Shown: in pieces, positions 1 through 64,000 of the stretch
Layout: the number at the start of each line of letters is the position of its first letter
Numbering within the stretch: position 1 is the stretch's first letter
Assembly (NCBI GenBank): GCA_963716935.1
Contig: CAVQUN010000006.1
Span: forward strand, 83,678 to 147,677
Reading direction: 5' to 3'
Origin: an uncultured Actinomycetes bacterium
Lineage (GTDB): Bacteria > Actinomycetota > UBA4738 > HRBIN12
DNA length: 64,000 nucleotides
Position numbers and translations under genes: made by a program
Notes under the pieces: model-generated
What the model was told of the DNA's origin: nothing
What the model saw: only the letters and a program-made list of their open reading frames with translations
Database searches by the model: none

Positions 1-295
1 CCTTGCGGCGCAGATGGTCGGCTCGTTCGGCATGGCGGGGTCGCTCATTTCCTACGACGCCATCGCGGAGGGGCCGATCGGTTCGAAGAACCTGGTCGGC
101 AAGGTGCTGTCGGATCAGGCCGGCAAGGCACGGGTCGAGGAGATCCTGACGGCCCAGCGCGAGCGGGTCGTCGCGCTGCTCGAGGAGCACCGCGACGTCG
201 TCGTTGCTCTCCGCGACGCCCTGATCGCTCGGGACGAGCTGGTCGGCGACGAGATCCGCCAGATCGTCGACGTCGCCCTCTCCACGCGCGACTGA
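1..295 (+). CDS. ftsH: FtsH-like ATP-dependent zinc metalloprotease, C-terminal fragment (5' end upstream of window)
   Basis: The frame is open to the window edge and stops at 293-295. The tail GMAGSLISYD...ARVEEILTAQRERVVALLEEHRDVVVALRDALIARDELVGDEIRQIV has the pattern of the helical C-terminal region of FtsH/M41 proteases. Confidence 0.55.
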   Translation, partial: LAAQMVGSFGMAGSLISYDAIAEGPIGSKNLVGKVLSDQAGKARVEEILTAQRERVVALLEEHRDVVVALRDALIARDELVGDEIRQIVDVALSTRD

Positions 296-331
296 GCCGA
301 ACCTCTCCTCGCGCGAGCGAGTCGGACTTCG

Positions 332-366
332 CCGCGGCGCGGAAACGAACCGTCGGAGCGCCGCGG
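332..366 (+). terminator. GC-rich hairpin downstream of ftsH (candidate terminator, no U-tract)
   Basis: CCGCGGCGC (332-340) is the perfect reverse complement of GCGCCGCGG (358-366), with a 17-nt loop. Confidence 0.3.
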
Positions 367-372
367 TACAGT
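367..372 (+). promoter_or_regulatory. -10-like hexamer TACAGT, candidate promoter of a leaderless DinB-family transcript
   Basis: TANNNT hexamer 6 nt upstream of GTG 379, with no Shine-Dalgarno. The same geometry recurs at eight other genes in this window. Confidence 0.35.
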
Positions 373-378
373 GCTCGC

Positions 379-876
379 GTGACGACCCCGGCCGACCTCG
401 TGCGGGCGATGTTCGCGCATCACCTGTGGGCGACCGGCCGGCTGATCGATCACCTGGAGGGGCTCCCGCCCGAGCGACTGGACGCGGCGGTCCCGGGAAC
501 GTACGGCTCGATGATCGTCACGCTCACCCACCTGGTCGACGCGGACGCGCGGTACCTGCGGCGGCTGGAGGATCCGACGCCGTTGCCGTACGACGCTCGC
601 GACGGCGCTCCGCTCGCCGAGCTCCGCACACAGCTGGAGGTGAATCGGGGCCGCTGGGACGACGTGCTGGACGCGCTCGAGGCGGGCTCCCTGCACGCGG
701 TGGTCCGCAATCACCAGAACGGCTATCCCGACACCGAGCCCGCGGAAGGACTCCTCCTGCTCCAGGCGATCCACCACGGGGACGACCACCGGACGCAGAT
801 CTGCTCGACGCTCGGCGCGCTCGGCGAGGACGTGCCGGAGCTCGACGGGTGGGCGTTCTGGGCGCAGGGCCGCTGA
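379..876 (+). CDS. DinB-family (DUF664-like) protein
   Basis: 165-aa ORF with a DinB-type helical pattern and His-containing blocks (FAHHLWATGRL, LTHLVDADARY, AIHHGDDHRTQI). High GC3 in this frame. Confidence 0.7.
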   Translation: MTTPADLVRAMFAHHLWATGRLIDHLEGLPPERLDAAVPGTYGSMIVTLTHLVDADARYLRRLEDPTPLPYDARDGAPLAELRTQLEVNRGRWDDVLDALEAGSLHAVVRNHQNGYPDTEPAEGLLLLQAIHHGDDHRTQICSTLGALGEDVPELDGWAFWAQGR

Positions 877-1376
877 TCGACCCCGGCGACGAGCTCGTCG
901 ACGTGATCGACGAGAGGGATCGGCTCGTCGGAACCGTGACGAGGCGGGAGCTCCGGGCTCGCAACCTCCTGCACCGCTGCACGTACGTGTTCGTCCGCAA
1001 CGCCGCCGGGGAGCTGTACGTGCATCGCAGAACCACGACCAAGGACGTGTATCCCGGGTTCCTCGACGTGTGCGCCGGCGGGGTGAACGCGGCCGGCGAG
1101 TCCTTCGACGCCTGCGCGGCGCGCGAGCTGGATGAGGAGCTCGGCGTGCGGGCGACGCCGACGTTCCGGTTCCGCCACCGCTACTCGGGCCCGAGCGGAC
1201 AGGTGTGGGGCGCGGCGTACGACGTCGTGTGGGACGGCGCGATCGTCTGGCAGCCGGAGGAGGTGTCGTGGGGCGCGTTCGTTTCCCTGTGGCGCGTCGA
1301 CGAGATGATCGCGACGGAGCCCTTCTGCCCCGACGGCCTCGAGGTGTTCGACCGCTGGCGTAGACTCGACGCATGA
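849..1376 (+). CDS. NUDIX hydrolase
   Basis: C-terminal part of ORF 426-1376. The Nudix box GVNAAGESFDACAARELDEELGV fits GX5EX7REUXEEXGU. The start is uncertain (GTG 849 or GTG 903). The upstream part of the ORF overlaps the DinB gene out of frame and is Arg/Gly-rich junk. Confidence 0.7.
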   Translation: MGVLGAGPLIDPGDELVDVIDERDRLVGTVTRRELRARNLLHRCTYVFVRNAAGELYVHRRTTTKDVYPGFLDVCAGGVNAAGESFDACAARELDEELGVRATPTFRFRHRYSGPSGQVWGAAYDVVWDGAIVWQPEEVSWGAFVSLWRVDEMIATEPFCPDGLEVFDRWRRLDA

Positions 1377-2557
1377 CCCCGTCCGTCGTCGTGGCGGGTG
1401 CCCGACCCCCGATCGGGAGGTTCCGGGGAGCCCTCGCCGAGCGATCCGCCGTCGAGCTCGGCGCGATCGCGATTCGTGCTGCGCTGGAGCGCTCGCGGGT
1501 GGAACCGGGCCAGGTCGACTACGTGATCATGGGGCACGTGCTCCAGGCGGGGGCCGGGCAGATCACCGCTCGTCAGGCCGCGATCGCGGCCGGCGTTCCC
1601 AAAGAGATCCCGGCGCTCACGATCAACAAGGTCTGCCTGTCGGGCATCAACGCCATCGCGCTGGCCGACCAGCTGATCCGCGCCGGCGAGGTGGAGATCG
1701 TCGTCGCCGGCGGGATGGAGTCGATGACGCAGGCGCCGTACCTGCTGCCGAACGGTCGGGACGGCGTGCGCCTCGGTCACGCCGAGCTCGTCGACTCGAT
1801 GATCCACGACGGGCTGTGGTCGACGTTCACGCGGCAGCACATGGGCGAGTCGTCGGACGAGGTGAACGCCGAGCTCGGCATCTCGCGCTCGGAGCAGGAC
1901 GCGTGGGCGGCCCGGTCGCATCGCCGCGCCGCGGCGGCATGGGAGTCTGGCGCCATGGCCGAAGAGGTGGTCCCCGTCGAGATCCCCCAACGCAAGGGCG
2001 ACGCCGTCGTCGTCGAGCGGGACGAGGGGATCCGCCCGGACTCGACGCCCGAGGCGCTCGCGGGGTTGGCGCCCGCCTTCCGCGAGGGCGGGACGATCAC
2101 CGCGGGCAACGCCTCGCAGATCTCCGACGGGGCGTGCGCGGTCGTCGTGGCGAGCGCCGAGGCCGCGGGCCGGCTCGGCCTCGAGCCGGTCGCCGAGATC
2201 ATCGCCCACGGGATGAGCGCCGAGCGCTTCGCCTACCTGCACACCGTGCCCGCGATCGCCCTCCAGCACGCGCTGAAGAAGGCGCAGCTCGACGTGCACG
2301 ACCTCGGCCTCCTCGAGGTGAACGAGGCGTTCGCCGCGGTGGCGCTCAACGTCACGCGGATCCTCGGCCTCGACGAGGAGCTCGTGAACGTGAACGGGGG
2401 AGCGGTGGCCCTCGGACACCCGATCGGCGCGAGCGGCGCGCGCCTCGCTCTCACGCTCGCGTACGAGATGCGCCGGCGCGGCGTCGATCTCGGCGGCGCC
2501 ACGATCTGCGGCGGCGGCGGCCAGGGCGACGCGCTGATCCTTCGCCGGATCGCCTGA
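1373..2557 (+). CDS. acetyl-CoA C-acetyltransferase (thiolase)
   Basis: 394 aa with thiolase signatures NKVCLSGI (active-site Cys), [20 protein letters not shown] and [13 protein letters not shown] overlap with the Nudix stop. Confidence 0.9.
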
Positions 2558-2560
2558 GCC

Positions 2561-3730
2561 GTGCCCGAGCCCGAGAACCTCCAGCGCTACGACCTCCCAC
2601 CGGAGCTCGAGGAGTTCCGCGCGCTGGTCCGGCGGATCGCGCAGGAGCGCATCGCGCCTCGCGCCGCCGAGATCGACGAGACGGACGAGTGGCCCGAGGA
2701 CGTGTACAAGGTCCTCGTCGACCACGACCTCATGGGCGTCGGCTACCCCGAGGAGTACGGCGGATCCGGGGGTGGCTCGCTCGCGTTCGGCGTCTTCATC
2801 GAGGAGCTGTCCCGGGTCTCGGCCGGGGTCTCGCTCACGCCGTTGGTCTCCAAGCTGGGCGTGATCCCGCTCACGGTCGCCGGCGACGTCGACAAGGCGG
2901 CCCGCATGACCGAGGGGATCGCCCGGGGCGACCTCCTGATGTCGTACGCCCTCTCGGAGGCGGGCGCCGGCTCCGACCCGGCGTCGATGACGACCCGCTA
3001 CGAGCGCGATGCCGATGCCTGGGTCCTGAACGGGACGAAGCGCTTCATCACGGGAGCCGGGGTGTCGCATAGCTACGTGGTGTTCGCCACGAGCGATCCC
3101 TCGCTGCGCTCCAAGGGCGTCTCGGCCTTCCTGGTGATGAAGGACGACCCGGGCGTCTCCTTCGGCCGCAAGGAGGAGAAGATGGGCATTCGCGGATCGC
3201 CGACGCGCGAGGTGATATGCGACGACACGCGAATCCCGGCCGACCGCCTGATCGGCACCGAGGGCGAGGGGTTCTCGTACGCGATGCGAACGCTCGACTA
3301 CTCGCGCCCGGCGATCGGGGCCCAGGCGCTGGGCATCGCGCAGGGCGCCCTCGACGTCGCGGCGCGCTATGCGACCGAGCGGCGGCAGTTCGGCAAGGCG
3401 ATCGCGGAGTTCCAGGGCGTGTCGTTCATGCTCGCGGACATGGCGATGCAGCTCGAGGCGGCACGGATGCTCGTGTACAAGGCCCTCGCGCTCTGCGACG
3501 CCGGCGATCCGCGCATGACCTACTTCTCGAGCGTGGCCAAGTGCTTCGCCTCCGATGCCGCGATGCGGATCACGACGGATGCGGTCCAGGTGCTCGGTGG
3601 CTACGGCTACCTTCGCGAATTCCCGGTCGAGCGCCTCATGCGCGACGCGAAGATCACGCAGATCTACGAGGGTACGAACCAGATCCAGCGAGTCGTCGTT
3701 GCCCGGGAGCTGCTCCGAGCCTTCGCCTGA
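2561..3730 (+). CDS. acyl-CoA dehydrogenase
   Basis: 389 aa with ACAD-like blocks ([68 protein letters not shown]). GTG start 3 nt after the thiolase stop. Confidence 0.9.
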
Positions 3731-3769
3731 TCGCCCGGGAGACCGGACGAGGCTCCGCCGGGATTGGCC

Positions 3770-3812
3770 GTGGACCCGGGTCGGGCGGTGCAGACGCTCG
3801 GCCCGGGTCCAC
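3770..3812. terminator. Bidirectional hairpin between convergent genes
   Basis: GTGGACCCGGGTCG (3770-3783) pairs with CGGCCCGGGTCCAC (3799-3812), giving 14 bp including one G-U. It lies between the stop at 3730 (+) and the stop at 3830 (-). There is no U-tract. Confidence 0.5.
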
Positions 3813-3829
3813 GAAGTGCGTTCGTATCG

Positions 3830-5164
3830 CTACAGGACGACCTCGTCGTCCTGGACCTCTTCGAGACCGCCGCCGATCCCGCGCAGCTCCGCCGAGATCG
3901 CCGCGGCATCGAACAGGCCGTCCCCGTCGTCGCCGGATCCGACGAGCGCCCGTGCGAGCGCGATGGCTCGCTCGTCGTCGGGGTCCAACACCCGTGCGGC
4001 GGCGCGATCGTCCACGGACTCCTGTTGCGGCTCCTGTGTACCGGGAAGGAACACGCGGAACGATGCGCCGCCGCCGGGATGCTCCTCGACCCAGGCCCTG
4101 CCGCCGTGGATCTCGGCCAGCCTCGCCAGCAGGGTGAGCCCCGTCCCGCCTCTCGGCCGATGCCGAGCTGCGGGACCTTCGTCCGACAGGGCTGCGACCA
4201 TGGCACCCCGCAGCCCTGGCGGTACTTCGGGACCGGTGTCGTCGACGGCGATGACGGCACCGCCCTGGTCCGAGGAGATCTTCACCCACACCGTGTTGCC
4301 CGGTGCGGTCCTTCGGCCTGCGTTCGACAGGAGCGTCTCGACCATCTGCTCCGTGAGCGCCGGGTCCACCTCGAGCGCGATGTGCTCGGCGTCGACCTTG
4401 ATGTCTCGGTTCGCGAGGTCGGGTGACTCCTCCACGACCCGGCGCACGAGCGCCTCGATGTCGGTCCTGCGCAGGTTCGGCTCGTAGGTGCCGTTCGCGA
4501 TCTTGTCCAGGGCGAGCATCTCGCCGACGAGGCGATCGAGCTTGCGCGCGTTCGTCGCGAGCTGCTTCACCATGTCCCCGCCCTCGACCGACTGCGGGTC
4601 GGCGTGCTTGAGGGCGAGGGTCAGCCCGAGGATCGAGGTGAGCGGCCGGCGCACGTCGGCGGCGACGGCCTCCTGGAGCGCCGTGCGCTCGTCGTCGACG
4701 ATCACGGTCACGTGCGGCTGAGCCTCCGCCTCGGCCGAGCGGGCCTCGAGTGCCTGGATCTGCTCCTCCATGATCCGCGACCGATCCAGGGCGATCTGCA
4801 GCCGCTGCTCGGCACGGCGGGCGCGTTCCTCGCCCTCGGTCTGTCCTTCGCGGGTCGACTGCAGCATCTCGAGCAGCTCGGCGTGCTTCGAGGCACCCTG
4901 CGCGAGCTGCTCGTCGGCGGCGCGCCAACGCAGCTCGGCCTCGCGCGCGTCCTCCTCCGCCTTCATGAGCCGTTCGGCCGCCTGTTGCAGCTCGTCGGCG
5001 GCCTGCGAAACCTGGAGGCCAGCGACGGCGATCAGCCGGGCGAGGCCCTCGGTCTCCGGCTGCGCGGCCTCGGCCGTCACCGCGTCGGTGTGCATCGCCT
5101 CCGTCGCTTCGTCCGACGTCGGCTCCGCGGCCGGTGCCTCCGTCAACTCCTTCGTCTTCGCCAC
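3830..5164 (-). CDS. Soluble histidine-kinase-like protein (coiled-coil N-terminus, degenerate H-box, HATPase_c-like domain)
   Basis: 444 aa with no TM segment. The N-terminal ~150 aa are E/A/R/Q-rich and heptad-like. The DHp-like helix reads AADVRRPLTSILGL where SHELRTPLTSI is expected. N-box LLSNAGRRT, G1-like VDDTGPEV, G2 GGTGLTLLARL. GTG start with GAGGTGA upstream. Confidence 0.8.
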   Translation of the reverse strand: MAKTKELTEAPAAEPTSDEATEAMHTDAVTAEAAQPETEGLARLIAVAGLQVSQAADELQQAAERLMKAEEDAREAELRWRAADEQLAQGASKHAELLEMLQSTREGQTEGEERARRAEQRLQIALDRSRIMEEQIQALEARSAEAEAQPHVTVIVDDERTALQEAVAADVRRPLTSILGLTLALKHADPQSVEGGDMVKQLATNARKLDRLVGEMLALDKIANGTYEPNLRRTDIEALVRRVVEESPDLANRDIKVDAEHIALEVDPALTEQMVETLLSNAGRRTAPGNTVWVKISSDQGGAVIAVDDTGPEVPPGLRGAMVAALSDEGPAARHRPRGGTGLTLLARLAEIHGGRAWVEEHPGGGASFRVFLPGTQEPQQESVDDRAAARVLDPDDERAIALARALVGSGDDGDGLFDAAAISAELRGIGGGLEEVQDDEVVL

Positions 5165-5171
5165 CCCAGGA

Positions 5172-6437
5172 TCACCTCACCCGTTCCGGTGCGGTCTGCC
5201 CCGACTCGTTGCGAATGATCACCGGGTGTTCGAAGAGGTCGTCCTTCTCCTCGATCTCGATGTCCTCCTGCTCATAGCCGCGCAGCGCCTCCGTGAGCTT
5301 CGCCATGTGGAACTTCGCCGTCGTGTGCTCCAGCTCGTACTCGAGTCGGTCGATCTCCTGCTCCATCTCGGCGGCGCGGACGCCGGCCGCCTCCAGGCGG
5401 GCACGCAGCTCGTCGTCTCCGCCCGCCCGCAGCTCGGAGAGGATGCGACGCGCCTCGTCCAGTTCTTGCTGGCGAAGCGACATCCGCTCGCGGATCGCGT
5501 TGTTGTCCAGCTCCGCCTGGTGCAGCCGCTCGGAGGTCTCTCGCAGCTGCTCGCGCAGCGCCGTGAGCTCGCCGTCGTTGGTGCCGGTCCTCGCCTCGTT
5601 CATCGCGAGCTGTCCCTCGAGCTCCTTCACCTGGGCCAGGGCCTCCTTCAGTCGCTTCTGTACCGCTCGGAAGTTCTCCTCCACCGCGCTCGCCCGCCGC
5701 TCCGCCTCCTGCCGCTGCTCCTCGATCGCGCGGAACCCGGGCTGCTCGTAGATCGGCGTCTCGAAAGAGGCCGGCGCGGTGTCGCGAGGCATGCGGCGGG
5801 GAACCGCCGACGTGTAGAACTGGGCCGGGGCCGTGGCGCTCGCGCCCGCCCGGGTGGTGACCACGACCATGCCGAGGCAGCCGAGCAGGAGCAGGCCGGA
5901 CAACATCGCGACCCGCGACCAGCCCGCGGTCGCCTCGGAGACGATGGGTCCGATCGGCTGGGACAGCTCCGCGACGGCGACGTCCCCGCCCGAGCTCAGC
6001 CAGATCGGCACATAGGTCTGCAGGAGGCCGTCGCGAACGACACTCGTGGTGTCGCCGCTCGCAACCTCGAACGTGAGGTTGCGTAGATACGACGGTCGCG
6101 TGCCGACGAACTTCGGATCCGAGGCGTACAGGATCCGCCCGAGGGCCGAGAAGATCCGCACGTCGTCGACGGGGGTGACCGAGATGATGTTCGCGTCGAT
6201 GGCGCTCGCGAACTCCGTCGCGCGCTCGCCGGTGATCGGGTTCGCGAGGTCGCGCGGCTGCAGCAGCGCGGCGAGCTCGGTCTTCGCGGCGAGCGCCGCG
6301 TCGCCCTCGGCCCTCGCCTTGGCCTCCGAGCGCGCGTTCGCCGCCGCCCAGACCGACAGGCCGAGGGCAACGGCGAAGAGGAACGCGAACGTGCCCCAGA
6401 GTGGGCGCCGTTCCCGTCGTGCCAAGGATCCCAACAT
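5172..6437 (-). CDS. Two-TM membrane protein with an extracytoplasmic domain and a long cytoplasmic coiled-coil (sensor-like, no catalytic domain)
   Basis: TM1 is LWGTFAFLFAVALGLSVWAAA and TM2 is VAMLSGLLLLGCLGMVVVTT, with ~145 aa between them. The C-terminal ~190 aa are E/R/L/Q-rich. ATG 6437 is preceded by AGAGGGGA; an alternative GTG lies at 6458. Confidence 0.75.
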   Translation of the reverse strand: MLGSLARRERRPLWGTFAFLFAVALGLSVWAAANARSEAKARAEGDAALAAKTELAALLQPRDLANPITGERATEFASAIDANIISVTPVDDVRIFSALGRILYASDPKFVGTRPSYLRNLTFEVASGDTTSVVRDGLLQTYVPIWLSSGGDVAVAELSQPIGPIVSEATAGWSRVAMLSGLLLLGCLGMVVVTTRAGASATAPAQFYTSAVPRRMPRDTAPASFETPIYEQPGFRAIEEQRQEAERRASAVEENFRAVQKRLKEALAQVKELEGQLAMNEARTGTNDGELTALREQLRETSERLHQAELDNNAIRERMSLRQQELDEARRILSELRAGGDDELRARLEAAGVRAAEMEQEIDRLEYELEHTTAKFHMAKLTEALRGYEQEDIEIEEKDDLFEHPVIIRNESGQTAPERVR

Positions 6438-6628
6438 CTCGGTCCCCTCTCGAGACACTCAGGGCGTCGTCTCTGGACGTTTCGCCTCGTATCGGCTCGT
6501 AGGCACCGGGGATGTAGTCCCCCCGATGGGGGAAATGGCCCGGAATGACTAGTCGGTGCCTGGACGACGGGCTCGGGGGACGCCAAACGGCCCGGTCCGC
6601 TCCTGCGAGGCGCGTCCCAGGCGTCCGG

Positions 6629-6634
6629 TACGCT
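6629..6634 (+). promoter_or_regulatory. -10-like hexamer TACGCT, candidate leaderless promoter of the nurA operon
   Basis: TANNNT hexamer 7 nt upstream of GTG 6642, with no SD. Confidence 0.35.
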
Positions 6635-6641
6635 TCGACCC

Positions 6642-7703
6642 GTGGCTCAGGCGGAGGGTGCGCGCGTGCTCAGCCTCGATCTCGTCGAGCGCGGCGACCT
6701 CGAGGAGGCGGCCTCCTTCGTGGTGGACCTGCTCGACCGACCCTCGTCGGAGATCCACGTGCTCGAGGGTCAGCTCGGTCTGGACGAGGCGCTCGTGGTC
6801 CCCGGCGACCCGGGCTCCTTCGAGCTCGAGGCGGTGGCGACCGCCGATCCGGGGGTCGTGTGGGCGATCGACGGCGGCTCCTGCGTGGTGGCGGACGGGC
6901 GGTCGTTCCAGGTGGCCGGATTCCGGGCCGCTCGTGTTCGGTTCGCGGGCGGCTCGACGGTTGCGGTCGAGCGGGCGCCGCTCACCGTGCGCGCCGTCTC
7001 CCCCGAGGTGATGGACCGGCTGGCGCGGGCGACGCTGACGGAGCTCTGCGGCGTCGAGCCCGAGCGGCTGCCGGACCTGCCGCGGCCCGTCGACGCCCTC
7101 CGCGAGTGGGCCGAGTGGGAGGCGGTCGGCAGGACCGTGCGCGAGGCGGCCGCGGGGGACCTCGTCCTCGTCGACGGCTCGCTCCACGGCGGCCCGCTCG
7201 TTCCCCAGGTCGTCGTCCAGCGCGTCCACGCCGACGCCGTCGCGCGGGGCGTCTCTCTCGCCGGGGTCGTCAAGGCGTCCACGCTGTACTGGGGCCGGAG
7301 CGCGCCGCTCGTCACGCTGCTGAAACGTCGGGGCGATCGCGAACGAGGCCCCACGCGATGGGCCGCCCGGATCTCCACGGATCCCGTGTTCGGGAGGCTC
7401 TACGTGGGCGACATCCTCGTCGCCCACCTCGCGCCCACGGCCGCGCACGCCTTCCGGGTGGACGTGGCGCGGGGGCCCGCCGACCGGCGCGAGGTGCTCG
7501 GCCGGCTGGCCGGGCTCGCCGAGGACCCGGCGTTCGTCGGCTATCCGTACCCGCTCGCCCGCGCCCACCAGGCGGCCCGGGTCACGGGCTACGACGTCGT
7601 CGACGTCCGGCGTTCGTTCCGGGACGCGCTCTCGAGCGCGGGCATGGCGCAGAACGACGTCGAGCTGCTGTTCCAGGACTTCCACGAGGTGCTCAACCGA
7701 TGA
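6642..7703 (+). CDS. nurA: NurA-like 5'-3' nuclease
   Basis: 353 aa with blocks WAIDGGS, DLVLVDGSLHG and DPAFVGYPYPLARAHQAARV, as in NurA-domain proteins. The stop overlaps the herA start (ATGA). Confidence 0.75.
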   Translation: MAQAEGARVLSLDLVERGDLEEAASFVVDLLDRPSSEIHVLEGQLGLDEALVVPGDPGSFELEAVATADPGVVWAIDGGSCVVADGRSFQVAGFRAARVRFAGGSTVAVERAPLTVRAVSPEVMDRLARATLTELCGVEPERLPDLPRPVDALREWAEWEAVGRTVREAAAGDLVLVDGSLHGGPLVPQVVVQRVHADAVARGVSLAGVVKASTLYWGRSAPLVTLLKRRGDRERGPTRWAARISTDPVFGRLYVGDILVAHLAPTAAHAFRVDVARGPADRREVLGRLAGLAEDPAFVGYPYPLARAHQAARVTGYDVVDVRRSFRDALSSAGMAQNDVELLFQDFHEVLNR

Positions 7704-9325
7704 CGGGGGGCTTGGGGGGCTCAAGAAGCGAGCGCGAAGGCGCGAGCGGTAGCCCCCCGAGAATCGAGTACAAGGGCCGGATCTTCGGCCGGCACGTGCT
7801 CGAATCGACCTTCCGCTCGTTCTACGGGACCGACCTGTTCCTGGGCGAGCTCCTCGCGGCCGAGGACTCCGAGCGCGGGCGACGGTTCCTCTTCCGCGTG
7901 ATCCAGGTCACGTACGGCTCGGATTCGTCGGACCCGTCCTGGTCGGAGCGCACGGCCGGCGCATACATGTCGGGAGACCTGGCCGGCACCGAGTACCGGC
8001 TCCACGACCCCGAGCAGCGCCTTTACAAGGTCGCGACCTGCCAGCCGCTCGGTTACATCGACGCCGCGGGGGCGTTTCGAAAGCCGAAGTCCCTGCCGGC
8101 GCAGTTCGCGCGGGTGACGGCGCCGACCGCGGCGGACTTCGACTTCCTGCGCGAGCGGATGGGAGACGTCCACGTCGGTTTGCTGCGATCGGGCGAGGAC
8201 ACCATCGACCTCGAGGTCGGGATCCGCGGGGAGACGCTCACCTCCCACGTCGGCGTCTTCGCCACGACCGGCATGGGCAAGTCGAACCTGATGAAGGTGC
8301 TCGCCGGCCAGATCCTCGCCTCGCGCGGCCGCTACGCCTGCCTGCTGTTCGACCCGCACGGCGAGTATCTCGAGGGCGGAAGCGGGACGCGACGGGGGCT
8401 CCGCGATCACCCTTGGGCCGCGGATCGCCTTCGCGTCTACGCGACCCGGGCCGCCGGGGCGGGCGCGACGGCGCTTCGCCTGTCGCTCGCCGAGCTCACG
8501 CTCGGCGACCTCCAAACCGCGTACGAGTGGAGCCACGCGCAGGAAGACGCGATCTATCGCCTCGTCCGCGCGTTCCGCGAGGAGTGGATCGTCCAGGTGG
8601 CGGAGGAGCCCGACGTCGCGCTGCTCGCGGAGCAGCTCGGCGCCGCCACGAGCACGATCCAGGTGATCCAGCGGCGCGCGCAGCGCATCCTCGACATGCC
8701 GTGCATCTCCCGCGATCCATCTCAGCCGTCGCTGTCCGCCCGCATCGTCGACGAGCTCATGGAGGGCTACTCCGTGTTGGTGGACACGAGTGGCCTGTCC
8801 TCCATGGAGGAGATCCTCGTCGCCTCCGTCATCACGCGAAGGGTCCTGGACGCCTACGCGAACGTCTACCTCGACGATCGCGACCGCTTCGCCGCGCTGC
8901 CGCCCACCCTGGTCGCGCTCGAGGAGGCACAACGCGTGCTGTCGCGCGTCGCCCGCTCGGACGAGAACGTCTTCCCGCGGGTCGCGCGCGAGGGTAGGAA
9001 GTTCAAGGTCGGCCTGTGCGCCGTTTCGCAGCAGCCGAAGCTGATCGACGACGAGCTCCTGTCACAGTTCAACACGTTCTTCGTGCTCGGCCTGGCCGAC
9101 GAGAAGGATCGGAACATCCTTCGCGCGAGCTCGAAGCAGGACGTGTCGGATCTCGGCCCCGAGATCCAGACGCTGATGCCCGGCGAGGCCATCGTGACGA
9201 ACCTGGAGGCGCCGTTCGCGCTCCCGGCGCAGATCTACCTGTTCGAGGACTACCTGAAGTCGGTGTCGGGCCCGACGCCGCTGCCGCCGCGACCCGAGGA
9301 CGCGTCGCGGGGATTCGCCGAGTGA
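7700..9325 (+). CDS. herA: HerA-like hexameric DNA translocase/helicase ATPase
   Basis: Internal ATG 7700 of ORF 6545-9325. Walker A is GVFATTGMGKSNL and Walker B-like is TLVALEEAQRVL. REGRKFKVGLCAVSQQP is typical of HerA/DUF87 ATPases. Confidence 0.8.
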   Translation: MTGGLGGSRSEREGASGSPPRIEYKGRIFGRHVLESTFRSFYGTDLFLGELLAAEDSERGRRFLFRVIQVTYGSDSSDPSWSERTAGAYMSGDLAGTEYRLHDPEQRLYKVATCQPLGYIDAAGAFRKPKSLPAQFARVTAPTAADFDFLRERMGDVHVGLLRSGEDTIDLEVGIRGETLTSHVGVFATTGMGKSNLMKVLAGQILASRGRYACLLFDPHGEYLEGGSGTRRGLRDHPWAADRLRVYATRAAGAGATALRLSLAELTLGDLQTAYEWSHAQEDAIYRLVRAFREEWIVQVAEEPDVALLAEQLGAATSTIQVIQRRAQRILDMPCISRDPSQPSLSARIVDELMEGYSVLVDTSGLSSMEEILVASVITRRVLDAYANVYLDDRDRFAALPPTLVALEEAQRVLSRVARSDENVFPRVAREGRKFKVGLCAVSQQPKLIDDELLSQFNTFFVLGLADEKDRNILRASSKQDVSDLGPEIQTLMPGEAIVTNLEAPFALPAQIYLFEDYLKSVSGPTPLPPRPEDASRGFAE

Positions 9326-9347
9326 GGCTCCCCGCGCCGGACCGCTG

Positions 9348-10478
9348 ATGGCGCGGATCGTCGCATTCGGCGATGCGCACCTCGGCCGGACCCACCTCGC
9401 CCACGTCCGGGACGACAGGGGGCGGAACCTTCGCGAGGAGGATTTCCTCCGCTCGTTCGTCTGGGCGGTGGAGGAGACCCTGCGGCAGGAGCCGGACGGC
9501 TTCCTGTGGCTGGGCGACGTCTTCGATCTGGCCAGGCCCACGTATCGAACGTTCGCCCAGGTCCTGGCCGGCCTGCAGCGGCTGGCGGACGCGGGCCTGC
9601 GTGGCGTCGCGATCAGCGGGAACCACGACACGCCCCGCGTGCGGGGGACCGGATCGCCGTACGACGCCCTCGAGCGAGTCTTCCCCAACGTGACCTTCGC
9701 CTGGCGGATGGAGGCGGTCGCGACCGAGCTCGCCGGCGTGCTCGTGCACGCCGTCCCGCAGACCCTGTCGGTGGAGGACCTTCGCCGCGAGCTGGATGCC
9801 GCGGCGGCCGCGACCCGGGGCGACGCCACCAACGTGCTCATCGCGCACGTGGCCCTGACGTCGCTGCCCGCCCGCTCCTATCGGGACATCAACGAGCTCG
9901 AGGTGGAGGAGGCCGCGTTCGACCGCGGGTTCGACCACGTCGTGCTCGGCCACTACCACGCGTTCCAGAAGGTCTCCAAGCGGACCTGGTACGCGGGCTC
10001 CACCGACACGTTCTCGTTCGCGGACTCGCCCGAGGCGGAGAAGGGGATCCTCGTCCTCGACACGGATGCCGGCCGCGTCGAGCACGTCGCGAACCCCGGC
10101 GAGCGGGCGCTCGTGACCCACTCGGTGCCGGCGGCGGCCATGTCGGCCGGCGAGCTCGTCGACGCGGTCGAGCGCGCCGCGAAGGGGAGCCCCGAGGGCG
10201 CCGTCGTGCGCGTCTACCTGAACGAGGTGGACCCGGCCTCGTTCCGCCAGGTCGCGACCGAGCAGTTCCAGGAGGCCGTTCCGGGCGCGCTCTGGGTCCA
10301 GGTCGAGCCGGACTTCGGCGGGCGGCCGTTCGCCGTCCAGGGGGCCCCGACGGTGGGCTCGCTCGAGGCCGAGTGGGCGGCCTACGTGGAGCTGCAAGAT
10401 CTCGCCGGCCTCGAGCGGCCGCGCGTCGTCGCGCTCGGCACCCGATTCCTGGAGGACGCGCGCGGGGAGACGGTGTGA
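9348..10478 (+). CDS. mre11: Mre11/SbcD-family nuclease (metallophosphoesterase)
   Basis: 376 aa with phosphoesterase motifs AFGDAHLG, WLGDVFD, ISGNHD, LIAHVAL and LGHYHAF. Confidence 0.85.
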   Translation: MARIVAFGDAHLGRTHLAHVRDDRGRNLREEDFLRSFVWAVEETLRQEPDGFLWLGDVFDLARPTYRTFAQVLAGLQRLADAGLRGVAISGNHDTPRVRGTGSPYDALERVFPNVTFAWRMEAVATELAGVLVHAVPQTLSVEDLRRELDAAAAATRGDATNVLIAHVALTSLPARSYRDINELEVEEAAFDRGFDHVVLGHYHAFQKVSKRTWYAGSTDTFSFADSPEAEKGILVLDTDAGRVEHVANPGERALVTHSVPAAAMSAGELVDAVERAAKGSPEGAVVRVYLNEVDPASFRQVATEQFQEAVPGALWVQVEPDFGGRPFAVQGAPTVGSLEAEWAAYVELQDLAGLERPRVVALGTRFLEDARGETV

Positions 10479-12757
10479 GGGCCCTCGAGCTCTCCCTGCG
10501 GAACTATCGGGTGTTCGAGGAGGTCGACCTCGAGCTGCCGGCCCGGGTGATCGGGATCTTCGGCGAGAACGGGAGCGGCAAGACCACGCTGCTCGAGAGC
10601 ATCGCGTTCGCGCTGTACGGCGTCGACGCGGCGCGCACGAAGAAGCAGCACATCCGCACGCATGGCATCCTCACCGACTGCGAGGTGCGCCTGGTCTTCG
10701 AGCACGCCGGCAACGAGCACGAGGTTCGGCGTTCGATCCGCGGCAAGGGCCACACGCCCGAGGCGGAGCTGTTCGGGGGCGGGCTCCTCCTCGCGTCGGG
10801 GACCACCGACGTGGACGCCGAGATCCGCCGGCTCCTCCACATGGACCTGCAGGTCTTCCGCTCCTCCGTCTACGCCGAGCAGAAGCAGCTGGACGCGTTC
10901 TCCTCCCTTCGCCCGGGAGAGCGCAAGGAAACGGCGCTCCGCCTGCTCGGGATCAAGCCCGTCGACGACGCTCGGTCCGCCGCGCGGCGGGAGTCGCGCG
11001 CCGTGAAAGAGAGCGCAGGCCAGCTCGCGGGGGCGATCGGCGACCTCGCCGCCCTCGAGGCGGACGTCAAGGAGGCCGGGGACGGCGCCGCCGAGTCGAA
11101 GAAGCTCGCAAAGGCCGCGGCCGCGCGCGTTCGGGCCGCGGGCGCGGCCGAGCGCGCCGCGCGCACGGCGTTCGCCGAGATCGACCGTACGCGCGAGCAC
11201 GTCCAGCGACTCACCATCCAGCTGTCCGCGAAGACCGAGCAGCGCGACGCCACCGAGGAGCAGCGGGCGCTGCTCGCGAACCGGGTGGACGAGCTCACCG
11301 AGGCGATCGCCGAGCTGTCGACGCTCGAGGCCGAGCTCGCGGCGCTCGCGGGCATCGACGATCGGCTCCGGGCCGCGCTTCGCGTGGGCGAGGCGGCGGG
11401 CCGGCTCGCCGCGGCCGAGGCGGACCTCGAGGCGCTCCCGGAGTCCGCGTCCGCCGCGGCCGAGGCGGACCTCGAGGCCGCCGAGGCGGCGCTCGCGGGC
11501 GCGCGCACCGCGGCGGCCGGCGCCGACGCGCTGCTGGGGCAGGCCCGCTCGCAGCTCGCGGCGGCGGGCGAGCGGCTGGACCGGGCCGCCGAGGCCGACC
11601 CGTCGCAGCCCTGCCCGACCTGCGGCCGTCCGCTCGGCGACGACTTCGCCGGCTACGTGAAGCATTGCCGGGCGGCCGTCGCGGAGGCCAAGCGAGCCGC
11701 CGCGGCCGCGGATCGGGACGCGAAGGAGGCCGCGCGGGCCCTCGCCGCGGCCGAGCGGGCTCGAGAGCTGGTCGTCGCCCAGGGACGTCGCGTGGTGCAG
11801 GCCGAGCGTCGGCGCGTCCAGCTGGCCGACCAGGTCGAGGCCCTGCGGACGGAGGTCCTGGAGCTCGGCGCGCCGTTCGGCGGCGAGGTTCCCGACGTCG
11901 CGGAGCTTCGCGCCCGAGCCGACGAGGCGCGGACGATCGGCAAGCGCGTCGCCGAGCTGGGGGCCGATCGCCGGCACCTGCAGGCGGCGGAGAAGGACCT
12001 CGCCGCCGCGGCCCGGCGGCTCGAGACGCTCGAGCGTGAGCTCGCGGCTCTCGCGGGCCAGGCGGAGGGACTCGCGTTCGACCCCGCAGAGCACGAGCGC
12101 CTCGGGTCCGAGCTCCGGGAGGCCGACGCCGTGCTGGACGCCGCCCGCGCGGACGAGCGCGACGCGGGCGACGCGCTCCGGGAGGCCGAGAAGCGGCTGA
12201 GCGAGCTCACGGGTGCGCTCGGCCAGGCGAGGGAGACGTCGGCGCGCGTCGACGAGCTCCGGTCGGAGGCCCGCTACGTCGAGCGCGTCGCCATGCTGCT
12301 GGACGGGTTCCGAGACCACCTGGTCGCCCGGGTGGGTCCCGAGCTCTCGCGCGAGGCCGAAGCGTTGTTCCGGGACCTGACCGGCCACGAGTACGCGGAC
12401 CTTCGCGTCGACGAGGAGACGCTCGCGATCCAGATCGCCGACGGCGACACCTACTTCCCCATCGACCGCTTCTCGGGGGCCGAGACCGACCTCGCGAACC
12501 TCGCGCTCCGCGTGGCCATCTCGGCGCATCTGTCCCGCGTGTCGGGCGCCGACGTGGGCCTGCTCGTCCTGGACGAGGTCCTGGCCTCGCTCGACGAGGA
12601 GCACAAGGACCTCCTGGTGCAGGCGCTCGGCGCGCTCTCGTCCCGCTTCCACCAGCTGTTCGTCATCACCCACGCCGAACGCGTGAAGGACCAGTTCCCC
12701 GCGTCGATCCTCGTCCGCAAGACGGCTCGCCGGCGGGCCGCGGTCGAGCTCGTCTAG
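10475..12757 (+). CDS. rad50: Rad50/SbcC-family ATPase with CxxC zinc hook
   Basis: GTG 10475 overlaps the mre11 stop (GTGA). Walker A is FGENGSGKTTLLE. A long Ala/Glu/Arg coiled coil carries a central QPCPTCGRPL hook. Signature FSGAETDLANLALR and Walker B LLVLDEVLASLD. 760 aa. Confidence 0.85.
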   Translation: MRALELSLRNYRVFEEVDLELPARVIGIFGENGSGKTTLLESIAFALYGVDAARTKKQHIRTHGILTDCEVRLVFEHAGNEHEVRRSIRGKGHTPEAELFGGGLLLASGTTDVDAEIRRLLHMDLQVFRSSVYAEQKQLDAFSSLRPGERKETALRLLGIKPVDDARSAARRESRAVKESAGQLAGAIGDLAALEADVKEAGDGAAESKKLAKAAAARVRAAGAAERAARTAFAEIDRTREHVQRLTIQLSAKTEQRDATEEQRALLANRVDELTEAIAELSTLEAELAALAGIDDRLRAALRVGEAAGRLAAAEADLEALPESASAAAEADLEAAEAALAGARTAAAGADALLGQARSQLAAAGERLDRAAEADPSQPCPTCGRPLGDDFAGYVKHCRAAVAEAKRAAAAADRDAKEAARALAAAERARELVVAQGRRVVQAERRRVQLADQVEALRTEVLELGAPFGGEVPDVAELRARADEARTIGKRVAELGADRRHLQAAEKDLAAAARRLETLERELAALAGQAEGLAFDPAEHERLGSELREADAVLDAARADERDAGDALREAEKRLSELTGALGQARETSARVDELRSEARYVERVAMLLDGFRDHLVARVGPELSREAEALFRDLTGHEYADLRVDEETLAIQIADGDTYFPIDRFSGAETDLANLALRVAISAHLSRVSGADVGLLVLDEVLASLDEEHKDLLVQALGALSSRFHQLFVITHAERVKDQFPASILVRKTARRRAAVELV

Positions 12758-13536
12758 GGCGCGGGCTCCTCGCGAACGGCGGTCTCGGCGAACGCGCCGC
12801 CGTCCCACTCGAGCGTGGTGATCCGGTAGGAGCTCGGGCAACAGTGCGAATCGCCGGGCTCGAACACGGCCTCCCGGAGCTCGAGGTGGTCGCCCGCGAT
12901 CGCGAACTGCGCGTCGCACGTGCGGCGATCCAGGGCCTGGACCGCCCCGCCGGCGAACGGCGCGACGACGCGCCACCGGCCGCACGCCCCGCTTCCGCCC
13001 GTCTGCTCGAACGTGAGGGCGTCCACGACGCCGTCGCGCGTGACGTCCGCCGCGTCGAGCGTGATGCCGAGGACGCCCTTGGCCGGTGGGTCCGTGAACG
13101 CGTGGGTGGCCCGCCACGCGGGCGCGTCGGCGACGCGCTCCCAGAGCACCACGCCGAGCTCTCGCGCGAACGGGTCCGCGCCGCGACCCCACACGACCCA
13201 CGCGAACCCCGGGATCTCGCCGGAGGGCTCGGTGAGCACCGCGTCGAGCACCTCGGCCCCGGGGGGAGCGAGGGGCTCGAACGGACCGTCGGCGCTCACC
13301 TCGCCGTCGAACGCCGTCGGGGCGTCGACGGGGAGCTGCAGGACGGGCTCGGGCGTCGGGCTCGGGCTCGGCGTGGGCGTGGCGCCCGACTGGCTCGGCG
13401 AGCCGGTCGACGGCGAGCTCGTCTGGCTCGACGGGCGCTCGCTCGGGCTCGAGCTCGTGGACTGCGTCGGCGATGCGTCGCCTCCCGTCTGGCAGGCGGC
13501 GAGGCAAAGCGCGAGCGCGACGAGGGCTCGTCTCAC
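12754..13536 (-). CDS. Lipoprotein of unknown function
   Basis: Signal peptide with lipobox LAAC, a Ser/Pro/Thr-rich linker, then a ~180-aa domain ending DSHCCPSSYRITTLEW. The GTG start overlaps the upstream stop (GTGA). Confidence 0.7.
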   Translation of the reverse strand: MRRALVALALCLAACQTGGDASPTQSTSSSPSERPSSQTSSPSTGSPSQSGATPTPSPSPTPEPVLQLPVDAPTAFDGEVSADGPFEPLAPPGAEVLDAVLTEPSGEIPGFAWVVWGRGADPFARELGVVLWERVADAPAWRATHAFTDPPAKGVLGITLDAADVTRDGVVDALTFEQTGGSGACGRWRVVAPFAGGAVQALDRRTCDAQFAIAGDHLELREAVFEPGDSHCCPSSYRITTLEWDGGAFAETAVREEPAP

Positions 13537-14264
13537 GTCGCGTAGTGCTGAGCGAGCTCAGACGCGACGTATCGCGAGCCGTCATCGGTCAGGTGCCCGC
13601 GATCGTCGCGGTATTGCGCGCACGCGGCGAGCAGCGGGTCCGGTCCGGCGACGACATCGGATCCATCGGCGACCTCGGCGATGATGTCCTTCATCACCGG
13701 GTTCATCCCTGAGGCGTCCACGATTCCTCCGATCGAGGTCGGGTAGGGACAGGGTTGGGCGTCGGGTCCGCCGACGATGGGGATGAGCTCGACGACCCGG
13801 ACCGTCGGCCACCTCGCCCGCATGTTCGCGATGGATGCCTCGAGGTCCGCCACCACCTGGGCCTGGGGAAGCGTTCGCCAGTCCTTCGCCGCGACCTGGA
13901 AGAGGATTCGGTCAGGATCTCGATCACACGGGGAGAAGAGGGGCTCGGAAAATCCCGGCTCGGATGGGTCCGCCCAGAGCTCCACGTCGTGCCCGCTCGG
14001 CGCGAGGAGCTCCCAGGCCTTGTCCCGGATGCCCTGCTCCTGCTCGAACCCTCCGCCCCGGAACCAGTCCTCGGTCACCGAGAACCCGATCACCAACGTG
14101 CAGCTCCCCGAGGGACGACCGGATGGACTGACGACCGGGCGCGGTGATGCGGATGGGCTCGCCGATACCGGCGGACGCCGGGAGGGTCGCGCGCGCGGCT
14201 CGTGGGTCTGACGGCAGGCAACCAACGCGAGCAGGACGAGCATGAAGGGGAGGGATCGGCGCAT
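13533..14264 (-). CDS. Lipoprotein, possibly SGNH/GDSL-like fold
   Basis: Lipobox LVAC and a Pro/Ser linker. A weak SGNH-like pattern is present (IGFSVT near the N-terminus, DDRGHLTDDG near the C-terminus). The functional call is tentative. Confidence 0.6.
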   Translation of the reverse strand: MRRSLPFMLVLLALVACRQTHEPRARPSRRPPVSASPSASPRPVVSPSGRPSGSCTLVIGFSVTEDWFRGGGFEQEQGIRDKAWELLAPSGHDVELWADPSEPGFSEPLFSPCDRDPDRILFQVAAKDWRTLPQAQVVADLEASIANMRARWPTVRVVELIPIVGGPDAQPCPYPTSIGGIVDASGMNPVMKDIIAEVADGSDVVAGPDPLLAACAQYRDDRGHLTDDGSRYVASELAQHYAT

Positions 14265-14312
14265 GGGCCATGGATGCTACCGCCACTTCCCGGACTTCAC
14301 GGGGCGGGCTGG

Positions 14313-14318
14313 TACCGT
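14313..14318 (+). promoter_or_regulatory. -10-like hexamer TACCGT, candidate leaderless promoter
   Basis: TANNNT hexamer 7 nt upstream of ATG 14326. Confidence 0.35.
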
Positions 14319-14325
14319 TCGCTCG

Positions 14326-14856
14326 ATGCCTCGACCGAAGAGCGTCACCGATTCCGAGACCACCCTCGTGCAGCTCATGGAGATCACGCACGCGAACATC
14401 TCGGGCATCGTCCACGGCGGCGAGGTCATGAAACTCGTCGACACGGCGGCCGGCATCGCCGCCATCAAGCACGCCGGCGGGATGTGCGTGACCGCATCCG
14501 TGGACGAGATGTCGTTCCTGCACCCGGTGCACGTCGGCGACCTGGTCACGGTTCGCGCATCCGTGAACGACGTCGGCACGACCTCGCTGGAGGTGGGGGT
14601 CCGCGTGGAGGTCGAGGACGTGGTCCGGCGCGAGCGGCGGCACACCTCGAGCGCCTACCTCGTCTTCGTCGCCCTCGACGATCGCGGCAAGCCGCGGCCG
14701 GTTCCCCCGCTCGTCGCCGAGACCGAGGTGGAGCTCCGCCGGCAACGGGAGGCGAAGATTCGACGCCAGACCCGGCTCGACCATCGGGCCGCGATCGAGA
14801 CCCATCGCCGAACCGCGCCCCCCGAGGACGGCCAGCCCACGCACCTGCGGATCTGA
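14326..14856 (+). CDS. Acyl-CoA thioesterase (hotdog fold, YciA-like)
   Basis: NISGIVHGGEVMKLVDTAAGIAA...SVDEMSFLHPVHVGDLV...YLVFVALD is typical of 4HBT/acyl-CoA thioester hydrolases. ATG 14326 is preferred over ORF start 14242, which would overlap the divergent lipoprotein gene. Confidence 0.75.
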   Translation: MPRPKSVTDSETTLVQLMEITHANISGIVHGGEVMKLVDTAAGIAAIKHAGGMCVTASVDEMSFLHPVHVGDLVTVRASVNDVGTTSLEVGVRVEVEDVVRRERRHTSSAYLVFVALDDRGKPRPVPPLVAETEVELRRQREAKIRRQTRLDHRAAIETHRRTAPPEDGQPTHLRI

Positions 14857-14883
14857 CGCGCTCGGCCGCCGGCTTCTGGGACG

Positions 14884-17619
<2,736 letters not shown>

Positions 17620-17686
17620 CACCCGAACGGCCTTCGACCCTGCGCACGCGGGCCGTTGGACTCCGCCCGAGACCCTCCCCGCCGCC

Positions 17687-17692
17687 TACCGT
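17687..17692 (+). promoter_or_regulatory. -10-like hexamer TACCGT, candidate leaderless promoter
   Basis: TANNNT hexamer 8 nt upstream of ATG 17701. Confidence 0.3.
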
Positions 17693-17700
17693 CGGTGCAG

Positions 17701-18822
17701 ATGGGGATTTCGTTCGGGTTCCCGCGCATGCACGTGGAGGCCGGCGAGCGCCGGGACTTCCTCCCGGAGCTCGTCACCTGGCTGGACCGCCACGACGTGG
17801 GCGAGATCGTCCTCGAGGAGGGCTACGGCTCGGCCATGGGCCTCGGGCCCGACGCCTACCTCCGATCCGACCGGGTTCGCTTCGCTCCCTACGAGGATTG
17901 TTTTGGTCAGGACGTCGTCGTCGTGCTCCGATGCCCCCCGCGCGAGGCCCTGTCGCAGCTGCGGCCGGGAACCGTGTTCGTCTCGATGCTCCACTATCCG
18001 ACGCGGCCCGAGCGCGTGGAGCTGCTCGTCCGGCGCGGCATCCACGGGGTCAGCCTCGACGCGATCACCGACGAACGAGGCCGACGGACGGTCGAGAACC
18101 TTGAGTCGGTCGCGTGGAACGGCGTCCGCGAGGCCTTCCGCGAGATCCAGGTCCGCCACCCGCACTTCGACCACCCGAGCCGTCGGCCGTTGCACGTCAC
18201 GTGCCTGGGAGCGGGCGCCGTCGGCGCGCACGCCGTGCACGCGTCCACCCGATACGGCGACGCCCGGCTGCGGGAGTCCCTGGTCGCGAGCAACGTCCCC
18301 GGCGTCGAGGTCACGGTGCTCGACTTCGACCTCACCTGGCATGAGGACTACATGCTCGGACGTCTCGAGACCACGGACCTGCTGATCGACGCGACCCATC
18401 GCCGGGACCCCTCCACGCCGATCGTGCCGAACGCGTGGGTCGCCGCGCTCCCGCAGGACGCCGTCCTGCTCGACCTCGCCGCCGACCCATACGACCTCGA
18501 CGCGCGGCCCCCGGTGGTCAAGGGCATCGAGGGCGTGCCGCACGGCAACCTCGACACATGGATCTTCCCCGTCGACCATCCGGCGTGGGGCGCGCTCGAC
18601 GAGCGGGTCACGACGACGAACCGGCGGGTGGCCCTGTCCTGCTACTCGTGGCCGGGACTCGACCCCGTCGGCAGCATGCGCGCGTACGGCGCTCAGCTCG
18701 AGCCCGTATTGCGCGTGGTCCTCGAGAAGCCTCCCGGCTCGTGGGAGCTCGAGGGGGCCGACCACGAGGAACGGGCGGTGGCCCGAGCGGAGGTGTCGCG
18801 ATGGATGCGCGAGCGGGCCTGA
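17701..18822 (+). CDS. Alanine dehydrogenase/PNT-family protein (N5-(carboxyethyl)ornithine-synthase-like), paralogue 1
   Basis: N-terminal GFPRMHVEAGERRDFLP, SMLHYPTRPERV, Rossmann CLGAGAVGAHAV and C-terminal SCYSWPG. The family assignment is from memory of CEOS/AlaDH N-terminal patterns. Confidence 0.6.
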   Translation: MGISFGFPRMHVEAGERRDFLPELVTWLDRHDVGEIVLEEGYGSAMGLGPDAYLRSDRVRFAPYEDCFGQDVVVVLRCPPREALSQLRPGTVFVSMLHYPTRPERVELLVRRGIHGVSLDAITDERGRRTVENLESVAWNGVREAFREIQVRHPHFDHPSRRPLHVTCLGAGAVGAHAVHASTRYGDARLRESLVASNVPGVEVTVLDFDLTWHEDYMLGRLETTDLLIDATHRRDPSTPIVPNAWVAALPQDAVLLDLAADPYDLDARPPVVKGIEGVPHGNLDTWIFPVDHPAWGALDERVTTTNRRVALSCYSWPGLDPVGSMRAYGAQLEPVLRVVLEKPPGSWELEGADHEERAVARAEVSRWMRERA

Positions 18823-19952
18823 CGTTCGGTCTTCCGCAGATGCACAAGGAGCCCGGGGAGCGTCGCGACTTCCTGCCCGGCCTTGTGGGAACGATCGCGA
18901 ATCTCGGCTGCGAGGTGTTCGTCGAGTCGGGCATCGGATCCGCTATCGGCTATCGGGACGCCGACTACGTCGCCACGTCGCCCCTTGTTCGCGTCGTCGA
19001 CGAGGACACGGCCTACCGGCAGGACGTCGTCGTCGTCCTCCGGGCGCCGATCGGCAAGTTCGAGAAGCTGCGGCGCGGCGCGACGCTGATCTCCATGCTC
19101 CACTTCCCGACGCGGCCGGCCCGGGTGCGGCATCTCGAGGAGCTGGGCATCCAAGCCGTCGGCCTCGACACCATCGAGGACGACCAGGGCCGCCGCCTCG
19201 TCGTGAACAGCCGGGCGGTCGCCTGGAACGGCCTCGAGGCGGCGTTCGAGACACTGGAGCGCACGTGGCCGCTCCTGACCGCGCGCGATCGGGGGCCGGT
19301 CCGCGTGACCATCATGGGTGCGGGCGAGATCGGCAAGCACGCCGTGGAGGCCGCGACGAAGTACGGGAACGTGGAGCGCTCGGAGCTGCTCACGAGATAC
19401 GGGCTGGCGGGGGTCGAGGTCACGACGATCGGCCGGAACCTCACGTGCAGCCCGGAGTACCTGCTGGACCGGCTGCGGGTGACGGACGTACTCGTCGACG
19501 CGACGCAGCGTGCGGACCCCGCGATCCCGCTCATCCGCAACGAGTCCCTCGGGCTCCTGCCGCCGCACGCGGTGATCTGTGACCTCGTCGTCGACCCCTA
19601 TCTCCTGGACGCCGACCCGTCGACGGTCCGCGGGATCGAGGGAATCCCGCAGGGCAACCTCGATCGGTACGTGTTCGACGTGAACGACCCCGCGTGGGAC
19701 GCGCTGCCGCCCGGAATCCCAACCGGCCAGCGACGTCCGGTGGTGTCGTGCTACTCGTGGCCGGGGGTGCACCCCAAGCGCTGCATGGAGCTGTACGGTA
19801 AGCAGCTGGCGCCGTTGCTGGAGGCGCTAATCGAGCGGGGCGGGCTCGCCGGCGTGCGCCCGGACGGCTCGTTTCACGAGCGGGCCCTGCATCGGGGAAG
19901 CCTGCGGGCCTGGCTGCACCCCGAGCCGATCGCGCTGCTCGTCGAGGCGTAG
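18801..19952 (+). CDS. Alanine dehydrogenase/PNT-family protein, paralogue 2
   Basis: Internal ATG 18801 of ORF 18435-19952. Colinear with paralogue 1 (GLPQMHKEPGERRDFLP, SMLHFPTRPARV, IMGAGEIGKHAV, SCYSWPG). Overlaps paralogue 1 by 22 nt. Confidence 0.6.
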   Translation: MDARAGLTFGLPQMHKEPGERRDFLPGLVGTIANLGCEVFVESGIGSAIGYRDADYVATSPLVRVVDEDTAYRQDVVVVLRAPIGKFEKLRRGATLISMLHFPTRPARVRHLEELGIQAVGLDTIEDDQGRRLVVNSRAVAWNGLEAAFETLERTWPLLTARDRGPVRVTIMGAGEIGKHAVEAATKYGNVERSELLTRYGLAGVEVTTIGRNLTCSPEYLLDRLRVTDVLVDATQRADPAIPLIRNESLGLLPPHAVICDLVVDPYLLDADPSTVRGIEGIPQGNLDRYVFDVNDPAWDALPPGIPTGQRRPVVSCYSWPGVHPKRCMELYGKQLAPLLEALIERGGLAGVRPDGSFHERALHRGSLRAWLHPEPIALLVEA

Positions 19953-19971
19953 CCGGTCCGGGGACGACCCG

Positions 19972-21009
19972 CTACGTCTGGACGCTGCCGGGGATCTCGC
20001 GCCAGTCGTACGGGCTGGAATAGTTGACCAGCATCCGCATGTAGTTCGCGCGAGCGTAGGCGGCGGGGTCGGCGACGTTCTCCTGGCTGACGCTGCCCTT
20101 GAGCTGCTCGACGCTCTCGTACTCGTGCTCGTCGAGCCAGGTCCCGAGCCCGTCCAGGACGGTGGCCAGGTGCTCGGGCCCGTTGCGGAACAGGGCCGAC
20201 GCCATCATCGTCACGTCCGCTCCCGCCAGCAGGAGCTTGACGGCATCCTCCCCCGTGTGGACGCCCGTGGTCGCGCCGAGCGAGCAGTCGACGGCGCCGT
20301 GAAGGATCGCGATCCACCGCAGTGGGAGGCGTAGCTCCTCGGAGGTCGACAGGTGCAGGGTGGGATCGACCTGCAGGGTCTCGAGGTCGATGTCCGGCTG
20401 CAGGAAACGGTTGAAGAGCACGAGGCCGTCGGCGCCGGCCTCGACGAGCTGCCGGGCCATGTTCGCCATCGACGAGAAGTAAGGCCCCACCTTGACGGCG
20501 AGGGGAATCGTGACGCTCTCGCGAACCGCGGAGACGAGGTCCAGGTAGCGTCGCTCGACCTGCCACCCGCTCTCGTCCGGATCGGCCGCGACGAAGTACA
20601 CGTTGAGCTCGAGCGCGTCCGCGCCGGCGTCCTGGATCAGCTTCGCGTAGCGGACCCACCCGCCCGCGCTCGAGCCGTTCAGCGATCCGATGACCGGGAT
20701 CGCGAGCTCCCGCTTGGAGGCCTCGAGGTGGCGAAGGTACTCGTCGGGCCCCGTGTTGTAGTCCTCGAGCTCGGGGAAGTGGGTGATCGACTCCGGGTTG
20801 CTGTCCGCACCGGTCTCGAGCATTCGGTGGATCTCGACCTCCTCGTGCTCGATCTGCTCCTCGAACAGCGATTGCATGACGACCGCCGAGGCGCCGGCGT
20901 CCTGCAGGAGCTTGAGGGTGTCGATCCTCGACGACAGCGTCGAGGCCGACGGCACGAGCGGGTTCGCGAGCGAGAGGCCGAGGTAGGTGGTCCGAAGGTC
21001 GGCCGTCAC
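19972..21009 (-). CDS. Dihydroorotate dehydrogenase-like flavoprotein (TIM barrel)
   Basis: 345 aa with LANPLVPSAS, DAGADALELNVY, PLAVKVGPY, GADGLVLFNR and GGVHTGEDAVKLLLAGA-like blocks. 4-nt overlap with the PFOR stop. Confidence 0.7.
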   Translation of the reverse strand: MTADLRTTYLGLSLANPLVPSASTLSSRIDTLKLLQDAGASAVVMQSLFEEQIEHEEVEIHRMLETGADSNPESITHFPELEDYNTGPDEYLRHLEASKRELAIPVIGSLNGSSAGGWVRYAKLIQDAGADALELNVYFVAADPDESGWQVERRYLDLVSAVRESVTIPLAVKVGPYFSSMANMARQLVEAGADGLVLFNRFLQPDIDLETLQVDPTLHLSTSEELRLPLRWIAILHGAVDCSLGATTGVHTGEDAVKLLLAGADVTMMASALFRNGPEHLATVLDGLGTWLDEHEYESVEQLKGSVSQENVADPAAYARANYMRMLVNYSSPYDWREIPGSVQT

Positions 21010-23459
21010 GTCTGCACCTCCTTCGTCTCACCGGGCGATTCGCCATCGTAGCCGTTGCCGTGCATGGAGCCCGGCGCGTGGCGCTGGACGCCGGCGAGCT
21101 GCTCGTAGAAGGTCCTGCGCTCCTCCGCGTCCGCCTGCGCGAGCCGCTGGAGCGCCTCGTGCTCGGCGGGCCGCGATCGGGCGAGCATGGCGAACCGCGC
21201 CTCCTTGGCCTGGAAGTCCTTGACCGGGATCGTCGGCGCGTGGCTGTCGAGCTGGAACGGCAGCTCCCCCTCGACGGCCTTGCGCGGGTCGTAGCGGTAG
21301 AGCGGCCAGAACCCCGAGGCCGCCGCCTCCTTCTGGTGCGTCATGGACGTGGCCATGTCGATGCCGTGCTCGATGCAGGTCGAGTAGGCGATGACGAGGG
21401 ACGGTCCGTTCCAGGACTCGGCCTCCGCGAGGGCCTTGACGGTCTGCGCGTTGTCGGCGCCGAGGGCGATCTGGCCCACGTACACGTTGCCGTACCCGGC
21501 CGCGATCATCCCGAGATCCTTGCGGCCGATCGGCTTGCCGGCGGCGGCGAACTTGGCGACGGCGCCGCGCGGCGTCGCCTTCGAGGCCTGCCCACCGGTG
21601 TTCGAGTACACCTGCGTGTCGAGCACGAGCACGTTCACGTCGCGGCCGCTCGCGAGCACGTGGTCGAGCCCGCCGAAGCCGATGTCGTAGGCCCAACCGT
21701 CGCCCCCGACGATCCAGACGCCCTTGCGTACCAGCGCGTCGGCGACGGCGAGCAGGTTCCGCGCCTCGTCGTCCTCGCGGGCATCGAGCGACGCCTTGAG
21801 CGCGGCCACCCGCTCGCGTTGATCGGCGAGCTGGGTCTCGTCGTCCTGGGGTGCGTCCAGGATGGTCCGGGCGAGCTCCTCGCCGACCGATGGCGCGAGC
21901 CGCTGGAGCAGGGTCCGGGCGAGCCCGACCTGATGGTCGAGCGCCAGGCGCATCCCGAGGCCGAACTCGGCGTTGTCCTCGAACAGGGAGTTCGCCCAGG
22001 CGGGTCCCCGGCCGTTGGCGTCCTTGGACCACGGGGTCGTCGGGAGGTTGCCGCCGTAGATCGAGGAGCACCCGGTCGCGTTCGCGACGAGGATCCGGTC
22101 GCCGAACATCTGCGAGAGGAGCTTGAGGTACGGCGTCTCGCCGCATCCGGCGCAGGCCCCGGAGTACTCGAACAGCGGCTCGAGCATCTGCGAGCCCTTG
22201 ATCGATCCCACCTTGACGTCCCGGCGATCGGCGGGCGGGATCTCGAGGAAGAAGTCGAAGCCCGCGCGCTCCTCCTCCAGATGCGGCTCCTTGGGCAGCA
22301 TGTCGATCGACTTGTGCTTCACGACCTCCTTCGACTTGGCGGGGCACACGTCCACGCAGACCCCGCACCCGGTGCAGTCGTCCGGGGCGACCTGGATCGT
22401 CATCCACATGCCCGGGTTGTCGCGGTCGCGCCACTCCTTGTGCTTGAAGGTCTCGGGTGCCCCCGCGGCCGCGATCGGCTCGTACACCTTCATGCGGATG
22501 GCGGCGTGGGGGCAGACGAGCGCGCACTTGGCGCAGTCGATGCAGATGTCGGGGTCCCAGATCGGGAGCTCGTGCGCGATCGAGCGCTTCTCCCACTTCG
22601 CCGTGTCGGTCGGGAACGTGCCGTCGACCGAGAGCGCGGAGACCGGCAGGAGGTCGCCGTGGCCCGCGATCATCATCGCGGTGACGCGCTGCACGAAGTC
22701 CGGCGCGACCTCGGGCACGGGCGGGAGCCGGTGCAGGTCGCCGGAGACGGTGTCGGGGACGACGGCCTCCTGGAGGCCGTCGACGGCGGCGTCGACGGCG
22801 GCGAAGTTCTGCTCGAGGACCGTGCGGCCGCGCTTGCCGTAGCTCTTCTCGATCGCGGCCTTGATCCGCGCGACGGCCTCCGTCTGCTCGAGGACGCCGG
22901 CGAGCGCGAAGAAGCAGGTCTGCAGGATGGTGTTCACGCGCGAGCCGAGCCCGACGGCCGTCGCCACCTTCTGCGCGTCCACGACGTAGAGCTTCAGCCC
23001 CTTCTCCAGGATCGACCGCTGCGTCTCGACCGGCAGGTGTTCCCAGACGGCGTCCCCGCCGAACGGGCTGTTCAGCAGGAACGTCGCGCCCGGCGCGGCC
23101 ACCTCGAGCACGTCCGTCCGCTCCAGGAAGCTGAACTGGTGACAGGCGACGAAGTTGGCCCTGCCCGGCCCGATCAGATACGAGGACCGGATCGGATGCG
23201 GCCCGAACCGCAGGTGCGAGGTCGTCATCGCCCCCGACTTCTTCGAGTCGTAGACGAAGTAGCCCTGCGCGTACAGGTCGGTGCCCTCGCCGATGATCTT
23301 CACGGAGCTCTTGTTGGCGCTCACGGTGCCGTCTGCGCCGAGCCCGTAGAAGACCGCGCGCACCACGTCGTCGGCCTCGGTGCCGAACGACCGGTCGACT
23401 TCAAGCGAGGTGTGGGAGACGTCGTCGACGATGCCCACCGTGAAGTGGTTCTTGGGCAT
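21006..23459 (-). CDS. nifJ: Pyruvate:ferredoxin (flavodoxin) oxidoreductase, C-terminal portion (domains III to VI/VII); out of frame with the N-terminal portion
   Basis: KNHFTVGIVDDVSHTSL, two 4Fe-4S motifs (CIDCAKCALVCP, CTGCGVCVDVCP), CAGCGETPY and TPP motif GGDGWAYDIGFGGLDH...YSNTGGQ. Confidence 0.85.
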   Translation of the reverse strand: MPKNHFTVGIVDDVSHTSLEVDRSFGTEADDVVRAVFYGLGADGTVSANKSSVKIIGEGTDLYAQGYFVYDSKKSGAMTTSHLRFGPHPIRSSYLIGPGRANFVACHQFSFLERTDVLEVAAPGATFLLNSPFGGDAVWEHLPVETQRSILEKGLKLYVVDAQKVATAVGLGSRVNTILQTCFFALAGVLEQTEAVARIKAAIEKSYGKRGRTVLEQNFAAVDAAVDGLQEAVVPDTVSGDLHRLPPVPEVAPDFVQRVTAMMIAGHGDLLPVSALSVDGTFPTDTAKWEKRSIAHELPIWDPDICIDCAKCALVCPHAAIRMKVYEPIAAAGAPETFKHKEWRDRDNPGMWMTIQVAPDDCTGCGVCVDVCPAKSKEVVKHKSIDMLPKEPHLEEERAGFDFFLEIPPADRRDVKVGSIKGSQMLEPLFEYSGACAGCGETPYLKLLSQMFGDRILVANATGCSSIYGGNLPTTPWSKDANGRGPAWANSLFEDNAEFGLGMRLALDHQVGLARTLLQRLAPSVGEELARTILDAPQDDETQLADQRERVAALKASLDAREDDEARNLLAVADALVRKGVWIVGGDGWAYDIGFGGLDHVLASGRDVNVLVLDTQVYSNTGGQASKATPRGAVAKFAAAGKPIGRKDLGMIAAGYGNVYVGQIALGADNAQTVKALAEAESWNGPSLVIAYSTCIEHGIDMATSMTHQKEAAASGFWPLYRYDPRKAVEGELPFQLDSHAPTIPVKDFQAKEARFAMLARSRPAEHEALQRLAQADAEERRTFYEQLAGVQRHAPGSMHGNGYDGESPGETKEVQT

Positions 23460-24630
23460 CTCCTTCGCCGAGCTCGTCGAAGACGGCCTTGACCATCGCG
23501 GGGTCGAACTCCTTGGAGGACAGGCCGTACCGTCCGCCCACGACCCTCGGCATCGACGGGAGGGCGCCCTCGGCGACCCGCTCGGCGAGCGCGGTCACGA
23601 CGTCCTGGTACAGGGGCTCGCCGAGCGCTCCCGGCTCCTTGGTCCGATCGAGCACCGCGATGGATCGGACCGACGACGGAAGCGCCGCGGCGAACGCCTC
23701 GCCCGAGAACGGCCGGAAGAGCCGGACGTTCACGAGCCCGACGCGCTCGCCGCCCGCGACGAGCGCGTCGACGGTCTCCTGCGCTGCGCCGTTCCCCGAG
23801 CCCATCAGGACCAGCACGCGCTCGGCGTCGGGGGCCCCGTGGTAGTCGAACAGGTGGTACGCACGGCCCGTGAGGCGGGCGAACCGATCCATCGTCCACT
23901 GCACGACCTGGGGCACGATGGCGTGGAAGGGGGTGCACGCCTCGCGGGCCTGGAAGAAGACGTCGGGATTCTGGGCGGACCCGCGCAGGACGGGGTGGTC
24001 CGGCGAGAGTCCTCGCTCGCGGTGCGCGCGAACCAGGTGATCGTCGATCAGCTCGCGCAGCTCGTCGTCCCCCAACGGCGTGATGACGTTCACCTCGTGC
24101 GAGGTCCGGAACCCGTCGAAGAAGTGCAGGAACGGCACCCGGCTCTCGAGGGTCGCGGCGTGGGAGATCGCGGCGAGGTCCTGCGCCGCCTGCACGTCCG
24201 ACGACGCGAGCATCGCCCAGCCGGTCTGCCGGACCGCCATGACGTCGCTGTGATCCCCGAAGATCGACAGGGCGTGCGCGGCGACCGTTCGCGCCGCCAC
24301 GTGGATGACGGCCGGCGTCAGCTCGCCGGCGATCTTGTACAGGTTGGGGATCATCAGGAGCAGCCCCTGCGACGCCGTGAACGTCGTGCAGAGCGACCCG
24401 GCCTGGAGCGCGCCGTGGAGCGCGCCGGCCGCTCCGCCCTCGCTCTGCATCTCGATGACCTGAGGGATCGCGCCCCACAGGTTGGTCCGCCCGGCCGCCG
24501 ACCAGGCGTCCGCGTGCTCGCCCATCGGGGACGACGGGGTGATGGGGTAGATCGCGATGACCTCCGAGAGCCTGTGGGCGATCCGCGCCGCCGCCTCGTT
24601 CCCGTCGAGTGTGATGCGCTTGCCGTCCAT
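23401..24630 (-). CDS. nifJ: Pyruvate:ferredoxin (flavodoxin) oxidoreductase, N-terminal portion (domains I-II)
   Basis: ATG 24630 is preceded by GGAGGA. MDGKRITLDGNEAAARIAHRLSEVIAIYPITPSSPMGE...GRYGLSSKEFDPAMVKAVFDEL is followed by ~20 junk codons after the frame change near 23460. Confidence 0.85.
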   Translation of the reverse strand: MDGKRITLDGNEAAARIAHRLSEVIAIYPITPSSPMGEHADAWSAAGRTNLWGAIPQVIEMQSEGGAAGALHGALQAGSLCTTFTASQGLLLMIPNLYKIAGELTPAVIHVAARTVAAHALSIFGDHSDVMAVRQTGWAMLASSDVQAAQDLAAISHAATLESRVPFLHFFDGFRTSHEVNVITPLGDDELRELIDDHLVRAHRERGLSPDHPVLRGSAQNPDVFFQAREACTPFHAIVPQVVQWTMDRFARLTGRAYHLFDYHGAPDAERVLVLMGSGNGAAQETVDALVAGGERVGLVNVRLFRPFSGEAFAAALPSSVRSIAVLDRTKEPGALGEPLYQDVVTALAERVAEGALPSMPRVVGGRYGLSSKEFDPAMVKAVFDELGEGDAQEPLHGGHRRRRLPHLA

Positions 24631-24652
24631 CCGATCCTCCCCACCGATCCCC

Positions 24653-24692
24653 GAACGATGGAGGCGGAGCCTCCGCCCCGCCTCCATCGTTC
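24653..24692 (-). promoter_or_regulatory. 15-bp perfect hairpin between doxX and the PFOR start (terminator/attenuator or translational control element)
   Basis: GAACGATGGAGGCGG (24653-24667) and CCGCCTCCATCGTTC (24678-24692) are separated by a 10-nt loop that itself contains another GGAGG-complementary segment. Confidence 0.4.
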
Positions 24693-24730
24693 CGCGCCCC
24701 CCGCTCGCGGGCGCAGGTCGTCCGGCCCCC

Positions 24731-25321
24731 TCAGACGAGCTGAGAGGCCTTGTCCTCCTTGGCGTCGTGGATGAACACCGTGCCCGGCTGCCATGGCGTG
24801 CCGACCGCCGGCAGGACCCACCGGTCGAGGCCGATGTATCCGGCATTGCGCCAGGCCAGGATCAACAGGATCTCGAGCAGGAAGAACATCGGGTTCACGC
24901 CGGCCACGCCGGCGAGCCCGAACGACATGCTCAGCGTCCCCGCCAGGAACGCGGCGATGCCGGTGAACAGGCCCAGGATGAGCATGGCTCCGACTGTGAT
25001 CTCACCGAGGGAGATGACCTTCGACATGAAGCTCGCGCCGTCGCCCCCCACCCAGCGCAGGAAGGCCGCGTACCAGCCGTAGTTCACGGCCGAGTGCTCG
25101 CCCTGTCCGGCGCTGCCCAGCGCGAATCCGATGAACCCCTTGAGGGGCTCGCTGCTGGTCAGCCACGAAGGGTCGCCGGTGACCTTCTCCCAGCCGGCGT
25201 GCAGCCACTCGTAGCCCAGGTACAGGCGGATCGGCAGCCAGATCCACGCGGCGCCGGCGGAGGCGAACAACATCCTCGCGAACCCCGGCTCCTCGAACTG
25301 GATGCGCTTGCTCGTGTCCAT
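24731..25321 (-). CDS. DoxX-family membrane protein
   Basis: 196 aa from ATG 25321 (AGGAGG upstream). It has four hydrophobic helices (AAWIWLPIRLYLGYEWL, YGWYAAFLRWV, GEITVGAMLILGLFTGIAAFLAG, MFFLLEILLILAW). Confidence 0.7.
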   Translation of the reverse strand: MDTSKRIQFEEPGFARMLFASAGAAWIWLPIRLYLGYEWLHAGWEKVTGDPSWLTSSEPLKGFIGFALGSAGQGEHSAVNYGWYAAFLRWVGGDGASFMSKVISLGEITVGAMLILGLFTGIAAFLAGTLSMSFGLAGVAGVNPMFFLLEILLILAWRNAGYIGLDRWVLPAVGTPWQPGTVFIHDAKEDKASQLV

Positions 25322-25428
25322 CGCATCCTCCTTTCCCATGCCCCGCAGCATCAAGGCTCGGATGCGCGTGCGCAGGGGCCCGATGGCCCCCCGCCGACCG
25401 GGCACAACGGTCCACCCGAAGGGCCCTT

Positions 25429-25483
25429 GGACCCCAGGACGCGGGACCCGGCCAGGGGACCTCGGAGGGGTCTGGAGGGGGTC
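25429..25483. promoter_or_regulatory. Array of five GG(A/T)C(C/T)-core G-rich direct repeats upstream of doxX-PFOR (candidate regulator binding sites)
   Basis: TTGGACC, GGGACC, GGGGACC, GGGGTCT and GGGGGTCT occur at ~10-15 nt spacing, 110-160 nt upstream of the doxX start. Confidence 0.3.
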
Positions 25484-26163
25484 TACCCCTGGGTGCCGGG
25501 AGTGGTGGTGTGCCGCGCGAGGTAGGCGGCGGCCTCGGCGCGGCGGGCGACCTCGAGCTTGGACAGGATGCTCGAAACGTAGTTCTTGACCGTCTTCTCG
25601 GCCAGGTTGAGCTCGTCCCCGATCTCCCGGTTCGTCTTGCCGTCGGCCACGAGCGACAGGATCCGCTCCTCCTGCGGCGAGAGGCGGGCGAGCTTCTCGT
25701 CCTTGAGCAGGTGCTTGCCCTTGCGGAGGCGATCGAGCACCGCGCTCGTCACGGCGGGATCGAGGAGGCTCTCGCCCTTGCCGACCGTGCGGATGGCGCG
25801 CACGAGCTCCCCGCCCCGGACCTGCTTCAGGACGTAGCCCGACGCGCCGGCCATGATCGAGGCGAACAGGGCCTCGTCGTCGGCGAACGTGGTGAGCATG
25901 ATGACCTGGGTCTTCGGGTGCTTGGCGCGGATCTCTCGGGTCGCCTCGATGCCGCTCCCGTCCGCGAGCCGGACGTCCATCACGACGACGTCCGGACGCG
26001 TGCGATCGGCCTCGTCGATCGCCTCGCGGATCGTCCCGGCCTCTGCCGTGACGACGATGTCCTCGGTCGCCTGGAGCAGCGCCTTCACGCCGCCACGCAC
26101 CACCTCGTGGTCGTCCACGAGCAGCACGCGCAGCGGCGGAACCTTCGTGGCCTTCTCGCTCAT
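25483..26163 (-). CDS. NarL/LuxR-family response regulator (DosR/DevR-like architecture)
   Basis: The receiver domain has LLVDDHEVVR, VVVMDVRLADGSG and GASGYVLK. The LuxR HTH is LSPQEERILSLVADGKTNREIGDELNLAEKTVKNYVSSILSKL. Confidence 0.9.
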   Translation of the reverse strand: MSEKATKVPPLRVLLVDDHEVVRGGVKALLQATEDIVVTAEAGTIREAIDEADRTRPDVVVMDVRLADGSGIEATREIRAKHPKTQVIMLTTFADDEALFASIMAGASGYVLKQVRGGELVRAIRTVGKGESLLDPAVTSAVLDRLRKGKHLLKDEKLARLSPQEERILSLVADGKTNREIGDELNLAEKTVKNYVSSILSKLEVARRAEAAAYLARHTTTPGTQG

Positions 26164-26172
26164 CGCCGCATC

Positions 26173-26649
26173 CTATCGCCCGAGGACGGTGTGCTCGCTC
26201 GCGACGATCCGTTCGCCCACCCGATCGAGGAAGTCCTTGATCGTCGCCTCGGCGACGCGATGCAGCAGCGCGCGGTCGAGCGCACGGCCGGCGACGCCGA
26301 GCGGCGGTCGGTAGTGCGCGCTGATCGAGAGCTGGGTCCGGTCGTGGCCGAGCGCGGCGACCTCGAGGTCGGCGTCGAGCTGCGGGAAGAGCCGGTCGGG
26401 TCCCGTCGCGCGCCATGTCATCGGGAGCAGCGTCTTCGAGGGGATCGCGTAGGGGGTCCCGAATCCGACCTCCACCTGCTTGGCGACCCTTCCGGTCTCG
26501 AGCTCGAAGCCGACGTCCGCGAGGAGGCGCTCGCCCCGATCCTCGGCGTCCTCGAGCAGGCCGGGCACCCAGCTCGCGGGGTGATCGAGCAGGGCCGCCT
26601 CCACCGCCTCGAACGACGCGGCAAGCTCGAGGAAGTACCGAAGAAACAT
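26173..26649 (-). CDS. Hypothetical protein (158 aa), co-transcribed with the response regulator
   Basis: Internal ATG 26649 of ORF 26173-27156. Protein-like composition (MFLRYFLELAASFEAVEAALLDHPASWVPGLL...). 9-nt spacer to the regulator gene. No motif recognised. Confidence 0.6.
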   Translation of the reverse strand: MFLRYFLELAASFEAVEAALLDHPASWVPGLLEDAEDRGERLLADVGFELETGRVAKQVEVGFGTPYAIPSKTLLPMTWRATGPDRLFPQLDADLEVAALGHDRTQLSISAHYRPPLGVAGRALDRALLHRVAEATIKDFLDRVGERIVASEHTVLGR

Positions 26650-26739
26650 GCTGCCGAGGATGCGGGCGTGTGGGATGGGCTCGAAGGGGCGAAGGGCCCC
26701 ACCGGCGGGGGACTCGCGGCCGGCGATCGGCCGTGAAGG

Positions 26740-27201
26740 GTGGCGCACGCTGCGGGCATGGCAGCGCCGTCGCTCGAGCATGTGCTGGTCGTCGAGGCCG
26801 ACTCCGCCGAACGCGGTCGGTACGGCGCCTGGCTCGAGGACGCGGGCTTCCCGGTGCTCGTCTGTCCGGGCCCGACCGAGCCCGACTACACGTGCATCGG
26901 ATCCCGCGGCCGGGCGTGCCCGCTCGCGCTCGACGCGTCGGTCGTCGTGCTGGACATGAGCCTCGACAGCGAGACGTTGTTGATGGGCACCTCCGCCGAG
27001 GAGCTGCTCGGCCTGTACCTGTTGACGGGACATCGAGTCGTCGTGCTCGGATCCCGCCGGGGCGAGGAGATCCCGGGTCTCCTCGTGCGGCTCGCGCGCG
27101 ATCCACGACACGACGAACTCGTCGCGGCGGTTCGTTCGCTCACCGGCTCGCGGCACCCGGGACCCGGCCCAGCTCCGCCCGGGGCTTTCGACCCTGCGTG
27201 A
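26740..27201 (+). CDS. Receiver-like single-domain protein with a Cys-rich insertion
   Basis: High GC3 in frame. HVLVVEADSAERGRYGAWLEDAGFPVLVC and SVVVLDMSL resemble receiver strands beta1 and beta3. Three Cys residues occur in CPGPTEPDYTCIGSRGRACP. The start is GTG 26740 or ATG 26758. Confidence 0.5.
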   Translation: MAHAAGMAAPSLEHVLVVEADSAERGRYGAWLEDAGFPVLVCPGPTEPDYTCIGSRGRACPLALDASVVVLDMSLDSETLLMGTSAEELLGLYLLTGHRVVVLGSRRGEEIPGLLVRLARDPRHDELVAAVRSLTGSRHPGPGPAPPGAFDPA

Positions 27202-27263
27202 CGCCGGCCGCGTCGCGTTCCATCTCTCTCCATGTGCAAGCCGTTCGATAGGAGGAATCGACG

Positions 27264-28631
27264 ATGATCGGTCACGGTCGCCGGATCGCCGCGAGCTTCG
27301 CGGTCCTCGTGCTGGCGTTTGCGGGCGTCGCGTGCAGCGGCAGTGACGACGGCGGCGGCGGTGGCGACACCGGCGCGGAGAACCTCGCGGCGCCGGCCAG
27401 CTTCGACGTCTCGCTCACCGAGTTCGCGATCTCGCCGAGCCAGATCCACGCCCCGGCCGGCCAGGCGCTGTCCTTCCAGGTCTCGAACGACGGCACGGTC
27501 CCGCACACGTTTGCGATCGAGACCGGCGCCGGCGTCGTCGAGACGCGCGAGCTCGAGCCCGGGGAGGCGCAGACGCTGGACGTGCCCTCGCTCGAGGTCG
27601 GCGACTATCCCTTCTCGTGCACCATCCCGGGCCACGCCGACCTCGGCATGATGGGCTCGCTCATGGTGATGAGCGAGGGTGAGCTCGCGGCCGGTGCGAG
27701 CGGCGGGTCCGGCGCGAGCGGCGCGACCGGGTCACATGCCGGGATGAGCATGCAGGACATGCTCGACGGCCACCGTGAAAGCGTCGAGGCATTCCCGGCC
27801 AAGACCGAGGGGCTCGGCAACCAGCCGCTCGAGCCGACCATCGAGAACGGGGTCAAGGTCTTCGAGCTCACCGCCCAGGAGATCCGTTGGGAGACCTCGC
27901 CCGGGGTCATCGTCGACGCGATGGGCTTCGACGGCACGATTCCGGGGCCGGAGATCCGCGTCAACCCCGGCGACAAGGTCCGGGTGGTGCTTCGCAACGA
28001 CATGACGCAGCCGACCGTGCTGCACTTCCACGGCCTGACCGTGCCGAACGACATGGACGGCGTCCCGTACATCACGCAGGACCCGATCCTGCCGGGCGGG
28101 TTCTTCACGTACGAGTTCCGGGTCATGGACCCGCCGGGGATGTACGTGTACCACTCGCACTTCAACTCGACGGAGCAGGTCGGCAAGGGGCTGTACGGCG
28201 CCTTCATCGTCGAGCCCAAGAACGGAGACTGGACGGCGCTCTACGGAGAGCCGGTCGACGTCGAGAGCACGCTGTTCCTGGGCGACGGTCCCACCGGGTA
28301 CGTGTTGAACGGCAAGGGCTTCCCCGCGACGCAACCGATCGTGTCGGCGCTCGACGACACCGTCCTCATCCATCTCGCCAACGACGGCGCGATGATCCAC
28401 CCGATGCACCTGCACGGCTATCACTTCGAGGTGGTCGCGGAGGACGGGTTCGTGTTGGGCAAGGCCAACCGCTACATGGCGGACACGTTGATGATCGCTC
28501 CGGGACAACGGTTCGACGTGATGCTGCACGCCGTGTATCCCGGCGTGTGGGCGTTTCACTGCCACATCCTGCCCCACGTCGAGGGGCCGCAGGGGATGTA
28601 CGGGATGGTCACCGCGCTGGTCGTTCAGTAG
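27264..28631 (+). CDS. Lipoprotein: type-1 cupredoxin domain fused to a two-domain multicopper oxidase
   Basis: Lipobox FAGVAC; AGGAGG SD. T1 copper ligands VPHTF and CTIPGHADLGMMG. MCO motifs LHFHGL, YHSHF, HPMHLHG and FHCHILPHVEGPQGMYGM. Confidence 0.85.
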   Translation: MIGHGRRIAASFAVLVLAFAGVACSGSDDGGGGGDTGAENLAAPASFDVSLTEFAISPSQIHAPAGQALSFQVSNDGTVPHTFAIETGAGVVETRELEPGEAQTLDVPSLEVGDYPFSCTIPGHADLGMMGSLMVMSEGELAAGASGGSGASGATGSHAGMSMQDMLDGHRESVEAFPAKTEGLGNQPLEPTIENGVKVFELTAQEIRWETSPGVIVDAMGFDGTIPGPEIRVNPGDKVRVVLRNDMTQPTVLHFHGLTVPNDMDGVPYITQDPILPGGFFTYEFRVMDPPGMYVYHSHFNSTEQVGKGLYGAFIVEPKNGDWTALYGEPVDVESTLFLGDGPTGYVLNGKGFPATQPIVSALDDTVLIHLANDGAMIHPMHLHGYHFEVVAEDGFVLGKANRYMADTLMIAPGQRFDVMLHAVYPGVWAFHCHILPHVEGPQGMYGMVTALVVQ

Positions 28632-29752
28632 ACGAGCGGCAGCGCGACGCGGACCGTGGTCCCGTGCTCGGGGCTCGATTCGATCAACGTGCTCCCGCCG
28701 ACGGCCGCGGCGCGTTCCTCGAGGTTCGTGAGCCCCTCGCCTCGACGGACGCTCGCCGGGTCGAACCCCTTCCCGTCGTCGTCGACCTCCAGGAGCGCGC
28801 CGCCGTCGGACCGAACGAGTCGCACCCGGCAGGTCGTCGCGCCCGAGTGGCGGCCCACGTTCGAGAGCGCCTCGCGCGTGAGTTGCACGACGTCGGTCGC
28901 GACGGTCGCGAGCTCGGACGCCACCGACTCGTCGATCTGGGCGACCGTGACGACGCCGGTCTTGGCCTGGAACTCCTCGGCGAGCGCCCGCAGGGCGTTG
29001 TCGAGCTGGCGGTCGGCGAGGATTCCAGGCCGCAACCCGAAGATGTAGTTGCGCAGATCGCGGATCACCCGGTCGAGCTCGGTGACCGCGAGCTCGACCC
29101 GGTCCGAGATCTCCGCGTTGCCCGACATGAGCGCCGCCCCCTGCAACCCCATCCCGACCGCGAAGAGCGCCTGAATAACGCCGTCGTGCAGCTCCTTCGC
29201 GATCCGCTCCCGATCCTCGAGGACCGCGAGACGCTCGAGGTCGCGCTGACGGGCCTGGGCCTCCTCGTACAGGCGGGCGTTCTCCACGGCGATCCCCGCC
29301 TGCGCGGCGAGGATGACGAGCGCCTCCTCGTCCTCCTCGTCGAACTCGACGCCGCCCGCCTTGTTCGTGAGGTAGAGGTTTCCGTAGACCTTGCCGCGCG
29401 CGGTCACGGGGGCGCCGAGGAAGGACCGCATCGCGGGGTGGTTCGGCGGGAAGCCGTACGAGAGCGGATGCCGGGACAGGTCGCGGATTCGGACGGGTCG
29501 CGGGTCCGTGGTCAGGAGCCCGAGGATGCCGTGCCCGGTCGGCGGGTCCCCCAATGCCGTGCGCTGCTCGGGCGTGATCCCCGTCGTCACGAACTGCTCG
29601 ATGCGACCGTCGGGGCCCAGCACGCCCAGGGCGCCGTACTGGGCGGCCGTGAGCTCGGCGGCGAGCTCGACGAGGCGCAGGAGGACGGCATCGAGGCTGA
29701 GCTCCGCCTGCAGCACGAGCCCAGACCGGATGAGTCGGTCCCGGCGATCCAC
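28625..29752 (-). CDS. GAF-domain sensor histidine kinase (HisKA_3/NarX-type, DevS-like)
   Basis: GTG 29752. The GAF-like N-terminus is LSLDAVLLRLVELAAELTAAQYGALGVL...NLYLTNK. H-box RERIAKELHDGVIQALF. HATPase LTREALSNVGRHSGA, VDDDGKGF and GEGLTNLEERA. Confidence 0.85.
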   Translation of the reverse strand: MDRRDRLIRSGLVLQAELSLDAVLLRLVELAAELTAAQYGALGVLGPDGRIEQFVTTGITPEQRTALGDPPTGHGILGLLTTDPRPVRIRDLSRHPLSYGFPPNHPAMRSFLGAPVTARGKVYGNLYLTNKAGGVEFDEEDEEALVILAAQAGIAVENARLYEEAQARQRDLERLAVLEDRERIAKELHDGVIQALFAVGMGLQGAALMSGNAEISDRVELAVTELDRVIRDLRNYIFGLRPGILADRQLDNALRALAEEFQAKTGVVTVAQIDESVASELATVATDVVQLTREALSNVGRHSGATTCRVRLVRSDGGALLEVDDDGKGFDPASVRRGEGLTNLEERAAAVGGSTLIESSPEHGTTVRVALPLVY

Positions 29753-29758
29753 GCGTCG

Positions 29759-29764
29759 AGCGTA
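29759..29764 (-). promoter_or_regulatory. -10-like hexamer TACGCT, candidate leaderless promoter of the GAF kinase
   Basis: On the minus strand, TACGCT lies 6 nt upstream of GTG 29752. Confidence 0.35.
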
Positions 29765-29914
29765 GCCGCCCGCGGGCGGCGCGTCCGAGACGGGCTCACG
29801 GCCCGACCCGGGCGGGCCACGACCTTGCCCGTGGAGGGTCCTTAGGCCGTGGGGTGGCGCCCCGGTCCGACCTACGGTGGAACCGGATCGAGAACGCTCG
29901 GAAGGAGGACGACG

Positions 29915-30625
29915 ATGAAGCGGACCGTCTCCGACGTGATGACGCGCGCGGTCGTATCCGTCGACGCCTTCACGCCGTTCAAGGAGATCGTGCAACGCAT
30001 GCAGGAGCACCGGGTGAGCGCGCTGCCGGTGGTGGACGAGGACGGGTGCGTGCTGGGGCTCGTCTCGGAGGCGGACCTCATGCTGAAGGAGGACCCGGAC
30101 CTGGAGGGAGGGGCCCGGGTGTTCGAAGGAGCGCACCGGCGCCGCGACCGTTCACGGGCGGCCGGGCTCGTCGCCGCCGACCTGATGAACGCCCCGGCGA
30201 TCACCATCACCCCCGGCGCCTCGATCGGCGACGCGGCACGCCTGATGCACCGACGGGAGGTCAAACGCCTGCCCGTCGTCGATCCGACCGATGGGCGGAT
30301 CGTGGGCATCGTGGCTCGCGCCGACGTGCTGAAGGTGTTCCTGCGGGCCGACGAGGAGATCGCGCGGGAGATCCGCGAGGACGTGATCCGACGGACGCTC
30401 TGGATCGATCCCGCTACCATCCGGGTCGTGGTCCGAACCGGCATCGTGTCGGCCGAGGGACAGCTGGAGCGGCGGAGCCTCATCGCGGTTCTCGAGCGGC
30501 TCGTGCTGGCGACCGAGGGCGTCGTGGCGTTCGAGGACCATCTCTCCTACCTGACCGACGACGTCACGCCGCCGTTCGACGTGTCGAGCTCGTGGCCGAC
30601 CCCGTTCTCGAGAGCCGGTCGTTGA
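29915..30625 (+). CDS. CBS-pair plus BON domain protein
   Basis: ATG 29915 with GGAGGA 6 nt upstream. Two CBS motifs (DVMTRAVVSV...LPVVDEDGCVLGLVSEADL; DLMNAPAITI...LPVVDPTDGRIVGIVARADVL), then a BON-like segment (IRVVVRTGIVSAEGQLE...EGVVAFEDHL). Confidence 0.8.
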   Translation: MKRTVSDVMTRAVVSVDAFTPFKEIVQRMQEHRVSALPVVDEDGCVLGLVSEADLMLKEDPDLEGGARVFEGAHRRRDRSRAAGLVAADLMNAPAITITPGASIGDAARLMHRREVKRLPVVDPTDGRIVGIVARADVLKVFLRADEEIAREIREDVIRRTLWIDPATIRVVVRTGIVSAEGQLERRSLIAVLERLVLATEGVVAFEDHLSYLTDDVTPPFDVSSSWPTPFSRAGR

Positions 30626-31455
30626 CGAAGGGATCTGCGCCGCTCGCTCGCGTGCTGATCGGCACCGACGGCTCGGCGCGCAGCGACGAGGCGGTTCGGC
30701 AGGGAGCGCGGCTCGCGGCGGCGGCCGAGGCGGAGCTCGAGGTGGCGTTCGTCGTCGACACGCATCGGCCGCACGGCGAAGACGTCGAGGCGGAGGCGGA
30801 GCACGCGCTCGAGCGTTCCTCCGCGATCTCGGCCGAGGTCGGGGTCCGGGCCGATACCCGGATCCTGTCGGGCGAGCCGGGCGCGACGCTGGTCGCCGAG
30901 GCCGGGCAGGAGGGCGCGGACCTGATCTGCGTCGGGCCGGACGCGGGCCTGATCGGCGACTCGCTCCGGATCGGGCATGTGGCCGCGCACGTGGTCCGGG
31001 AGGCGAGCGGCTCCGTCCTGGTGGCCCGCTCCGCCGGGCCGGGGTTCCCGGCTCGCATCGCGTGCGGCGTGGACGGCTCGGACGCATCGGCGCGGACCGC
31101 GGCGTACGCCGCGGGCATCGCGGTCGTGACGGGGGCCGAGCTTCGCGTGCTCCACGTGATCCCCGTCTTCCGCGGGCACGACACCGAATGGACGCTCGGC
31201 GACGGCGAGGCCAGCCCGCCGGAGCTCGAGCCGGCCGTCGCGGCGGCCGTCGAGCGCGGCGTGGTCCCGATCCGCGAGATGGCCATGGGCCGTCCCGAGC
31301 ACGCGCTCGTGAAGACCTCGCAGCGCGACGGGACCGACCTGCTCGTCGTCGGACATCGCGGCGTGGCGGGCATGCGCAAGGCGCTGCTCGGCAGCGTGAG
31401 CGAGTACTGCACGCACCGCGCGGAGTGCTCGGTGCTCGTCGCTCGACTCGGCTAG
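30622..31455 (+). CDS. Tandem universal stress protein (two USP domains)
   Basis: TTG 30622 overlaps the CBS-BON stop (TTGA); an alternative GTG lies at 30652. VLIGTDGSARSDEA...DLICVGPD...VLVAR is followed by IACGVDGSDASART...DLLVVGHRGVAGMRKALLGSVSEYCTHRAECSVLVAR. Confidence 0.8.
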   Translation: MTKGSAPLARVLIGTDGSARSDEAVRQGARLAAAAEAELEVAFVVDTHRPHGEDVEAEAEHALERSSAISAEVGVRADTRILSGEPGATLVAEAGQEGADLICVGPDAGLIGDSLRIGHVAAHVVREASGSVLVARSAGPGFPARIACGVDGSDASARTAAYAAGIAVVTGAELRVLHVIPVFRGHDTEWTLGDGEASPPELEPAVAAAVERGVVPIREMAMGRPEHALVKTSQRDGTDLLVVGHRGVAGMRKALLGSVSEYCTHRAECSVLVARLG

Positions 31456-34175
31456 GTCCCGCCCGCGGTCTGCTGTGCCGCAAGCGGTCTGCTCGACGGC
31501 GCCTCCTGGACGCGTACCCGCGCGTCGACGATCACGGCCCCGTGCGGCAGGACCATCACGGGGTTGCAGTCCATCTCGGCGATGCTGGGGTGGGCGTCGA
31601 CGAGCGCGCTCACGCGAAGGATCACGTCCTCGAGGGCCGCGACGTCGACCTTCGGCGCGCCGCGGAAGCCCTCGAGCATCGGAGCGGTTCGCAGGGAACC
31701 GATCATCTCGCTCGCGTCGAGATCCGTGATCGGCGTGACCCGCACGGCGACGTCGCGAAGCAGCTCGACGGTGGTCCCCCCCGCCCCGCAGGCGACCACG
31801 GGGCCGAACAGCGGATCGTGGGCGACGCCCACGAGCATCTCGACGCCGCCCTCGACCATCGGCTGTACCACGTATCCCTCGAGGGCGAGCCCCGCCGTCT
31901 GCACCCGCTCCGCCATCGAGCGCGCGGCCGCCGCGGCGTCCGACGGCCCCTCGAGGCCGAGGGCGACGGCGCCCACCTCCGTCTTGTGGACGAGGTCCGG
32001 CCCGATGCCCTTGATCGCCACGGGACCGCCCGATCGCGCCGCAGCATCGCCGACCTCCTCGGGGGTCCGGGCGAGCTCCGACCGAACCGTGCGGAGCCCG
32101 TAGCACTCGAGGAGCCGTTCGGCCTGCGTCCCGGTGAGCCACCCTCCCGGGGCGTCGACGAGCGCCTGCGCGACGATGCCCGCGGCCTCGTCGGTCCGGG
32201 CGTCGGGAAAGCGTGGGATCGTGCCGAGGGGCCGGTCGCGCCACCGGCCGTACCGGGCGGCGTGCGCCATCGCGATCGCCGCCTGCTCGGGGAACGCGAA
32301 AGACGGAACCCGCGTGCCGGACTCCTGCAGCGCCGCCGGCAGCCCCTTCGTCGACATCCACGTGGTGGCCACCGGGATCCGTCCGCCGATCTCGCCGATC
32401 GCGGAGACGATCGCGTGGCCGATCTCCTGCGCCTGGGTCGCGAGCGGCGGGATGTAGATCACGATCATCGCGTCGACGTCGGGGTCGGTGCCCACGCTGC
32501 GAATCGCGTTCGCGTAGTCCGCCGCGGTCGCCGACGCGATCATGTCGACGGGATTGCTCACGGAGGCCTCGGCGGGGAGGAACGTCCGCAGCCGTTCCTG
32601 CGTGGCCGCCGAGAGCTGCTCGACGCGCAGGCCGTTGCCCTCGCAGGTGTCGGCGCACAGGATCCCGAGCCCGCCGGCGTTCGTCACGATGGCGACGCGG
32701 TCGCCCTTCGGCGCCGGCTGGTTCGCCAGGATCGTGGCGACGTCGAACATCTCCTCGAGCGTGTCCGTCCGGATCACGCCCGCCTGACGGAACAGCGCGT
32801 CCACCGTCACGTCGGACGACGCGAGCAGCGCTCCGGTGTGCGACGCGGCCGCCCGCGCGCCCGCGGCGCTTCGCCCCGACTTCACTGCGACGATCGGCTT
32901 TCGACGTCCCACCTCTCGGGCCAGCCGCGCGAACCGCCGCGGGTTGCCGAACGACTCCAGGTACAGGAGCACCACGTCGGTGTCCGGATCCTGGTTCCAG
33001 TACGCGATGAGGTCGTTCCCGGAGATGTCGGCCGAGTTCCCGATCGAGACGAACGAGGAGAGCCCGAGCCCGAGCTCGGAGGCGTACTGCATGACGGCCA
33101 GGCCGAGGGCCCCGGACTGCGAGAGGAACGCCACGCGTCCGACCGGGGGATAGGCGGTCGTGAACGTGCCGTTCAGGCGGATCTCGTCCGACGTGTTCAC
33201 CACGCCCATGCAGTTGGGGCCGACGATCCGCATTCCGAAGGCGCGGCTGATCGCGACCAGCTCCTCCTGTCGGGCGGGTCCCTCGCCGCCGGTCTCGCCG
33301 AATCCCGCCGAGATGACGACCAGCCCGCGGACGCCCTTCTCCCCGCACTGGCGGGCGACGTCGGCGACCAGGTCGGCGGGGACGACGAGGAAGGCGACGT
33401 CCACCTCACCGGGGACGTCGCCGATGGAGGGGTAGGCGACCACGCCGTGGACCACGTCCGCCCTCGGGTTGACGGGGTATACGGGTCCGCGAAACTCCGT
33501 GGTGAGCAGGTTGTGGAACAGGCGGCCGCCGATCGTTCCGGAGTCCCGTGACGCACCGACGACGGCCACCGAGCGGGGCGTGAGGAACGTGCGCATGGCG
33601 TTCACGGCGGCCTGGGTCTCGCGGTCCTCGAACTGCTCCACCGCCTCCTCGGTGAGCAGGATGGGGAACTCGACCTCGATCGACCCCGGGGTCGCGCGGA
33701 TGGAGACGGTGAACCCGCTTCCGCGGAAGACGTTGATCATCGCGTGGTTCTCTGGCAGGACCTCGGCCACGAAGGTCGTGATCTCCTGACGGGCGGCCTC
33801 CTGGGCCATCTGCCCGAGCAGGATCGATCCGACGCCCCGTCCCTGGAACTCGTCCGTGACCGAAAGGCTGATCTCGGCCCGGCCGCCCTCGATGCGGAAG
33901 TACTGGGCGCCGCCGATCATGCGGCCGTCGTCGCCGCCCTGCAGGACCAGGAGCGTGAGGTGGTCGTGATAGTCGACGTCCGTGATCTTTGCGGCGAGCC
34001 CCCGGACGTCGATCGCCTGAGACCAGAAGCGAAGGCGCCGCGTCTCGGGCGACAGGCCGATGAGGTAGTCCTCGACCAGGACGGCGTCGCTCGGGCGCGC
34101 CGGCCGGATGCGAACCGTGGAGCCGTCGCGCAGCGCCACGTCCGAGACGAGGTGATCGGGGAAGGTCGCGCCCAT
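31452..34175 (-). CDS. GNAT acetyltransferase fused to an NDP-forming acyl-CoA synthetase-like module (Pat-type protein lysine acetyltransferase, GNAT-first order)
   Basis: 907 aa. The N-terminal GNAT has QGRGVGSILLGQMAQEA. It is followed by a CoA-binding domain (PRSVAVVGASRD...VYPVNP), a succinyl-CoA-ligase-like domain (GPNCMGV) and an ATP-grasp region. Confidence 0.8.
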   Translation of the reverse strand: MGATFPDHLVSDVALRDGSTVRIRPARPSDAVLVEDYLIGLSPETRRLRFWSQAIDVRGLAAKITDVDYHDHLTLLVLQGGDDGRMIGGAQYFRIEGGRAEISLSVTDEFQGRGVGSILLGQMAQEAARQEITTFVAEVLPENHAMINVFRGSGFTVSIRATPGSIEVEFPILLTEEAVEQFEDRETQAAVNAMRTFLTPRSVAVVGASRDSGTIGGRLFHNLLTTEFRGPVYPVNPRADVVHGVVAYPSIGDVPGEVDVAFLVVPADLVADVARQCGEKGVRGLVVISAGFGETGGEGPARQEELVAISRAFGMRIVGPNCMGVVNTSDEIRLNGTFTTAYPPVGRVAFLSQSGALGLAVMQYASELGLGLSSFVSIGNSADISGNDLIAYWNQDPDTDVVLLYLESFGNPRRFARLAREVGRRKPIVAVKSGRSAAGARAAASHTGALLASSDVTVDALFRQAGVIRTDTLEEMFDVATILANQPAPKGDRVAIVTNAGGLGILCADTCEGNGLRVEQLSAATQERLRTFLPAEASVSNPVDMIASATAADYANAIRSVGTDPDVDAMIVIYIPPLATQAQEIGHAIVSAIGEIGGRIPVATTWMSTKGLPAALQESGTRVPSFAFPEQAAIAMAHAARYGRWRDRPLGTIPRFPDARTDEAAGIVAQALVDAPGGWLTGTQAERLLECYGLRTVRSELARTPEEVGDAAARSGGPVAIKGIGPDLVHKTEVGAVALGLEGPSDAAAAARSMAERVQTAGLALEGYVVQPMVEGGVEMLVGVAHDPLFGPVVACGAGGTTVELLRDVAVRVTPITDLDASEMIGSLRTAPMLEGFRGAPKVDVAALEDVILRVSALVDAHPSIAEMDCNPVMVLPHGAVIVDARVRVQEAPSSRPLAAQQTAGGT

Positions 34176-34181
34176 AGGCGA

Positions 34182-34187
34182 ATCCTA
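34182..34187 (-). promoter_or_regulatory. -10-like hexamer TAGGAT, candidate leaderless promoter of the Pat-like gene
   Basis: On the minus strand, TAGGAT lies 6 nt upstream of ATG 34175. Confidence 0.35.
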
Positions 34188-34234
34188 GCGAGGGCCGGTC
34201 CCCGTCCGGCTCCTCGTTCTATCTCGCCGGGGGG

Positions 34235-34849
34235 TCAGGCGGCGGCCGGCGGGGCCGGGAGCTCGGGCGCCGCCACGGCCGATCTCGCGACGACGCGGTC
34301 TCTCGCGGCCGGTGGGGCCGCGCGCTCGGGCCGGTACCCGGCCGTCAGCCCGCGAACGATCAGCAGGAAGAGGACCACGAGCCCGGTCACCAGGTACGTC
34401 CACCACATCGCGGGGCGGACGCTGTCGGTTCCGGCGAACACGCCGTGGACCATGGACAGGACGAAGGTCGGAACGGCCAGCAGGTGGGTCCGCCGCCACC
34501 ACTTCGTCCCGATCTTCTTGCGCATCCAGCTGGTCACGATCACGAAGACGGTGGCGTACATGGCCACCACGCCGAACGTGATCGCGACCGGGCGGTATGT
34601 GCTCGCCATCGGGATCGTGACGTCGACGATCGAGAACGGCATGAACGAGTCGGCCAGCAGGACGCCCACGTGCCCGGCGAGCAGGACCAACCCGCAGGTG
34701 GCCATGAACTGGTGCACCGTGGTGGCGGACGCCTTCGAGATGCGCTTGCCGAAGATCGAGGTCGTCGCGGCGAGGCCCCAGACGACGGACAGGAACAGCA
34801 TGAGGTACGCGCCGATGCCGAGGGCCCGAAGCAGGATCCACATCGTCAT
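34235..34849 (-). CDS. Ferric-reductase-like / MsrQ-like heme-binding transmembrane protein
   Basis: 204 aa with ~6 hydrophobic helices and His residues positioned in helices (TTVHQFMA, LLAGHVG, RRTHLLA, SMVHGVF). ATGA overlap with the apbE stop. Confidence 0.65.
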   Translation of the reverse strand: MTMWILLRALGIGAYLMLFLSVVWGLAATTSIFGKRISKASATTVHQFMATCGLVLLAGHVGVLLADSFMPFSIVDVTIPMASTYRPVAITFGVVAMYATVFVIVTSWMRKKIGTKWWRRTHLLAVPTFVLSMVHGVFAGTDSVRPAMWWTYLVTGLVVLFLLIVRGLTAGYRPERAAPPAARDRVVARSAVAAPELPAPPAAA

Positions 34850-35739
34850 CCGAGCACCGGCTCGCTCGTCGTCATGTTCGTCAGGATCCGGCCGTCCGCG
34901 AGCACGAGGAGCGCGGCTCCCCGATCCAGGAACGACTCGCCCTCAAGGAGCGCCTCCTTGGCTCGGACCTCCGCCTCGGCGCACGTGGGCGCCCACACGC
35001 TCGCCTGGAGCACCGGACCGGCGGCGGGCAGGCCGGTCGCGGGGTCGATCAGATGATGGAGCCCGTTGCCCCATGCCCGGCGCGTCACCGAGGAGGTCGC
35101 GAGCGCGCCTTCGTCGAGCACGATCCGTCCGGCGTCCGTGTCGGACGTCTCGGGATCCTCGACCCCCACCTCGATCCCCTCGCGCGGCGCCACTCCGGCG
35201 ATGCGAAGATCTCCGCCGGCGTTGACGAGCGCCCACGGCAGACCGCAGGCGACCGCCGCCTCGGCCGCGACGTCGACGGTCCATCCCTTGGCGATTCCCC
35301 CGAGGTCGAGTCCCACCCCGGGCGGGAGTCGCAGCCGGCGGCCGTCGAGCTCCACGTCGCCCGCGCGACCGCACGGCCGTGGGGGACGAAGCGCACCCCG
35401 GGCGCCGGCCAGGATCTCGTCGAAGTCGCGGTCGTAGCCGGCGGCGATCACGGCGTCGAGCACCGTCGGATCGAAACGCCCACCCGTCTCGCTCCAAGCG
35501 GTGAGCGCGAGCCCGACCACGGAGCCGAACTCGAGCGAAACCCCGGTCCACGCGCCCGCCGCGGCGTTCACCGCGGACAGCTCGCTGTCCGGGCGGAACC
35601 GGGAGAAGCGACGCTCTTCGCGCTCGAACACCGATCGAAGGGTGTCGGCGCCGGCGAGGAAGGCCGGGGACCCGGCCGGGCCGATCAGGCTCACGTCGGT
35701 TCCCATCGCCCGGAACCCGGCTCGCTCGACCTCCGGCAT
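34846..35739 (-). CDS. apbE: FAD:protein FMN transferase (ApbE family)
   Basis: Internal ATG 35739 of ORF 34846-36045. Motifs AMGTDVSL, SELSAVN, LDLGGIAKGWTVD and HHLIDPATGLPA. No obvious signal peptide or lipobox. Confidence 0.8.
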   Translation of the reverse strand: MPEVERAGFRAMGTDVSLIGPAGSPAFLAGADTLRSVFEREERRFSRFRPDSELSAVNAAAGAWTGVSLEFGSVVGLALTAWSETGGRFDPTVLDAVIAAGYDRDFDEILAGARGALRPPRPCGRAGDVELDGRRLRLPPGVGLDLGGIAKGWTVDVAAEAAVACGLPWALVNAGGDLRIAGVAPREGIEVGVEDPETSDTDAGRIVLDEGALATSSVTRRAWGNGLHHLIDPATGLPAAGPVLQASVWAPTCAEAEVRAKEALLEGESFLDRGAALLVLADGRILTNMTTSEPVLG

Positions 35740-36110
35740 CACGATCCTCCCGTGCTCGTCGTGGGCGGGGGGTTCGTGGTCGAGCCGCCGCCGTTCGAGG
35801 ACCCGTTGCTCCCCGCTGCGACCGTGCCCGAGCCGGACGAGCTCGATCCGGACGGGGACGATGGAACGGTCACGTACTGCACGGGCGCGGACGCCGGGCG
35901 GTCGGTGATGACGACGCGCCGGGTGATCTTCTTGACGATCACCACCGGCCGCTCGGCCTTGCCCGCGGCGACGTTGGTCGCCGGCTTGGGCGAGGCGCCC
36001 AGCGCGGCCCAGGGCGCGAAGAACGCGAGGCCGCCGGCGAGCCACGCCCAGACGCGCAGCTCGCGCTTGGAGGCTCGCCGCCGCCCGACGCGCTCGGCTT
36101 TCTCAGTCAT
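35739..36110 (-). CDS. Small N-terminally anchored protein, Ser/Gly/Thr-rich tail (paralogue B)
   Basis: ATG 36110 (alternative 36128). TM helix VWAWLAGGLAFFAPWAALG, basic block ERPVVIVKKITRRVVITD, and tail SSPSGSSSSGSG...TTNPPPTTSTGGS. The stop overlaps the apbE start. Confidence 0.6.
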   Translation of the reverse strand: MTEKAERVGRRRASKRELRVWAWLAGGLAFFAPWAALGASPKPATNVAAGKAERPVVIVKKITRRVVITDRPASAPVQYVTVPSSPSGSSSSGSGTVAAGSNGSSNGGGSTTNPPPTTSTGGS

Positions 36111-36486
36111 CGCCGAACTCCCCTTCATCTCCTTGCCACCCGCCGTCGTCCTGGCCCTCGCTCTCGTGTTCGCCCTCGAACTGGTCGTCGTTCACTGTCT
36201 CGTCGTCGCGAGAATCCTCGGACGAGCTCATCGCGGGGGAGGACGCGGGGGCGCTCTGCGCGGCCGGGGCCGCGATCGTGACCACCTGCGGCGCCTTGGG
36301 CTTGGCCTTCTTGTGGATCGTCACGGTCCGCTCGATGGTCCGGACCCGCGGCTTGAGGTCGGCGCTCCCGGCGCTCCCGGCGCTCGCGACCGGTCCGCTC
36401 GCAAAGCCGAGCGACATCGCGACCACGCCGGCGAGCAGCGCGCCCACCAGGCCCGCCGCCACCGTCATCGCCGAACGCTTCTTCAT
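36103..36486 (-). CDS. Small N-terminally anchored protein, acidic tail (paralogue A)
   Basis: AAGGAGG SD 5 nt upstream of ATG 36486. TM helix VAAGLVGALLAGVVAMSLGF, basic block PRVRTIERTVTIHKKAKPK, and acidic tail DDQFEGEHESEGQDDGGWQGDEGEFGDD. Confidence 0.65.
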   Translation of the reverse strand: MKKRSAMTVAAGLVGALLAGVVAMSLGFASGPVASAGSAGSADLKPRVRTIERTVTIHKKAKPKAPQVVTIAAPAAQSAPASSPAMSSSEDSRDDETVNDDQFEGEHESEGQDDGGWQGDEGEFGDD

Positions 36487-36659
36487 GCTGCACCTCCTTC
36501 TCTGATTGAGACCACCGTACGGGTGGGCCGTTCAGGCGGATCTCAGCGGCGGGTTAAGGCTTCGATAACCCCCTCGAGGTCGTTCGGACCGCTCGACCCG
36601 GCCCGGTCGGCACTGCCGGCCGACTCGCCCGGGCGGGATGCTCGGACGAGAAGGAGGCG

Positions 36660-37121
36660 ATGGCGATGTTCGAGCGCATCCTGCTCGCGGTCGACGGTTC
36701 CCCGCACAGCGCGGAGGCCGTCCCCGTCGCGGCGGACCTCGCGTTCCGGTACCACGGGGAGCTTGTGGTCTTCCACGCTCGGGAGCTGGACCTCGTGACG
36801 GGCGAGGAGGTCGAGTCGTCCCGCGAGGCGTCGGAGCTCGTCGACGGCCTCGTTCGGGCCCTGAAGGACACGGGCGTGAGCGCCCGGGGCGAGATCGTTT
36901 CCGTGCCGGCGGGCACGACGGCCCGCGCGATCGTCGAGGCGGCTCGCGAGGAGGACGCGGACCTCGTCGTCCTCGCGACGCGAGGGCTGTCGGACTGGAG
37001 CCGGTTGCTCGTGGGAAGCGTCGCGCACGACGTGGTGCATCACGCCGAGGTCCCGGTGCTGGTCGTTCGGGGCGCCCGGCGCGCCGCCGAGCCGCAGGTC
37101 CGCCCGGCCGTCAGGCGCTGA
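36660..37121 (+). CDS. Universal stress protein
   Basis: 153 aa; AAGGAGG upstream. ILLAVDGSPHSAEA...ADLVVLATRGLSDWSRLLVGSVAHDVVHHAEVPVLVVR. Confidence 0.85.
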   Translation: MAMFERILLAVDGSPHSAEAVPVAADLAFRYHGELVVFHARELDLVTGEEVESSREASELVDGLVRALKDTGVSARGEIVSVPAGTTARAIVEAAREEDADLVVLATRGLSDWSRLLVGSVAHDVVHHAEVPVLVVRGARRAAEPQVRPAVRR

Positions 37122-37821
37122 TCTGCGCGGTGAGGATCGGTGCGGAGGTCGGTGCGGATGGGCAGGTCGACGGTTCGACGGTCACCGCCATCTCCTGAGT
37201 CGACTCCAGGCCCGTGTCGACGAACTCGAAGACCGATCCGTCGGCGGACGGGACGAAGCATCCGCCGGGTACCGGCGTGCCCCCCTGGAACATCCAGAGC
37301 GCGTAGACGTCTCCCTCGGGGGGCGCCTGCATCCCTGAGCCGAGCAGGTAGACGCCGGTCTCGCCGGGACGATAGGCGATCGCCAGGTTGCCGCCCTCGC
37401 CGTCGAACGCGACCACCCGTGCTCGCGACGGCACCTCCGGTTCGCGCGAGGACAGGACGCCGGCTCCCCAGCCGGCGACGAAGAGCAGGACCGCCGCCGC
37501 GGCCGCAACGAGCGGCCGGGCCCAGCGGGCGGTGCGCGAGGCGGGTCGTTCGCGCCCCCCGCTTCCCGAAGCTCGCTCCGGTCGGTCGCTCCCCGCGCGG
37601 GTGACGACCTCGTCCTCGAGCCCGCGAGGGACCGCAGCGGGTTCGAGCGCGAAGGCGAGCCGGCCCGCAACCTCGTCGAGCTCGGACTCGAGGCGCCGAC
37701 ACTCGGCGCAGTCGGGGCCGTGGTCGGCCAGCTCGCGCTCCAGGGTCGCGGCGTCGTCGGGCTCGAGCTCGCCCAGCGCGCGAGCGGCGAGGAGCTCCTC
37801 GATGCGCTCGTGATCCCTCAT
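37111..37821 (-). CDS. Anti-sigma factor (ZAS HxxxCxxC motif, one TM, RskA-like extracytoplasmic domain)
   Basis: Internal ATG 37821 overlaps the sigma stop (ATGA). HGPDCAEC motif, TM helix PLVAAAAAVLLFVAGWGAGVL, and C-terminal YALWMFQGGTPVPGG...AVTVEPS as in anti-sigma-K proteins. Confidence 0.8.
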   Translation of the reverse strand: MRDHERIEELLAARALGELEPDDAATLERELADHGPDCAECRRLESELDEVAGRLAFALEPAAVPRGLEDEVVTRAGSDRPERASGSGGRERPASRTARWARPLVAAAAAVLLFVAGWGAGVLSSREPEVPSRARVVAFDGEGGNLAIAYRPGETGVYLLGSGMQAPPEGDVYALWMFQGGTPVPGGCFVPSADGSVFEFVDTGLESTQEMAVTVEPSTCPSAPTSAPILTAQISA

Positions 37822-38393
37822 CGTTCCATCCCGGTCAGCGTGGCGCGCAGCTTTCGCATGCCGAGCAGGGTGCGCGACTTCACCGTGCCGAGGGGAAGCC
37901 CCAGTCGCTCGGCGATCCGCGACTGCGACATCCCCTCGAAGTACATGAGCTCGATCACCCGACGTTGATCCGGCGGAAGGTCCTCGAGCGCGGCCCGGAC
38001 CGCTTCGCGCTCTTCGGGCACGCCGAGCGCGTCGACCACCGCCTCCGCGGGGTCCTCCACCACGACCACCTCGTTGGCGCGGACGTCCTCGCTGCGCCGG
38101 CGTTGTCACTCCTCGCGCCGAACCGCGTCCACCGCCCGATGATGGACCATGCCCATCAGCCACGACCGCACGGATCCCCGTCCCTCGTCGTAGCCGCGGG
38201 GGTTGCGCCACACGGCGAGGAAGGCCTCCTGCACGATCTCCTCGGCCAGGTACGGTTGCCGGGCGACTCGCCGGGCGAGCGCGAGCGCCGTCGGCGCGTA
38301 CCGGCGGAAGAGCCCCCGAAAGGCTTCCTCCTCGCCACGTTCGATCCGCCGCACCAGGTCGCGATCCCGCACCTGCGTGAGGTCAACGGCCAT
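37818..38393 (-). pseudogene. ECF (SigK-like) sigma-70 family factor interrupted by an in-frame TGA at 38106-38108
   Basis: The region 2 ORF (38106-38393/38447) and the region 4 ORF (37818-38069) are in the same frame and separated by one TGA. Read-through gives ...AVDAVRREE-X-QRRRSEDVRANEVVVVEDP... Confidence 0.7.
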
Positions 38394-38552
38394 CGTGGTT
38401 TCCGGGCGCGGGGCTCTCCGGCCGTCCAGGAGCAGGATCTCGGGCATGGTCCCTTCTTCGTCCGCCGAGGGATTCGCGGCGTGCCGCCTCGCGGATCGAT
38501 TCCCCGACGCTCGGATGCCGGCTCACCCGGGCGCCGACGCCCGGGTGCAGCA

Positions 38553-38969
38553 TCACCCGGACTCCGGCGCGGGATCGTCCACCTTCGAGAGCTCGGCGAG
38601 TCGCTCCTCGAGGCCGCGGATCCGCGCCCGCAACCGGGCGGTGGCCACGGCGCATCGGACGGCGCGGTCGAGCATCTCCCGGTTCGCCTCGCTCACCACG
38701 TCGGCGGCGCCGGCCCGGAGCAGCTCGTCGGCGGTCTCGGAACCCGCGACGGCGATCACCGGGACGTCCGGCGCGCGATCGACGATGGCGCGGACGGCGT
38801 CATCGCGGCCCTCGGGGAGGTCGCCGAAGACCACGACGGCGTCGACGCCACCGTCGGCCAGGCTCGCGAGGGCGCCGAGGAGGTCGTCGGCCCGTTCGGC
38901 CGCGAGCTCGAGCTCGGTCGCGCTCGGGCCCACCGCGAGGACGCGCATCGGGTCATCGTGCCGCCCCAC
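38553..38969 (-). CDS. Receiver-like single-domain protein lacking the N-terminal acidic pair
   Basis: MRVLAVGPSATELE..., VDAVVVFGDLP, VPVIAVAGS and a C-terminal helix RLRARIRGLEERLAEL. GTG 38969 sits 8 nt after a TACGCT hexamer (alternative ATG 38948). Confidence 0.5.
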   Translation of the reverse strand: MGRHDDPMRVLAVGPSATELELAAERADDLLGALASLADGGVDAVVVFGDLPEGRDDAVRAIVDRAPDVPVIAVAGSETADELLRAGAADVVSEANREMLDRAVRCAVATARLRARIRGLEERLAELSKVDDPAPESG

Positions 38970-38977
38970 GGTGTCGT

Positions 38978-38983
38978 AGCGTA
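38978..38983 (-). promoter_or_regulatory. -10-like hexamer TACGCT, candidate leaderless promoter
   Basis: On the minus strand, TACGCT lies 8 nt upstream of GTG 38969. Confidence 0.3.
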
Positions 38984-39023
38984 GTCGGCGGCCCGGGGCT
39001 GACCCCGCGCGCGCGAGCCCCGC

Positions 39024-40961
39024 TCAGCCCGCGGATCGGCGAACGGCCTCGAGCGAGGCCGGGTTCTCCAGGCTCGACAGGTCGCCGGGGTCCCGGCCGG
39101 TGACGGTGGCCCGGATCGCGCGCCGCAGGATCTTCGCCGAGCGCGTGCGGGGGAGCTCGGCCACGAACAGGACCCGAGCCGGGCGGAAGGCCTTGCCGAG
39201 GTGCCGCGCGACGAGCTCGCGGAGCTCCTCCCCGAGCTCGTCGGACGGGTCGATCCCCGGCCGCGCGACCACGAAGCACCAGATCGCCTCGCCCTTCACC
39301 TCGTCCGGGATCCCGACGGCCGCCGACTCCGCGACGCGGACGTCGAGCGTGAGGACGCTCTCGACCTCGGCCGGCCCCAGACGCTTGCCGGCCACGTTCA
39401 GCGTGTCGTCGCTGCGTCCGTGCAGGAACCAGAAGCCGTCCTCGTCGACGCTCGCCCAGTCGCCGTGCGTCCACACGCCGGGGAACCGGCGCCAGTACGT
39501 CTCCAGGTAGCGCTCGGGATCACCGCGGAGCCCGCGGGTCATGGCCGGCCAGGGCTTGCGGCAGACGAGCTCGCCGACCTCGCCCGGCGCAGCCTCGGTT
39601 CCGTCCGGTCGGTACACGGCGACGTCCATCCCGAGCGCCGGACCGCGGAGCGAGCAGGGCTTCAGCGGGCTGATCGGATGCGGCGACAGGAAGCACGCGC
39701 CCACCTCGGTGCCGCCGGACAGGTTGATGATCGGCAGCCGCGAGCGCCCGACCACCTCGAAGAACCAGCGATAGGGCTCCGGGTTCCAGGGCTCGCCGGT
39801 CGAGGCGAGGATCCGAAGCGACGACAGATCGTGCGAGCGGACGGCGTCCTCGCCGGCGGGGATCAGCGCGCGCACGAGCGTGGGGGAGACCCCGAGATGC
39901 GTGATCCGGTGTCGCTCGACGAGCGACCAGAGCCGGTCCGGGCCGGGATGGTTCGGGGCGCCGTCGTAAAGGAAGACGGTCGCGCCGAGGGCCGTCGCCC
40001 CGACGACCTCCCACGGACCCATGATCCAGCCGAGGTCGGCGAACCAGAACAGGCGCTCGCCGCGCCGGAGGTCGACCTGGTAGGCGACCTCCTCCGCGAT
40101 CTTGACGAGGAACCCGCCGTGCACGTGCACCGCGCCCTTGGGCCGTCCCGTCGTGCCGCTCGTGTACGCGACGAACAGCGGGTGCTCGGGATCGAGCCGG
40201 CGAGTCTCGAACCCGCCCGCGTGCTCCTGCACGACCGCGTCCCACGCGACGTCGCGTGTGGGGTCGGCCGGCGCGTCGTCGCGGCCGAGTCGCGAGACGA
40301 CGATCACGTGCCGCACGGTGGGCGCGAGGGCCACCGCCTCGTCGGCGACCTCCTTCATCGCGACGAGCCGGCCTCGTCGCGGGAAGCCGTCGGCCGTGAC
40401 GAGCACCTTCGCGCCCGCGTCGGCCAGGCGCGCGGCGACCGCGTCGGCACCGAAGCCGCTGAAGATCGGCAGCCAGACGGCGCCGAGCTTCGAGCAGGCC
40501 ATCACCGCCACGACCGCCTCGGGACACATCGGCAGGAAGATGCCGACCGCGTCGCCCCGGTCCACGCCGAGCGTGAGCAGCCCGTTCGCGAGCGCGTCGG
40601 CGCGCTCGCGGAGCTCACGGTAGGTGAGGGTGCGCACCCCGCCCTCCTCGCCCTCCCAGACGACGGCGAGGGCGTCCGGCGTCGTCTCGGCCCAGCGGTC
40701 CACACAGTTGTGGGCGAGGTTGACCGATCCGCCGACGAACCACGTCGCCCACTCGATGCCCCGCGATGTGTCGAGCACGCGCTCGTAGGGCGCGAAGAAC
40801 TCGAGCGCGAGATCCCGCACCACGGCGTCCCAGAACCATTCGACGTCGCCGGTCGAGCGCCGGATCAGCTCGTCCTCGGACTCGATCCCGTGCGCCCGCA
40901 TCAGGCGGCTGACGTTCGCGCGATCCACGAGGTCCTGCGGAGGTCTCCACACGATCGTCAC
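39024..40961 (-). CDS. AMP-forming acetyl/acyl-CoA synthetase (Acs family)
   Basis: 645 aa. AMP-binding motifs YTSGTTGRPKG, GEPWNPE and DDTLNVAGKRLGPAEVE, plus the catalytic/acetylatable Lys block LPRTRSAKILRR. GGAGG SD 6 nt upstream of the GTG. Confidence 0.85.
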   Translation of the reverse strand: MTIVWRPPQDLVDRANVSRLMRAHGIESEDELIRRSTGDVEWFWDAVVRDLALEFFAPYERVLDTSRGIEWATWFVGGSVNLAHNCVDRWAETTPDALAVVWEGEEGGVRTLTYRELRERADALANGLLTLGVDRGDAVGIFLPMCPEAVVAVMACSKLGAVWLPIFSGFGADAVAARLADAGAKVLVTADGFPRRGRLVAMKEVADEAVALAPTVRHVIVVSRLGRDDAPADPTRDVAWDAVVQEHAGGFETRRLDPEHPLFVAYTSGTTGRPKGAVHVHGGFLVKIAEEVAYQVDLRRGERLFWFADLGWIMGPWEVVGATALGATVFLYDGAPNHPGPDRLWSLVERHRITHLGVSPTLVRALIPAGEDAVRSHDLSSLRILASTGEPWNPEPYRWFFEVVGRSRLPIINLSGGTEVGACFLSPHPISPLKPCSLRGPALGMDVAVYRPDGTEAAPGEVGELVCRKPWPAMTRGLRGDPERYLETYWRRFPGVWTHGDWASVDEDGFWFLHGRSDDTLNVAGKRLGPAEVESVLTLDVRVAESAAVGIPDEVKGEAIWCFVVARPGIDPSDELGEELRELVARHLGKAFRPARVLFVAELPRTRSAKILRRAIRATVTGRDPGDLSSLENPASLEAVRRSAG

Positions 40962-41017
40962 GGGCGCCTCCGCATCGGGCGAGGAGCTTGCCGGGTACGC
41001 TTCGACGTCGAAAGCCT

Positions 41018-42433
41018 ATGTCCGAAGGTCCTTCCACGCCCGCCCCCGGCGGGCACCCGCATCTGCGCCGAGCGTTCCTCGGCATCTCGGCATCGGTCGC
41101 CGCGCTGGTCATGGTGGCGTCGGCCGTCGGGATGGGCTCCTACTTCTGGGTGTCGTCGCAGCGACAGACGATCAGGGGCGGGACGCTCGACGTGGGCGAG
41201 CCGGGCGCGTCGCCGCAGGTGGACATCGCCGGCCGGTGCGACACGCACGTGTGCAACTACCTCCTGCTCGGCAGCGACTCCCGTCAGGGGCTCACGAGGC
41301 AGGAACAGGAGCACTTCGGCACGGACGCCGACATCGGGGGGGAGAACCGGTCCGACACGATCATCCTCGTCCACACCGACCCCGACCAGGGCAAGGCCAT
41401 CTTCCTGTCGTTCCCTCGGGACCTCTGGGTGGACATCCCCGGCATGGGGATGGGCAAGATCAACTCCGCCTTCGAGGGCGGCATCAAGGGCAGCGGGGCG
41501 CTGCGCGTCGCCCGGACGGTCCGCGAGCTGACCGGCATGCCGATCCACCACGTGATGTACGTGTCGCTCGCCGGGTTCCAGGGCCTGGTCGACGCGCTCG
41601 GCGGCGTCGACATGTGCGTGCCGTACGCGATGCAGGACGAGCTCACCGGCCTCGACATCCCGGCGGGCTGCCAGCACTTCGACGGCGCGACCGCCCTCGC
41701 GTACGTTCGCACGCGCCACCAGCCGTGCGACACCATCCCCGACTTCGCGCGAATCAGCCGTCAGCAGCAGTTCCTTCGCGCCGTCATCGCCAAGCTGCTG
41801 TCGCCGAGCGAGCTGGTGCGGCTGCCCGATCTCGTGCCCGAGCTCCTCGGCAACCTCGTCGTCGACGAGGGGCTGAACCCGGCCGAGCTCGTCTATCTCG
41901 CCGGTCAGCTCCAGGGCGTCGGGACCGAGAACGCCGATTTCCGCGCGGTGCCGACGCTCCCGGCCGGCATCTACGACAGCGGCGGCACCTTCCTTTCCAT
42001 CGTGAAGATGATCCAGCCCGATGCCGACGAGCTTTTCCGGCGGATTCGCGAGGGCAAACCCCTCGGCGACCTCGGATCCGAGCTCGCCTCCACCGCCCCC
42101 TCGCCGGCGACGATCGTCGTCTCGGTCGTCGATCGCAGCGCGGGCACGACCGCCGACGACGTGCTGCAGGTCCTCACCGAGGGGGGGTTCAACACCTCGC
42201 CCGGCATCCTCGACGCCTCCGCGGTCGAGCCGCCATCCTCCGGGCCGATGATCCTGTACCGGGAGGGCGAGGAGGCGATGGCCAAGGTCGTCGGGTCATA
42301 CTTCCCGAACATGGAGCTCGTGCCCGCCCCGCGCGGAGCGCTGCCGAAGGGTCAGGACGTCGCGGTCGTCGTGACGGGGCGGTACCACCTGCCCGAGCCG
42401 CAGCAGGGGACGCAGGTGGAGTGCACGACGTGA
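41018..42433 (+). CDS. LytR-CpsA-Psr (LCP) family glycopolymer ligase with a LytR_C-like C-terminal domain
   Basis: One TM helix, then YLLLGSDSR...RSDTIILVH...SFPRDLWVDIPG...KINSAF and ALAYVRTRH. The start is ATG 41018 or TTG 40988. Confidence 0.8.
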   Translation: MSEGPSTPAPGGHPHLRRAFLGISASVAALVMVASAVGMGSYFWVSSQRQTIRGGTLDVGEPGASPQVDIAGRCDTHVCNYLLLGSDSRQGLTRQEQEHFGTDADIGGENRSDTIILVHTDPDQGKAIFLSFPRDLWVDIPGMGMGKINSAFEGGIKGSGALRVARTVRELTGMPIHHVMYVSLAGFQGLVDALGGVDMCVPYAMQDELTGLDIPAGCQHFDGATALAYVRTRHQPCDTIPDFARISRQQQFLRAVIAKLLSPSELVRLPDLVPELLGNLVVDEGLNPAELVYLAGQLQGVGTENADFRAVPTLPAGIYDSGGTFLSIVKMIQPDADELFRRIREGKPLGDLGSELASTAPSPATIVVSVVDRSAGTTADDVLQVLTEGGFNTSPGILDASAVEPPSSGPMILYREGEEAMAKVVGSYFPNMELVPAPRGALPKGQDVAVVVTGRYHLPEPQQGTQVECTT

Positions 42434-43488
42434 GGGCGCTCGTCCTTTCGGGCGGCGAGGGCTCGCGGCTGCGACCGCTCACGCACACGAGCGCGAAACA
42501 GCTCATCCCGGTGGCGAACACGCCCATCCTGTTCCACGTGCTCTCCGCGATCGCCGATGCGGGGATCTCGGAGGTCGGCCTCGTGGTCGGTCAGACCGCC
42601 GACGAGGTGCGGGCCGCGGTCGGCGACGGCTCCGCATGGGGGCTTCGGATCACCTACATCCCGCAGGAGGCGCCGCTCGGGCTGGCGCACGCGGTGCTCA
42701 CCGCGGCCGACTTCGTGCGCGGCGAGCCGTTCGTGATGTACCTCGGCGACAACGTCCTGCTGGGCGGGATCCGCCGGTTCGTCGAGGAGTTCGAGCGCCA
42801 CCGGCCCGACGCGCAGATCTTCCTCGCGCGGGTTCCCGAGCCCGAGCACTTCGGGGTCGCCGTGCTCGAGGGCGACCGGGTGGTCCGCCTCGTCGAGAAG
42901 CCGAAGGAGTTCCTGTCCGACCTCGCGCTCGTCGGCGTGTACCTGTTCGACGATTCGATCCTCGAGGCCGCCGCGACGCTTCGCCCGTCGTGGCGCAACG
43001 AGCTCGAGATCACCGAGGCGATCCAGTGGCTCATCGACCAGGGTCGGACGGTGCGAGCGGAGATGGTGACGGGTTACTGGAAGGACACGGGGCGTCCGGA
43101 GGACCTGCTCGAGGCGAATCGGATGCTGCTGTCGACGCTCGAGCCGCGGGTGCTCGGAGAGGTCGACCCCGAGTCGGTCCTGGAGGGTCTCGTGGTCGTC
43201 GAGGCCGGCGCGAAGGTCGTGCGTTCCCGGGTCGTGGGTCCCGCGATCGTCGGCGAGGGAACGCTCGTCGAGGACGCGACGATCGGGCCTAACGTCGCCC
43301 TGTCGTCCGGGTGCCGGGTGGTCGCGAGCGAGATCGCGGACTCGATCGTGATGGAGGGATCGCGGATCGAGGGCGTCCGGACCCTGCGAGACTCGATCCT
43401 CGGCCGCAACGCGGACGTCCGGCACTCGGGGACGCGCGGGGAGAAGCGGCTGGTGGTCGGCGACCAGAGTCGCGTCGAGATCGACTGA
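42430..43488 (+). CDS. rmlA: Glucose-1-phosphate thymidylyltransferase, long form (N-terminal NTP-transferase plus left-handed beta-helix)
   Basis: GTG 42430 overlaps the LCP stop (GTGA). RALVLSGGEGSRLRPLTHTSAKQLIPVAN, GLAHAV and EKPKEF, followed by hexapeptide-repeat-like C-terminal sequence. Confidence 0.75.
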   Translation: MRALVLSGGEGSRLRPLTHTSAKQLIPVANTPILFHVLSAIADAGISEVGLVVGQTADEVRAAVGDGSAWGLRITYIPQEAPLGLAHAVLTAADFVRGEPFVMYLGDNVLLGGIRRFVEEFERHRPDAQIFLARVPEPEHFGVAVLEGDRVVRLVEKPKEFLSDLALVGVYLFDDSILEAAATLRPSWRNELEITEAIQWLIDQGRTVRAEMVTGYWKDTGRPEDLLEANRMLLSTLEPRVLGEVDPESVLEGLVVVEAGAKVVRSRVVGPAIVGEGTLVEDATIGPNVALSSGCRVVASEIADSIVMEGSRIEGVRTLRDSILGRNADVRHSGTRGEKRLVVGDQSRVEID

Positions 43489-43493
43489 GCGAC

Positions 43494-44645
43494 GTGCGCA
43501 TCGCCATCGACGCGCGTCCGGCGCTCGACCCGCACCGGACGGGCGTCGGTCACTACGCGCGCGAGATCGTGCGACACCTGCCCGCCGCGGATCCGTTGCC
43601 CGAGTACGTCGCGTGGTACCTGCACGCCAGGGGCGTGCTGCGACGGCCGAGGTTCTTCGACGGCGTCGCGTCGAATCTCACCGAGCACGCGAGCCGGTTC
43701 CCGGCGCGGGTGTTCCAGCCGGTGTCGTGGCGGCTCGGCGTTCCGAGGCTGGAGTGGCTCGGCGTCGACGCGGACGCCCTGCTCGCGACGAACTTCGTTC
43801 CGCCCCCGACGAGGTGCCGGGGAGTCGTCCTCGTGGTCCACGATCTCGCCTACGAGCGCTACCCGGAGACGGCGCCGCAGATGGACGCGCGCTGGCGCCG
43901 CGTCTTCCGCCGGTGGATCCGCCGCGCCGCGGGCGTGATCGTCCCCTCCGAGAGCGTGCGTCGCGACCTGCTCGAGCGGCACCCCGAGGCCGATCCGGCG
44001 CGGGTCCACGCGATCCCGCACGGGGTCGACCCGTTCGTCCGGCCGCCGGCCTCCGAGGTCGAGCGGGTTCGGGAGGCGTTTCGGATCGGCGGCCCCTACG
44101 CGTTGTTCGTCGGGGGCATCGAGCCGCGGAAGAACCTGCGCGGGCTGCTCGAGGCGTTTCGGCTCTCGGAGTCGGCCGCCTGGCTCGTCGTCGCCGGCGG
44201 GCGCACGAACTGGATCCCGCATGAGGTGGATCGCCTGCGTGCCGCCGTGGCCGCCCTCCCGGCCGAGGTTCGGGTGCGGGTCGTCCTGACCGGCTACGTC
44301 AGCGAGGCCGACAAGCGGGCGCTCCTTGCCGGCGCCGACGTCCTCGCCTATCCCTCGCTGTACGAGGGCTTCGGGTTCCCCGTGCTCGAGGGGTTCGCCG
44401 CGGGGGTGCCGGTCCTCACGTCGGACGCATCCTCCCTTCCGGAGGTCGCCGGGAGTGCGGCGCTACTCGTCGACCCGCATCGCCCGGCGGAGATCGCGGC
44501 CGCTCTCGACCGCCTGCTCCGCGACGACGGGCTTCGGGAAGGGCTTCGCCGTGCCGGGAGCGAGCGCGTGCGCTCCTTCACTTGGGAGGCCACCGCCGTG
44601 CGAACGGCGGAGGTGCTGAAGGCCGCGGGGTCGGGCGCGCGCTGA
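43494..44645 (+). CDS. Glycosyltransferase family 4
   Basis: GTG 43494. The C-terminal GT-B motif is YEGFGFPVLEGFAAGVPVLTSDASSLPEVAG (E-x7-E). Confidence 0.8.
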   Translation: MRIAIDARPALDPHRTGVGHYAREIVRHLPAADPLPEYVAWYLHARGVLRRPRFFDGVASNLTEHASRFPARVFQPVSWRLGVPRLEWLGVDADALLATNFVPPPTRCRGVVLVVHDLAYERYPETAPQMDARWRRVFRRWIRRAAGVIVPSESVRRDLLERHPEADPARVHAIPHGVDPFVRPPASEVERVREAFRIGGPYALFVGGIEPRKNLRGLLEAFRLSESAAWLVVAGGRTNWIPHEVDRLRAAVAALPAEVRVRVVLTGYVSEADKRALLAGADVLAYPSLYEGFGFPVLEGFAAGVPVLTSDASSLPEVAGSAALLVDPHRPAEIAAALDRLLRDDGLREGLRRAGSERVRSFTWEATAVRTAEVLKAAGSGAR

Positions 44646-44708
44646 TCGACCGGGGCGGAGCGCTCGCCGATCGACCGACGTCGGCGCCCGGGTAGACTCG
44701 GGCGCACC

Positions 44709-45686
44709 ATGGCCGAGCGCCGCGAACGCCTGCTCGTCACGGGCGGGGCGGGCTTCATCGGTTCCCACCTCGTCGACCTTCTGCTCGAGCGGCCGAACAC
44801 CGACGTGACCGTGCTCGACAAGCTCACGTACGCGGGGACGCGGGGACACCTCGACCATCACGAGCCCGACCCGCGCTTTCGCTTCGTCCTCGGCGACGTG
44901 GCGCAGCCGGAGGACGTCGCCCCGCTGGTGGAGTGGTCCGACGCGGTGATCCACGCCGCCGCCGAGTCGTTCGTCGACCGCAGCATCCAACGCTCGCGCG
45001 ACTTCGTGCTCTCCAACGTTCTGGGGACCCAGGTCGTGCTCGAGGCCTGCCGCGAGCTCGATCGGCGCCTCCTTTTCGTCTCGACGGACGAGGTGTACGG
45101 CTCGCGCGAGGGGGAGCCCTTCGCCGAGGACGCGCCCCTGCTCCCGCGCAATCCGTACTCGGCCAGCAAGGCCGGCGCCGAGCTCCTGTGCCGGTCCTAC
45201 GTCGTGACCTACGGGATGCCGGTCACGATCGTGCGCGGCACGAACGCGTTCGGCCCGCGGCAGCATCCGGAGAAGGCGATTCCCACCTGGGTCACGGCCG
45301 CGCTGCAGGGTCGCCCGGTCCCGGTGTACGGAGATGGCCAGCACCGCCGCGAGTGGCTGTACGTTCGCGACTTCGCGCGCGCGATCGGCGTCGTGCACGA
45401 TCACGGCGAGCCCGGTTCCGTCTACAACATCGGCGGCGGGACGGAGATGACCAACCTCGAGCTCGCGAGGCGCATCTGCTCCTACCTCGGGGTGGACGAG
45501 TCGTCGATCGCCTTCGTCCCCGATCGGCCCGGACACGATCGCGCGTACGGCCTGTCGTGGGATCGGCTCGGGGCGCTCGGGTGGCGCCCCGCGACGCCGT
45601 TCTCCGACGGGCTCGCGATCACGCTCGCCTGGTACCGAGACCACCAGGACTGGGTCGGCGACGTGCTCGAGGGCGCTTCCGCGTGA
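44709..45686 (+). CDS. rmlB: dTDP-glucose 4,6-dehydratase
   Basis: 325 aa with LLVTGGAGFIGSH, STDEVYG, YSASKAG and RGTNAFGPRQHPEK. Confidence 0.9.
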   Translation: MAERRERLLVTGGAGFIGSHLVDLLLERPNTDVTVLDKLTYAGTRGHLDHHEPDPRFRFVLGDVAQPEDVAPLVEWSDAVIHAAAESFVDRSIQRSRDFVLSNVLGTQVVLEACRELDRRLLFVSTDEVYGSREGEPFAEDAPLLPRNPYSASKAGAELLCRSYVVTYGMPVTIVRGTNAFGPRQHPEKAIPTWVTAALQGRPVPVYGDGQHRREWLYVRDFARAIGVVHDHGEPGSVYNIGGGTEMTNLELARRICSYLGVDESSIAFVPDRPGHDRAYGLSWDRLGALGWRPATPFSDGLAITLAWYRDHQDWVGDVLEGASA

Positions 45687-45708
45687 GGATGGGCGCGGGA
45701 GGGTTCGC

Positions 45709-46542
45709 GTGAGGATCGTCGTGACCGGGGCCGGGGGCGGCCTCGGGCGCGCGTTCGTCGCGGCGTGCCCGTCCCATCACGACGTGGTTCCGCTCGCGCA
45801 CACGGATCTGGACGTCGGCGATCACCACGCGGTGCTGCGAACGATCGTTCCCCTCGCGCCCGAGCTCGTCGTGAACGCCGCGGCCTTCACCAAGGTCGAT
45901 GCGTGCGAATCGGAACCCGAGCGCGCCCTTCGCGCCAACGCCGTTGGGCCGCAGTCGCTCGCGCTCGCCGCGCGCGCGTGCGGCGCCGTCCTGCTCCACG
46001 TCTCCACGGACTACGTGTTCGACGGCGAGAAAGGCTCCGCCTACGACGAGCTCGACGAGCCGAACCCGCTGAGCGTCTACGCGCGGACCAAGCTCGCGGG
46101 CGAGCGCCACGTGCGCTCCCTGGCTCCGGAGTCGTTCCTCGTGCGAACGGGCTACGTGTTCGGCGGCGGCGGCGACTACCTCATGGGGGCGCTGCGCCGA
46201 CTCTCGGCGGGCGAGGACGCCGGCGGGCTGACGGATCGAATCGGCACACCCACCTACGTCGTGCACCTCGCGGAGCGGTTGCTGCCCCTGGCCCTGACCC
46301 ACCGGTTCGGCACGTATCACCTCGCCGGCCCCGAGGCGACGACGTGGTTCGACGCGCTCGCTCGGGCGGTCGCGATCGGCGGGCTCGCGGGCGCGCCTCG
46401 TGAGCAGCGAGCGGAGGAGCTCGGGCTCCCTGCGCCACGACCGCGCAACAGCGCCCTCACGAGCGCCTACCTACCGCACCTGGACGTCCCCGCGTTCCCG
46501 CCGTTGGACGCCGCGATCGGCGCCGTGATCGCGTCGCTCTAG
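45709..46542 (+). CDS. rmlD: dTDP-4-dehydrorhamnose reductase
   Basis: 277 aa with RIVVTGAGGGLG, VNAAAFTKVDACE, STDYVFDG and YARTKLAGE. GGGAGGG SD upstream of the GTG. Confidence 0.85.
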   Translation: MRIVVTGAGGGLGRAFVAACPSHHDVVPLAHTDLDVGDHHAVLRTIVPLAPELVVNAAAFTKVDACESEPERALRANAVGPQSLALAARACGAVLLHVSTDYVFDGEKGSAYDELDEPNPLSVYARTKLAGERHVRSLAPESFLVRTGYVFGGGGDYLMGALRRLSAGEDAGGLTDRIGTPTYVVHLAERLLPLALTHRFGTYHLAGPEATTWFDALARAVAIGGLAGAPREQRAEELGLPAPRPRNSALTSAYLPHLDVPAFPPLDAAIGAVIASL

Positions 46543-47312
46543 CCGGTCTTGCGGGCCTTCCACGCCTCGACGCTCGGCCATCGTCGCGCCCACTCCCAGG
46601 GCACGTCGTCGTCGGGGACCGAGACCGGATCCTTCGGTGCGGGGATCTCGACCAGGTCCTCGATCTCGAACCCACAGGAGCGCAGCAGCCGGATCATGTC
46701 GCCGTGCCCGAGGTGGAACTCGATGCCGTCGACGGCGCCGTGCTCGTCGTGCCACTCGAAGCGGTGCATGCCGAAGTAGTCGCGGTGCAGCGTCGTGTCG
46801 GCGGGGGCGAGGTCGTCGTCGGTGGGATAGCACAGAATCACGAGCGGCGTGCCGGCGATGAAGAGCAGCTGCCCACCCGGCCGAAGGAGGCGAGCCGCCT
46901 CGGGGATCCACGCATAGGGATCGCACCAGATCGCGGCGCCGTACTCGGAGATCGCGAAGTCGAAGCTCCCGTCGGGGAACGGCGCCCGTTCCGCGTCGGC
47001 GTGGACGAGCGGAAAGCGGATCCCGAACTCGTCCTGCAACATCCGGGCGGTGGCGAGCTGGCGCGAGGAGTTGTCGAGCCCGACGGCTCGCGCCCCGCGG
47101 CGCGCGAGCCACGAGCAGATGTACGCGGTCCCGCAGCCGAGCTCGACGGCGTCGAGCCCGTCGACGTCGGGGAGCAGGCCGAGCTCGGACTCCGGCACCC
47201 CCCAGATGCCCCAGTCGGGCTCGCCGCCCCAGGACCGGCGCCCGCGCTCCACCCAGTTGTCCGCGTCGGCATCCCATCCGGCGCGGTTCACCAGCACGTG
47301 GTCGAGGCTCAC
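46539..47312 (-). CDS. Class I SAM-dependent methyltransferase
   Basis: 257 aa with motif I AVELGCGTAY, post-I GLDNS, and LRPGGQLLF. Confidence 0.8.
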   Translation of the reverse strand: MSLDHVLVNRAGWDADADNWVERGRRSWGGEPDWGIWGVPESELGLLPDVDGLDAVELGCGTAYICSWLARRGARAVGLDNSSRQLATARMLQDEFGIRFPLVHADAERAPFPDGSFDFAISEYGAAIWCDPYAWIPEAARLLRPGGQLLFIAGTPLVILCYPTDDDLAPADTTLHRDYFGMHRFEWHDEHGAVDGIEFHLGHGDMIRLLRSCGFEIEDLVEIPAPKDPVSVPDDDVPWEWARRWPSVEAWKARKTG

Positions 47313-47318
47313 GCGTGC

Positions 47319-47324
47319 ACGATA
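47319..47324 (-). promoter_or_regulatory. -10-like hexamer TATCGT, candidate leaderless promoter of the methyltransferase gene
   Basis: On the minus strand, TATCGT lies 6 nt upstream of GTG 47312. Confidence 0.35.
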
Positions 47325-47377
47325 GCCGCACGGATTGCGGTTCTGTGTCGTAGGCCGGGGGGTCCGAGGGGCGATGC

Positions 47378-47383
47378 TACGCT
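47378..47383 (+). promoter_or_regulatory. -10-like hexamer TACGCT, candidate leaderless promoter of the glycosyltransferase/export operon
   Basis: TACGCT lies 8 nt upstream of ATG 47392, back-to-back with the divergent hexamer at 47319-47324. Confidence 0.35.
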
Positions 47384-47391
47384 CCGGTGCG

Positions 47392-47745
47392 ATGACCAGC
47401 GAGAACGATCTTCGCGACGCCCTTGCCCGCGAGCTCTATTGGGCTGAGGAGGCCACGCCGCGGTCGCGGATGGACACGGGTGAGGTGCGCGACGCGCTCC
47501 ACGACTTCGCGGCCTCCATGAGGGACGACGAGAGGCAGGTCGTCCCGCGCGGCGAGCCGAACCTCTCCTCGAGGACGAGGTGGCGCCGCCGGCTGAAGCT
47601 TCGCCTGTTCCGCGTGTTCCGGCCGATCAGCTGGCGCTACGACCGGCTCCTGGGCGACCTCGGGGAGCTGAACGCGGCGCTCGCCGACCGCGTCGCGGTC
47701 CTCGAGGCCGAGGTCGGCCGCCTCAAGCGGGAGCGTGGCGAGTGA
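47392..47745 (+). CDS. Small hypothetical protein with a C-terminal coiled-coil-like helix
   Basis: 117 aa from ATG 47392, high GC3. Ends LGDLGELNAALADRVAVLEAEVGRLKRERGE. The stop overlaps the next start (GTGA). Confidence 0.5.
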   Translation: MTSENDLRDALARELYWAEEATPRSRMDTGEVRDALHDFAASMRDDERQVVPRGEPNLSSRTRWRRRLKLRLFRVFRPISWRYDRLLGDLGELNAALADRVAVLEAEVGRLKRERGE

Positions 47746-48791
47746 GGATCGCGGTCGCGCATCCGCAGACGCCGTTCACGCGCGGCGGGGCGGAGACGCA
47801 CACGGAGGCGCTCGTGCGCGCGCTTCGCGCGGCCGGCCACGAGGCCGAGGAGGTCGTGGTCGCGGGTAAGTGGTACCCGGCGACCGAGCTCCTGCATCAG
47901 ATGGCGGTCTGGCGCTCGCTCGACCTCTCCGAGTCCAACGGGCTCCCGATCGACATGGTGATCGCGCTCAAGTTCCCGGCGTACCTCGTTCCGCACGAGC
48001 GCAAGGTCGTATGGCTCATCCATCAGCACCGCAGCGCGTACGAGCTCTGGGATCACCCGGAGTTCGCGGACCTGTCGAAGCAGGAGGAGGGCCCGGCGCT
48101 TCGCGACATGGTCGTGCAGAGCGATCGCGTGGCGCTCGGCGAGGCCAAGCGCGTGTTCACCAACTCGCGCAACGTGCAGGATCGGCTCTTGCGGTCCATT
48201 CGCCTGTCGAGCGAGGTGCTCTACCATCCCTCGCCGCTGGCCGAGGCCCTCGGCTCCCTCGAGCCGGGCCCCTACGGCGACGCCGTGGTCTTCCCGAGCC
48301 GGCTCGAGGCGCTGAAGCGACAATCGCTCGCCGTGGAGGCGATGCGACACGTGAAGACGGCCGTGAAGCTCGTCCTCGTCGGCGGCGGCCCCGACGAGCC
48401 CGCGATCCGAGAGCAGATCGCCAAGCGTCGGCTCCAGGGGCGCGTCGAGCTCGCGGGGCGGGTCCCAGACGAGGCACTGCACCGGCTCTACCTCGGTGCG
48501 CTCGGCGTGTACTATGGCCCGTACGACGAGGACTACGGCTACGTCACGATCGAGGGGTTCGCGGCGCGCCGGCCCGTCGTGACGCTCACGGACGCCGGGG
48601 GACCGCTCGAGTTCGTCGCCGACGGGGAGACCGGCCTCGTCACGCCGCCGGAGCCCGAGGCGATCGCCCACGCGTTCGACGTCTTGTTCTCCAACCGCCC
48701 CCTCGCCAAGCGGCTGGGGGATGCGGGCAACGCCCTGATCCGCGAGCGCGTCCCGGGCTGGCCCGAGGTGGTCGCCCGGCTCACGGAGTAG
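47742..48791 (+). CDS. Glycosyltransferase family 4
   Basis: GTG 47742. RIAVAHPQTPFTRGGAETH N-terminus; the C-terminal region is DYGYVTIEGFAARRPVVTLTDAGGPLEFV. Confidence 0.8.
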   Translation: MRIAVAHPQTPFTRGGAETHTEALVRALRAAGHEAEEVVVAGKWYPATELLHQMAVWRSLDLSESNGLPIDMVIALKFPAYLVPHERKVVWLIHQHRSAYELWDHPEFADLSKQEEGPALRDMVVQSDRVALGEAKRVFTNSRNVQDRLLRSIRLSSEVLYHPSPLAEALGSLEPGPYGDAVVFPSRLEALKRQSLAVEAMRHVKTAVKLVLVGGGPDEPAIREQIAKRRLQGRVELAGRVPDEALHRLYLGALGVYYGPYDEDYGYVTIEGFAARRPVVTLTDAGGPLEFVADGETGLVTPPEPEAIAHAFDVLFSNRPLAKRLGDAGNALIRERVPGWPEVVARLTE

Positions 48792-48793
48792 TC

Positions 48794-50137
48794 GTGGGCA
48801 GTCGCGTCGTCGGCGCGGCGCGCCGCATGCTCCGCTGGGACTACAAGATGGACCCGCGGATCGCGTGGCTCTCGCCCATGCCGCCCGCCAGGACGGGCGT
48901 CGCGACCTACTCCCGGGCGGTCCTCGACGAGCTCGAGCGCGTCGACTGGCCGGCGCGACGGCGGATCCAGCCGATCTGGCCCGTCGAACCCAAGCACGAG
49001 GGCACGATCCCGTGGCACACGCTGGGCGTCTACCACCTCGGGAACAACGTCGAGTTCCATCGCGACATCTACCGGCACGCGATCCAGACCCCGGGGGTGC
49101 TGGTCGTCCACGACCTCGCGCTCGACGACTTCGTCCGCGGGATGATCGCGAACGGCGATCCGCTCGGCCACCAGGCCATGCGCGAGGGTCTCGCGAACGC
49201 ACCGCGGCTGGCGGGGCTCTCGGACGCGACGACGAACGAACCCCTGCGGGTCCCGTTCATCGCGCACGCGGCGCGGCGCGCCCGGGGGATCGTCGTGCAC
49301 GCGCCGTTCGTCGAGCGCTACCTGCGCGCGTTCGGCTGCCGGACCCCGATCACCGTGGCGCCGCATCCCGTCGTGGAGAGCGAGCGCGACGTCGCCCGGG
49401 CGATCGGGCGCCGCGCCGTGGTGCGCGCGCCGCTCGAGGTCGTCGGGATGCGGTCGCTCGTCGGCGTCTTCGGGGACCAGAACGCCGCCAAGCTGATCGA
49501 CCTCGTGCTCGCCGCCGTGGCGACGCTGCCCGAGTCGGTCCACGTCGCGCTGGTCGGTCGCCGGATCGAAGGCTACGACCTGGACGCCGTCGTGCGCGGC
49601 AGCGGGCTCGGCGGCCGGGTGCACGTCCACGCCGACGTGAGCGACGGGGACTTCCTCGCTTGGATGGGCGCGGCCGACGTCGCCGTCGACCTCCGCAGCC
49701 CGCACCGCGGCGAGGTGAGCGGCTCGCTCGCCCGATCGATGCAGATGGGCCGCGCGACGGTGGTGAGCGCCACGGGCACCTACCTCGATCTGCCGGACGA
49801 GGTCGTCGCCCGCGTCCCGGCCGGCCGGCCCGACCCGGCGACGATCGCGTCCGAGATTCGCGGCCTCCTCGAGGACGAGGGCCGCCGCGACCGTATCGGC
49901 GTCGCCGCGCGCGAGCACGTCGCCGAGCGCTCGCGTACCCACGCGACGGCGAACGCCTACGTGCGAGCGATCGACGGCACGCTCTCGCTGCTCGCCGACC
50001 CCACGCGGCGGGCGCTCGCGCGGTGGGGCGGCGCGCTCGTCGACCTCGGCGTCACGGAGGAGACCCTGGCCGAGGGCTACGGCCTCTCGTACGCGCGCGC
50101 CCTCGACGACTTCGTCGCGCCGGGGACGCCGACGTGA
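48794..50137 (+). CDS. Glycosyltransferase (GT-B fold, GT1/GT4-like)
   Basis: GTG 48794 is preceded by GGAG at a 5-nt spacing (alternative starts ATG 48827 and ATG 48848). RIAWLSPMPPARTGVATYS; the C-terminal region is GEVSGSLARSMQMGRATVVSATG. Confidence 0.7.
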   Translation: MGSRVVGAARRMLRWDYKMDPRIAWLSPMPPARTGVATYSRAVLDELERVDWPARRRIQPIWPVEPKHEGTIPWHTLGVYHLGNNVEFHRDIYRHAIQTPGVLVVHDLALDDFVRGMIANGDPLGHQAMREGLANAPRLAGLSDATTNEPLRVPFIAHAARRARGIVVHAPFVERYLRAFGCRTPITVAPHPVVESERDVARAIGRRAVVRAPLEVVGMRSLVGVFGDQNAAKLIDLVLAAVATLPESVHVALVGRRIEGYDLDAVVRGSGLGGRVHVHADVSDGDFLAWMGAADVAVDLRSPHRGEVSGSLARSMQMGRATVVSATGTYLDLPDEVVARVPAGRPDPATIASEIRGLLEDEGRRDRIGVAAREHVAERSRTHATANAYVRAIDGTLSLLADPTRRALARWGGALVDLGVTEETLAEGYGLSYARALDDFVAPGTPT

Positions 50138-51024
50138 CCACGGTCGCGGCCACCGCCGTCGAGCGGACCTCCGAGTCGCCGCATCTGCGCCTCGGCGCTC
50201 GCCTTCGCGTGCTCGCGGCCCACCGCGAGATCCTGCTGAACCTCATCCGCAAGGAGCTGAAGGTGAAGTACGCGGCGTCGGTGCTCGGCGCCGTCTGGTC
50301 GCTCCTCAACCCGATCGTGTTCCTGATCGTGTTCTCCTTCGTCGTCCGGATGCTGGGCAACGCCATCCCGAACTACCCCGTCTACCTGCTCTCGGGCCTG
50401 CTGGCGTGGAACCTGTTCAGCGCGTCGCTGCAGAGCGGGGCCCGCTCGGTGCTCGACAACGCGAACCTCGTGAAGAAGGTGGCCTTCCCGCGCGAGATCC
50501 TGCCGCTGTCCGCGATCGGGGTGGCCCTAGTCGACTACGTGCTGCAGCTCGGGGTGCTGCTCCTGTTCATCGTCGTCTCCGGATACGGGTTCAGGTGGCC
50601 CGAGCTCGCCCTGCTGCCGCTCTCGTTCGCCGCGCTGCTCGCGTTCACCGCGGCGCTCACGTTCTGGCTCGCCGCGCTGAACGTCCGGTATCGCGACGTG
50701 GGGCACCTGCTGAACATCGCGATCCTCGTCTGGTTCTGGGTGACGCCGATCGTCTACGCCGGGGCCGTCGTCCAGGAGAAGCTCGCGGATCGCGACGTCC
50801 TGTGGGCGCTCTACCTCGCGAACCCGCTCACCCCGATCATCGCCGGCATGCAGCGGTCGCTGTACGGCGATCCGACCCCGGGTGGCGTGCCCGTCCTGTT
50901 CGACGTGAGCCTCGGGTGGCTGGCCGTCGTGCTCGCCGTCGTGCTGGCCCTGTCGGTCGTGGCGATCCGGTTCACCTGGGGTTACTTCTTCTCGCGCTCG
51001 GGTGACTTCGCGGAGGAGCTGTGA
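50134..51024 (+). CDS. ABC-2 type polysaccharide export permease (Wzm/TagG-like)
   Basis: GTG 50134 overlaps the upstream stop. LIRKELKVKYAASVLGAVWSLLNP is followed by six hydrophobic helices. Confidence 0.85.
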   Translation: MTTVAATAVERTSESPHLRLGARLRVLAAHREILLNLIRKELKVKYAASVLGAVWSLLNPIVFLIVFSFVVRMLGNAIPNYPVYLLSGLLAWNLFSASLQSGARSVLDNANLVKKVAFPREILPLSAIGVALVDYVLQLGVLLLFIVVSGYGFRWPELALLPLSFAALLAFTAALTFWLAALNVRYRDVGHLLNIAILVWFWVTPIVYAGAVVQEKLADRDVLWALYLANPLTPIIAGMQRSLYGDPTPGGVPVLFDVSLGWLAVVLAVVLALSVVAIRFTWGYFFSRSGDFAEEL

Positions 51025-52205
51025 TGGCGCCCGCGATCGAGATCGCGGACCTGTCCAAGCGGTTCCGGATCTTCCGGGAGAAGCCGACGACCATCAAGCA
51101 GCGCCTGCTGACCTCGCACGCGCGGGCCGAGGACTTCTGGGCGCTCCGCGAGATCGCGTTCGACATCGACGAGGGCTCGACGTTCGGCCTCATCGGCCAC
51201 AACGGCTCGGGCAAGACGACGCTCCTGAAGTGCGTCGCCGGGATCCTGCGGCCGACCAGCGGCACGATCCGCCAGCGCGGGCGGCTGGCGGCGTTGCTCG
51301 AGCTCGGCGCCGGATTCCATCCCGAGCTCACGGGCCGCGAGAACGTCTACCTCAACGCCTCGTTTCTCGGCCTGTCGCGCAAGCAGACCGACCGCGCGTA
51401 CGAGGGGATCGTCGAGTTCGCCGAGCTCGAGCCGTTCATGGACAACCAGGTGAAGTTCTACTCCTCGGGGATGCTGGTCCGGCTCGGGTTCGCCGTCGCG
51501 GTCCACGTGGAGCCCGACGTGCTGCTCGTGGACGAGGTGCTGTCGGTGGGCGACGAGGCGTTCCAGGCCAAGTGCATCGAGCGCGTCCGCCGCTTCCAGC
51601 GCGAGGGGCGCACGATCGTGCTCGTGACGCACGCGCTCGACACCGTTCGCGAGATCTGCGACCGCGCCGCCATGCTGCATCACGGCCGGCTGCACGCCCT
51701 CGGAGCGCCGGACGACGTCGTGCGCGAGATGCGGTACGTCCTGTTGGGCGTGACCGACCCGGGCTTCGTGCCGGAGGAGGGCTCGCGCGAGGCTGAGATC
51801 GCCGAGGTGCAGCTGCTGCGCGCGACGGGATCCGCCGAGGGCCCGGTGCTCCGGGAGGATCCGCTCACGATCCAGGTCGACGTGCGGTCGAACCTTCCCG
51901 TGGACGACCTGGACGTCGACGTTGCCGTGCTCGACGGTGCCACGAACCACCCGGTGCTCGAGGCGAGGACCTCGCGGGCCGGGATCGATCTCGGCCGGTT
52001 CGACGGGAAGAAGCGAGTGCGGTTTCGGATCGAGCGGTTCCCCTACGGCGCCGGCAAGTACTGGGTGACGGTGGGCCTCAGCTCGCGGTCGACGGGGCGC
52101 CTGTACCACGTGCAGACGCAGCGCTACCTGTTCGAGGTCGTGGACGCTCCTCGCGTCCAGGAGCGGATCGAGGTGCCCGTCGTGGTGGAGGCGGAGGACC
52201 GATGA
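51021..52205 (+). CDS. Polysaccharide export ABC ATPase with a C-terminal extension (Wzt/TagH-like)
   Basis: Walker A GHNGSGKTTLLK, signature YSSGMLVRLGFA and Walker B VLLVDEVLSVGD. A ~150-aa C-terminal beta-rich domain follows. Confidence 0.85.
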   Translation: MMAPAIEIADLSKRFRIFREKPTTIKQRLLTSHARAEDFWALREIAFDIDEGSTFGLIGHNGSGKTTLLKCVAGILRPTSGTIRQRGRLAALLELGAGFHPELTGRENVYLNASFLGLSRKQTDRAYEGIVEFAELEPFMDNQVKFYSSGMLVRLGFAVAVHVEPDVLLVDEVLSVGDEAFQAKCIERVRRFQREGRTIVLVTHALDTVREICDRAAMLHHGRLHALGAPDDVVREMRYVLLGVTDPGFVPEEGSREAEIAEVQLLRATGSAEGPVLREDPLTIQVDVRSNLPVDDLDVDVAVLDGATNHPVLEARTSRAGIDLGRFDGKKRVRFRIERFPYGAGKYWVTVGLSSRSTGRLYHVQTQRYLFEVVDAPRVQERIEVPVVVEAEDR

Positions 52206-52645
52206 CCGGCCCGAATGCCCGGGCAGATGCGCCCGCCGAGACGAACGTGAAGAAAGGACCCGGCGCCATGTTGATCGCCATGATTCTCCTGTCGGTGGGG
52301 CTCGCCGCCGTGGCGCAGCTCGCACTGAAGCAGGGCATGAACCAGGTGAACGCGGAGCTCGCACCGACGACGTTCTCGCTGAACGGCGCGTCGGTGCGGG
52401 CGCTCGTGTCCGAGCCGTTCGTGTGGGCGGGACTGGCGCTGTTCGGCCTGTCGGCGCTGGTCTGGCTCGTGGTGCTGTCGCGGGCGTCGCTGTCGTTCGC
52501 CTACCCGTTCGCGGCCCTCACCTATGTCCTGATCCTGCTCTTCGACGCCTTCGTCCTCGACGAGCACGTGCCCGCGCTCCGCTGGGGAGGCGTGGCGCTC
52601 ATCGCGGCGGGGATCTTCCTGATCTCTCGCACCCCGCACGCTTGA
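52202..52645 (+). CDS. Small 4-TM EamA/SMR-like membrane protein (ArnE/ArnF-like)
   Basis: 147 aa with four hydrophobic helices. ATGA overlap upstream and TGATG overlap downstream. Confidence 0.65.
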   Translation: MTGPNARADAPAETNVKKGPGAMLIAMILLSVGLAAVAQLALKQGMNQVNAELAPTTFSLNGASVRALVSEPFVWAGLALFGLSALVWLVVLSRASLSFAYPFAALTYVLILLFDAFVLDEHVPALRWGGVALIAAGIFLISRTPHA

Positions 52646-53517
52646 TGGGCGAACGCGACTCGCCGTTCGACCTCGCCGTCGTGATCGTCAACTACAACGC
52701 CGGGGCCTACCTGACCCGGTGTGTCGAGTCCGTCGCCGAGGGCGGTGGGGGGCTGCGGCTCGACGTCCTGCTGGTCGACAACGCGTCGCGCGACGGGAGC
52801 GCCCGGGCCGCCGCGGCGGGGCGGCCCGGGCTTCGGCTGATCGAGAACCCCACGAACCGAGGCCTGTCCGCGGCCTGGAACCAGGGGGCCGCCGAGACGG
52901 ACGCGCCGTGGATCCTGTTCCTGAACCCCGACGCCGAGATCTGGCAGGGTGACCTCGCGGCGTTCGTGAAGGTGGGGAGCGAGCGACCCGAGGTCGCGGT
53001 GCTGGGGCCGATCGTCCGCAACGCCGATGGGACGATCTACCCGAGCGGTCGCGGGTTCCCGTCGGTGGGCCTGGCGGTCGGGCACGCCTTCCTCGAGCCG
53101 TTCTCGCCGAACAACCGCTTCACGCGCGCCTACCGGCAGTCGACGTGGGACCGGCGTTCCGAGCGAGCGGTCGACTGGGTGAGCGGCGCCTGCATGCTGG
53201 TGCGCCGCAAGGCGTTCGAGACGGTGGGGCGGTTCGACGAGGGCTTCTGGCTGTACGGGGAGGAGCTCGACCTCTGCACGCGGCTGCGCGACGCGGGCTG
53301 GACCGTCCTGTTCACCCCCGCGCTCGAGATCCTGCACGAGGGCGGCGTCTCGACCGGACGCTCGCGACGGACCCACCTCCAGCATTCGCGGAGCATCTAC
53401 CGGTACTACCGCAAGCATCGCGCCGGTGGGTGGCGCGCGTCGACGCTGCCGCTCGCGTGGCTCGCCCTGCGCCTTCGCGCCGAGCTCGTCGCCCTGCGGG
53501 ACCGGTTCGCGCGATGA
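52645..53517 (+). CDS. Glycosyltransferase family 2 (rhamnosyltransferase-like)
   Basis: ATG 52645. LAVVIVNYNAGAYL, LVDNASRDGS, LNPDAE and GACMLVRRKAFETVGRFDEGFWLYGEELDLCTR. Confidence 0.85.
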   Translation: MGERDSPFDLAVVIVNYNAGAYLTRCVESVAEGGGGLRLDVLLVDNASRDGSARAAAAGRPGLRLIENPTNRGLSAAWNQGAAETDAPWILFLNPDAEIWQGDLAAFVKVGSERPEVAVLGPIVRNADGTIYPSGRGFPSVGLAVGHAFLEPFSPNNRFTRAYRQSTWDRRSERAVDWVSGACMLVRRKAFETVGRFDEGFWLYGEELDLCTRLRDAGWTVLFTPALEILHEGGVSTGRSRRTHLQHSRSIYRYYRKHRAGGWRASTLPLAWLALRLRAELVALRDRFAR

Positions 53518-54569
53518 AGGCGGTCGTGCTGGTGGGCGGCGAGGGCACGCGGCTGCGACCGATCACCGAGACGATCCCCAAGCCCCTGGTGCCGCTGATG
53601 AACCGCGCGAGCCTCGACCACGTCCTCGATCACCTCGCCCGGCACGGCGTCCACGAGGTCGTGCTCTCGAGCTCCTACCTCGAGGCGACGTTCCACGAGT
53701 TCATCGAACGGCGCCACGGCGACCCCGCCATCGCTTGGATCACCGAGGCCGCGCCGCTCGGTACCGGCGGCGCGATCGTAAACGCGCTCGCGAGCCTGCG
53801 AACCGGCGAGCCGTTCTTCGCGCTGAACGGCGACATCCTGACCGACCTCGACCTCACGGCCATGCTGACGATGCACCGCGATCGGGCGGCCGTGGCGACG
53901 ATCGCCCTCACGCCGGTGGACGACGCGCGGCCCTACGGGCTCGTGCCGACGAGGGACGACGGCGGGGTCGTGGAGTTCCTCGAGAAGCCCACGGACGCCG
54001 TCCCGGGCGAGATCAACGCGGGCACGTACCTGCTCGAGCCGTCGGCCCTCGCCGGTTGGGAAGCGGGTCGCGCGGCCTCCATCGAGCGCGAGATCTTCCC
54101 GGCCCTGATCGCCCGCGGGGAGCCGGTGTTCGGCTTCGTCTCCGACGCGTACTGGATCGATCTCGGCACGCCGGAGCAGTACCTGCGCGCGCACGTCGAC
54201 ATTCTCGAGGGCCGCGTGGCGTTCGAGCCCGTGTACGCCGCGCCCCTCGTCGCGGAGGGCGCCGAGATCGACCCGCGGGCGTGGCTCGGCCGGCACGTCG
54301 TCGTGGGTGCCGGGGCCGCCGTCCACGCCGGCGCCCGCGTGGACGGGAGCGTGCTCCATCCGCGCGCGATCGTCGGGGAGGGAGCCGTCGTGGCCGGCTC
54401 GATCCTGGGCCCGGGCTCGCGCGTGGGGGCCGGTGCGAGGGTGCACGGGTGCGTGCTCGGCGAGGGGGCCCTCGTGCCGGAGGGCGCCACCCTGGACGGC
54501 GAGCGTGTGCCCGGGGCTCGACCCGCCGGTTCGGGCGAAAGCGGCAGTTCCGGGCAACCGATGGGGTAG
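53514..54569 (+). CDS. NDP-sugar pyrophosphorylase (mannose-1-phosphate guanylyltransferase-like)
   Basis: ATG 53514 overlaps the upstream stop (ATGA). KAVVLVGGEGTRLRPITETIPKPLVP, GTGGAI, FLEKP, then hexapeptide-repeat-like C-terminal sequence. Confidence 0.8.
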   Translation: MKAVVLVGGEGTRLRPITETIPKPLVPLMNRASLDHVLDHLARHGVHEVVLSSSYLEATFHEFIERRHGDPAIAWITEAAPLGTGGAIVNALASLRTGEPFFALNGDILTDLDLTAMLTMHRDRAAVATIALTPVDDARPYGLVPTRDDGGVVEFLEKPTDAVPGEINAGTYLLEPSALAGWEAGRAASIEREIFPALIARGEPVFGFVSDAYWIDLGTPEQYLRAHVDILEGRVAFEPVYAAPLVAEGAEIDPRAWLGRHVVVGAGAAVHAGARVDGSVLHPRAIVGEGAVVAGSILGPGSRVGAGARVHGCVLGEGALVPEGATLDGERVPGARPAGSGESGSSGQPMG

Positions 54570-54603
54570 GATGCGCGTTTCCCGTTCAGGGAACCTCCCG
54601 AAC

Positions 54604-56121
54604 ATGCGAAGACTCTTCCTTGCCCTGTCCGCGGTTCTGCTGGTCGCGCTCGCGCCGGCGCCGGGCGCGCTCGGCCAGAACCAGCCGAAGGACTTCACCT
54701 TCTTCGGCTCGGGCTTCGGCCACGGGCTCGGGATGTCCCAGTGGGGGGCGTACGGCCTCGCGCTCGACGGCTGGAGCGCCAAGGAGATCCTCACCCACTA
54801 CTACTCGGGCACGAGCGTCGTGAAGGAGGGCTCGCCCCCCGATCGTCTGCGCATCGGGCTCGTGCAGGCGGAGGCCTCGGTTCACCTCGAGGCGCAGGAG
54901 GGCGACGTCGAGCTCCGGCTCGGCGATCGCAAGTCAGGCGACGTCGTCGCCACGATCCCGGACGGTGAGAGCTGGCGGGTACGGGCCTCCGACGGCGAGT
55001 ATCGGATCGTCGACGCGGGCGGCGCCACCGTCGGGCGGTTCGGCGGGCCGGCCGAGCCGATCTTCGCCGTCTTCCAGCCGCAGGGTGTGCGGGTACGCGT
55101 CCCCGAGGCCGGCCACACCTACAACCGGGGCTGGATCGAGTTCGGGCTGTACGGCTGCGGGGGCTCGTGCGATCTGCGGCTGATCCTCGAGGTCACGCCC
55201 CAGGAGTACCTGTACGGGCTCGGCGAGGTGCCGAGCTCGTGGCCGATGGCCGCGATGCAGGCGCAGGCCATCGCCGCCCGGACCTATGCGTTCACGAAGG
55301 CGGCCGCCTCGCAGCACCGTTCGGGATGCGACTGCGCCCTGTATGCCAGCTCCTTCGACCAGGTCTACGCGGGATGGGACAAGGAGGGCGGAACCGACGG
55401 CGATCGGTGGGTGCAGGCCGTGGATCACACCGAGGACAAGGTCGTGGCCGAGGCCGGGACCACGATCCAGGCGTTCTACATGTCGTCCTCGGGCGGGTTC
55501 ACCGAGGACAACGAGAACGTGTGGGGCGGAACCCCGATCGAGTACCTGCGCGGCGTGTGCGATCCCGGCGACTACACGGCTGAGAACCCGAGCGCCATCT
55601 GGCAGACGACGGTCGCCGCGCCGAAGCTCACGAAGAGCCTCGCGCTCGGCATCGGCACCGTGACCGGGTTCGCGAACCCGGTCCGCGGGATCTCGGGACG
55701 GATCATCTCGATCACGGTGCAGGGCGAAAAGAGCTCGACGCCGATCAGCGGGACGGTGCTTCGGTCCGCGCTCGGCCTGCGCGACGACCGCGTGTGGATC
55801 AACCGCGATCGGCAGATCGTCGGCGCGATCCGCCAGAAGTACGACGCGCTCGACTGCGCGCCCGGCCTGGCCACCTCCGCCCAGGTCCCGGTCGCCGGAG
55901 GGCTGCGGCAGACCTTCGAGGACGCCACGATCTACTTCAAGGCGGGCGCGGGCGTCCACGCGCTCCGCGACCCCGTGCTCGCGTTCTACCGGGATCGGGG
56001 AGGGCCCGGCGGCAGGCTCGGCTTCCCGACCTCCGACGTCCGGACGATGCCGAACGGCAATCTGCGGGCGAGCTTCGAGAACGGCAGGATCACCTGCCAC
56101 GAGAGCGACTGCTCTGCCTAG
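54604..56121 (+). CDS. Secreted SpoIID/LytB-domain protein with a C-terminal LGFP repeat
   Basis: ATG 54604 and a signal peptide LFLALSAVLLVALAPAPGA. GHGLGMSQWGAYG, EYLYGLGEVPSSWPMAAMQAQAIAARTYA, FYMSSSGGFTE and GGRLGFPTSD. Confidence 0.8.
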   Translation: MRRLFLALSAVLLVALAPAPGALGQNQPKDFTFFGSGFGHGLGMSQWGAYGLALDGWSAKEILTHYYSGTSVVKEGSPPDRLRIGLVQAEASVHLEAQEGDVELRLGDRKSGDVVATIPDGESWRVRASDGEYRIVDAGGATVGRFGGPAEPIFAVFQPQGVRVRVPEAGHTYNRGWIEFGLYGCGGSCDLRLILEVTPQEYLYGLGEVPSSWPMAAMQAQAIAARTYAFTKAAASQHRSGCDCALYASSFDQVYAGWDKEGGTDGDRWVQAVDHTEDKVVAEAGTTIQAFYMSSSGGFTEDNENVWGGTPIEYLRGVCDPGDYTAENPSAIWQTTVAAPKLTKSLALGIGTVTGFANPVRGISGRIISITVQGEKSSTPISGTVLRSALGLRDDRVWINRDRQIVGAIRQKYDALDCAPGLATSAQVPVAGGLRQTFEDATIYFKAGAGVHALRDPVLAFYRDRGGPGGRLGFPTSDVRTMPNGNLRASFENGRITCHESDCSA

Positions 56122-56825
56122 CGCACGAACAAGGGGCCGAGGAGCCCGCGCGGGGCCTCGGGCGCGTTCGTCGTGCCCCGGTAGGCGTCGACGAATCCCT
56201 GCGCGATCGTGACCGCCTGCTCCGCCGAGACGTCCGACGGGCACATCCAGCGGGTGTTCCATGCGACGAGCGCCAGCGCGCGACCGGTCGGGAGGTTCGG
56301 GTAGGGGGCCATGATCACCCTGCTCTGCTCGTTCGCGAACGCCTCGAGCGCGTCGACCGCGTCGGCCGAGAGCCCGCCGTCGGCCGTGATGCGGTACCAG
56401 ATGAGGACGTAGGCGTGCTCGAGGTTGTGCACGGCTCGCGTCTCGGGGACGGGGTCGGCGTACACGTGCGGGTCGGGCGGCAGTGGGGTGGGATCGTGCG
56501 GCCCGGCGGCGGGCGGCGGATCGGGGTAGGTGAACGTGTCGCCCGGGGCGAGGTGGGCGCGGCTCGGGTTCGGGGTCACCGGGCGCTCGAGGTCGTCGCA
56601 GCCGGCGGCGCCCGCCGCGCTCTCGGCCGCAGGCGAGATCGTCCCCGGCCCCGGCGCCCGGATGAACAGCACCCAGCCGAGCACGAGGGCGGCCGCCAGC
56701 AGGGCGGCGCGGCGGACGAGGGTGCCGCGTGAGCGCCCGGGAGCCGGCGCAGGCGCCGGCTTCGTTCGCGAAGGCCCACCGCCCTTCGACGGGGCTCGGT
56801 GGGATCGCTTCCGGGTCTTGGCCAC
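56118..56825 (-). CDS. DUF3105-like membrane-anchored protein
   Basis: Basic N-terminus MAKTRKRSHR, one TM helix, then GPHDPTP, VHNLEHAYVLIWY and VAWNTRWMC. Confidence 0.7.
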   Translation of the reverse strand: MAKTRKRSHRAPSKGGGPSRTKPAPAPAPGRSRGTLVRRAALLAAALVLGWVLFIRAPGPGTISPAAESAAGAAGCDDLERPVTPNPSRAHLAPGDTFTYPDPPPAAGPHDPTPLPPDPHVYADPVPETRAVHNLEHAYVLIWYRITADGGLSADAVDALEAFANEQSRVIMAPYPNLPTGRALALVAWNTRWMCPSDVSAEQAVTIAQGFVDAYRGTTNAPEAPRGLLGPLFVR

Positions 56826-56828
56826 CGC

Positions 56829-57679
56829 CTACGGCTGGACGACGCTGAAGTCGAACGAGCTCGGGATCGGGTCCGGGAGCTCGTCCTTCGAGCCATAGGT
56901 CACGACGATCACGGACTGATCGTCGAGGGGGACGTTGCGGAACGGCACCGTGACCTCCTGGCCGCCCTGATAGACGCGGAGCTTCGCGTCGGAGGCGTTG
57001 CAGTACCCGCCCAGACACGTCTGGCTGAACCGCACGCCCCACACGTCGAAGAACTGCCCGAGGTTGAAGTCGGCGACCGTGCTCGACTCGATGTGCACGA
57101 CCCCGTCGTCCGAGTGGGTGTGGATCGACTGCGATGTCGCCGGTGGCTCTCGTTGATGCCGACGTTGACCGGGATCGTCACCGGGCTCCCGTGGACGAAG
57201 ATCTGGACGTTCACGTGGTTGTGCATGGCGAGCGTGTCGGCGTGCGCCGGCAGGCCGATCGCGTCGGCGCGCGCGGCCGCCTCCTCCGCGTTGGCCGGCC
57301 ACGGGGCCTCGGTCGTGAGCTCGCCGGGAAGAGCGTCCGGGCGGGTCGTGTCCTTGGGCCGAGCGATGAGGAAGACCGACACGGCGACGACGGCCGCGAT
57401 GCCGCCCACCCAGGCGAGCCGCCGCAGCTGCTCGCCGCGCCGCACGCGCCGCCGGATGTCCTCGCGCTGGCGCCGGGCGAGCTCCTTCTTCTCGGCCCGG
57501 GTCCGCTGCGGGGTCGACGTCGGGCGCTCGCCGGTTCGCGGCGGCTCGGACGGCGCTCTCGTGTCGGTCTTCGTCGCGGTCCGCTCTTGCGGCTTCGCGC
57601 CGTCCGTGGACCCGTCTGCCGTCCGCGACGCAGCGGTGGTTCGGGGCCGGGTGCTGGGCTTGCGTCGCTTCTTCGCCAT
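56829..57679 (-). pseudogene. Membrane-anchored His-rich extracytoplasmic protein, frame-shifted near 57150
   Basis: Frame A (start 57679) reads MAKKRRKPS..., a TM helix, ...HNHVNVQIFVHGSPVTIPVNVGINES, then junk. The second frame (ORF 56829-57302) continues ...IHTHSDDGVVHIESSTVADFNLGQFFDVWGVRF...VVTYGS to the stop at 56829. Confidence 0.65.
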
Positions 57680-57702
57680 CGCGCCGGTTCCTTCCGATCG
57701 CC

Positions 57703-58449
57703 TCAGAAGGCGAGGCCCGCCTCGGGTGCGTCCCCGAGGTATGTACGGCGCCCGTAGGGCGGTGCGCCGTACTTCGCGGCGAAATCGAACGCCGCGGCCA
57801 GGCTGACCTGCCCGCAGGTCTGCACGTGGTGCCAGGACACGAGCGCCATCTCCGTGCCCGACGGCAGGCTCCCCGCCGCCCCCTGGGCCGGGTAGTCGTA
57901 CGGCGCGACGATCACCCGGGCCCCGGCCGTCGACTGGTCGAAGAACGTGCGGAGGCGCTCGAGCTCAGCCCCGCTCGCGTCCGGCGCGTACCAGATCACG
58001 GCGGCGCCGTGCTCGAGCGAGTGGACGACCCGATCGATGTCGGGAGGCGCGTCGTAGACGCCGGGTCCCTGCGTCACGGCGTTGTGCGGCCCCGACGCGG
58101 GCGGTACCGACGGGTAGGTCGACAGCGGCGGCATCTGCCCGCTGATGTGCACGCGATCCTGGTCCTCGGGCTGGTAGGGACCGACGTCTTCGACGGCGCC
58201 GCAGCCGGCCGCCTGCTTGGCGTCCGCGGCGACCCGGAACAGGTCGCCGGGCGTGGCGATGGCCGTCGACGGTCGCGTCAGCGCGAAGGTCGCCACTCCC
58301 ACCGCGATGGCGAGCACGACGACGAGCGCCAGCCGCCGGTTCCGCTTCGAGCGGGCGATCCTGCGCTCGATCTCGACGCGCTCGCGCCGCGCCTGCTCCT
58401 TGCGCTCGGCCTTCGTCGTCCGGCCGTTCGTGGTCTGTCGGTTCGCCAT
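57703..58449 (-). CDS. DUF3105-like membrane-anchored protein
   Basis: Internal ATG 58449. Basic N-terminus MANRQTTNGRTTKAERKEQARRER, one TM helix, then SGPHNAV, VHSLEHGAAVIWY and VSWHHVQTC. Confidence 0.7.
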   Translation of the reverse strand: MANRQTTNGRTTKAERKEQARRERVEIERRIARSKRNRRLALVVVLAIAVGVATFALTRPSTAIATPGDLFRVAADAKQAAGCGAVEDVGPYQPEDQDRVHISGQMPPLSTYPSVPPASGPHNAVTQGPGVYDAPPDIDRVVHSLEHGAAVIWYAPDASGAELERLRTFFDQSTAGARVIVAPYDYPAQGAAGSLPSGTEMALVSWHHVQTCGQVSLAAAFDFAAKYGAPPYGRRTYLGDAPEAGLAF

Positions 58450-58604
58450 GGGATCCCGATCACGTCTCGGTGGGCCATCCAGGATACCCACGGGCGCCGG
58501 ATGCGAGCCCCGCCGATCGGCCCGGTGCTTGCGTGACGCGGCGGCCGAGCGCGTCCCAAACGGCGGTGCGATACTCCGCGAGATCGCATAGAGGGGGGAT
58601 CCGG

Positions 58605-59888
58605 ATGGATGCCAGCGCACGGCGCAGGTGGTGGTCGTTGCTCGTGGCGCTCGTGGTCATGGCCCTGGTCGCGGCCGCGTGCAGCAACGACGACGGAGGG
58701 GGAGGCTCGACGACGGGCGGTGAGGCCACCGGCGGCGAGACCACCGGAGCCACCGGTTCCACCCCGACGGGCGAGCCGCTCGTCTTCGGGATGATCCTGG
58801 TGGGACCGCAGGAGGACCACGGCTGGTCGCAGGCTCACTTCGAGGCCGGGCAGTACGTCGAGGACAAGCTCGGCGCCCAGATGATCGTGATCGACAAGGT
58901 GAATCCCACCGATCGTCCGGAAACGAGCGTCGAGCAGGTCGTCTCGGACATGATCGATCAGGGCGCGCAGCTCATCTTCGCCACGTCCGACGACTTCAAG
59001 GACGGCATCGAGGCGGCCGCCGCCGAGCACCCCGACGTCCCGATGATCTGGTCGTCCGGCGACAGCGCGTGGCAGGAGGGTCAGGGCTACATGCCCGATC
59101 TCACGAACCTCGGCAACGTGATGGGGCGCATGGAGTACGGCAAGATGATCGCCGGCTGCGCCGCGGCGCTCACCACGCAGACGGGACAGATCGGCTACCT
59201 CGGCCCGCTGATCAACGACGAGACGCGGCGCCTGGCCAACTCGGCGTTCCTCGGGGCGCGGTACTGCTGGGAGAACTACCGGGGCGAGGATCCCGGCTCC
59301 CTGCAGTTCTCGGTCAACTGGATCGGGTTCTGGTTCAACATCCCCGGCGTGACGCTCGACCCCACTCAGGTCACGAACGAGTTCTACGACTCGGGCGTCG
59401 ACGTCGTCCTGAGCGGGATCGACACGACCGAGGCCCTCGTCCGCGCCGGGCAGCGCGCCGACGCGGGCGAGACGGTGTGGGCGATCCCGTACGACTTCAA
59501 GGGGGCGTGTGACGGAGCGCCGAGCGTGTGCCTCGGGGTCCCGTATTTCAACTGGGGTCCCGCCTACCTCGGGATCGCGCAGTCCGTCCTCGACGGGTCG
59601 TTCACGGCCGACTTCCAGTGGAACGGGCCCGACTGGGCCGACATCAACGATCCCGACACGTCCGCCGTGGGGTTCGTGCAGGGGCCGGCGCTGTCCTCGG
59701 ACAACGCCGCCACGCTCGACGAGTTCATCGCCGGGCTCGGCGACGGGTCGATCAGCCTCTACACGGGTCCGCTCAACTGGCAGGACGGCTCCGCGTTCCT
59801 CGCGGACGGCGAGACCGGGACCGACCTGCAGGTCTGGTACCAGACCCAGCTCCTGGAGGGCATGAAGGGCGCGAGCTCTGCAGACTGA
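58605..59888 (+). CDS. BMP-family (PnrA/Med-like) ABC transporter substrate-binding lipoprotein
   Basis: ATG 58605 with GAGGGGGG upstream. Lipobox VAAAC, a Gly/Thr linker, then FGMILVGPQEDHGWSQAH...IFATSDDF...GYLGP. Confidence 0.8.
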   Translation: MDASARRRWWSLLVALVVMALVAAACSNDDGGGGSTTGGEATGGETTGATGSTPTGEPLVFGMILVGPQEDHGWSQAHFEAGQYVEDKLGAQMIVIDKVNPTDRPETSVEQVVSDMIDQGAQLIFATSDDFKDGIEAAAAEHPDVPMIWSSGDSAWQEGQGYMPDLTNLGNVMGRMEYGKMIAGCAAALTTQTGQIGYLGPLINDETRRLANSAFLGARYCWENYRGEDPGSLQFSVNWIGFWFNIPGVTLDPTQVTNEFYDSGVDVVLSGIDTTEALVRAGQRADAGETVWAIPYDFKGACDGAPSVCLGVPYFNWGPAYLGIAQSVLDGSFTADFQWNGPDWADINDPDTSAVGFVQGPALSSDNAATLDEFIAGLGDGSISLYTGPLNWQDGSAFLADGETGTDLQVWYQTQLLEGMKGASSAD

Positions 59889-59904
59889 TCGCGCGGCGAA
59901 CGTC

Positions 59905-59939
59905 GGGAGCGGGACGGGACCGGGTCCCGTCCCGCTCCC
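59905..59939 (+). terminator. Perfect 16-bp hairpin between the binding-protein and ATPase genes (intra-operon attenuator or mRNA stabiliser)
   Basis: GGGAGCGGGACGGGAC-CGG-GTCCCGTCCCGCTCCC is followed by TT. It starts 17 nt after the stop at 59888 and ends 22 nt before ATG 59961. Confidence 0.5.
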
Positions 59940-59960
59940 TTCGTCGACGCCGCCGCCCGG

Positions 59961-61427
59961 ATGAGCCTCGAGCTCCGATCCATCCGCAAGTCCTACGGGC
60001 CGGTCCGCGCGAACGACGGCGTGTCGCTCACCGTCGAGGCGGGCGCGCTCCACGGCCTCCTCGGCGAGAACGGCGCCGGCAAGTCCACGCTGATGAAGAT
60101 CCTGTCGGGCTTCATCGGGGCCGACTCGGGCGAGATCGTGCTCGACGGGACCTCCCTGCAGCTGTCCTCGCCGCGGGACGGGATCCGCGCGGGGATCGGC
60201 ATGCTCCACCAGGACCCGCTCGTGTTCCTGCCGTTCAGCGTCCTCGACAACTTCCTCCTCGGCGGCGTTGGGGGTCTCGGCGTGGACCGCCGCGCGGGGG
60301 CGCGGGCGCTGCGCGAGCTCAGCGAACGATTCGGCTTCGCGTTCGATCTCGACGCTCCGGCGCGCGGCCTCACGATCGGGGAGCGCCAGCAGCTCGAGAT
60401 CGTCCGCCTCCTGTGGCTCGGCGCGCGGGTGCTCATCCTGGACGAGCCGACCTCCGGCATCTCGGCGAGCCAGCGCACGAAGCTCTTCGAGGTGCTCCGC
60501 TCGCTCGCCGCCGAGGGGATGATCGTCATCTTCGTCTCGCACAAGCTGGAGGAGGTGGAGGAGCTCTGCCAGCGGGTGTCGGTCATGCGACGCGGCAGGG
60601 CGGTCGGCGACGCGGAGCTCCCCTGTCCCACCGACGAGCTGGTTGAGCTGATGTTCGGCCGGGTGCTCGTCGAGCCCGAGCCGGGGGAGCAGGAGCTCGG
60701 GGAGCCCGTGCTCGAGCTCGAGCGCACGACGCTCCGCGGGCCGACGGTCACGACCCCGGACCTCACGCTCTCCGTGCGCGAGGGGGAGATCGTCGGCCTC
60801 GCGGGCCTCGAGGGCAGCGGGCAGGGAACGTTGCTTCGCGCGTGCGCCGGGCTGCTCGAGCCGGACGCCGGCGTCGTGCGCATCGCCGGCCGCGACCTCA
60901 CCGGCCGTGACTATCGCGAGTTCCTGGCGGCCGGCACCCATTACCTGCCTGCCGGCCGGCTCGAGGAGGGACTCGTGCCGGGCCTGAGCATCGTCGAGCA
61001 CTTCGTGCTGACGGGCGGAGAACGCCGCTTCTTCGTCGACTGGGACGAGACGCGTCGATCGGCGCAGGAGCGAATCGAGGAGAACCACATCGTGGGCAGG
61101 CCCGACTCGACGGCCGACGGACTGTCCGGCGGGAACCAGCAGCGCCTGCTGCTCGCGATGATGCCGGCGGACGTGTCGCTCCTGCTCATGGAGCACCCCA
61201 CCCGGGGGCTGGACATCGAATCCGCGGCCTGGGTGTGGTCTCGACTGCTCGAGCGCCGGGCGGCGGGGTGCGCGATCGTGTTCGCGAGCGCCGACCTCGA
61301 CGAGCTGCTTCGCTACAGCGATCGCATCCTCGTCTTCTTCGCCGGCGAGGTCCTGAAGGTGCTCGACGCGCGCGCGACCTCGGGCGAGGAGCTCGGGTAC
61401 CTGATCGGCGGCAAGGAGCGAGTGTGA
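59961..61427 (+). CDS. ABC transporter ATP-binding protein with duplicated NBDs (sugar/nucleoside importer type)
   Basis: 488 aa. Walker A GENGAGKSTLMK, signature-like LTIGERQQLEI, Walker B LILDEPTSG and a second signature LSGGNQQR. Confidence 0.9.
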   Translation: MSLELRSIRKSYGPVRANDGVSLTVEAGALHGLLGENGAGKSTLMKILSGFIGADSGEIVLDGTSLQLSSPRDGIRAGIGMLHQDPLVFLPFSVLDNFLLGGVGGLGVDRRAGARALRELSERFGFAFDLDAPARGLTIGERQQLEIVRLLWLGARVLILDEPTSGISASQRTKLFEVLRSLAAEGMIVIFVSHKLEEVEELCQRVSVMRRGRAVGDAELPCPTDELVELMFGRVLVEPEPGEQELGEPVLELERTTLRGPTVTTPDLTLSVREGEIVGLAGLEGSGQGTLLRACAGLLEPDAGVVRIAGRDLTGRDYREFLAAGTHYLPAGRLEEGLVPGLSIVEHFVLTGGERRFFVDWDETRRSAQERIEENHIVGRPDSTADGLSGGNQQRLLLAMMPADVSLLLMEHPTRGLDIESAAWVWSRLLERRAAGCAIVFASADLDELLRYSDRILVFFAGEVLKVLDARATSGEELGYLIGGKERV

Positions 61428-62479
61428 GCTCGCGCGCCGCCCGGGTGGGAACCGCGGCGCTCCCCATCGCGCTGGCGTTCGCCGTGGCGGTCGTGCTCCT
61501 GTGGCTCTCCGGCGCCCCGCCGTTCGAGGCCCTCCGGCTGCTGTGGGAGGGCTCGTTCGGAAGCACGGCGAAGATCTCGGACACCCTCACGGCGTGGGTG
61601 CCGCTCGCGCTCGCGTCGGCCGGCCTGGTCGTCACGTTCGCCGCCGGTCTATGGAACATCGGGGTCGAGGGCCAGATCGTCTCGGGCGCCATCGTGGCGA
61701 CGTGGGTCGCGCGCGAGATGCCCGGTCCCTCCGCCGTCTTGATCCCCGCCATCCTGGTCGCCGGCATCATCGGCGGCGCGCTGTGGGCGCTGCTCGCCGG
61801 CGTGTTGAAGACCCGGGGCGGCGTGAACGAGATCTTCGGCGGGCTCGGCCTGGACTTCGTCGCCTCGGGCGTGGCGATCTACCTCATCATCGGACCCTGG
61901 AAGCGGGCCGGCGTCGCCTCCACGAGCGGCACGGACCTGTTCCGGCCGGAGGCGTGGCTGCCGACCGTGGGCGCGGCGCAGATCCCCCTGCTGGCCGTCG
62001 GGCTCGCGCTCGCCGCGGTCGTGCTCGTGTACGTGCTGATGCGCTCGACGATGCTCGGGCTTCGGCTGAAGGCGGTGGGGAAGAACGCGAGGAGCGCGCG
62101 CCTGCTCGGTATCCGAACCGAACGGCACACGCTGGGGGCGTTCGCCATGTGTGGCGCGCTTGCGGGTCTGGCCGGGGCGATCCAGGTCGCCGGTGCGTTC
62201 CACAAGCTCGTCCCGGCCGTCTCGGGTGGGTACGGGTTCCTCGGGATCCTGGTCGTGCTGCTCGCGGGCTTCCGGGCGGCCTGGATCGGGCCGATCGCCC
62301 TGTTCTTCGCGGCGGTCGCGGTGGGCAGCACCCAGCTCTCGCTCCGCCTCGACCTGGACTCCTCGCTCGGCGGCGTCCTGCAGGGGGTGCTGGTGCTGTT
62401 CGTGATCCTCGCGGGCGGGTGGCAGGCGCGTCGGGCGCGACGCGCAAAGGTGGCCTCGCAGGCCGGGGAGGAGCCCTAG
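61424..62479 (+). CDS. ABC transporter permease (BMP/nucleoside importer type)
   Basis: GTG 61424 overlaps the ATPase stop (GTGA). Multi-pass hydrophobic protein with a NIGVEGQ block. Confidence 0.85.
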   Translation: MSSRAARVGTAALPIALAFAVAVVLLWLSGAPPFEALRLLWEGSFGSTAKISDTLTAWVPLALASAGLVVTFAAGLWNIGVEGQIVSGAIVATWVAREMPGPSAVLIPAILVAGIIGGALWALLAGVLKTRGGVNEIFGGLGLDFVASGVAIYLIIGPWKRAGVASTSGTDLFRPEAWLPTVGAAQIPLLAVGLALAAVVLVYVLMRSTMLGLRLKAVGKNARSARLLGIRTERHTLGAFAMCGALAGLAGAIQVAGAFHKLVPAVSGGYGFLGILVVLLAGFRAAWIGPIALFFAAVAVGSTQLSLRLDLDSSLGGVLQGVLVLFVILAGGWQARRARRAKVASQAGEEP

Positions 62480-62480
62480 C

Positions 62481-63422
62481 GTGGGCGCGACCCTGGCATC
62501 CATCGTGGCGGCCGCGAGCCCGCTCGTGTACGTCGCGATCGGCGAGACGATCGCGGAGAAGTCAGGGGTCGTGAACCTCTCGCTCGAGGGCACCGTGATG
62601 CTCTCGGCGATGACCGGCTTCGCCGTGGCGTTCACCACCGGTCAGGTGGTGCTCGGCTTCTTGGCCGCCGCGGCCGTTGGGATGGTGATCGCCGCCGTGG
62701 TCGTGTTCGCGAGCATCGAGCTCCGCCTGAACCAGATCGCGGTCGGCTTCGTCCTCACCCTGCTCGCGATCGAGTTGAGCAGCTTCCTCGGCGACTCCTA
62801 CGTCGGCCAGCCGGGCCCCGCCGTGCCCTCGCTCGCGATCCCGGGCCTGTCGCAGATCCCGTTCGTCGGCCGCGTCCTGTTCCGGCACAACCTCTCCGTG
62901 TACGGCAGTTACGTCGCGATCGTCGGCGCATACCTGTTGCTCTTCAAGACGCGCCGCGGCCTCGAGCTCCAGGGCGTCGGCGAGCGCCCCGAGGCGGCGT
63001 TCGCGCGAGGGATCCCCGTGAACCGTTTGCGGTACCTGTACGCGATCGCGGGGGGCGCGATGGCCGGGATCGCCGGGGCGGCGTTCTCCCTCGACGTCAA
63101 GTTCGGGTGGCGCGAGGGGCTCACCTCCAACTACGGCTGGATCGCCCTCGCGATCGTGATCTTCGGGGGATGGCATCCCGTGCGCGTCGCCGCGGGTGCC
63201 TACCTGTTCGGCGCCCTGCAGATCCTCGCGCTCAAGCTGCAGCCCGTGTTCCCGGGGCTGTCGCAGATCCTGCCGCTCCTGCCGTTCCCGCTCATGATCT
63301 TCGCGCTCGTGGTCGTGTTCCTCCGGCCGTTCCGTGAGTTCGCGGACCGGCACCCGGCGCTCCGTCCCTATCTGGCGGCCAACCCCCCCTCGGCGCTCGC
63401 GACGTCGTTCCATCGCGAGTGA
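62481..63422 (+). CDS. ABC transporter permease (second subunit)
   Basis: 313 aa, multi-pass. GETIAEKSGVVNLSLEGTVM is typical of this permease family. Confidence 0.85.
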   Translation: MGATLASIVAAASPLVYVAIGETIAEKSGVVNLSLEGTVMLSAMTGFAVAFTTGQVVLGFLAAAAVGMVIAAVVVFASIELRLNQIAVGFVLTLLAIELSSFLGDSYVGQPGPAVPSLAIPGLSQIPFVGRVLFRHNLSVYGSYVAIVGAYLLLFKTRRGLELQGVGERPEAAFARGIPVNRLRYLYAIAGGAMAGIAGAAFSLDVKFGWREGLTSNYGWIALAIVIFGGWHPVRVAAGAYLFGALQILALKLQPVFPGLSQILPLLPFPLMIFALVVVFLRPFREFADRHPALRPYLAANPPSALATSFHRE

Positions 63423-63437
63423 AGGAGGCCGGACCGG

Positions 63438-64000
63438 TCACCGTTCCGAGAGGAACGCATCGATCGCGTCCCGGCTCGGAAATCGCGCCGCGCGGCCGGC
63501 CGGCATCCGGCCGACGGCGATCGCTCCGAGCGCGAACCACCCCTCGTCCATCCCGACGGCCGCTCGCGTCTCCTCCTGAAGGAAGACGGCCTCGGGCGTC
63601 CACGCGGTCCCGAAGCCCTGAGCGTGCAGCGCGAACGCGAGGTTCTCGATCGCCGCGCCGGCGGAGAGCAGGACCAGCTCCTGCGCCGCGTGTGTCCGCC
63701 CGGGGTCGTCCGAGCCGGGCGCGTCGTCGAAATGAAGCCAGGGGACGACGATCACGGCCGACGAACGGAGCAGCGCCGCGTCGGGGTCGTCGGCCGGCGC
63801 GCCGAACGCGGCGACGAGCCGGCGCCTCGCGCTCGCCGAGACGAGCGCGGTGAAGGCCCACGGCCGCGAGCCGGTCGGCGACGGCGCCGCGAGCGCCGCT
63901 CGGACGGCCGTCTCGATCGCCTCCCGAGGGACGTCGCCTTTGCCGAACGACCGGGCGGTCCCGTGGGAGGAGATCGCGAGCAGCGGGGACTCGCGGAACA
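63438..64000 (-). CDS. Nitroreductase-family protein (5' end beyond the window)
   Basis: The frame stays open upstream of the listed ORF 63438-63755 to the window edge. My translation reads ...HGTARSFGKGDVPREAIETAVRAALAAPSPTGSRPWAFTALV...AAIENLAFALHAQGFGTAW. Confidence 0.7.
   Translation of the reverse strand, partial: FRESPLLAISSHGTARSFGKGDVPREAIETAVRAALAAPSPTGSRPWAFTALVSASARRRLVAAFGAPADDPDAALLRSSAVIVVPWLHFDDAPGSDDPGRTHAAQELVLLSAGAAIENLAFALHAQGFGTAWTPEAVFLQEETRAAVGMDEGWFALGAIAVGRMPAGRAARFPSRDAIDAFLSER

Follow-up and report, generated by a model that had tools for sequence, protein, structure and literature searches.

The window analyzed here, a 64,000-nucleotide stretch of a contig from an uncultured Actinomycetes bacterium, includes two genes on the reverse strand, as are all features described below, that are separated by an intergenic spacer of 7 nt (5165..5171) with equivalent gaps in relatives. 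The upstream gene, designated A (5172..6437), specifies a protein of 421 amino acids in which the open reading frame, start context, homologs and an AF2 model delineate a transmembrane segment (TM1), a Cache/PDC ectodomain, a second transmembrane segment (TM2) and a coiled coil. The downstream gene, designated B (3830..5164), specifies a soluble coiled-coil pseudo-histidine kinase of 444 amino acids as judged by the open reading frame, Pfam, AF2 and Foldseek. The called start of gene A is the ATG at 6437 with GAGAGGGGA just upstream, and a GTG at 6458 is a possible alternative. Gene B initiates at a GTG codon at 5164 and is preceded by a Shine-Dalgarno-like GGTGAGGTGA that overlaps the TGA stop codon of gene A, which suggests that A and B are translationally coupled. 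The pair resides in a region that is syntenic across metagenome-assembled genomes (MAGs) in the order NurA-HerA-Mre11-Rad50, A and B, ACAD-thiolase-NUDIX-FtsH. Histidine kinases usually have a cognate response regulator in the same operon. The original prediction had noted that no such gene adjoins the pair, and none was found within ~19 kb: the sole receiver-domain gene in the window is of the NarL type and is located at ~25.6–26.1 kb. Nor was a response regulator seen in the syntenic loci of relatives, whether split or fused.

The TM1 segment of A spans residues 12–35 (6333..6404), as located by a Kyte-Doolittle scan and by an AF2 helix at residues 8–58. A basic stretch, RRERRP, is directly N-terminal to this segment. 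The ~137 amino acids between the two hydrophobic segments (residues 36–172; 5922..6332) form a single Cache/PDC-like ectodomain according to AF2, Foldseek and conserved motifs. Residues 20–190 were modeled with pLDDT values above 90, compared to 78 for the protein overall, as a long N-terminal helix and an alpha/beta PDC fold between the transmembrane helices. Foldseek matched the ectodomain to the PDC domains of CitA (1p0z/2j80; E 2e-4, TM-score on target 0.57–0.64), and also to Cache domains of chemoreceptors and to WalK, DcuS and TlpQ. The motifs GTRPSYLR, LQTYVPIW and VAVAELSQ are conserved in the A-family alignment. Pfam Cache and sCache models gave no match in the gene A protein or in 31 A-family members; a fused orthologue described below, P0250, produced a weak match to PF17203 (sCache_3_2). 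The TM2 segment (residues 173–196; 5850..5921), identified by AF2 and the Kyte-Doolittle scan, is followed by a linker that is disordered in the AF2 model and then by a cytoplasmic coiled coil comprising helices at residues 235–283, 288–338 and 342–389 (5271..5735), which was assigned from AF2, heptad periodicity and conservation. Across these ~155 amino acids (residues 235–389) the heptad periodicity stands at z=7.2 against shuffled sequences, and the C-terminal segment is conserved as FHMxKLSEALRE. The C-terminal tail, which with the stop codon occupies 5172..5270 (residues 390–421), has low pLDDT values but contains a conserved DDLFEHPVIIR motif and a nearly invariant P405 in the A-family alignment; this tail is one of two termini that arose by gene fission. 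Searches of A for a catalytic domain with Pfam and NCBIfam returned coiled-coil noise only. Homologs of A fall into >120 clusters, all of ~400–445 amino acids. The open reading frame, hydrophobicity scan, AF2 model and heptad periodicity thus corroborate the earlier description of A as a non-catalytic, coiled-coil-rich protein with two transmembrane segments.

No transmembrane segment was detected in B in the Kyte-Doolittle scan. The protein possesses a coiled-coil helix at residues 40–148 (4721..5047; AF2 pLDDT above 95, heptad z=3.8), the N-terminal part of which, GLARxIxVAGLQVSQAADELQQAAERL, is the best conserved stretch of B. Residues G49, L50, S53, Q54, A55, E58, L59, A62 and L66 are nearly invariant in this helix, and from its conservation the stretch is a candidate docking site for A. 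The AF2 helix breaks at residues 149–154, where a non-helical linker, P-H-VTVI(VDDER), connects the coiled coil to the dimerization and phosphotransfer (DHp) region (4703..4720); the P-x-VTVIVDDER sequence is conserved in split and fused forms alike. The DHp hairpin (4493..4702), defined by HisKA, PDB alignments and AF2, consists of alpha1 (residues 155–187), a loop and alpha2 (residues 193–224). The catalytic (CA, HATPase_c) domain covers residues 232–374 (4043..4471), based on Pfam, motif comparison and Foldseek. Pfam detected HATPase_c above the gathering score (2.6e-16) and HisKA with an E-value of 5e-5 and 23.7 bits, which is under the 26.9-bit gathering cutoff. Foldseek with the core of B returned E-values of ~1e-17 to HK853 and DivL, and also matched WalK. 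This combination of a DHp four-helix-bundle hairpin with a GHKL-type CA domain C-terminal to it is the arrangement of class I (HisKA and HATPase_c) sensor kinases. The C-terminal tail (residues 375–444; 3830..4042) is mostly disordered according to alignment and AF2, but includes a conserved helix, DERAxALAxAL, and ends in the acidic/hydrophobic sequence DDEVVL. Overall, the order of coiled coil, DHp-like and HATPase_c-like domains that had been read from the letters of gene B agrees with Pfam, AF2, Foldseek and the heptad analysis. Coiled coils of B relatives range from ~50 amino acids up to ~1000 amino acids of near-perfect repeats, with extra repeats in P0015, P0019 and P0024.

The original prediction placed an alanine at the phospho-acceptor histidine position of B by manual register. 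When PDB kinases were searched with phmmer, VAADVRRPLTSI of B was aligned to VSHELRTPLTS, which puts Ala-169 (codon 4658..4660) at the histidine position; the residue aligns with the acceptor histidines of HK853, WalK and KdpD. The register was therefore right, with HMM profile, PDB and structure alignments alike placing alanine at this site within the degenerate H box AADVRRPLTSI. Among 120 homologs of B, residue 169 is Ala in 106, Ser in eight, Thr in three and Gly in three, and is His in none. Histidine is similarly missing from this position in 17 divergent B-family representatives and in ~33 species-level loci with a readable motif. Its consistent absence from the 120 homologs shows that the pattern is not due to chance. 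The acceptor histidine is present in all 60 nearest canonical relatives and in no member of the B family. The acceptor position is followed by D/E170-V-R-R173 so that the E/DxxT/N phosphatase motif, which is defined as lying directly after the histidine (PMC3591291), is absent: the fourth residue after the acceptor site is Arg (Arg-173) in the B family versus Thr or Ser in 59 of the 60 canonical relatives. The histidine nearest to Ala-169 is His-187 (codon 4604..4606), which alignments and AF2 locate at the tip of the hairpin, where it ends DHp alpha1. The original prediction was correct in locating this histidine downstream of the alanine, in LALKHAD, but the separation is 18 residues instead of ~15.

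The CA domain of B retains LLSNAGRRT, VDDTGPEV and GGTGLTLLARL, including residues N281, D309, G342 and L343. However, three features that are invariant in all 60 canonical relatives have been lost: the first Asn of the N box, the second Gly of G1 and the F box. The ATP lid is deleted in the fused orthologues P0390 and P0395. The preservation of N281, D309 and G342 could mean that B has residual nucleotide-dependent activity. In contrast to this erosion, the regulator-docking region of the DHp, PLTSILGLTLALKH and QLATNARKLDRLV, is nearly invariant in the B family.

The A-B pair is kept in ~24 species-level genomes, all of them soil or sediment MAGs: an A ectodomain is present within 3 kb upstream in 24 of 35 species-level B loci, and 20 contig sizes are common to the match lists of A and B. 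The intergenic gaps are 3–40 nt in six loci (L005, L006, L007, L012, L013 and L014), and the stop-spacer-start layout with both termini is conserved across >100 clusters of proteins drawn from assemblies of JGI, ENA, NCBI and Logan. Coupling of A and B is not obligatory in every lineage as A is found without an adjacent B at the syntenic locus in L034 and L037, and giant coiled-coil paralogs of B are unlinked to A. Searches for single-chain orthologues, as the original prediction had proposed, were successful. Proteins P0250 (818 amino acids), P0247 (951 amino acids), P0390 (948 amino acids) and P0393-6 (976 amino acids) display the order TM-ectodomain-TM-coiled coil-DHp-CA with a Cache-type ectodomain, and their genes occupy the same syntenic locus as the pair. 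Alignment of the A family to P0250 with hhalign gave a probability of 99.3% (E 1.6e-20), and BLASTP of B against P0247 revealed 56% identity over the end of the coiled coil and the DHp-CA region. The concatenated A and B sequences are collinear with the fused proteins with the junction inside the coiled coil; the C-terminal tail of B is absent from the fused orthologues. The fused forms are unlikely to be assembly chimeras because they derive from at least four independent sources.

All fused orthologues lack the acceptor histidine. The family was monophyletic with 100% bootstrap support, split and intact-fused forms grouped at 99%, and monophyly of all fused forms had 0% support, which implies that the fused forms are basal and paraphyletic. 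As these histidine-less proteins branch below the split clade, the histidine was lost first, and the gene was then split once, within the coiled-coil stalk. Both halves have remained under strong selection since the fission. Thus, the proposal that a canonical membrane kinase was divided in its signaling helix holds insofar as the cut lies in the coiled coil, but the ancestor was already devoid of the histidine. Moreover, the helix break before the DHp and the variation in coiled-coil length argue against a rigid continuous signaling helix.

Taken together, A and B most likely make up a pseudokinase in two parts, with a Cache domain as its sensor and protein binding as its mode of signaling. 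Translational coupling would ensure that the halves are co-produced, and they would then reassemble non-covalently through their coiled coils, with the C-terminal helix and tail of A likely contacting the conserved N-terminal helix of B. A would thereby anchor B at the membrane and couple it to extracellular ligand binding. B would be unable to act as a phosphodonor or a canonical phosphatase and, without a histidine through which phosphate could be passed, probably signals by partner binding. The partner would be a response regulator or a true kinase from another locus, for which the strongly conserved DHp surface and the CA domain of B may provide a docking or conformational module. The crystal structures of HK853 H260A with RR468 (6rh7/6rh8) are among the best matches of B, and the docking of this mutant to RR468 illustrates that kinases with a His-to-Ala change still dock their regulator. 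ATP may still bind to B since this clade preserves N281, D309 and G342, although deletion of the ATP lid in some fused orthologues implies that ATP binding is not universally required. The suggestion that B is a pseudokinase acting as a scaffold or ATP-dependent switch is sustained by the lack of the histidine, but with eroded CA motifs a scaffold or binding module is more probable than a switch. The range of coiled-coil lengths and the AF2 helix break likewise are more readily reconciled with a tether or scaffold than with a precise conformational relay. More tentatively, the pair might constitute an undescribed device of soil Actinomycetota in which a Cache sensor is joined non-covalently via a length-variable stalk to a histidine-less partner-binding module, a proposal that we regard as possible but doubtful.

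The variability of the stalk raises the question of whether the pair is instead a structural, membrane-anchored coiled-coil scaffold or tether without signaling, akin to actinobacterial coiled-coil cytoskeletal proteins, with the Cache domain as the anchor and the kinase-like head serving only for dimerization or oligomerization. The extreme lengths and extra repeats of B-relative coiled coils, the eroded catalytic motifs of B with deletion of the ATP lid in some fused forms, and weak Pfam matches to coiled coils of the crescentin, tropomyosin and EzrA types are in keeping with this role. Nevertheless, the role appears unlikely as the Cache ectodomain shows strong conservation and a confident fold, both of which would be expected of a ligand sensor, and the DHp docking region is more invariant than dimerization alone would require; in addition, it overlaps with the bipartite pseudokinase interpretation rather than excluding it. 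That A and B are unrelated neighbors maintained by general synteny, or that errors in sequencing or assembly created the split, which would then be a pseudogene of a fused kinase, is highly improbable and largely refuted. Because the whole region is syntenic across MAGs, the adjacency of A and B alone is weak evidence, and B is broken into two ORFs in one long-read MAG (L005). However, the fused orthologues at the same locus link A and B functionally, and the conserved stop-spacer-start layout and termini recur across the >100 clusters and ~24 species-level genomes.

A bolder variant envisages that B is still an active kinase whose phospho-acceptor has moved to His-187 or onto the membrane half, where the histidine of the FHMxKL segment would serve in a split kinase. 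His-187 is invariant in the 120 closest homologs of B in place of the Arg of canonical relatives, the FHM histidine occurs in ~24 of 31 aligned A proteins, N281, D309 and G342 are kept, and CheA3/CheA4 are an example of split kinases in which the acceptor resides on a separate polypeptide (PMC3591291). But His-187 is at the hairpin tip, 18 residues or ~five helical turns from the canonical site, is replaced by Gln in one subclade (L012, L023, L024, L068, L069 and P0264), and is retained even in fused forms without an ATP lid. The FHM histidine, in turn, is not found in the fused orthologues or in ~7 of the 31 A proteins, and B no longer has the F box, the first Asn of the N box or the second Gly of G1. 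Relocation of the acceptor consequently seems very unlikely.

The B family keeps the kinase fold with a non-phosphorylatable acceptor residue throughout, and thus belongs with the pseudo-histidine kinases. DivL of Caulobacter crescentus (PDB 4q20), which is the best PDB match of B in both sequence and structure, shares the class I DHp-CA fold and a non-phosphorylatable acceptor residue (PMC4211667). The acceptor position is Tyr in Caulobacter DivL and Ala in Magnetospirillum DivL, and the protein is a precedent for pseudokinase signaling by binding (PMC4211667). The logic proposed for B is DivL-like in that the kinase core would be reused for binding or sensing and not as a phosphodonor. Nonetheless, DivL keeps the N, G1, F and G2 boxes intact (PMC4211667) whereas those of B are eroded, and DivL is one polypeptide with PAS whereas A and B comprise a Cache ectodomain and long coiled coil in two genes. 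B was ruled out as a DivL orthologue: the identity is 26–28%, PAS is absent, the boxes are eroded, and the nearest relatives are actinobacterial PAS/GAF kinases. By sequence, namely the collinearity with fused proteins, the shared locus and the phylogeny, A and B are two polypeptides derived from one, as are split kinases (PMC3591291). Like A-B, the CheA3/CheA4 proteins of Rhodobacter sphaeroides, Hik36/Hik43 of Synechocystis, and pairs of HisKA-only and HATPase-only proteins spread one ancestral kinase over two polypeptides, which must associate as A and B would; these known splits part the phospho-acceptor or HPt from the catalytic portion and stay active (PMC3591291, PMC7656254). In contrast, B holds DHp and CA together with the cut in the coiled-coil stalk upstream of the DHp, and its core is without the histidine and the HE/DxxN/T phosphatase motif. 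Kinases of the CitA, DcuS and WalK types share the TM1-PDC/Cache-TM2 input with gene A and the fused orthologues, but are active single-chain proteins with a short HAMP or PAS linker to the DHp and a cognate regulator next door, whereas A-B and the fused relatives have a coiled-coil stalk of ~150 to >500 amino acids, no histidine and no adjacent regulator. The nearest canonical relatives of B, with ≤47% identity, are cytoplasmic multi-PAS/GAF HisKA kinases of Actinomycetota that are 40–47% identical to the DHp-CA region, including a C-terminal GGRAWVEERPGGGASFRVFLP block; in every one of them the H box reads VSHE/DLRT/SPL, the N, G1, F and G2 boxes are complete, and there is neither a transmembrane segment nor a coiled coil.

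To our knowledge, pseudo-histidine kinases have been described in only a handful of cases, such as DivL, and split kinases only with the acceptor and catalytic domains separated. Here a whole conserved clade of >100 protein clusters in ~35 species-level genomes, all from uncultured organisms (MAGs), has a history in which a Cache-type membrane sensor kinase first lost the acceptor, the phosphatase motif and part of the ATP site, and then was cut in the stalk. Natural fused and split versions of the receptor, and natural variants with and without the ATP lid, allow signaling without chemistry to be compared and the contribution of the coiled-coil stalk to be examined. If the proposal is correct, A and B would form a natural receptor-pseudokinase in two parts, whose fused and split forms would show directly what fission does to signaling, and the signaling device would be widespread in uncultured soil Actinomycetota. 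Automatic labels of the family proteins, which include "K+-sensing histidine kinase KdpD", "ATP-binding protein" and "hypothetical protein", are misleading. Close relatives of B also are found on soil metatranscriptome contigs, with 96–98% identity over 184–265 nt.

The original prediction described a sensor kinase divided between two neighboring genes, an observation that was confirmed. The two open reading frames lie in tandem on the minus strand in a region of ~70% G+C. Gene A (5172-6437, minus strand) specifies a membrane protein of 421 residues with transmembrane segments, an ectodomain and a coiled coil, and begins in public gene sets with the ATG at 6437 which has GAGAGGGGA ahead of it. 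Gene B (3830-5164, minus strand) encodes a soluble protein of 444 residues in which a coiled coil precedes the dimerization hairpin (DHp) and HATPase_c domain (CA) of a histidine kinase core. Its GTG start is located 7 nt past the TGA of gene A, and its Shine-Dalgarno-like sequence GGTGAGGTGA overlaps this stop codon. The pair is flanked on one side by convergent acyl-CoA dehydrogenase (ACAD) and thiolase genes, and on the other by a divergent NurA-HerA-Mre11-Rad50 operon. As proposed, no response regulator gene is adjacent: across the 64-kb window, the sole gene in which a receiver domain was detected is of the NarL type (~25588-26136, minus strand; E 6e-26 when NarL of E. coli was used in tblastn) and is positioned ~19 kb from the pair.

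Structures of both proteins were predicted as monomers with AF2. The model of A was based on a 31-sequence alignment and had a mean pLDDT of 78, with values >90 for residues 20-190. Hydropathy placed the transmembrane segments at residues 12-35 and 173-196, and the model correspondingly consists of a long TM1 helix, an alpha/beta domain with helices at 61-64, 70-85 and 116-126 and strands at 92-97, 102-104, 131-135, 138-146 and 153-161, and then TM2. A disordered linker (201-227), long helices (235-283, 288-338 and 342-389) and a disordered tail follow. The ectodomain resembled the PDC/Cache domains of CitA (1p0z, 2j80) in Foldseek searches (E ~2e-4, TM on target 0.57-0.64), with further matches to WalK, DcuS and Cache chemoreceptors. 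Pfam and NCBIfam profiles yielded coiled-coil noise only (SMC, tropomyosin, crescentin) with A and 31 relatives. The coiled coil was assessed by a test of heptad periodicity against shuffled sequences, and residues 235-389 scored far above the shuffles (z=7.2).

Protein B matched HATPase_c in Pfam (2.6e-16), and HisKA at 23.7 bits which is below the 26.9-bit cutoff. Many kinase equivalogs in NCBIfam were hit far under their cutoffs, without assignment to a curated family. The model of B (pLDDT 73) has a disordered N-terminus followed by a single helix at 40-148 with pLDDT >95 that breaks at residues 149-154, inside a conserved P-x-VTVIVDDER segment. The DHp comprises alpha1 (155-187) and alpha2 (193-224), the CA domain spans 232-374 with a poorly ordered lid (312-339), and the C-terminal tail is disordered for the most part. 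The top PDB matches by both sequence and fold were DivL (4q20), HK853, WalK and KdpD.

The original prediction placed Ala at the phospho-acceptor position by manual register, and profile and PDB alignments bore this out. The VAADVRRPLTSI segment of B aligned with VSHELRTPLTS of solved kinases in phmmer, and thus Ala169 (nt 4658-4660) occupies the acceptor position. Among 120 homologues, residue 169 was Ala in 106, Ser in eight, Thr in three and Gly in three, and in none was it His. When 1.84 billion representatives were searched by HMMER with the DHp-CA part of B as the query, a sharp boundary was evident: all sequences with >=53% identity lacked the His (A/S/G/T/N), whereas all those with <=47% identity possessed VSH(E/D)LR(T/S)PL. 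The His-less proteins were compared in a joint alignment with the 60 nearest His-bearing kinases, which are cytoplasmic multi-PAS/GAF proteins. At the fourth residue after the acceptor position, where the E/DxxT/N phosphatase motif has its Thr/Asn, family members carry Arg, compared to Thr/Ser in 59 of the 60 canonical relatives. The first Asn of the N box and the second Gly of G1, each present in 60/60 canonical relatives, are replaced in the family by Ala/Thr/Ser and by Glu/Asp/Arg/Gln, respectively, and the F box (IFEPF) is absent from the CA domain. Residues N281, D309, G342 and L343 of this domain are retained. The acceptor His and the phosphatase Thr have been lost, and the ATP site is partially eroded.

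Alternative acceptors were considered. His187 is family-specific, with Arg at this site in canonical relatives, and might represent a shifted acceptor. This is unlikely: the residue terminates alpha1 at the tip of the hairpin, one subclade has Gln instead, and orthologues that lack the ATP lid also have it. The His in the FHM motif of A could conceivably act in trans, but it is missing in ~7/31 A proteins and in fused forms. Phosphorylation of Ser or Thr at residue 169 itself would apply to just 11/120 homologues.

The checks suggested in the original prediction, for fused orthologues and for conservation of the gene pair, both gave positive results. Two His-less proteins, P0250 (818 aa) and P0247 (951 aa), contain TM1, an ectodomain, TM2, ~500 aa of coiled coil and DHp-CA in a single chain. 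The A-family alignment matched P0250 with a probability of 99.3% (hhalign; E 1.6e-20) from TM1 to the first coiled-coil segment, and B was 56% identical to P0247 across residues 110-374 (BLASTP). Further fused forms, P0390 (948 aa) and P0393-6 (976 aa), were recovered from NCBI, JGI, ENA and Logan. In P0390 and P0395 (contig L011, 8001-10931), the whole ATP lid from G1 to G2 is deleted from the CA domain, while the LKH motif and a GGxxFxVFLP block at the C-terminus persist. P0395 also has Ser in place of the N-box Asn and an H box that cannot be recognized. Concatenated A and B are collinear with the fused proteins, the transmembrane positions coincide, and the junction is within the coiled coil. 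These single-chain genes lie at the chromosomal site that the A/B pair occupies in other genomes, between ACAD, thiolase, FtsH and glyoxalase genes and a group of NurA-, HerA- and Mre11-like genes; linkage to the latter group is broken in L011. The A/B pair shares its origin with these single-chain forms.

An NJ tree was built from the DHp-CA region and bootstrapped. The His-less family was monophyletic with 100% support, and the topology was (lid-less fused, (intact fused, split)). The grouping of split with intact fused forms was supported at 99%, monophyly of the split forms at 68% and monophyly of all fused forms at 0%. Most parsimoniously, the His would have been lost in a single-chain Cache-coiled-coil kinase that then underwent one fission. 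The original interpretation, that a kinase was divided within its signaling helix into halves that could reassemble, with the kinase half as a possible pseudokinase, is supported. That the ancestor was canonical requires correction, as loss of the His preceded the split.

The putative operon is conserved. Six independent long contigs contain called genes for A then B with gaps of 3-40 nt within the same syntenic block. Among GTDB species representatives, 23 A loci and 35 family-type B loci were found, and an A ectodomain was located <=3 kb upstream at 24 of the latter; readable H boxes at these loci never included His. These counts rest on alignment-based scans: single-sequence scans of species genomes gave one relative with B and none with fused P0247. 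Origin of the split by frameshift or assembly artefact was rejected based on the homologue clusters and species-level loci. Every member is a MAG that bears an Actinomycetota or Actinomycetes label, with Solirubrobacterales given for one, and the metagenomic runs that contain the sequence come from soil, rhizosphere, wetland and freshwater sediment. Soil metatranscriptome contigs were 96-98% identical across 184-265 nt of the CA region, which indicates that close relatives of B are transcribed in soil; the reads were CA-region fragments, none of which spanned the A/B junction. In one long-read MAG (L005, 7576-8981), B was called as two ORFs of 142 and 326 aa, probably due to an assembly frameshift error. 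The B-family representative P0252 begins with a fragment (residues 1-75) resembling a PLP-dependent Cys/Met-metabolism enzyme, which probably reflects a chimeric contig or wrong gene call.

Exceptions to the pairing were noted. In two species genomes (loci L034, 3932-5248, and L037, 3974-5413), A is at the syntenic position with convergent ACAD directly after it and no B. In three MAGs (DATHVC01, DASUQI01, DASUTU01), a B-type giant coiled-coil gene is on another contig. These unlinked genes are of a paralogous type, ~1200 aa stop-to-stop with no adjoining A gene (L057, 508-4047; L073, 211-4053; also L058, L060-L062 and L065-L067), and combine a B-like N-terminus, a ~1000-aa coiled coil made up of near-identical repeats of the AEEQIGQLTQRLQAAEEEV type, and the His-less DHp-CA of the family (LATEVRRPLTSI...LRHND). 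Within the close B family, some coiled coils have >=100 extra residues and others total ~50 residues. As the length is free and a conserved non-helical linker precedes the DHp, a rigid, phase-sensitive signaling helix is disfavored, and a tether or scaffold geometry is favored. The C-terminal tail of B, with a conserved DERAxALAxAL helix and an acidic/hydrophobic end, and the conserved C-terminal DDLFEHPVIIR motif of A are confined to split forms, in which they may provide docking in place of the covalent connection.

The two halves would be co-translated and then reassemble non-covalently. The complex may signal by binding in the manner of DivL, whose kinase core senses DivK~P (PMC4211667), with the near-invariant DHp surface contacting a regulator or kinase encoded elsewhere. 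A precedent for a binding role is HK853 H260A, which still crystallizes with its regulator (6rh7/6rh8, among the PDB matches of B). The family falls outside the active HisKA kinases, as it lacks the acceptor His and intact motifs, and is not orthologous to DivL. Nor does it correspond to published split kinases, in which the acceptor is separated from the catalytic domain (PMC3591291; PMC7656254). In its mode of action, A/B would come closest to a pseudo-histidine kinase that is coupled in trans to a Cache sensor of the CitA/WalK type. No relevant work on a coiled-coil pseudokinase from actinobacteria was retrieved in literature searches.

The neighboring operon (6642-12757, plus strand) is of the archaeal DNA end-resection type and comprises NurA (6642-7703), HerA/DUF87 (7724-9325), a Mre11-like phosphoesterase (9348-10478) and a Rad50/SbcC-like ATPase (10475-12757), all on the plus strand in an arrangement kept in related MAGs. 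A functional tie to A/B was not inferred, as the whole block is syntenic in the lineage and the linkage is interrupted at the P0395 locus; literature on the NurA/HerA context provided nothing relevant. Upstream of the thiolase gene, a DinB-family gene (379-876, plus strand) and the sequence for the C-terminus of a protease resembling FtsH (14-295, plus strand) are part of a thiolase-NUDIX-DinB-FtsH block that also is syntenic in related MAGs. Numerous long ORFs on both strands of positions 1-12000 overlap real genes, either in a different frame or antisense to them (such as 3654-4928 minus, 4770-6086 plus and 6545-9325 plus); these are Arg/Pro/Gly-rich non-genes typical of DNA with 70% G+C.

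Follow-up and report, generated by a model that had tools for sequence, protein, structure and literature searches.

A vertically inherited nurA-herA-mre11-rad50 operon with a conserved, putatively damage-inducible promoter in an uncultured soil actinobacterium

We have analyzed a 64,000-nucleotide stretch of DNA (hereafter, the window) and found that it carries a vertically inherited four-gene operon, nurA-herA-mre11-rad50. The operon is chromosomal, and its host is a soil actinobacterium, as yet uncultured, with 71% GC. The best explanation of the cassette is probably that of a vertically inherited repair operon, inducible by DNA damage through a PafBC-type promoter, whose products would carry out 5′ resection of broken ends. 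The system is genuine, yet largely to be expected, and does not represent a novel type of machine. The new point is the promoter, which is predicted to be leaderless, has RecA-NDp-type spacing and is conserved across relatives.

Organization of the operon

The cassette consists of four ORFs packed at positions 6642-12757, all on the + strand. Based on their family matches, nurA (6642-7703, 353 aa) would encode an RNase H-like 5′-3′ nuclease, herA (7700-9325, 541 aa) a FtsK/HerA-type hexameric dsDNA translocase, mre11/sbcD (9348-10478, 376 aa) an Mn-dependent phosphoesterase nuclease, and rad50/sbcC (10475-12757, 760 aa) an SMC-like ABC ATPase. Direct reading of the sequence confirmed the coordinates and junctions given in a preliminary description of this DNA: nurA and herA overlap by ATGA (7700-7703), herA and mre11 are separated by 22 nt (9326-9347), and mre11 and rad50 overlap by GTGA (10475-10478). 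The two overlaps are indicative of translational coupling. All the protein motifs quoted in that description were present in the translations, and profile searches matched each protein to the family assigned to it.

The automatic gene call for NurA starts 8 codons downstream, yielding a 345-aa protein; comparative promoter data (see below) favor the start at 6642 over this later one. The NCBI pipeline already names the cassette proteins. Two genes on the − strand were considered as a fifth component and rejected, one at 5172-6458, co-oriented with a histidine kinase gene and encoding a membrane-anchored coiled-coil protein, and one at 12754-13536, encoding a lipoprotein-like Ser/Pro-rich protein. 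Scanning the whole window for Rfam families and tRNAs returned no matches.

NurA and HerA

The NurA identity of the first gene had been set beforehand as the point on which the description could fail, and it held. The protein passed the Pfam threshold for PF09376 (32.3 bits, cut-off 21; E 9e-8), and a NurA-family profile retrieved Sulfolobus solfataricus NurA from the PDB (2ygk, E 5e-10); searching the PDB with the single sequence gave 2ygk only at a non-significant E of 0.05. The AF2 model (pLDDT 86.7, pTM 0.85) best matched three solved NurA structures, with 2ygk (E 4e-10, TM 0.54/0.59), 7f6d_G and 3tai occupying Foldseek ranks 1 to 3, followed by Argonaute PIWI and EndoV. As modeled, the protein has the RNase H-like NurA fold.

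The NurA motifs WAIDGGS, VLVDGSL and GYPYPLARAH start at residues 74, 175 and 300, respectively. The key residues are D77, E158, D178, K211, Y301, H309 and H348, the first five being invariant in 53 diverse NurA relatives. In the S. solfataricus enzyme, the catalytic Asp/Glu/Asp and the conserved Lys and Tyr are D58, E116, D133, K202 and Y298 (PMC3326311). D77, D178 and Y301 of the window protein align to D58, D133 and Y298, and E158 aligns to E116 with an offset of one helical turn. The invariant residues thus correspond to those with demonstrated catalytic roles in the S. solfataricus enzyme.

HerA presented a Walker A motif at residues 188-196 (ATTGMGKSN, K194) and a Walker B motif at 404-411 (LVALEEAQ, E408 and E409), of which GMGKS (191-195) and EE (408-409) were invariant across the family. 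It matched DUF87 (PF01935) over profile positions 1-220 of 220 with an E-value of 3e-24, and its best PDB match was S. solfataricus HerA (4d2i, E 4e-21), ahead of defence-associated HerAs. The score against NCBIfam HerA_Thermprot was 90 bits for a cut-off of 800, which does not reach equivalog level and shows membership of the family, not equivalog-level orthology. For the N-terminus, where a HAS-barrel was sought, Pfam gave no match to residues 1-167 with a cut-off as loose as E 1.

Mre11 and Rad50

The Mre11 motifs GDAHLG, GDVFD, GNHD and GHYH were found at residues 8, 56, 91 and 201, and all five phosphoesterase motifs were present (I, D9/H11; II, D57; III, N92/H93; IV, H167; V, H202/H204). 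The protein matched Pfam Metallophos (E 1.6e-10) and the NCBIfam models Mre11_Sulfo (1e-15), Mre11_Halo (5e-14) and sbcd (1e-13), with the Mre11_Sulfo and sbcd scores both below their cut-offs. Its PDB matches were SbcD and Mre11 structures. The C-terminal 142 aa, where the Rad50-binding helices or capping domain would lie, had no informative Pfam match.

Rad50 contained GENGSGKTT at residue 30, CPTC at 380-383, FSGAE at 666 and LLVLDEV at 696. Its ABC head was complete, with Walker A K36, Q-loop Q136, the signature F666-SGAE, Walker B D700/E701 and H-loop H733. The zinc hook C380-P-T-C383 sits at the exact centre of the 760 aa, within a predicted coiled coil rich in Ala, Glu and Arg. Pfam matches were obtained to AAA_23, SMC_N (residues 5-743) and SbcC_Walker_B. 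Further matches were archaeal Rad50 PRK03918 (1e-39) and sbcc (2e-30), and the best PDB match was Methanocaldococcus jannaschii Rad50 (5e-24).

The archaeal type proposed for the cassette was thus upheld, the best NCBIfam and PDB matches being Sulfolobus/Thermoproteota NurA, HerA and Mre11 and archaeal Rad50, not E. coli SbcCD or the HerA-NurA of Deinococcus. Still, all four proteins scored far below the NCBIfam equivalog cut-offs, so that they are only distantly related to the archaeal enzymes that have been characterised.

A conserved promoter precedes nurA

The putative promoter lies at 6613-6634 on the + strand and consists of a RecA-NDp-like element (CGTCCcag), an 8-nt spacer (gcgtccgg) and the −10 hexamer TACGCT (6629-6634). 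The hexamer is only 7 nt ahead of the nurA GTG (6642), so that the mRNA would be leaderless. This had been guessed from the hexamer alone and gained support from conservation: the pattern YGTC-N12-TANNNT-N6-8-RTG was present ahead of nurA in 62 of 69 related loci. Within otherwise diverged intergenic DNA, the GTC was conserved at 95-98% and TA..CT at about 100%. Over all loci, 68 of 175 TANNCT-N5-9-RTG sites had GTC at the set position, and these were essentially the nurA promoters. In the window alone, the single-site match was not significant (1 found vs. 0.82 expected). A sigma-70 and intrinsic-terminator consensus scan of 6300-13800 found nothing, the consensus being uninformative for an actinobacterial promoter.

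The RecA-NDp consensus, tTGTCRgtg-8nt-TAnnnT, is the mycobacterial PafBC DNA-damage motif (PMC5656591). The window copy matched it in spacing and GTC core and differed at two positions (C for T and C for R); the full TGTCR form occurred in 20 of 52 unique relatives (TGTCG in 15, TGTCA in 5). The conserved architecture ahead of nurA is, as read from the sequence, that of a predicted leaderless promoter with RecA-NDp (PafBC) spacing. We have also scanned the metagenome for the promoter variant of the window clade. The matches listed, which do not amount to a formal enrichment test, included at least those at the start of lexA, priA and two DinB-fold genes; one of the two lexA matches falls inside the coding region.

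A different signature was seen in the loci of a more remote actinobacterial clade that also carries the cassette, where the core of a LexA box, GAAC-N4-GTTC, follows the −10 hexamer in 6 of 7 loci (mycobacterial consensus, TCGAAC(N4)GTTCGA). The LexA box search of the window gave one distant site at chance level (45839), the cassette being without an SOS box.

The cassette is conserved in place

Related loci were gathered with an 11-sequence NurA alignment. The four-gene order was kept in all 48 loci whose sequence extends 6.4 kb or more downstream from the start of nurA. Most of these had the cassette flanked by the same genes, acyl-CoA dehydrogenase/kinase on one side and thioesterase/aconitase on the other. 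HerA identity among relatives (77-92%) equalled that of these flanking enzymes, and synteny still held where NurA identity had dropped to 63%. A second actinobacterial clade carries the cassette too, at 40-46% identity, and the same gene order was found in Zixibacteria and Bacillota (Pontibacillus megaplasmid).

The codon-usage distances of the four cassette genes (0.34-0.87) fell within those of the 19 other window genes (0.27-0.97). With a GC3 of 0.92-0.95, the cassette was within the range of its housekeeping flanks in GC, GC3 and codon usage. Hence, the synteny survey and the codon-usage comparison, both suggested in the preliminary description, gave no evidence for the recent lateral acquisition raised there: composition equals that of the flanks and the syntenic position is the same in dozens of species-level genomes. 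An ancient transfer of the cassette may have occurred.

The preliminary description had also considered that the cassette might be vertically conserved and already characterised across the lineage. The first half of this proved true; as to the second, the literature searched held no experimentally characterised actinobacterial cassette. The four-gene cassette has been noted in bacteria (PMC8708640), including the Oceanithermus case (PMC5448004). Vertical conservation, the existing NCBI names and these literature notes together remove most of the novelty.

Proposed function and alternative explanations

In the proposed repair operon, DNA damage would lead a PafBC-type activator to act at the RecA-NDp-like element, which is separated from the downstream −10 hexamer by 8 nt; the activated promoter would yield a leaderless polycistronic mRNA of all four genes. 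An Mre11 dimer and an ATP-gated Rad50 dimer, the latter tethered where its coiled-coil arms (~230 residues) meet in the CPTC zinc hook, would recognise and trim the broken DNA end. A HerA hexamer would then pump the duplex into a toroidal NurA dimer, which would degrade the 5′ strand and leave a 3′ tail for RecA.

The preliminary description offered defence against foreign DNA as an alternative, which we consider unlikely. Directed against phages or plasmids, HerA-NurA would destroy incoming linear dsDNA, with the Rad50-like ATPase and the Mre11-like nuclease as end sensor and effector. Analogues exist in Lamassu, MADS, TdpAB and other HerA-nuclease systems, the NurA profile matches the defence nuclease TdpB (E 1.5e-6), and archaeal HerA-NurA was recently proposed to be antiviral, a 2026 study arguing that it degrades both strands and may act on foreign DNA rather than in resection (PMC12977600). 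PADLOC did return domain-level matches for HerA (generic defence HerA models, 80 bits; mad8) and Rad50 (mad3, 89 bits; LmuB, 75 bits; PbeC/DndD), but neither NurA nor Mre11 had a match, and no system was complete. Moreover, HerA scored 78 bits with S. solfataricus HerA vs. at most 53 with defence HerAs, and Rad50 scored 136 bits with archaeal Rad50. Near the cassette, the window holds neither methylase nor mobile nor further defence genes; the neighbours are housekeeping genes. Its fixed place among such genes and its core-enzyme level of identity in dozens of species are unlike fast-turnover defence islands, and a tblastn search of plasmids with HerA gave matches of <60% identity throughout, none of them a close relative, though it did bring up the Pontibacillus cassette. 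Finally, promoter signatures of DNA-damage-regulon type are present in two clades, which favors damage-inducible repair over phage defence.

A second, likewise improbable explanation is that Mre11-Rad50 and HerA-NurA work separately, for example the former in SbcCD-like hairpin cleavage at replication forks and the latter in some other DNA transaction, their linkage reflecting co-regulation only. The nurA-herA pairs of Deinococcus and Thermus indeed work without linked sbcCD, and deleting herA/nurA in bacteria has had mild or unexpected effects (PMC8708640, PMC5448004, PMC12977600). Against this, archaeal Mre11 is reported to interact physically with HerA (PMC2288612). In addition, all 48 loci, as well as those from other phyla, keep the order strictly and have the genes translationally coupled.

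Recent import from archaea or thermophiles, conferring special heat, radiation or desiccation tolerance, is the least probable: the archaeal best family and structure matches of all four proteins, the soil and desert origin of relatives (by record titles) and the view of bacterial nurA-herA as archaeal imports (PMC5448004, PMC12977600) speak for it, but they are countered by a composition and codon usage indistinguishable from the flanks, the deep divergence implied by scores far below archaeal equivalog cut-offs, synteny down to 63% NurA identity with the cassette also in the second actinobacterial clade, Zixibacteria and Bacillota, a promoter of native actinobacterial type, and a nurA-first order that differs from the archaeal herA-mre11-rad50-nurA.

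The damage-inducible repair operon thus remains the preferred reading. More tentatively, the cassette could have belonged to the DNA-damage regulon since long ago, and have been passed on vertically, in a large group of mesophilic Actinomycetota from soils and deserts that are still uncultured. It would be wired to PafBC or LexA depending on the clade, and maybe the principal end-resection machine. If true, this would be the first bacterial regulatory evidence that HerA-NurA and Mre11-Rad50 act jointly in damage repair, not in antiviral DNA destruction. The repair-versus-antiviral question for HerA-NurA was reopened in 2026 for archaea, and two independent DNA-damage promoter signatures offer a cheap, testable handle on this debate. 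The "thermophilic-archaeal" four-gene resection operon is shown here to be a fixed part of the core genome in abundant mesophilic soil bacteria, and it also occurs in other bacterial phyla. The variant recognition element CGTCC hints that a PafBC-type regulon reaches deep-branching uncultured Actinomycetota. The basic annotation is unchanged, public pipelines already supplying it for the four genes.

Comparison with known systems

The archaeal double-strand-break repair operon (Sulfolobus, Pyrococcus) has the gene order herA-mre11-rad50-nurA. The window cassette shares with it the same four families, linked and co-directional, and the same catalytic motifs, including the CxxC hook. It differs in order, with nurA-herA-mre11-rad50 found instead of the archaeal arrangement, in its bacterial, mesophilic host, in a shorter Rad50 (760 aa), in scores far below the equivalog cut-offs, and in a putative actinobacterial leaderless RecA-NDp-like promoter.

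The nurA-herA tandem of Deinococcus radiodurans and Thermus thermophilus is bacterial and has nurA before herA, as in the window; unlike the window genes, these pairs are not linked to sbcCD. The window NurA model matches D. radiodurans NurA from the HerA-NurA complex (7f6d_G, Foldseek E 1.4e-6). At the sequence level, the Deinococcus proteins did not match the window NurA profile or HerA at the thresholds used, whereas the Sulfolobus proteins did. Content and order identical to the window are found in the nurA-herA-sbcD-sbcC cassettes of Oceanithermus profundus, the Pontibacillus megaplasmid (annotated as NurA, ATP-binding protein, metallophosphoesterase and SMC family ATPase) and Zixibacteria, but with 27-50% identity (HerA 35-50%) and different flanks. 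In the Zixibacteria locus (L082), no RecA-NDp-like promoter was seen upstream, unlike in the window.

Mycobacterial RecA-NDp/PafBC promoters share with the window the GTC core, the 12 nt, TANNNT and the exact spacing; they have TGTCR where the window clade has CGTCC, and the link to PafBC is a predicted one. The anti-phage HerA-nuclease systems (Sir2-HerA, DUF4297-HerA, TdpAB), Lamassu LmuB and MADS mad3 share ATPase folds with the window proteins, and TdpB is NurA-like. These systems match the window proteins less well than repair proteins do, and the window differs from them by its canonical Mre11, zinc hook, core-genome site and damage-type promoters.

Gene layout and family membership

The ORF listing and translations placed four genes on the + strand, nurA (6642-7703, 353 aa), herA (7700-9325, 541 aa), mre11 (9348-10478, 376 aa) and rad50 (10475-12757, 760 aa), in a window of uniformly high GC content (0.69-0.75). 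The preliminary description had proposed that these co-directional genes are joined by ATGA, 22-nt and GTGA junctions. Direct reading bore this out: nurA and herA overlap in ATGA (...CGATGACG...), herA and mre11 are separated by 22 nt, and mre11 and rad50 overlap in GTGA (...GGTGTGAGG...). All the motifs quoted for the four proteins were likewise found in place. The rad50 stop codon overlaps that of a convergent lipoprotein-like gene (12754-13536, - strand) in the palindrome CTAG (12754-12757), with zero intergenic space and no terminator-like hairpin at this end of rad50 in the window.

The product of 6642-7703, the least certain of the four and the one on which the preliminary description had staked its refutation, was confirmed as NurA. 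It scored 32.3 bits with the Pfam NurA model (cut-off 21); a single-sequence search of the PDB returned nothing significant. Exhaustive searching of representatives of 50 %-identity clusters recovered 509 clusters related to NurA. In a 53-member alignment, D77, G78, E158, D178, K211, GYPxPL and H348 were invariant, and the derived profile matched Sulfolobus solfataricus NurA with an E value of 5e-10, aligning AIDGGS, LMDGSL and GYPFPL. The invariant residues are the counterparts of D58, E116, D133, K202 and Y298, the catalytic or conserved residues of the S. solfataricus enzyme (PMC3326311). At the NurA-HerA interface, Y303 is equivalent to the S. solfataricus contact residue F300. An AlphaFold2 model computed with 37 homologues (pLDDT 86.7, pTM 0.85) had the NurA proteins of S. 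solfataricus, D. radiodurans and P. furiosus as its top three Foldseek matches in the PDB, followed by further RNase H-like nucleases.

The other three proteins were assigned by Pfam to HerA/DUF87 (E 3e-24, full-length profile), Metallophos (Mre11, E 1.6e-10) and SMC_N/AAA_23/SbcC_Walker_B (Rad50). The top NCBIfam models were archaeal for all four proteins (NurA_Sulf, HerA_Thermprot, Mre11_Sulfo and, for Rad50, PRK03918 with 136 bits), with the SbcD and SbcC models ranking close behind. All scores were well under the equivalog cut-offs, so that the proteins are distant relatives rather than orthologues at the equivalog level. In PDB sequence searches, HerA matched S. solfataricus HerA (4d2i, E 4e-21) better than defence-associated HerAs, Mre11 matched SbcD and Mre11 entries, and Rad50 matched Methanocaldococcus jannaschii Rad50 with an E value of 5e-24, as against 2e-8 for E. 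coli SbcC. The cassette is real and its annotation correct.

Conservation and genomic neighbourhood

Close NurA homologues were found only in uncultured actinobacterial MAGs, mainly from soil, and already carry the NCBI name "DNA double-strand break repair nuclease NurA." We have searched 82 loci by tblastn with the four cassette proteins and six flanking proteins. The cassette order was identical everywhere, and all four genes were present in order in each of the 48 loci extending at least 6.4 kb beyond the nurA start. HerA identity across loci was 77-92 %, similar to that of the acyl-CoA dehydrogenase and aconitase encoded alongside, and the same genes flank the cassette on a 3.45-Mb MAG chromosome (OY969934.1). 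The order recurs in a second actinobacterial clade (NurA identity 40-46 %), on a Zixibacteria chromosome (locus L082) and on a Pontibacillus megaplasmid; it has also been reported for Oceanithermus profundus (PMC5448004), and NurA/HerA homologues have been reviewed for Actinobacteria, Cyanobacteria and Firmicutes (PMC8708640). Conserved order and synteny, together with these other bacterial cases, thus indicate a vertically conserved cassette of a known bacterial kind. The novelty of the locus had been made to depend on whether it was conserved in this way and already characterised: vertical conservation and prior naming held, and our literature search found no experimental study of an actinobacterial cassette.

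Local variations were also observed. In OY969934.1 (loci L001/L007, 16032-17246) an IS110-family transposase lies directly downstream of rad50, displacing the usually adjacent lipoprotein gene. Between herA and mre11, locus L030 carries a class I/II aminotransferase gene (12564-13802, E 1e-39) and locus L039 a PIN-domain protein gene (3056-3592, E 1e-7). The Pontibacillus sp. ALD_SL1 cassette (L083, NZ_CP062975.1, 240584-258158) is a Bacillota example carried by a non-mobilizable replicon of 0.9 Mb; its neighbours are extra gyrB/gyrA-like genes, a NusG-family gene, a thymidine kinase and a UvrD-like helicase.

The genes flanking the cassette encode a thiolase, an acyl-CoA dehydrogenase, a histidine kinase, a coiled-coil membrane protein, a lipoprotein-like protein, a thioesterase, aconitase, PFOR, acetyl-CoA synthetases and cell-envelope enzymes. 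Neither the cassette stretch nor its immediate surroundings showed a mobile, defence or RNA gene. In codon-usage distance and GC3 alike, the values of the four genes are bracketed by those of 19 other genes in the window. Divergent from nurA (3830-6458, - strand), the gene of a 428-aa membrane-anchored coiled-coil protein, with weak SMC coiled-coil matches only, overlaps that of a sensor histidine kinase; this unit is syntenic with the cassette in closer relatives and missing from distant ones. A pair of DUF3105 proteins is encoded by nearby genes at 56118-56828 and 57703-58656 (- strand).

A conserved promoter upstream of nurA

The gene preceding nurA is divergently oriented, so a promoter for the cassette itself has to lie in the 184-nt gap between the two. 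For 69 related loci, we have compared the sequence ahead of nurA, using this gene as the anchor. Amid diverged DNA they share a block consisting of (T/C)GTC(G/C/A)-g-a/g-g, 8 nt, TA(T/C)(C/G)CT, 6-8 nt and ATG/GTG, with GTC conserved at 95-98 %, TA..CT at ~100 % and the G two bases 5' of the hexamer at 92 %. The pattern YGTC-N12-TANNNT-N5-9-RTG fitted 62 of the 69 loci (52 unique sequences). Among the unique sequences, the -10 hexamer lies 6 (n = 20), 7 (n = 29) or 8 nt (n = 3) from the start codon, a spacing typical of leaderless actinobacterial mRNAs that favours 6642 as the start, rather than the later codon chosen by the gene caller. This conservation upholds the leaderless promoter proposed at TACGCT, which we read at 6629-6634, 7 nt ahead of the first GTG.

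In its spacing, the upstream element matches exactly the RecA-independent DNA-damage (RecA-NDp) promoter of mycobacteria, tTGTCRgtg-8nt-TAnnnT (PMC5656591), which is activated by PafBC (PMC6789036, PMC8223512), but the window and its subclade have CGTCC where TGTCR is expected. In a control count across all loci, 68 of 175 TANNCT-N5-9-RTG sites had GTC at that position, and these were essentially the nurA promoters. Within the window, one motif match is no more than chance would yield; hence, the assignment there rests on positional homology and conservation.

To check whether the CGTCC variant is a true promoter class, we have scanned metagenome contigs for CGTCC-N2-G-N6-GGTAC-N-CT-N6-8-RTG. 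At least 120 stretches matched, many of them by chance. In 28 of the matches listed, the RTG opens a GC3-rich ORF of 90 or more codons, and the variant stands at the start of lexA, priA and two DinB-superfamily genes (high-GC contigs L094, L197/L179, L132, L183); in contig L185 it lies inside the lexA coding region. As a scan rather than a formal enrichment test, this is suggestive of a real promoter class. Also among the matches listed, an unannotated 122-aa protein (M..FQAYCG..PRFANRIE.ECAKILDYYGVPWDYEP...) occurs in six contig copies (L101, L121, L123, L129, L159, L196) with five distinct sequences, L121 and L159 being identical. Its gene lies directly behind CGTCCGAG-N8-GGTACCCT-N7-ATG. 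The protein had no Pfam or NCBIfam match and only a weak PDB one (T7 endonuclease I, E 0.009), and may belong to the same damage regulon as a so far uncharacterised component.

Proposed function and alternatives

Directly demonstrated are only the family assignments, the intact motifs, the linkage of the genes and the conservation of the promoter; the following mechanism is inferred. Damage-activated transcription would yield a leaderless four-gene mRNA, translated in a coupled manner through the overlapping stop and start codons. Mre11(2)-Rad50(2) would bind and trim DNA ends, with Rad50 ATP-gated and hook-tethered (its arms of ~230 residues are short yet in range). HerA6 would then feed the duplex into NurA2, the 5' strand would be degraded, and the 3' tail would serve for RecA loading.

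The cassette may stem from an ancient lateral transfer. The other role considered in the preliminary description, a defence module, is conceivable: HerA and Rad50-like ATPases are known in anti-phage systems, PADLOC gave domain-level matches, TdpB is NurA-like, and a 2026 paper proposed an antiviral role for archaeal HerA-NurA (PMC12977600). Against such a role speak core-genome synteny, the conservation level of the cassette, a neighbourhood free of defence genes, matches to repair proteins that exceed those to defence proteins, and promoters of the damage type. Lateral acquisition as a recent event is contradicted by a composition like that of the flanks, by the depth of the synteny and by a promoter of native type.

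Comparison with mycobacterial damage-response elements

The conserved leaderless promoter resembling the RecA-independent one and a LexA box in the sister clade are what this analysis adds, and they make repair versus defence directly testable. In the distant actinobacterial clade, GAAC-N4-GTTC follows right after TACGCT upstream of nurA in six of seven loci (L074, L076, L077, L079, L080, L081; e.g., L080 at about 3300-3400), and the element resembling the RecA-independent promoter is missing upstream of nurA in these loci. GAAC-N4-GTTC forms the centre of the LexA (SOS) box of mycobacteria, TCGAAC(N4)GTTCGA (PMC3381160). That two clades place different putative DNA-damage control elements before the same cassette is the strongest argument for function available.
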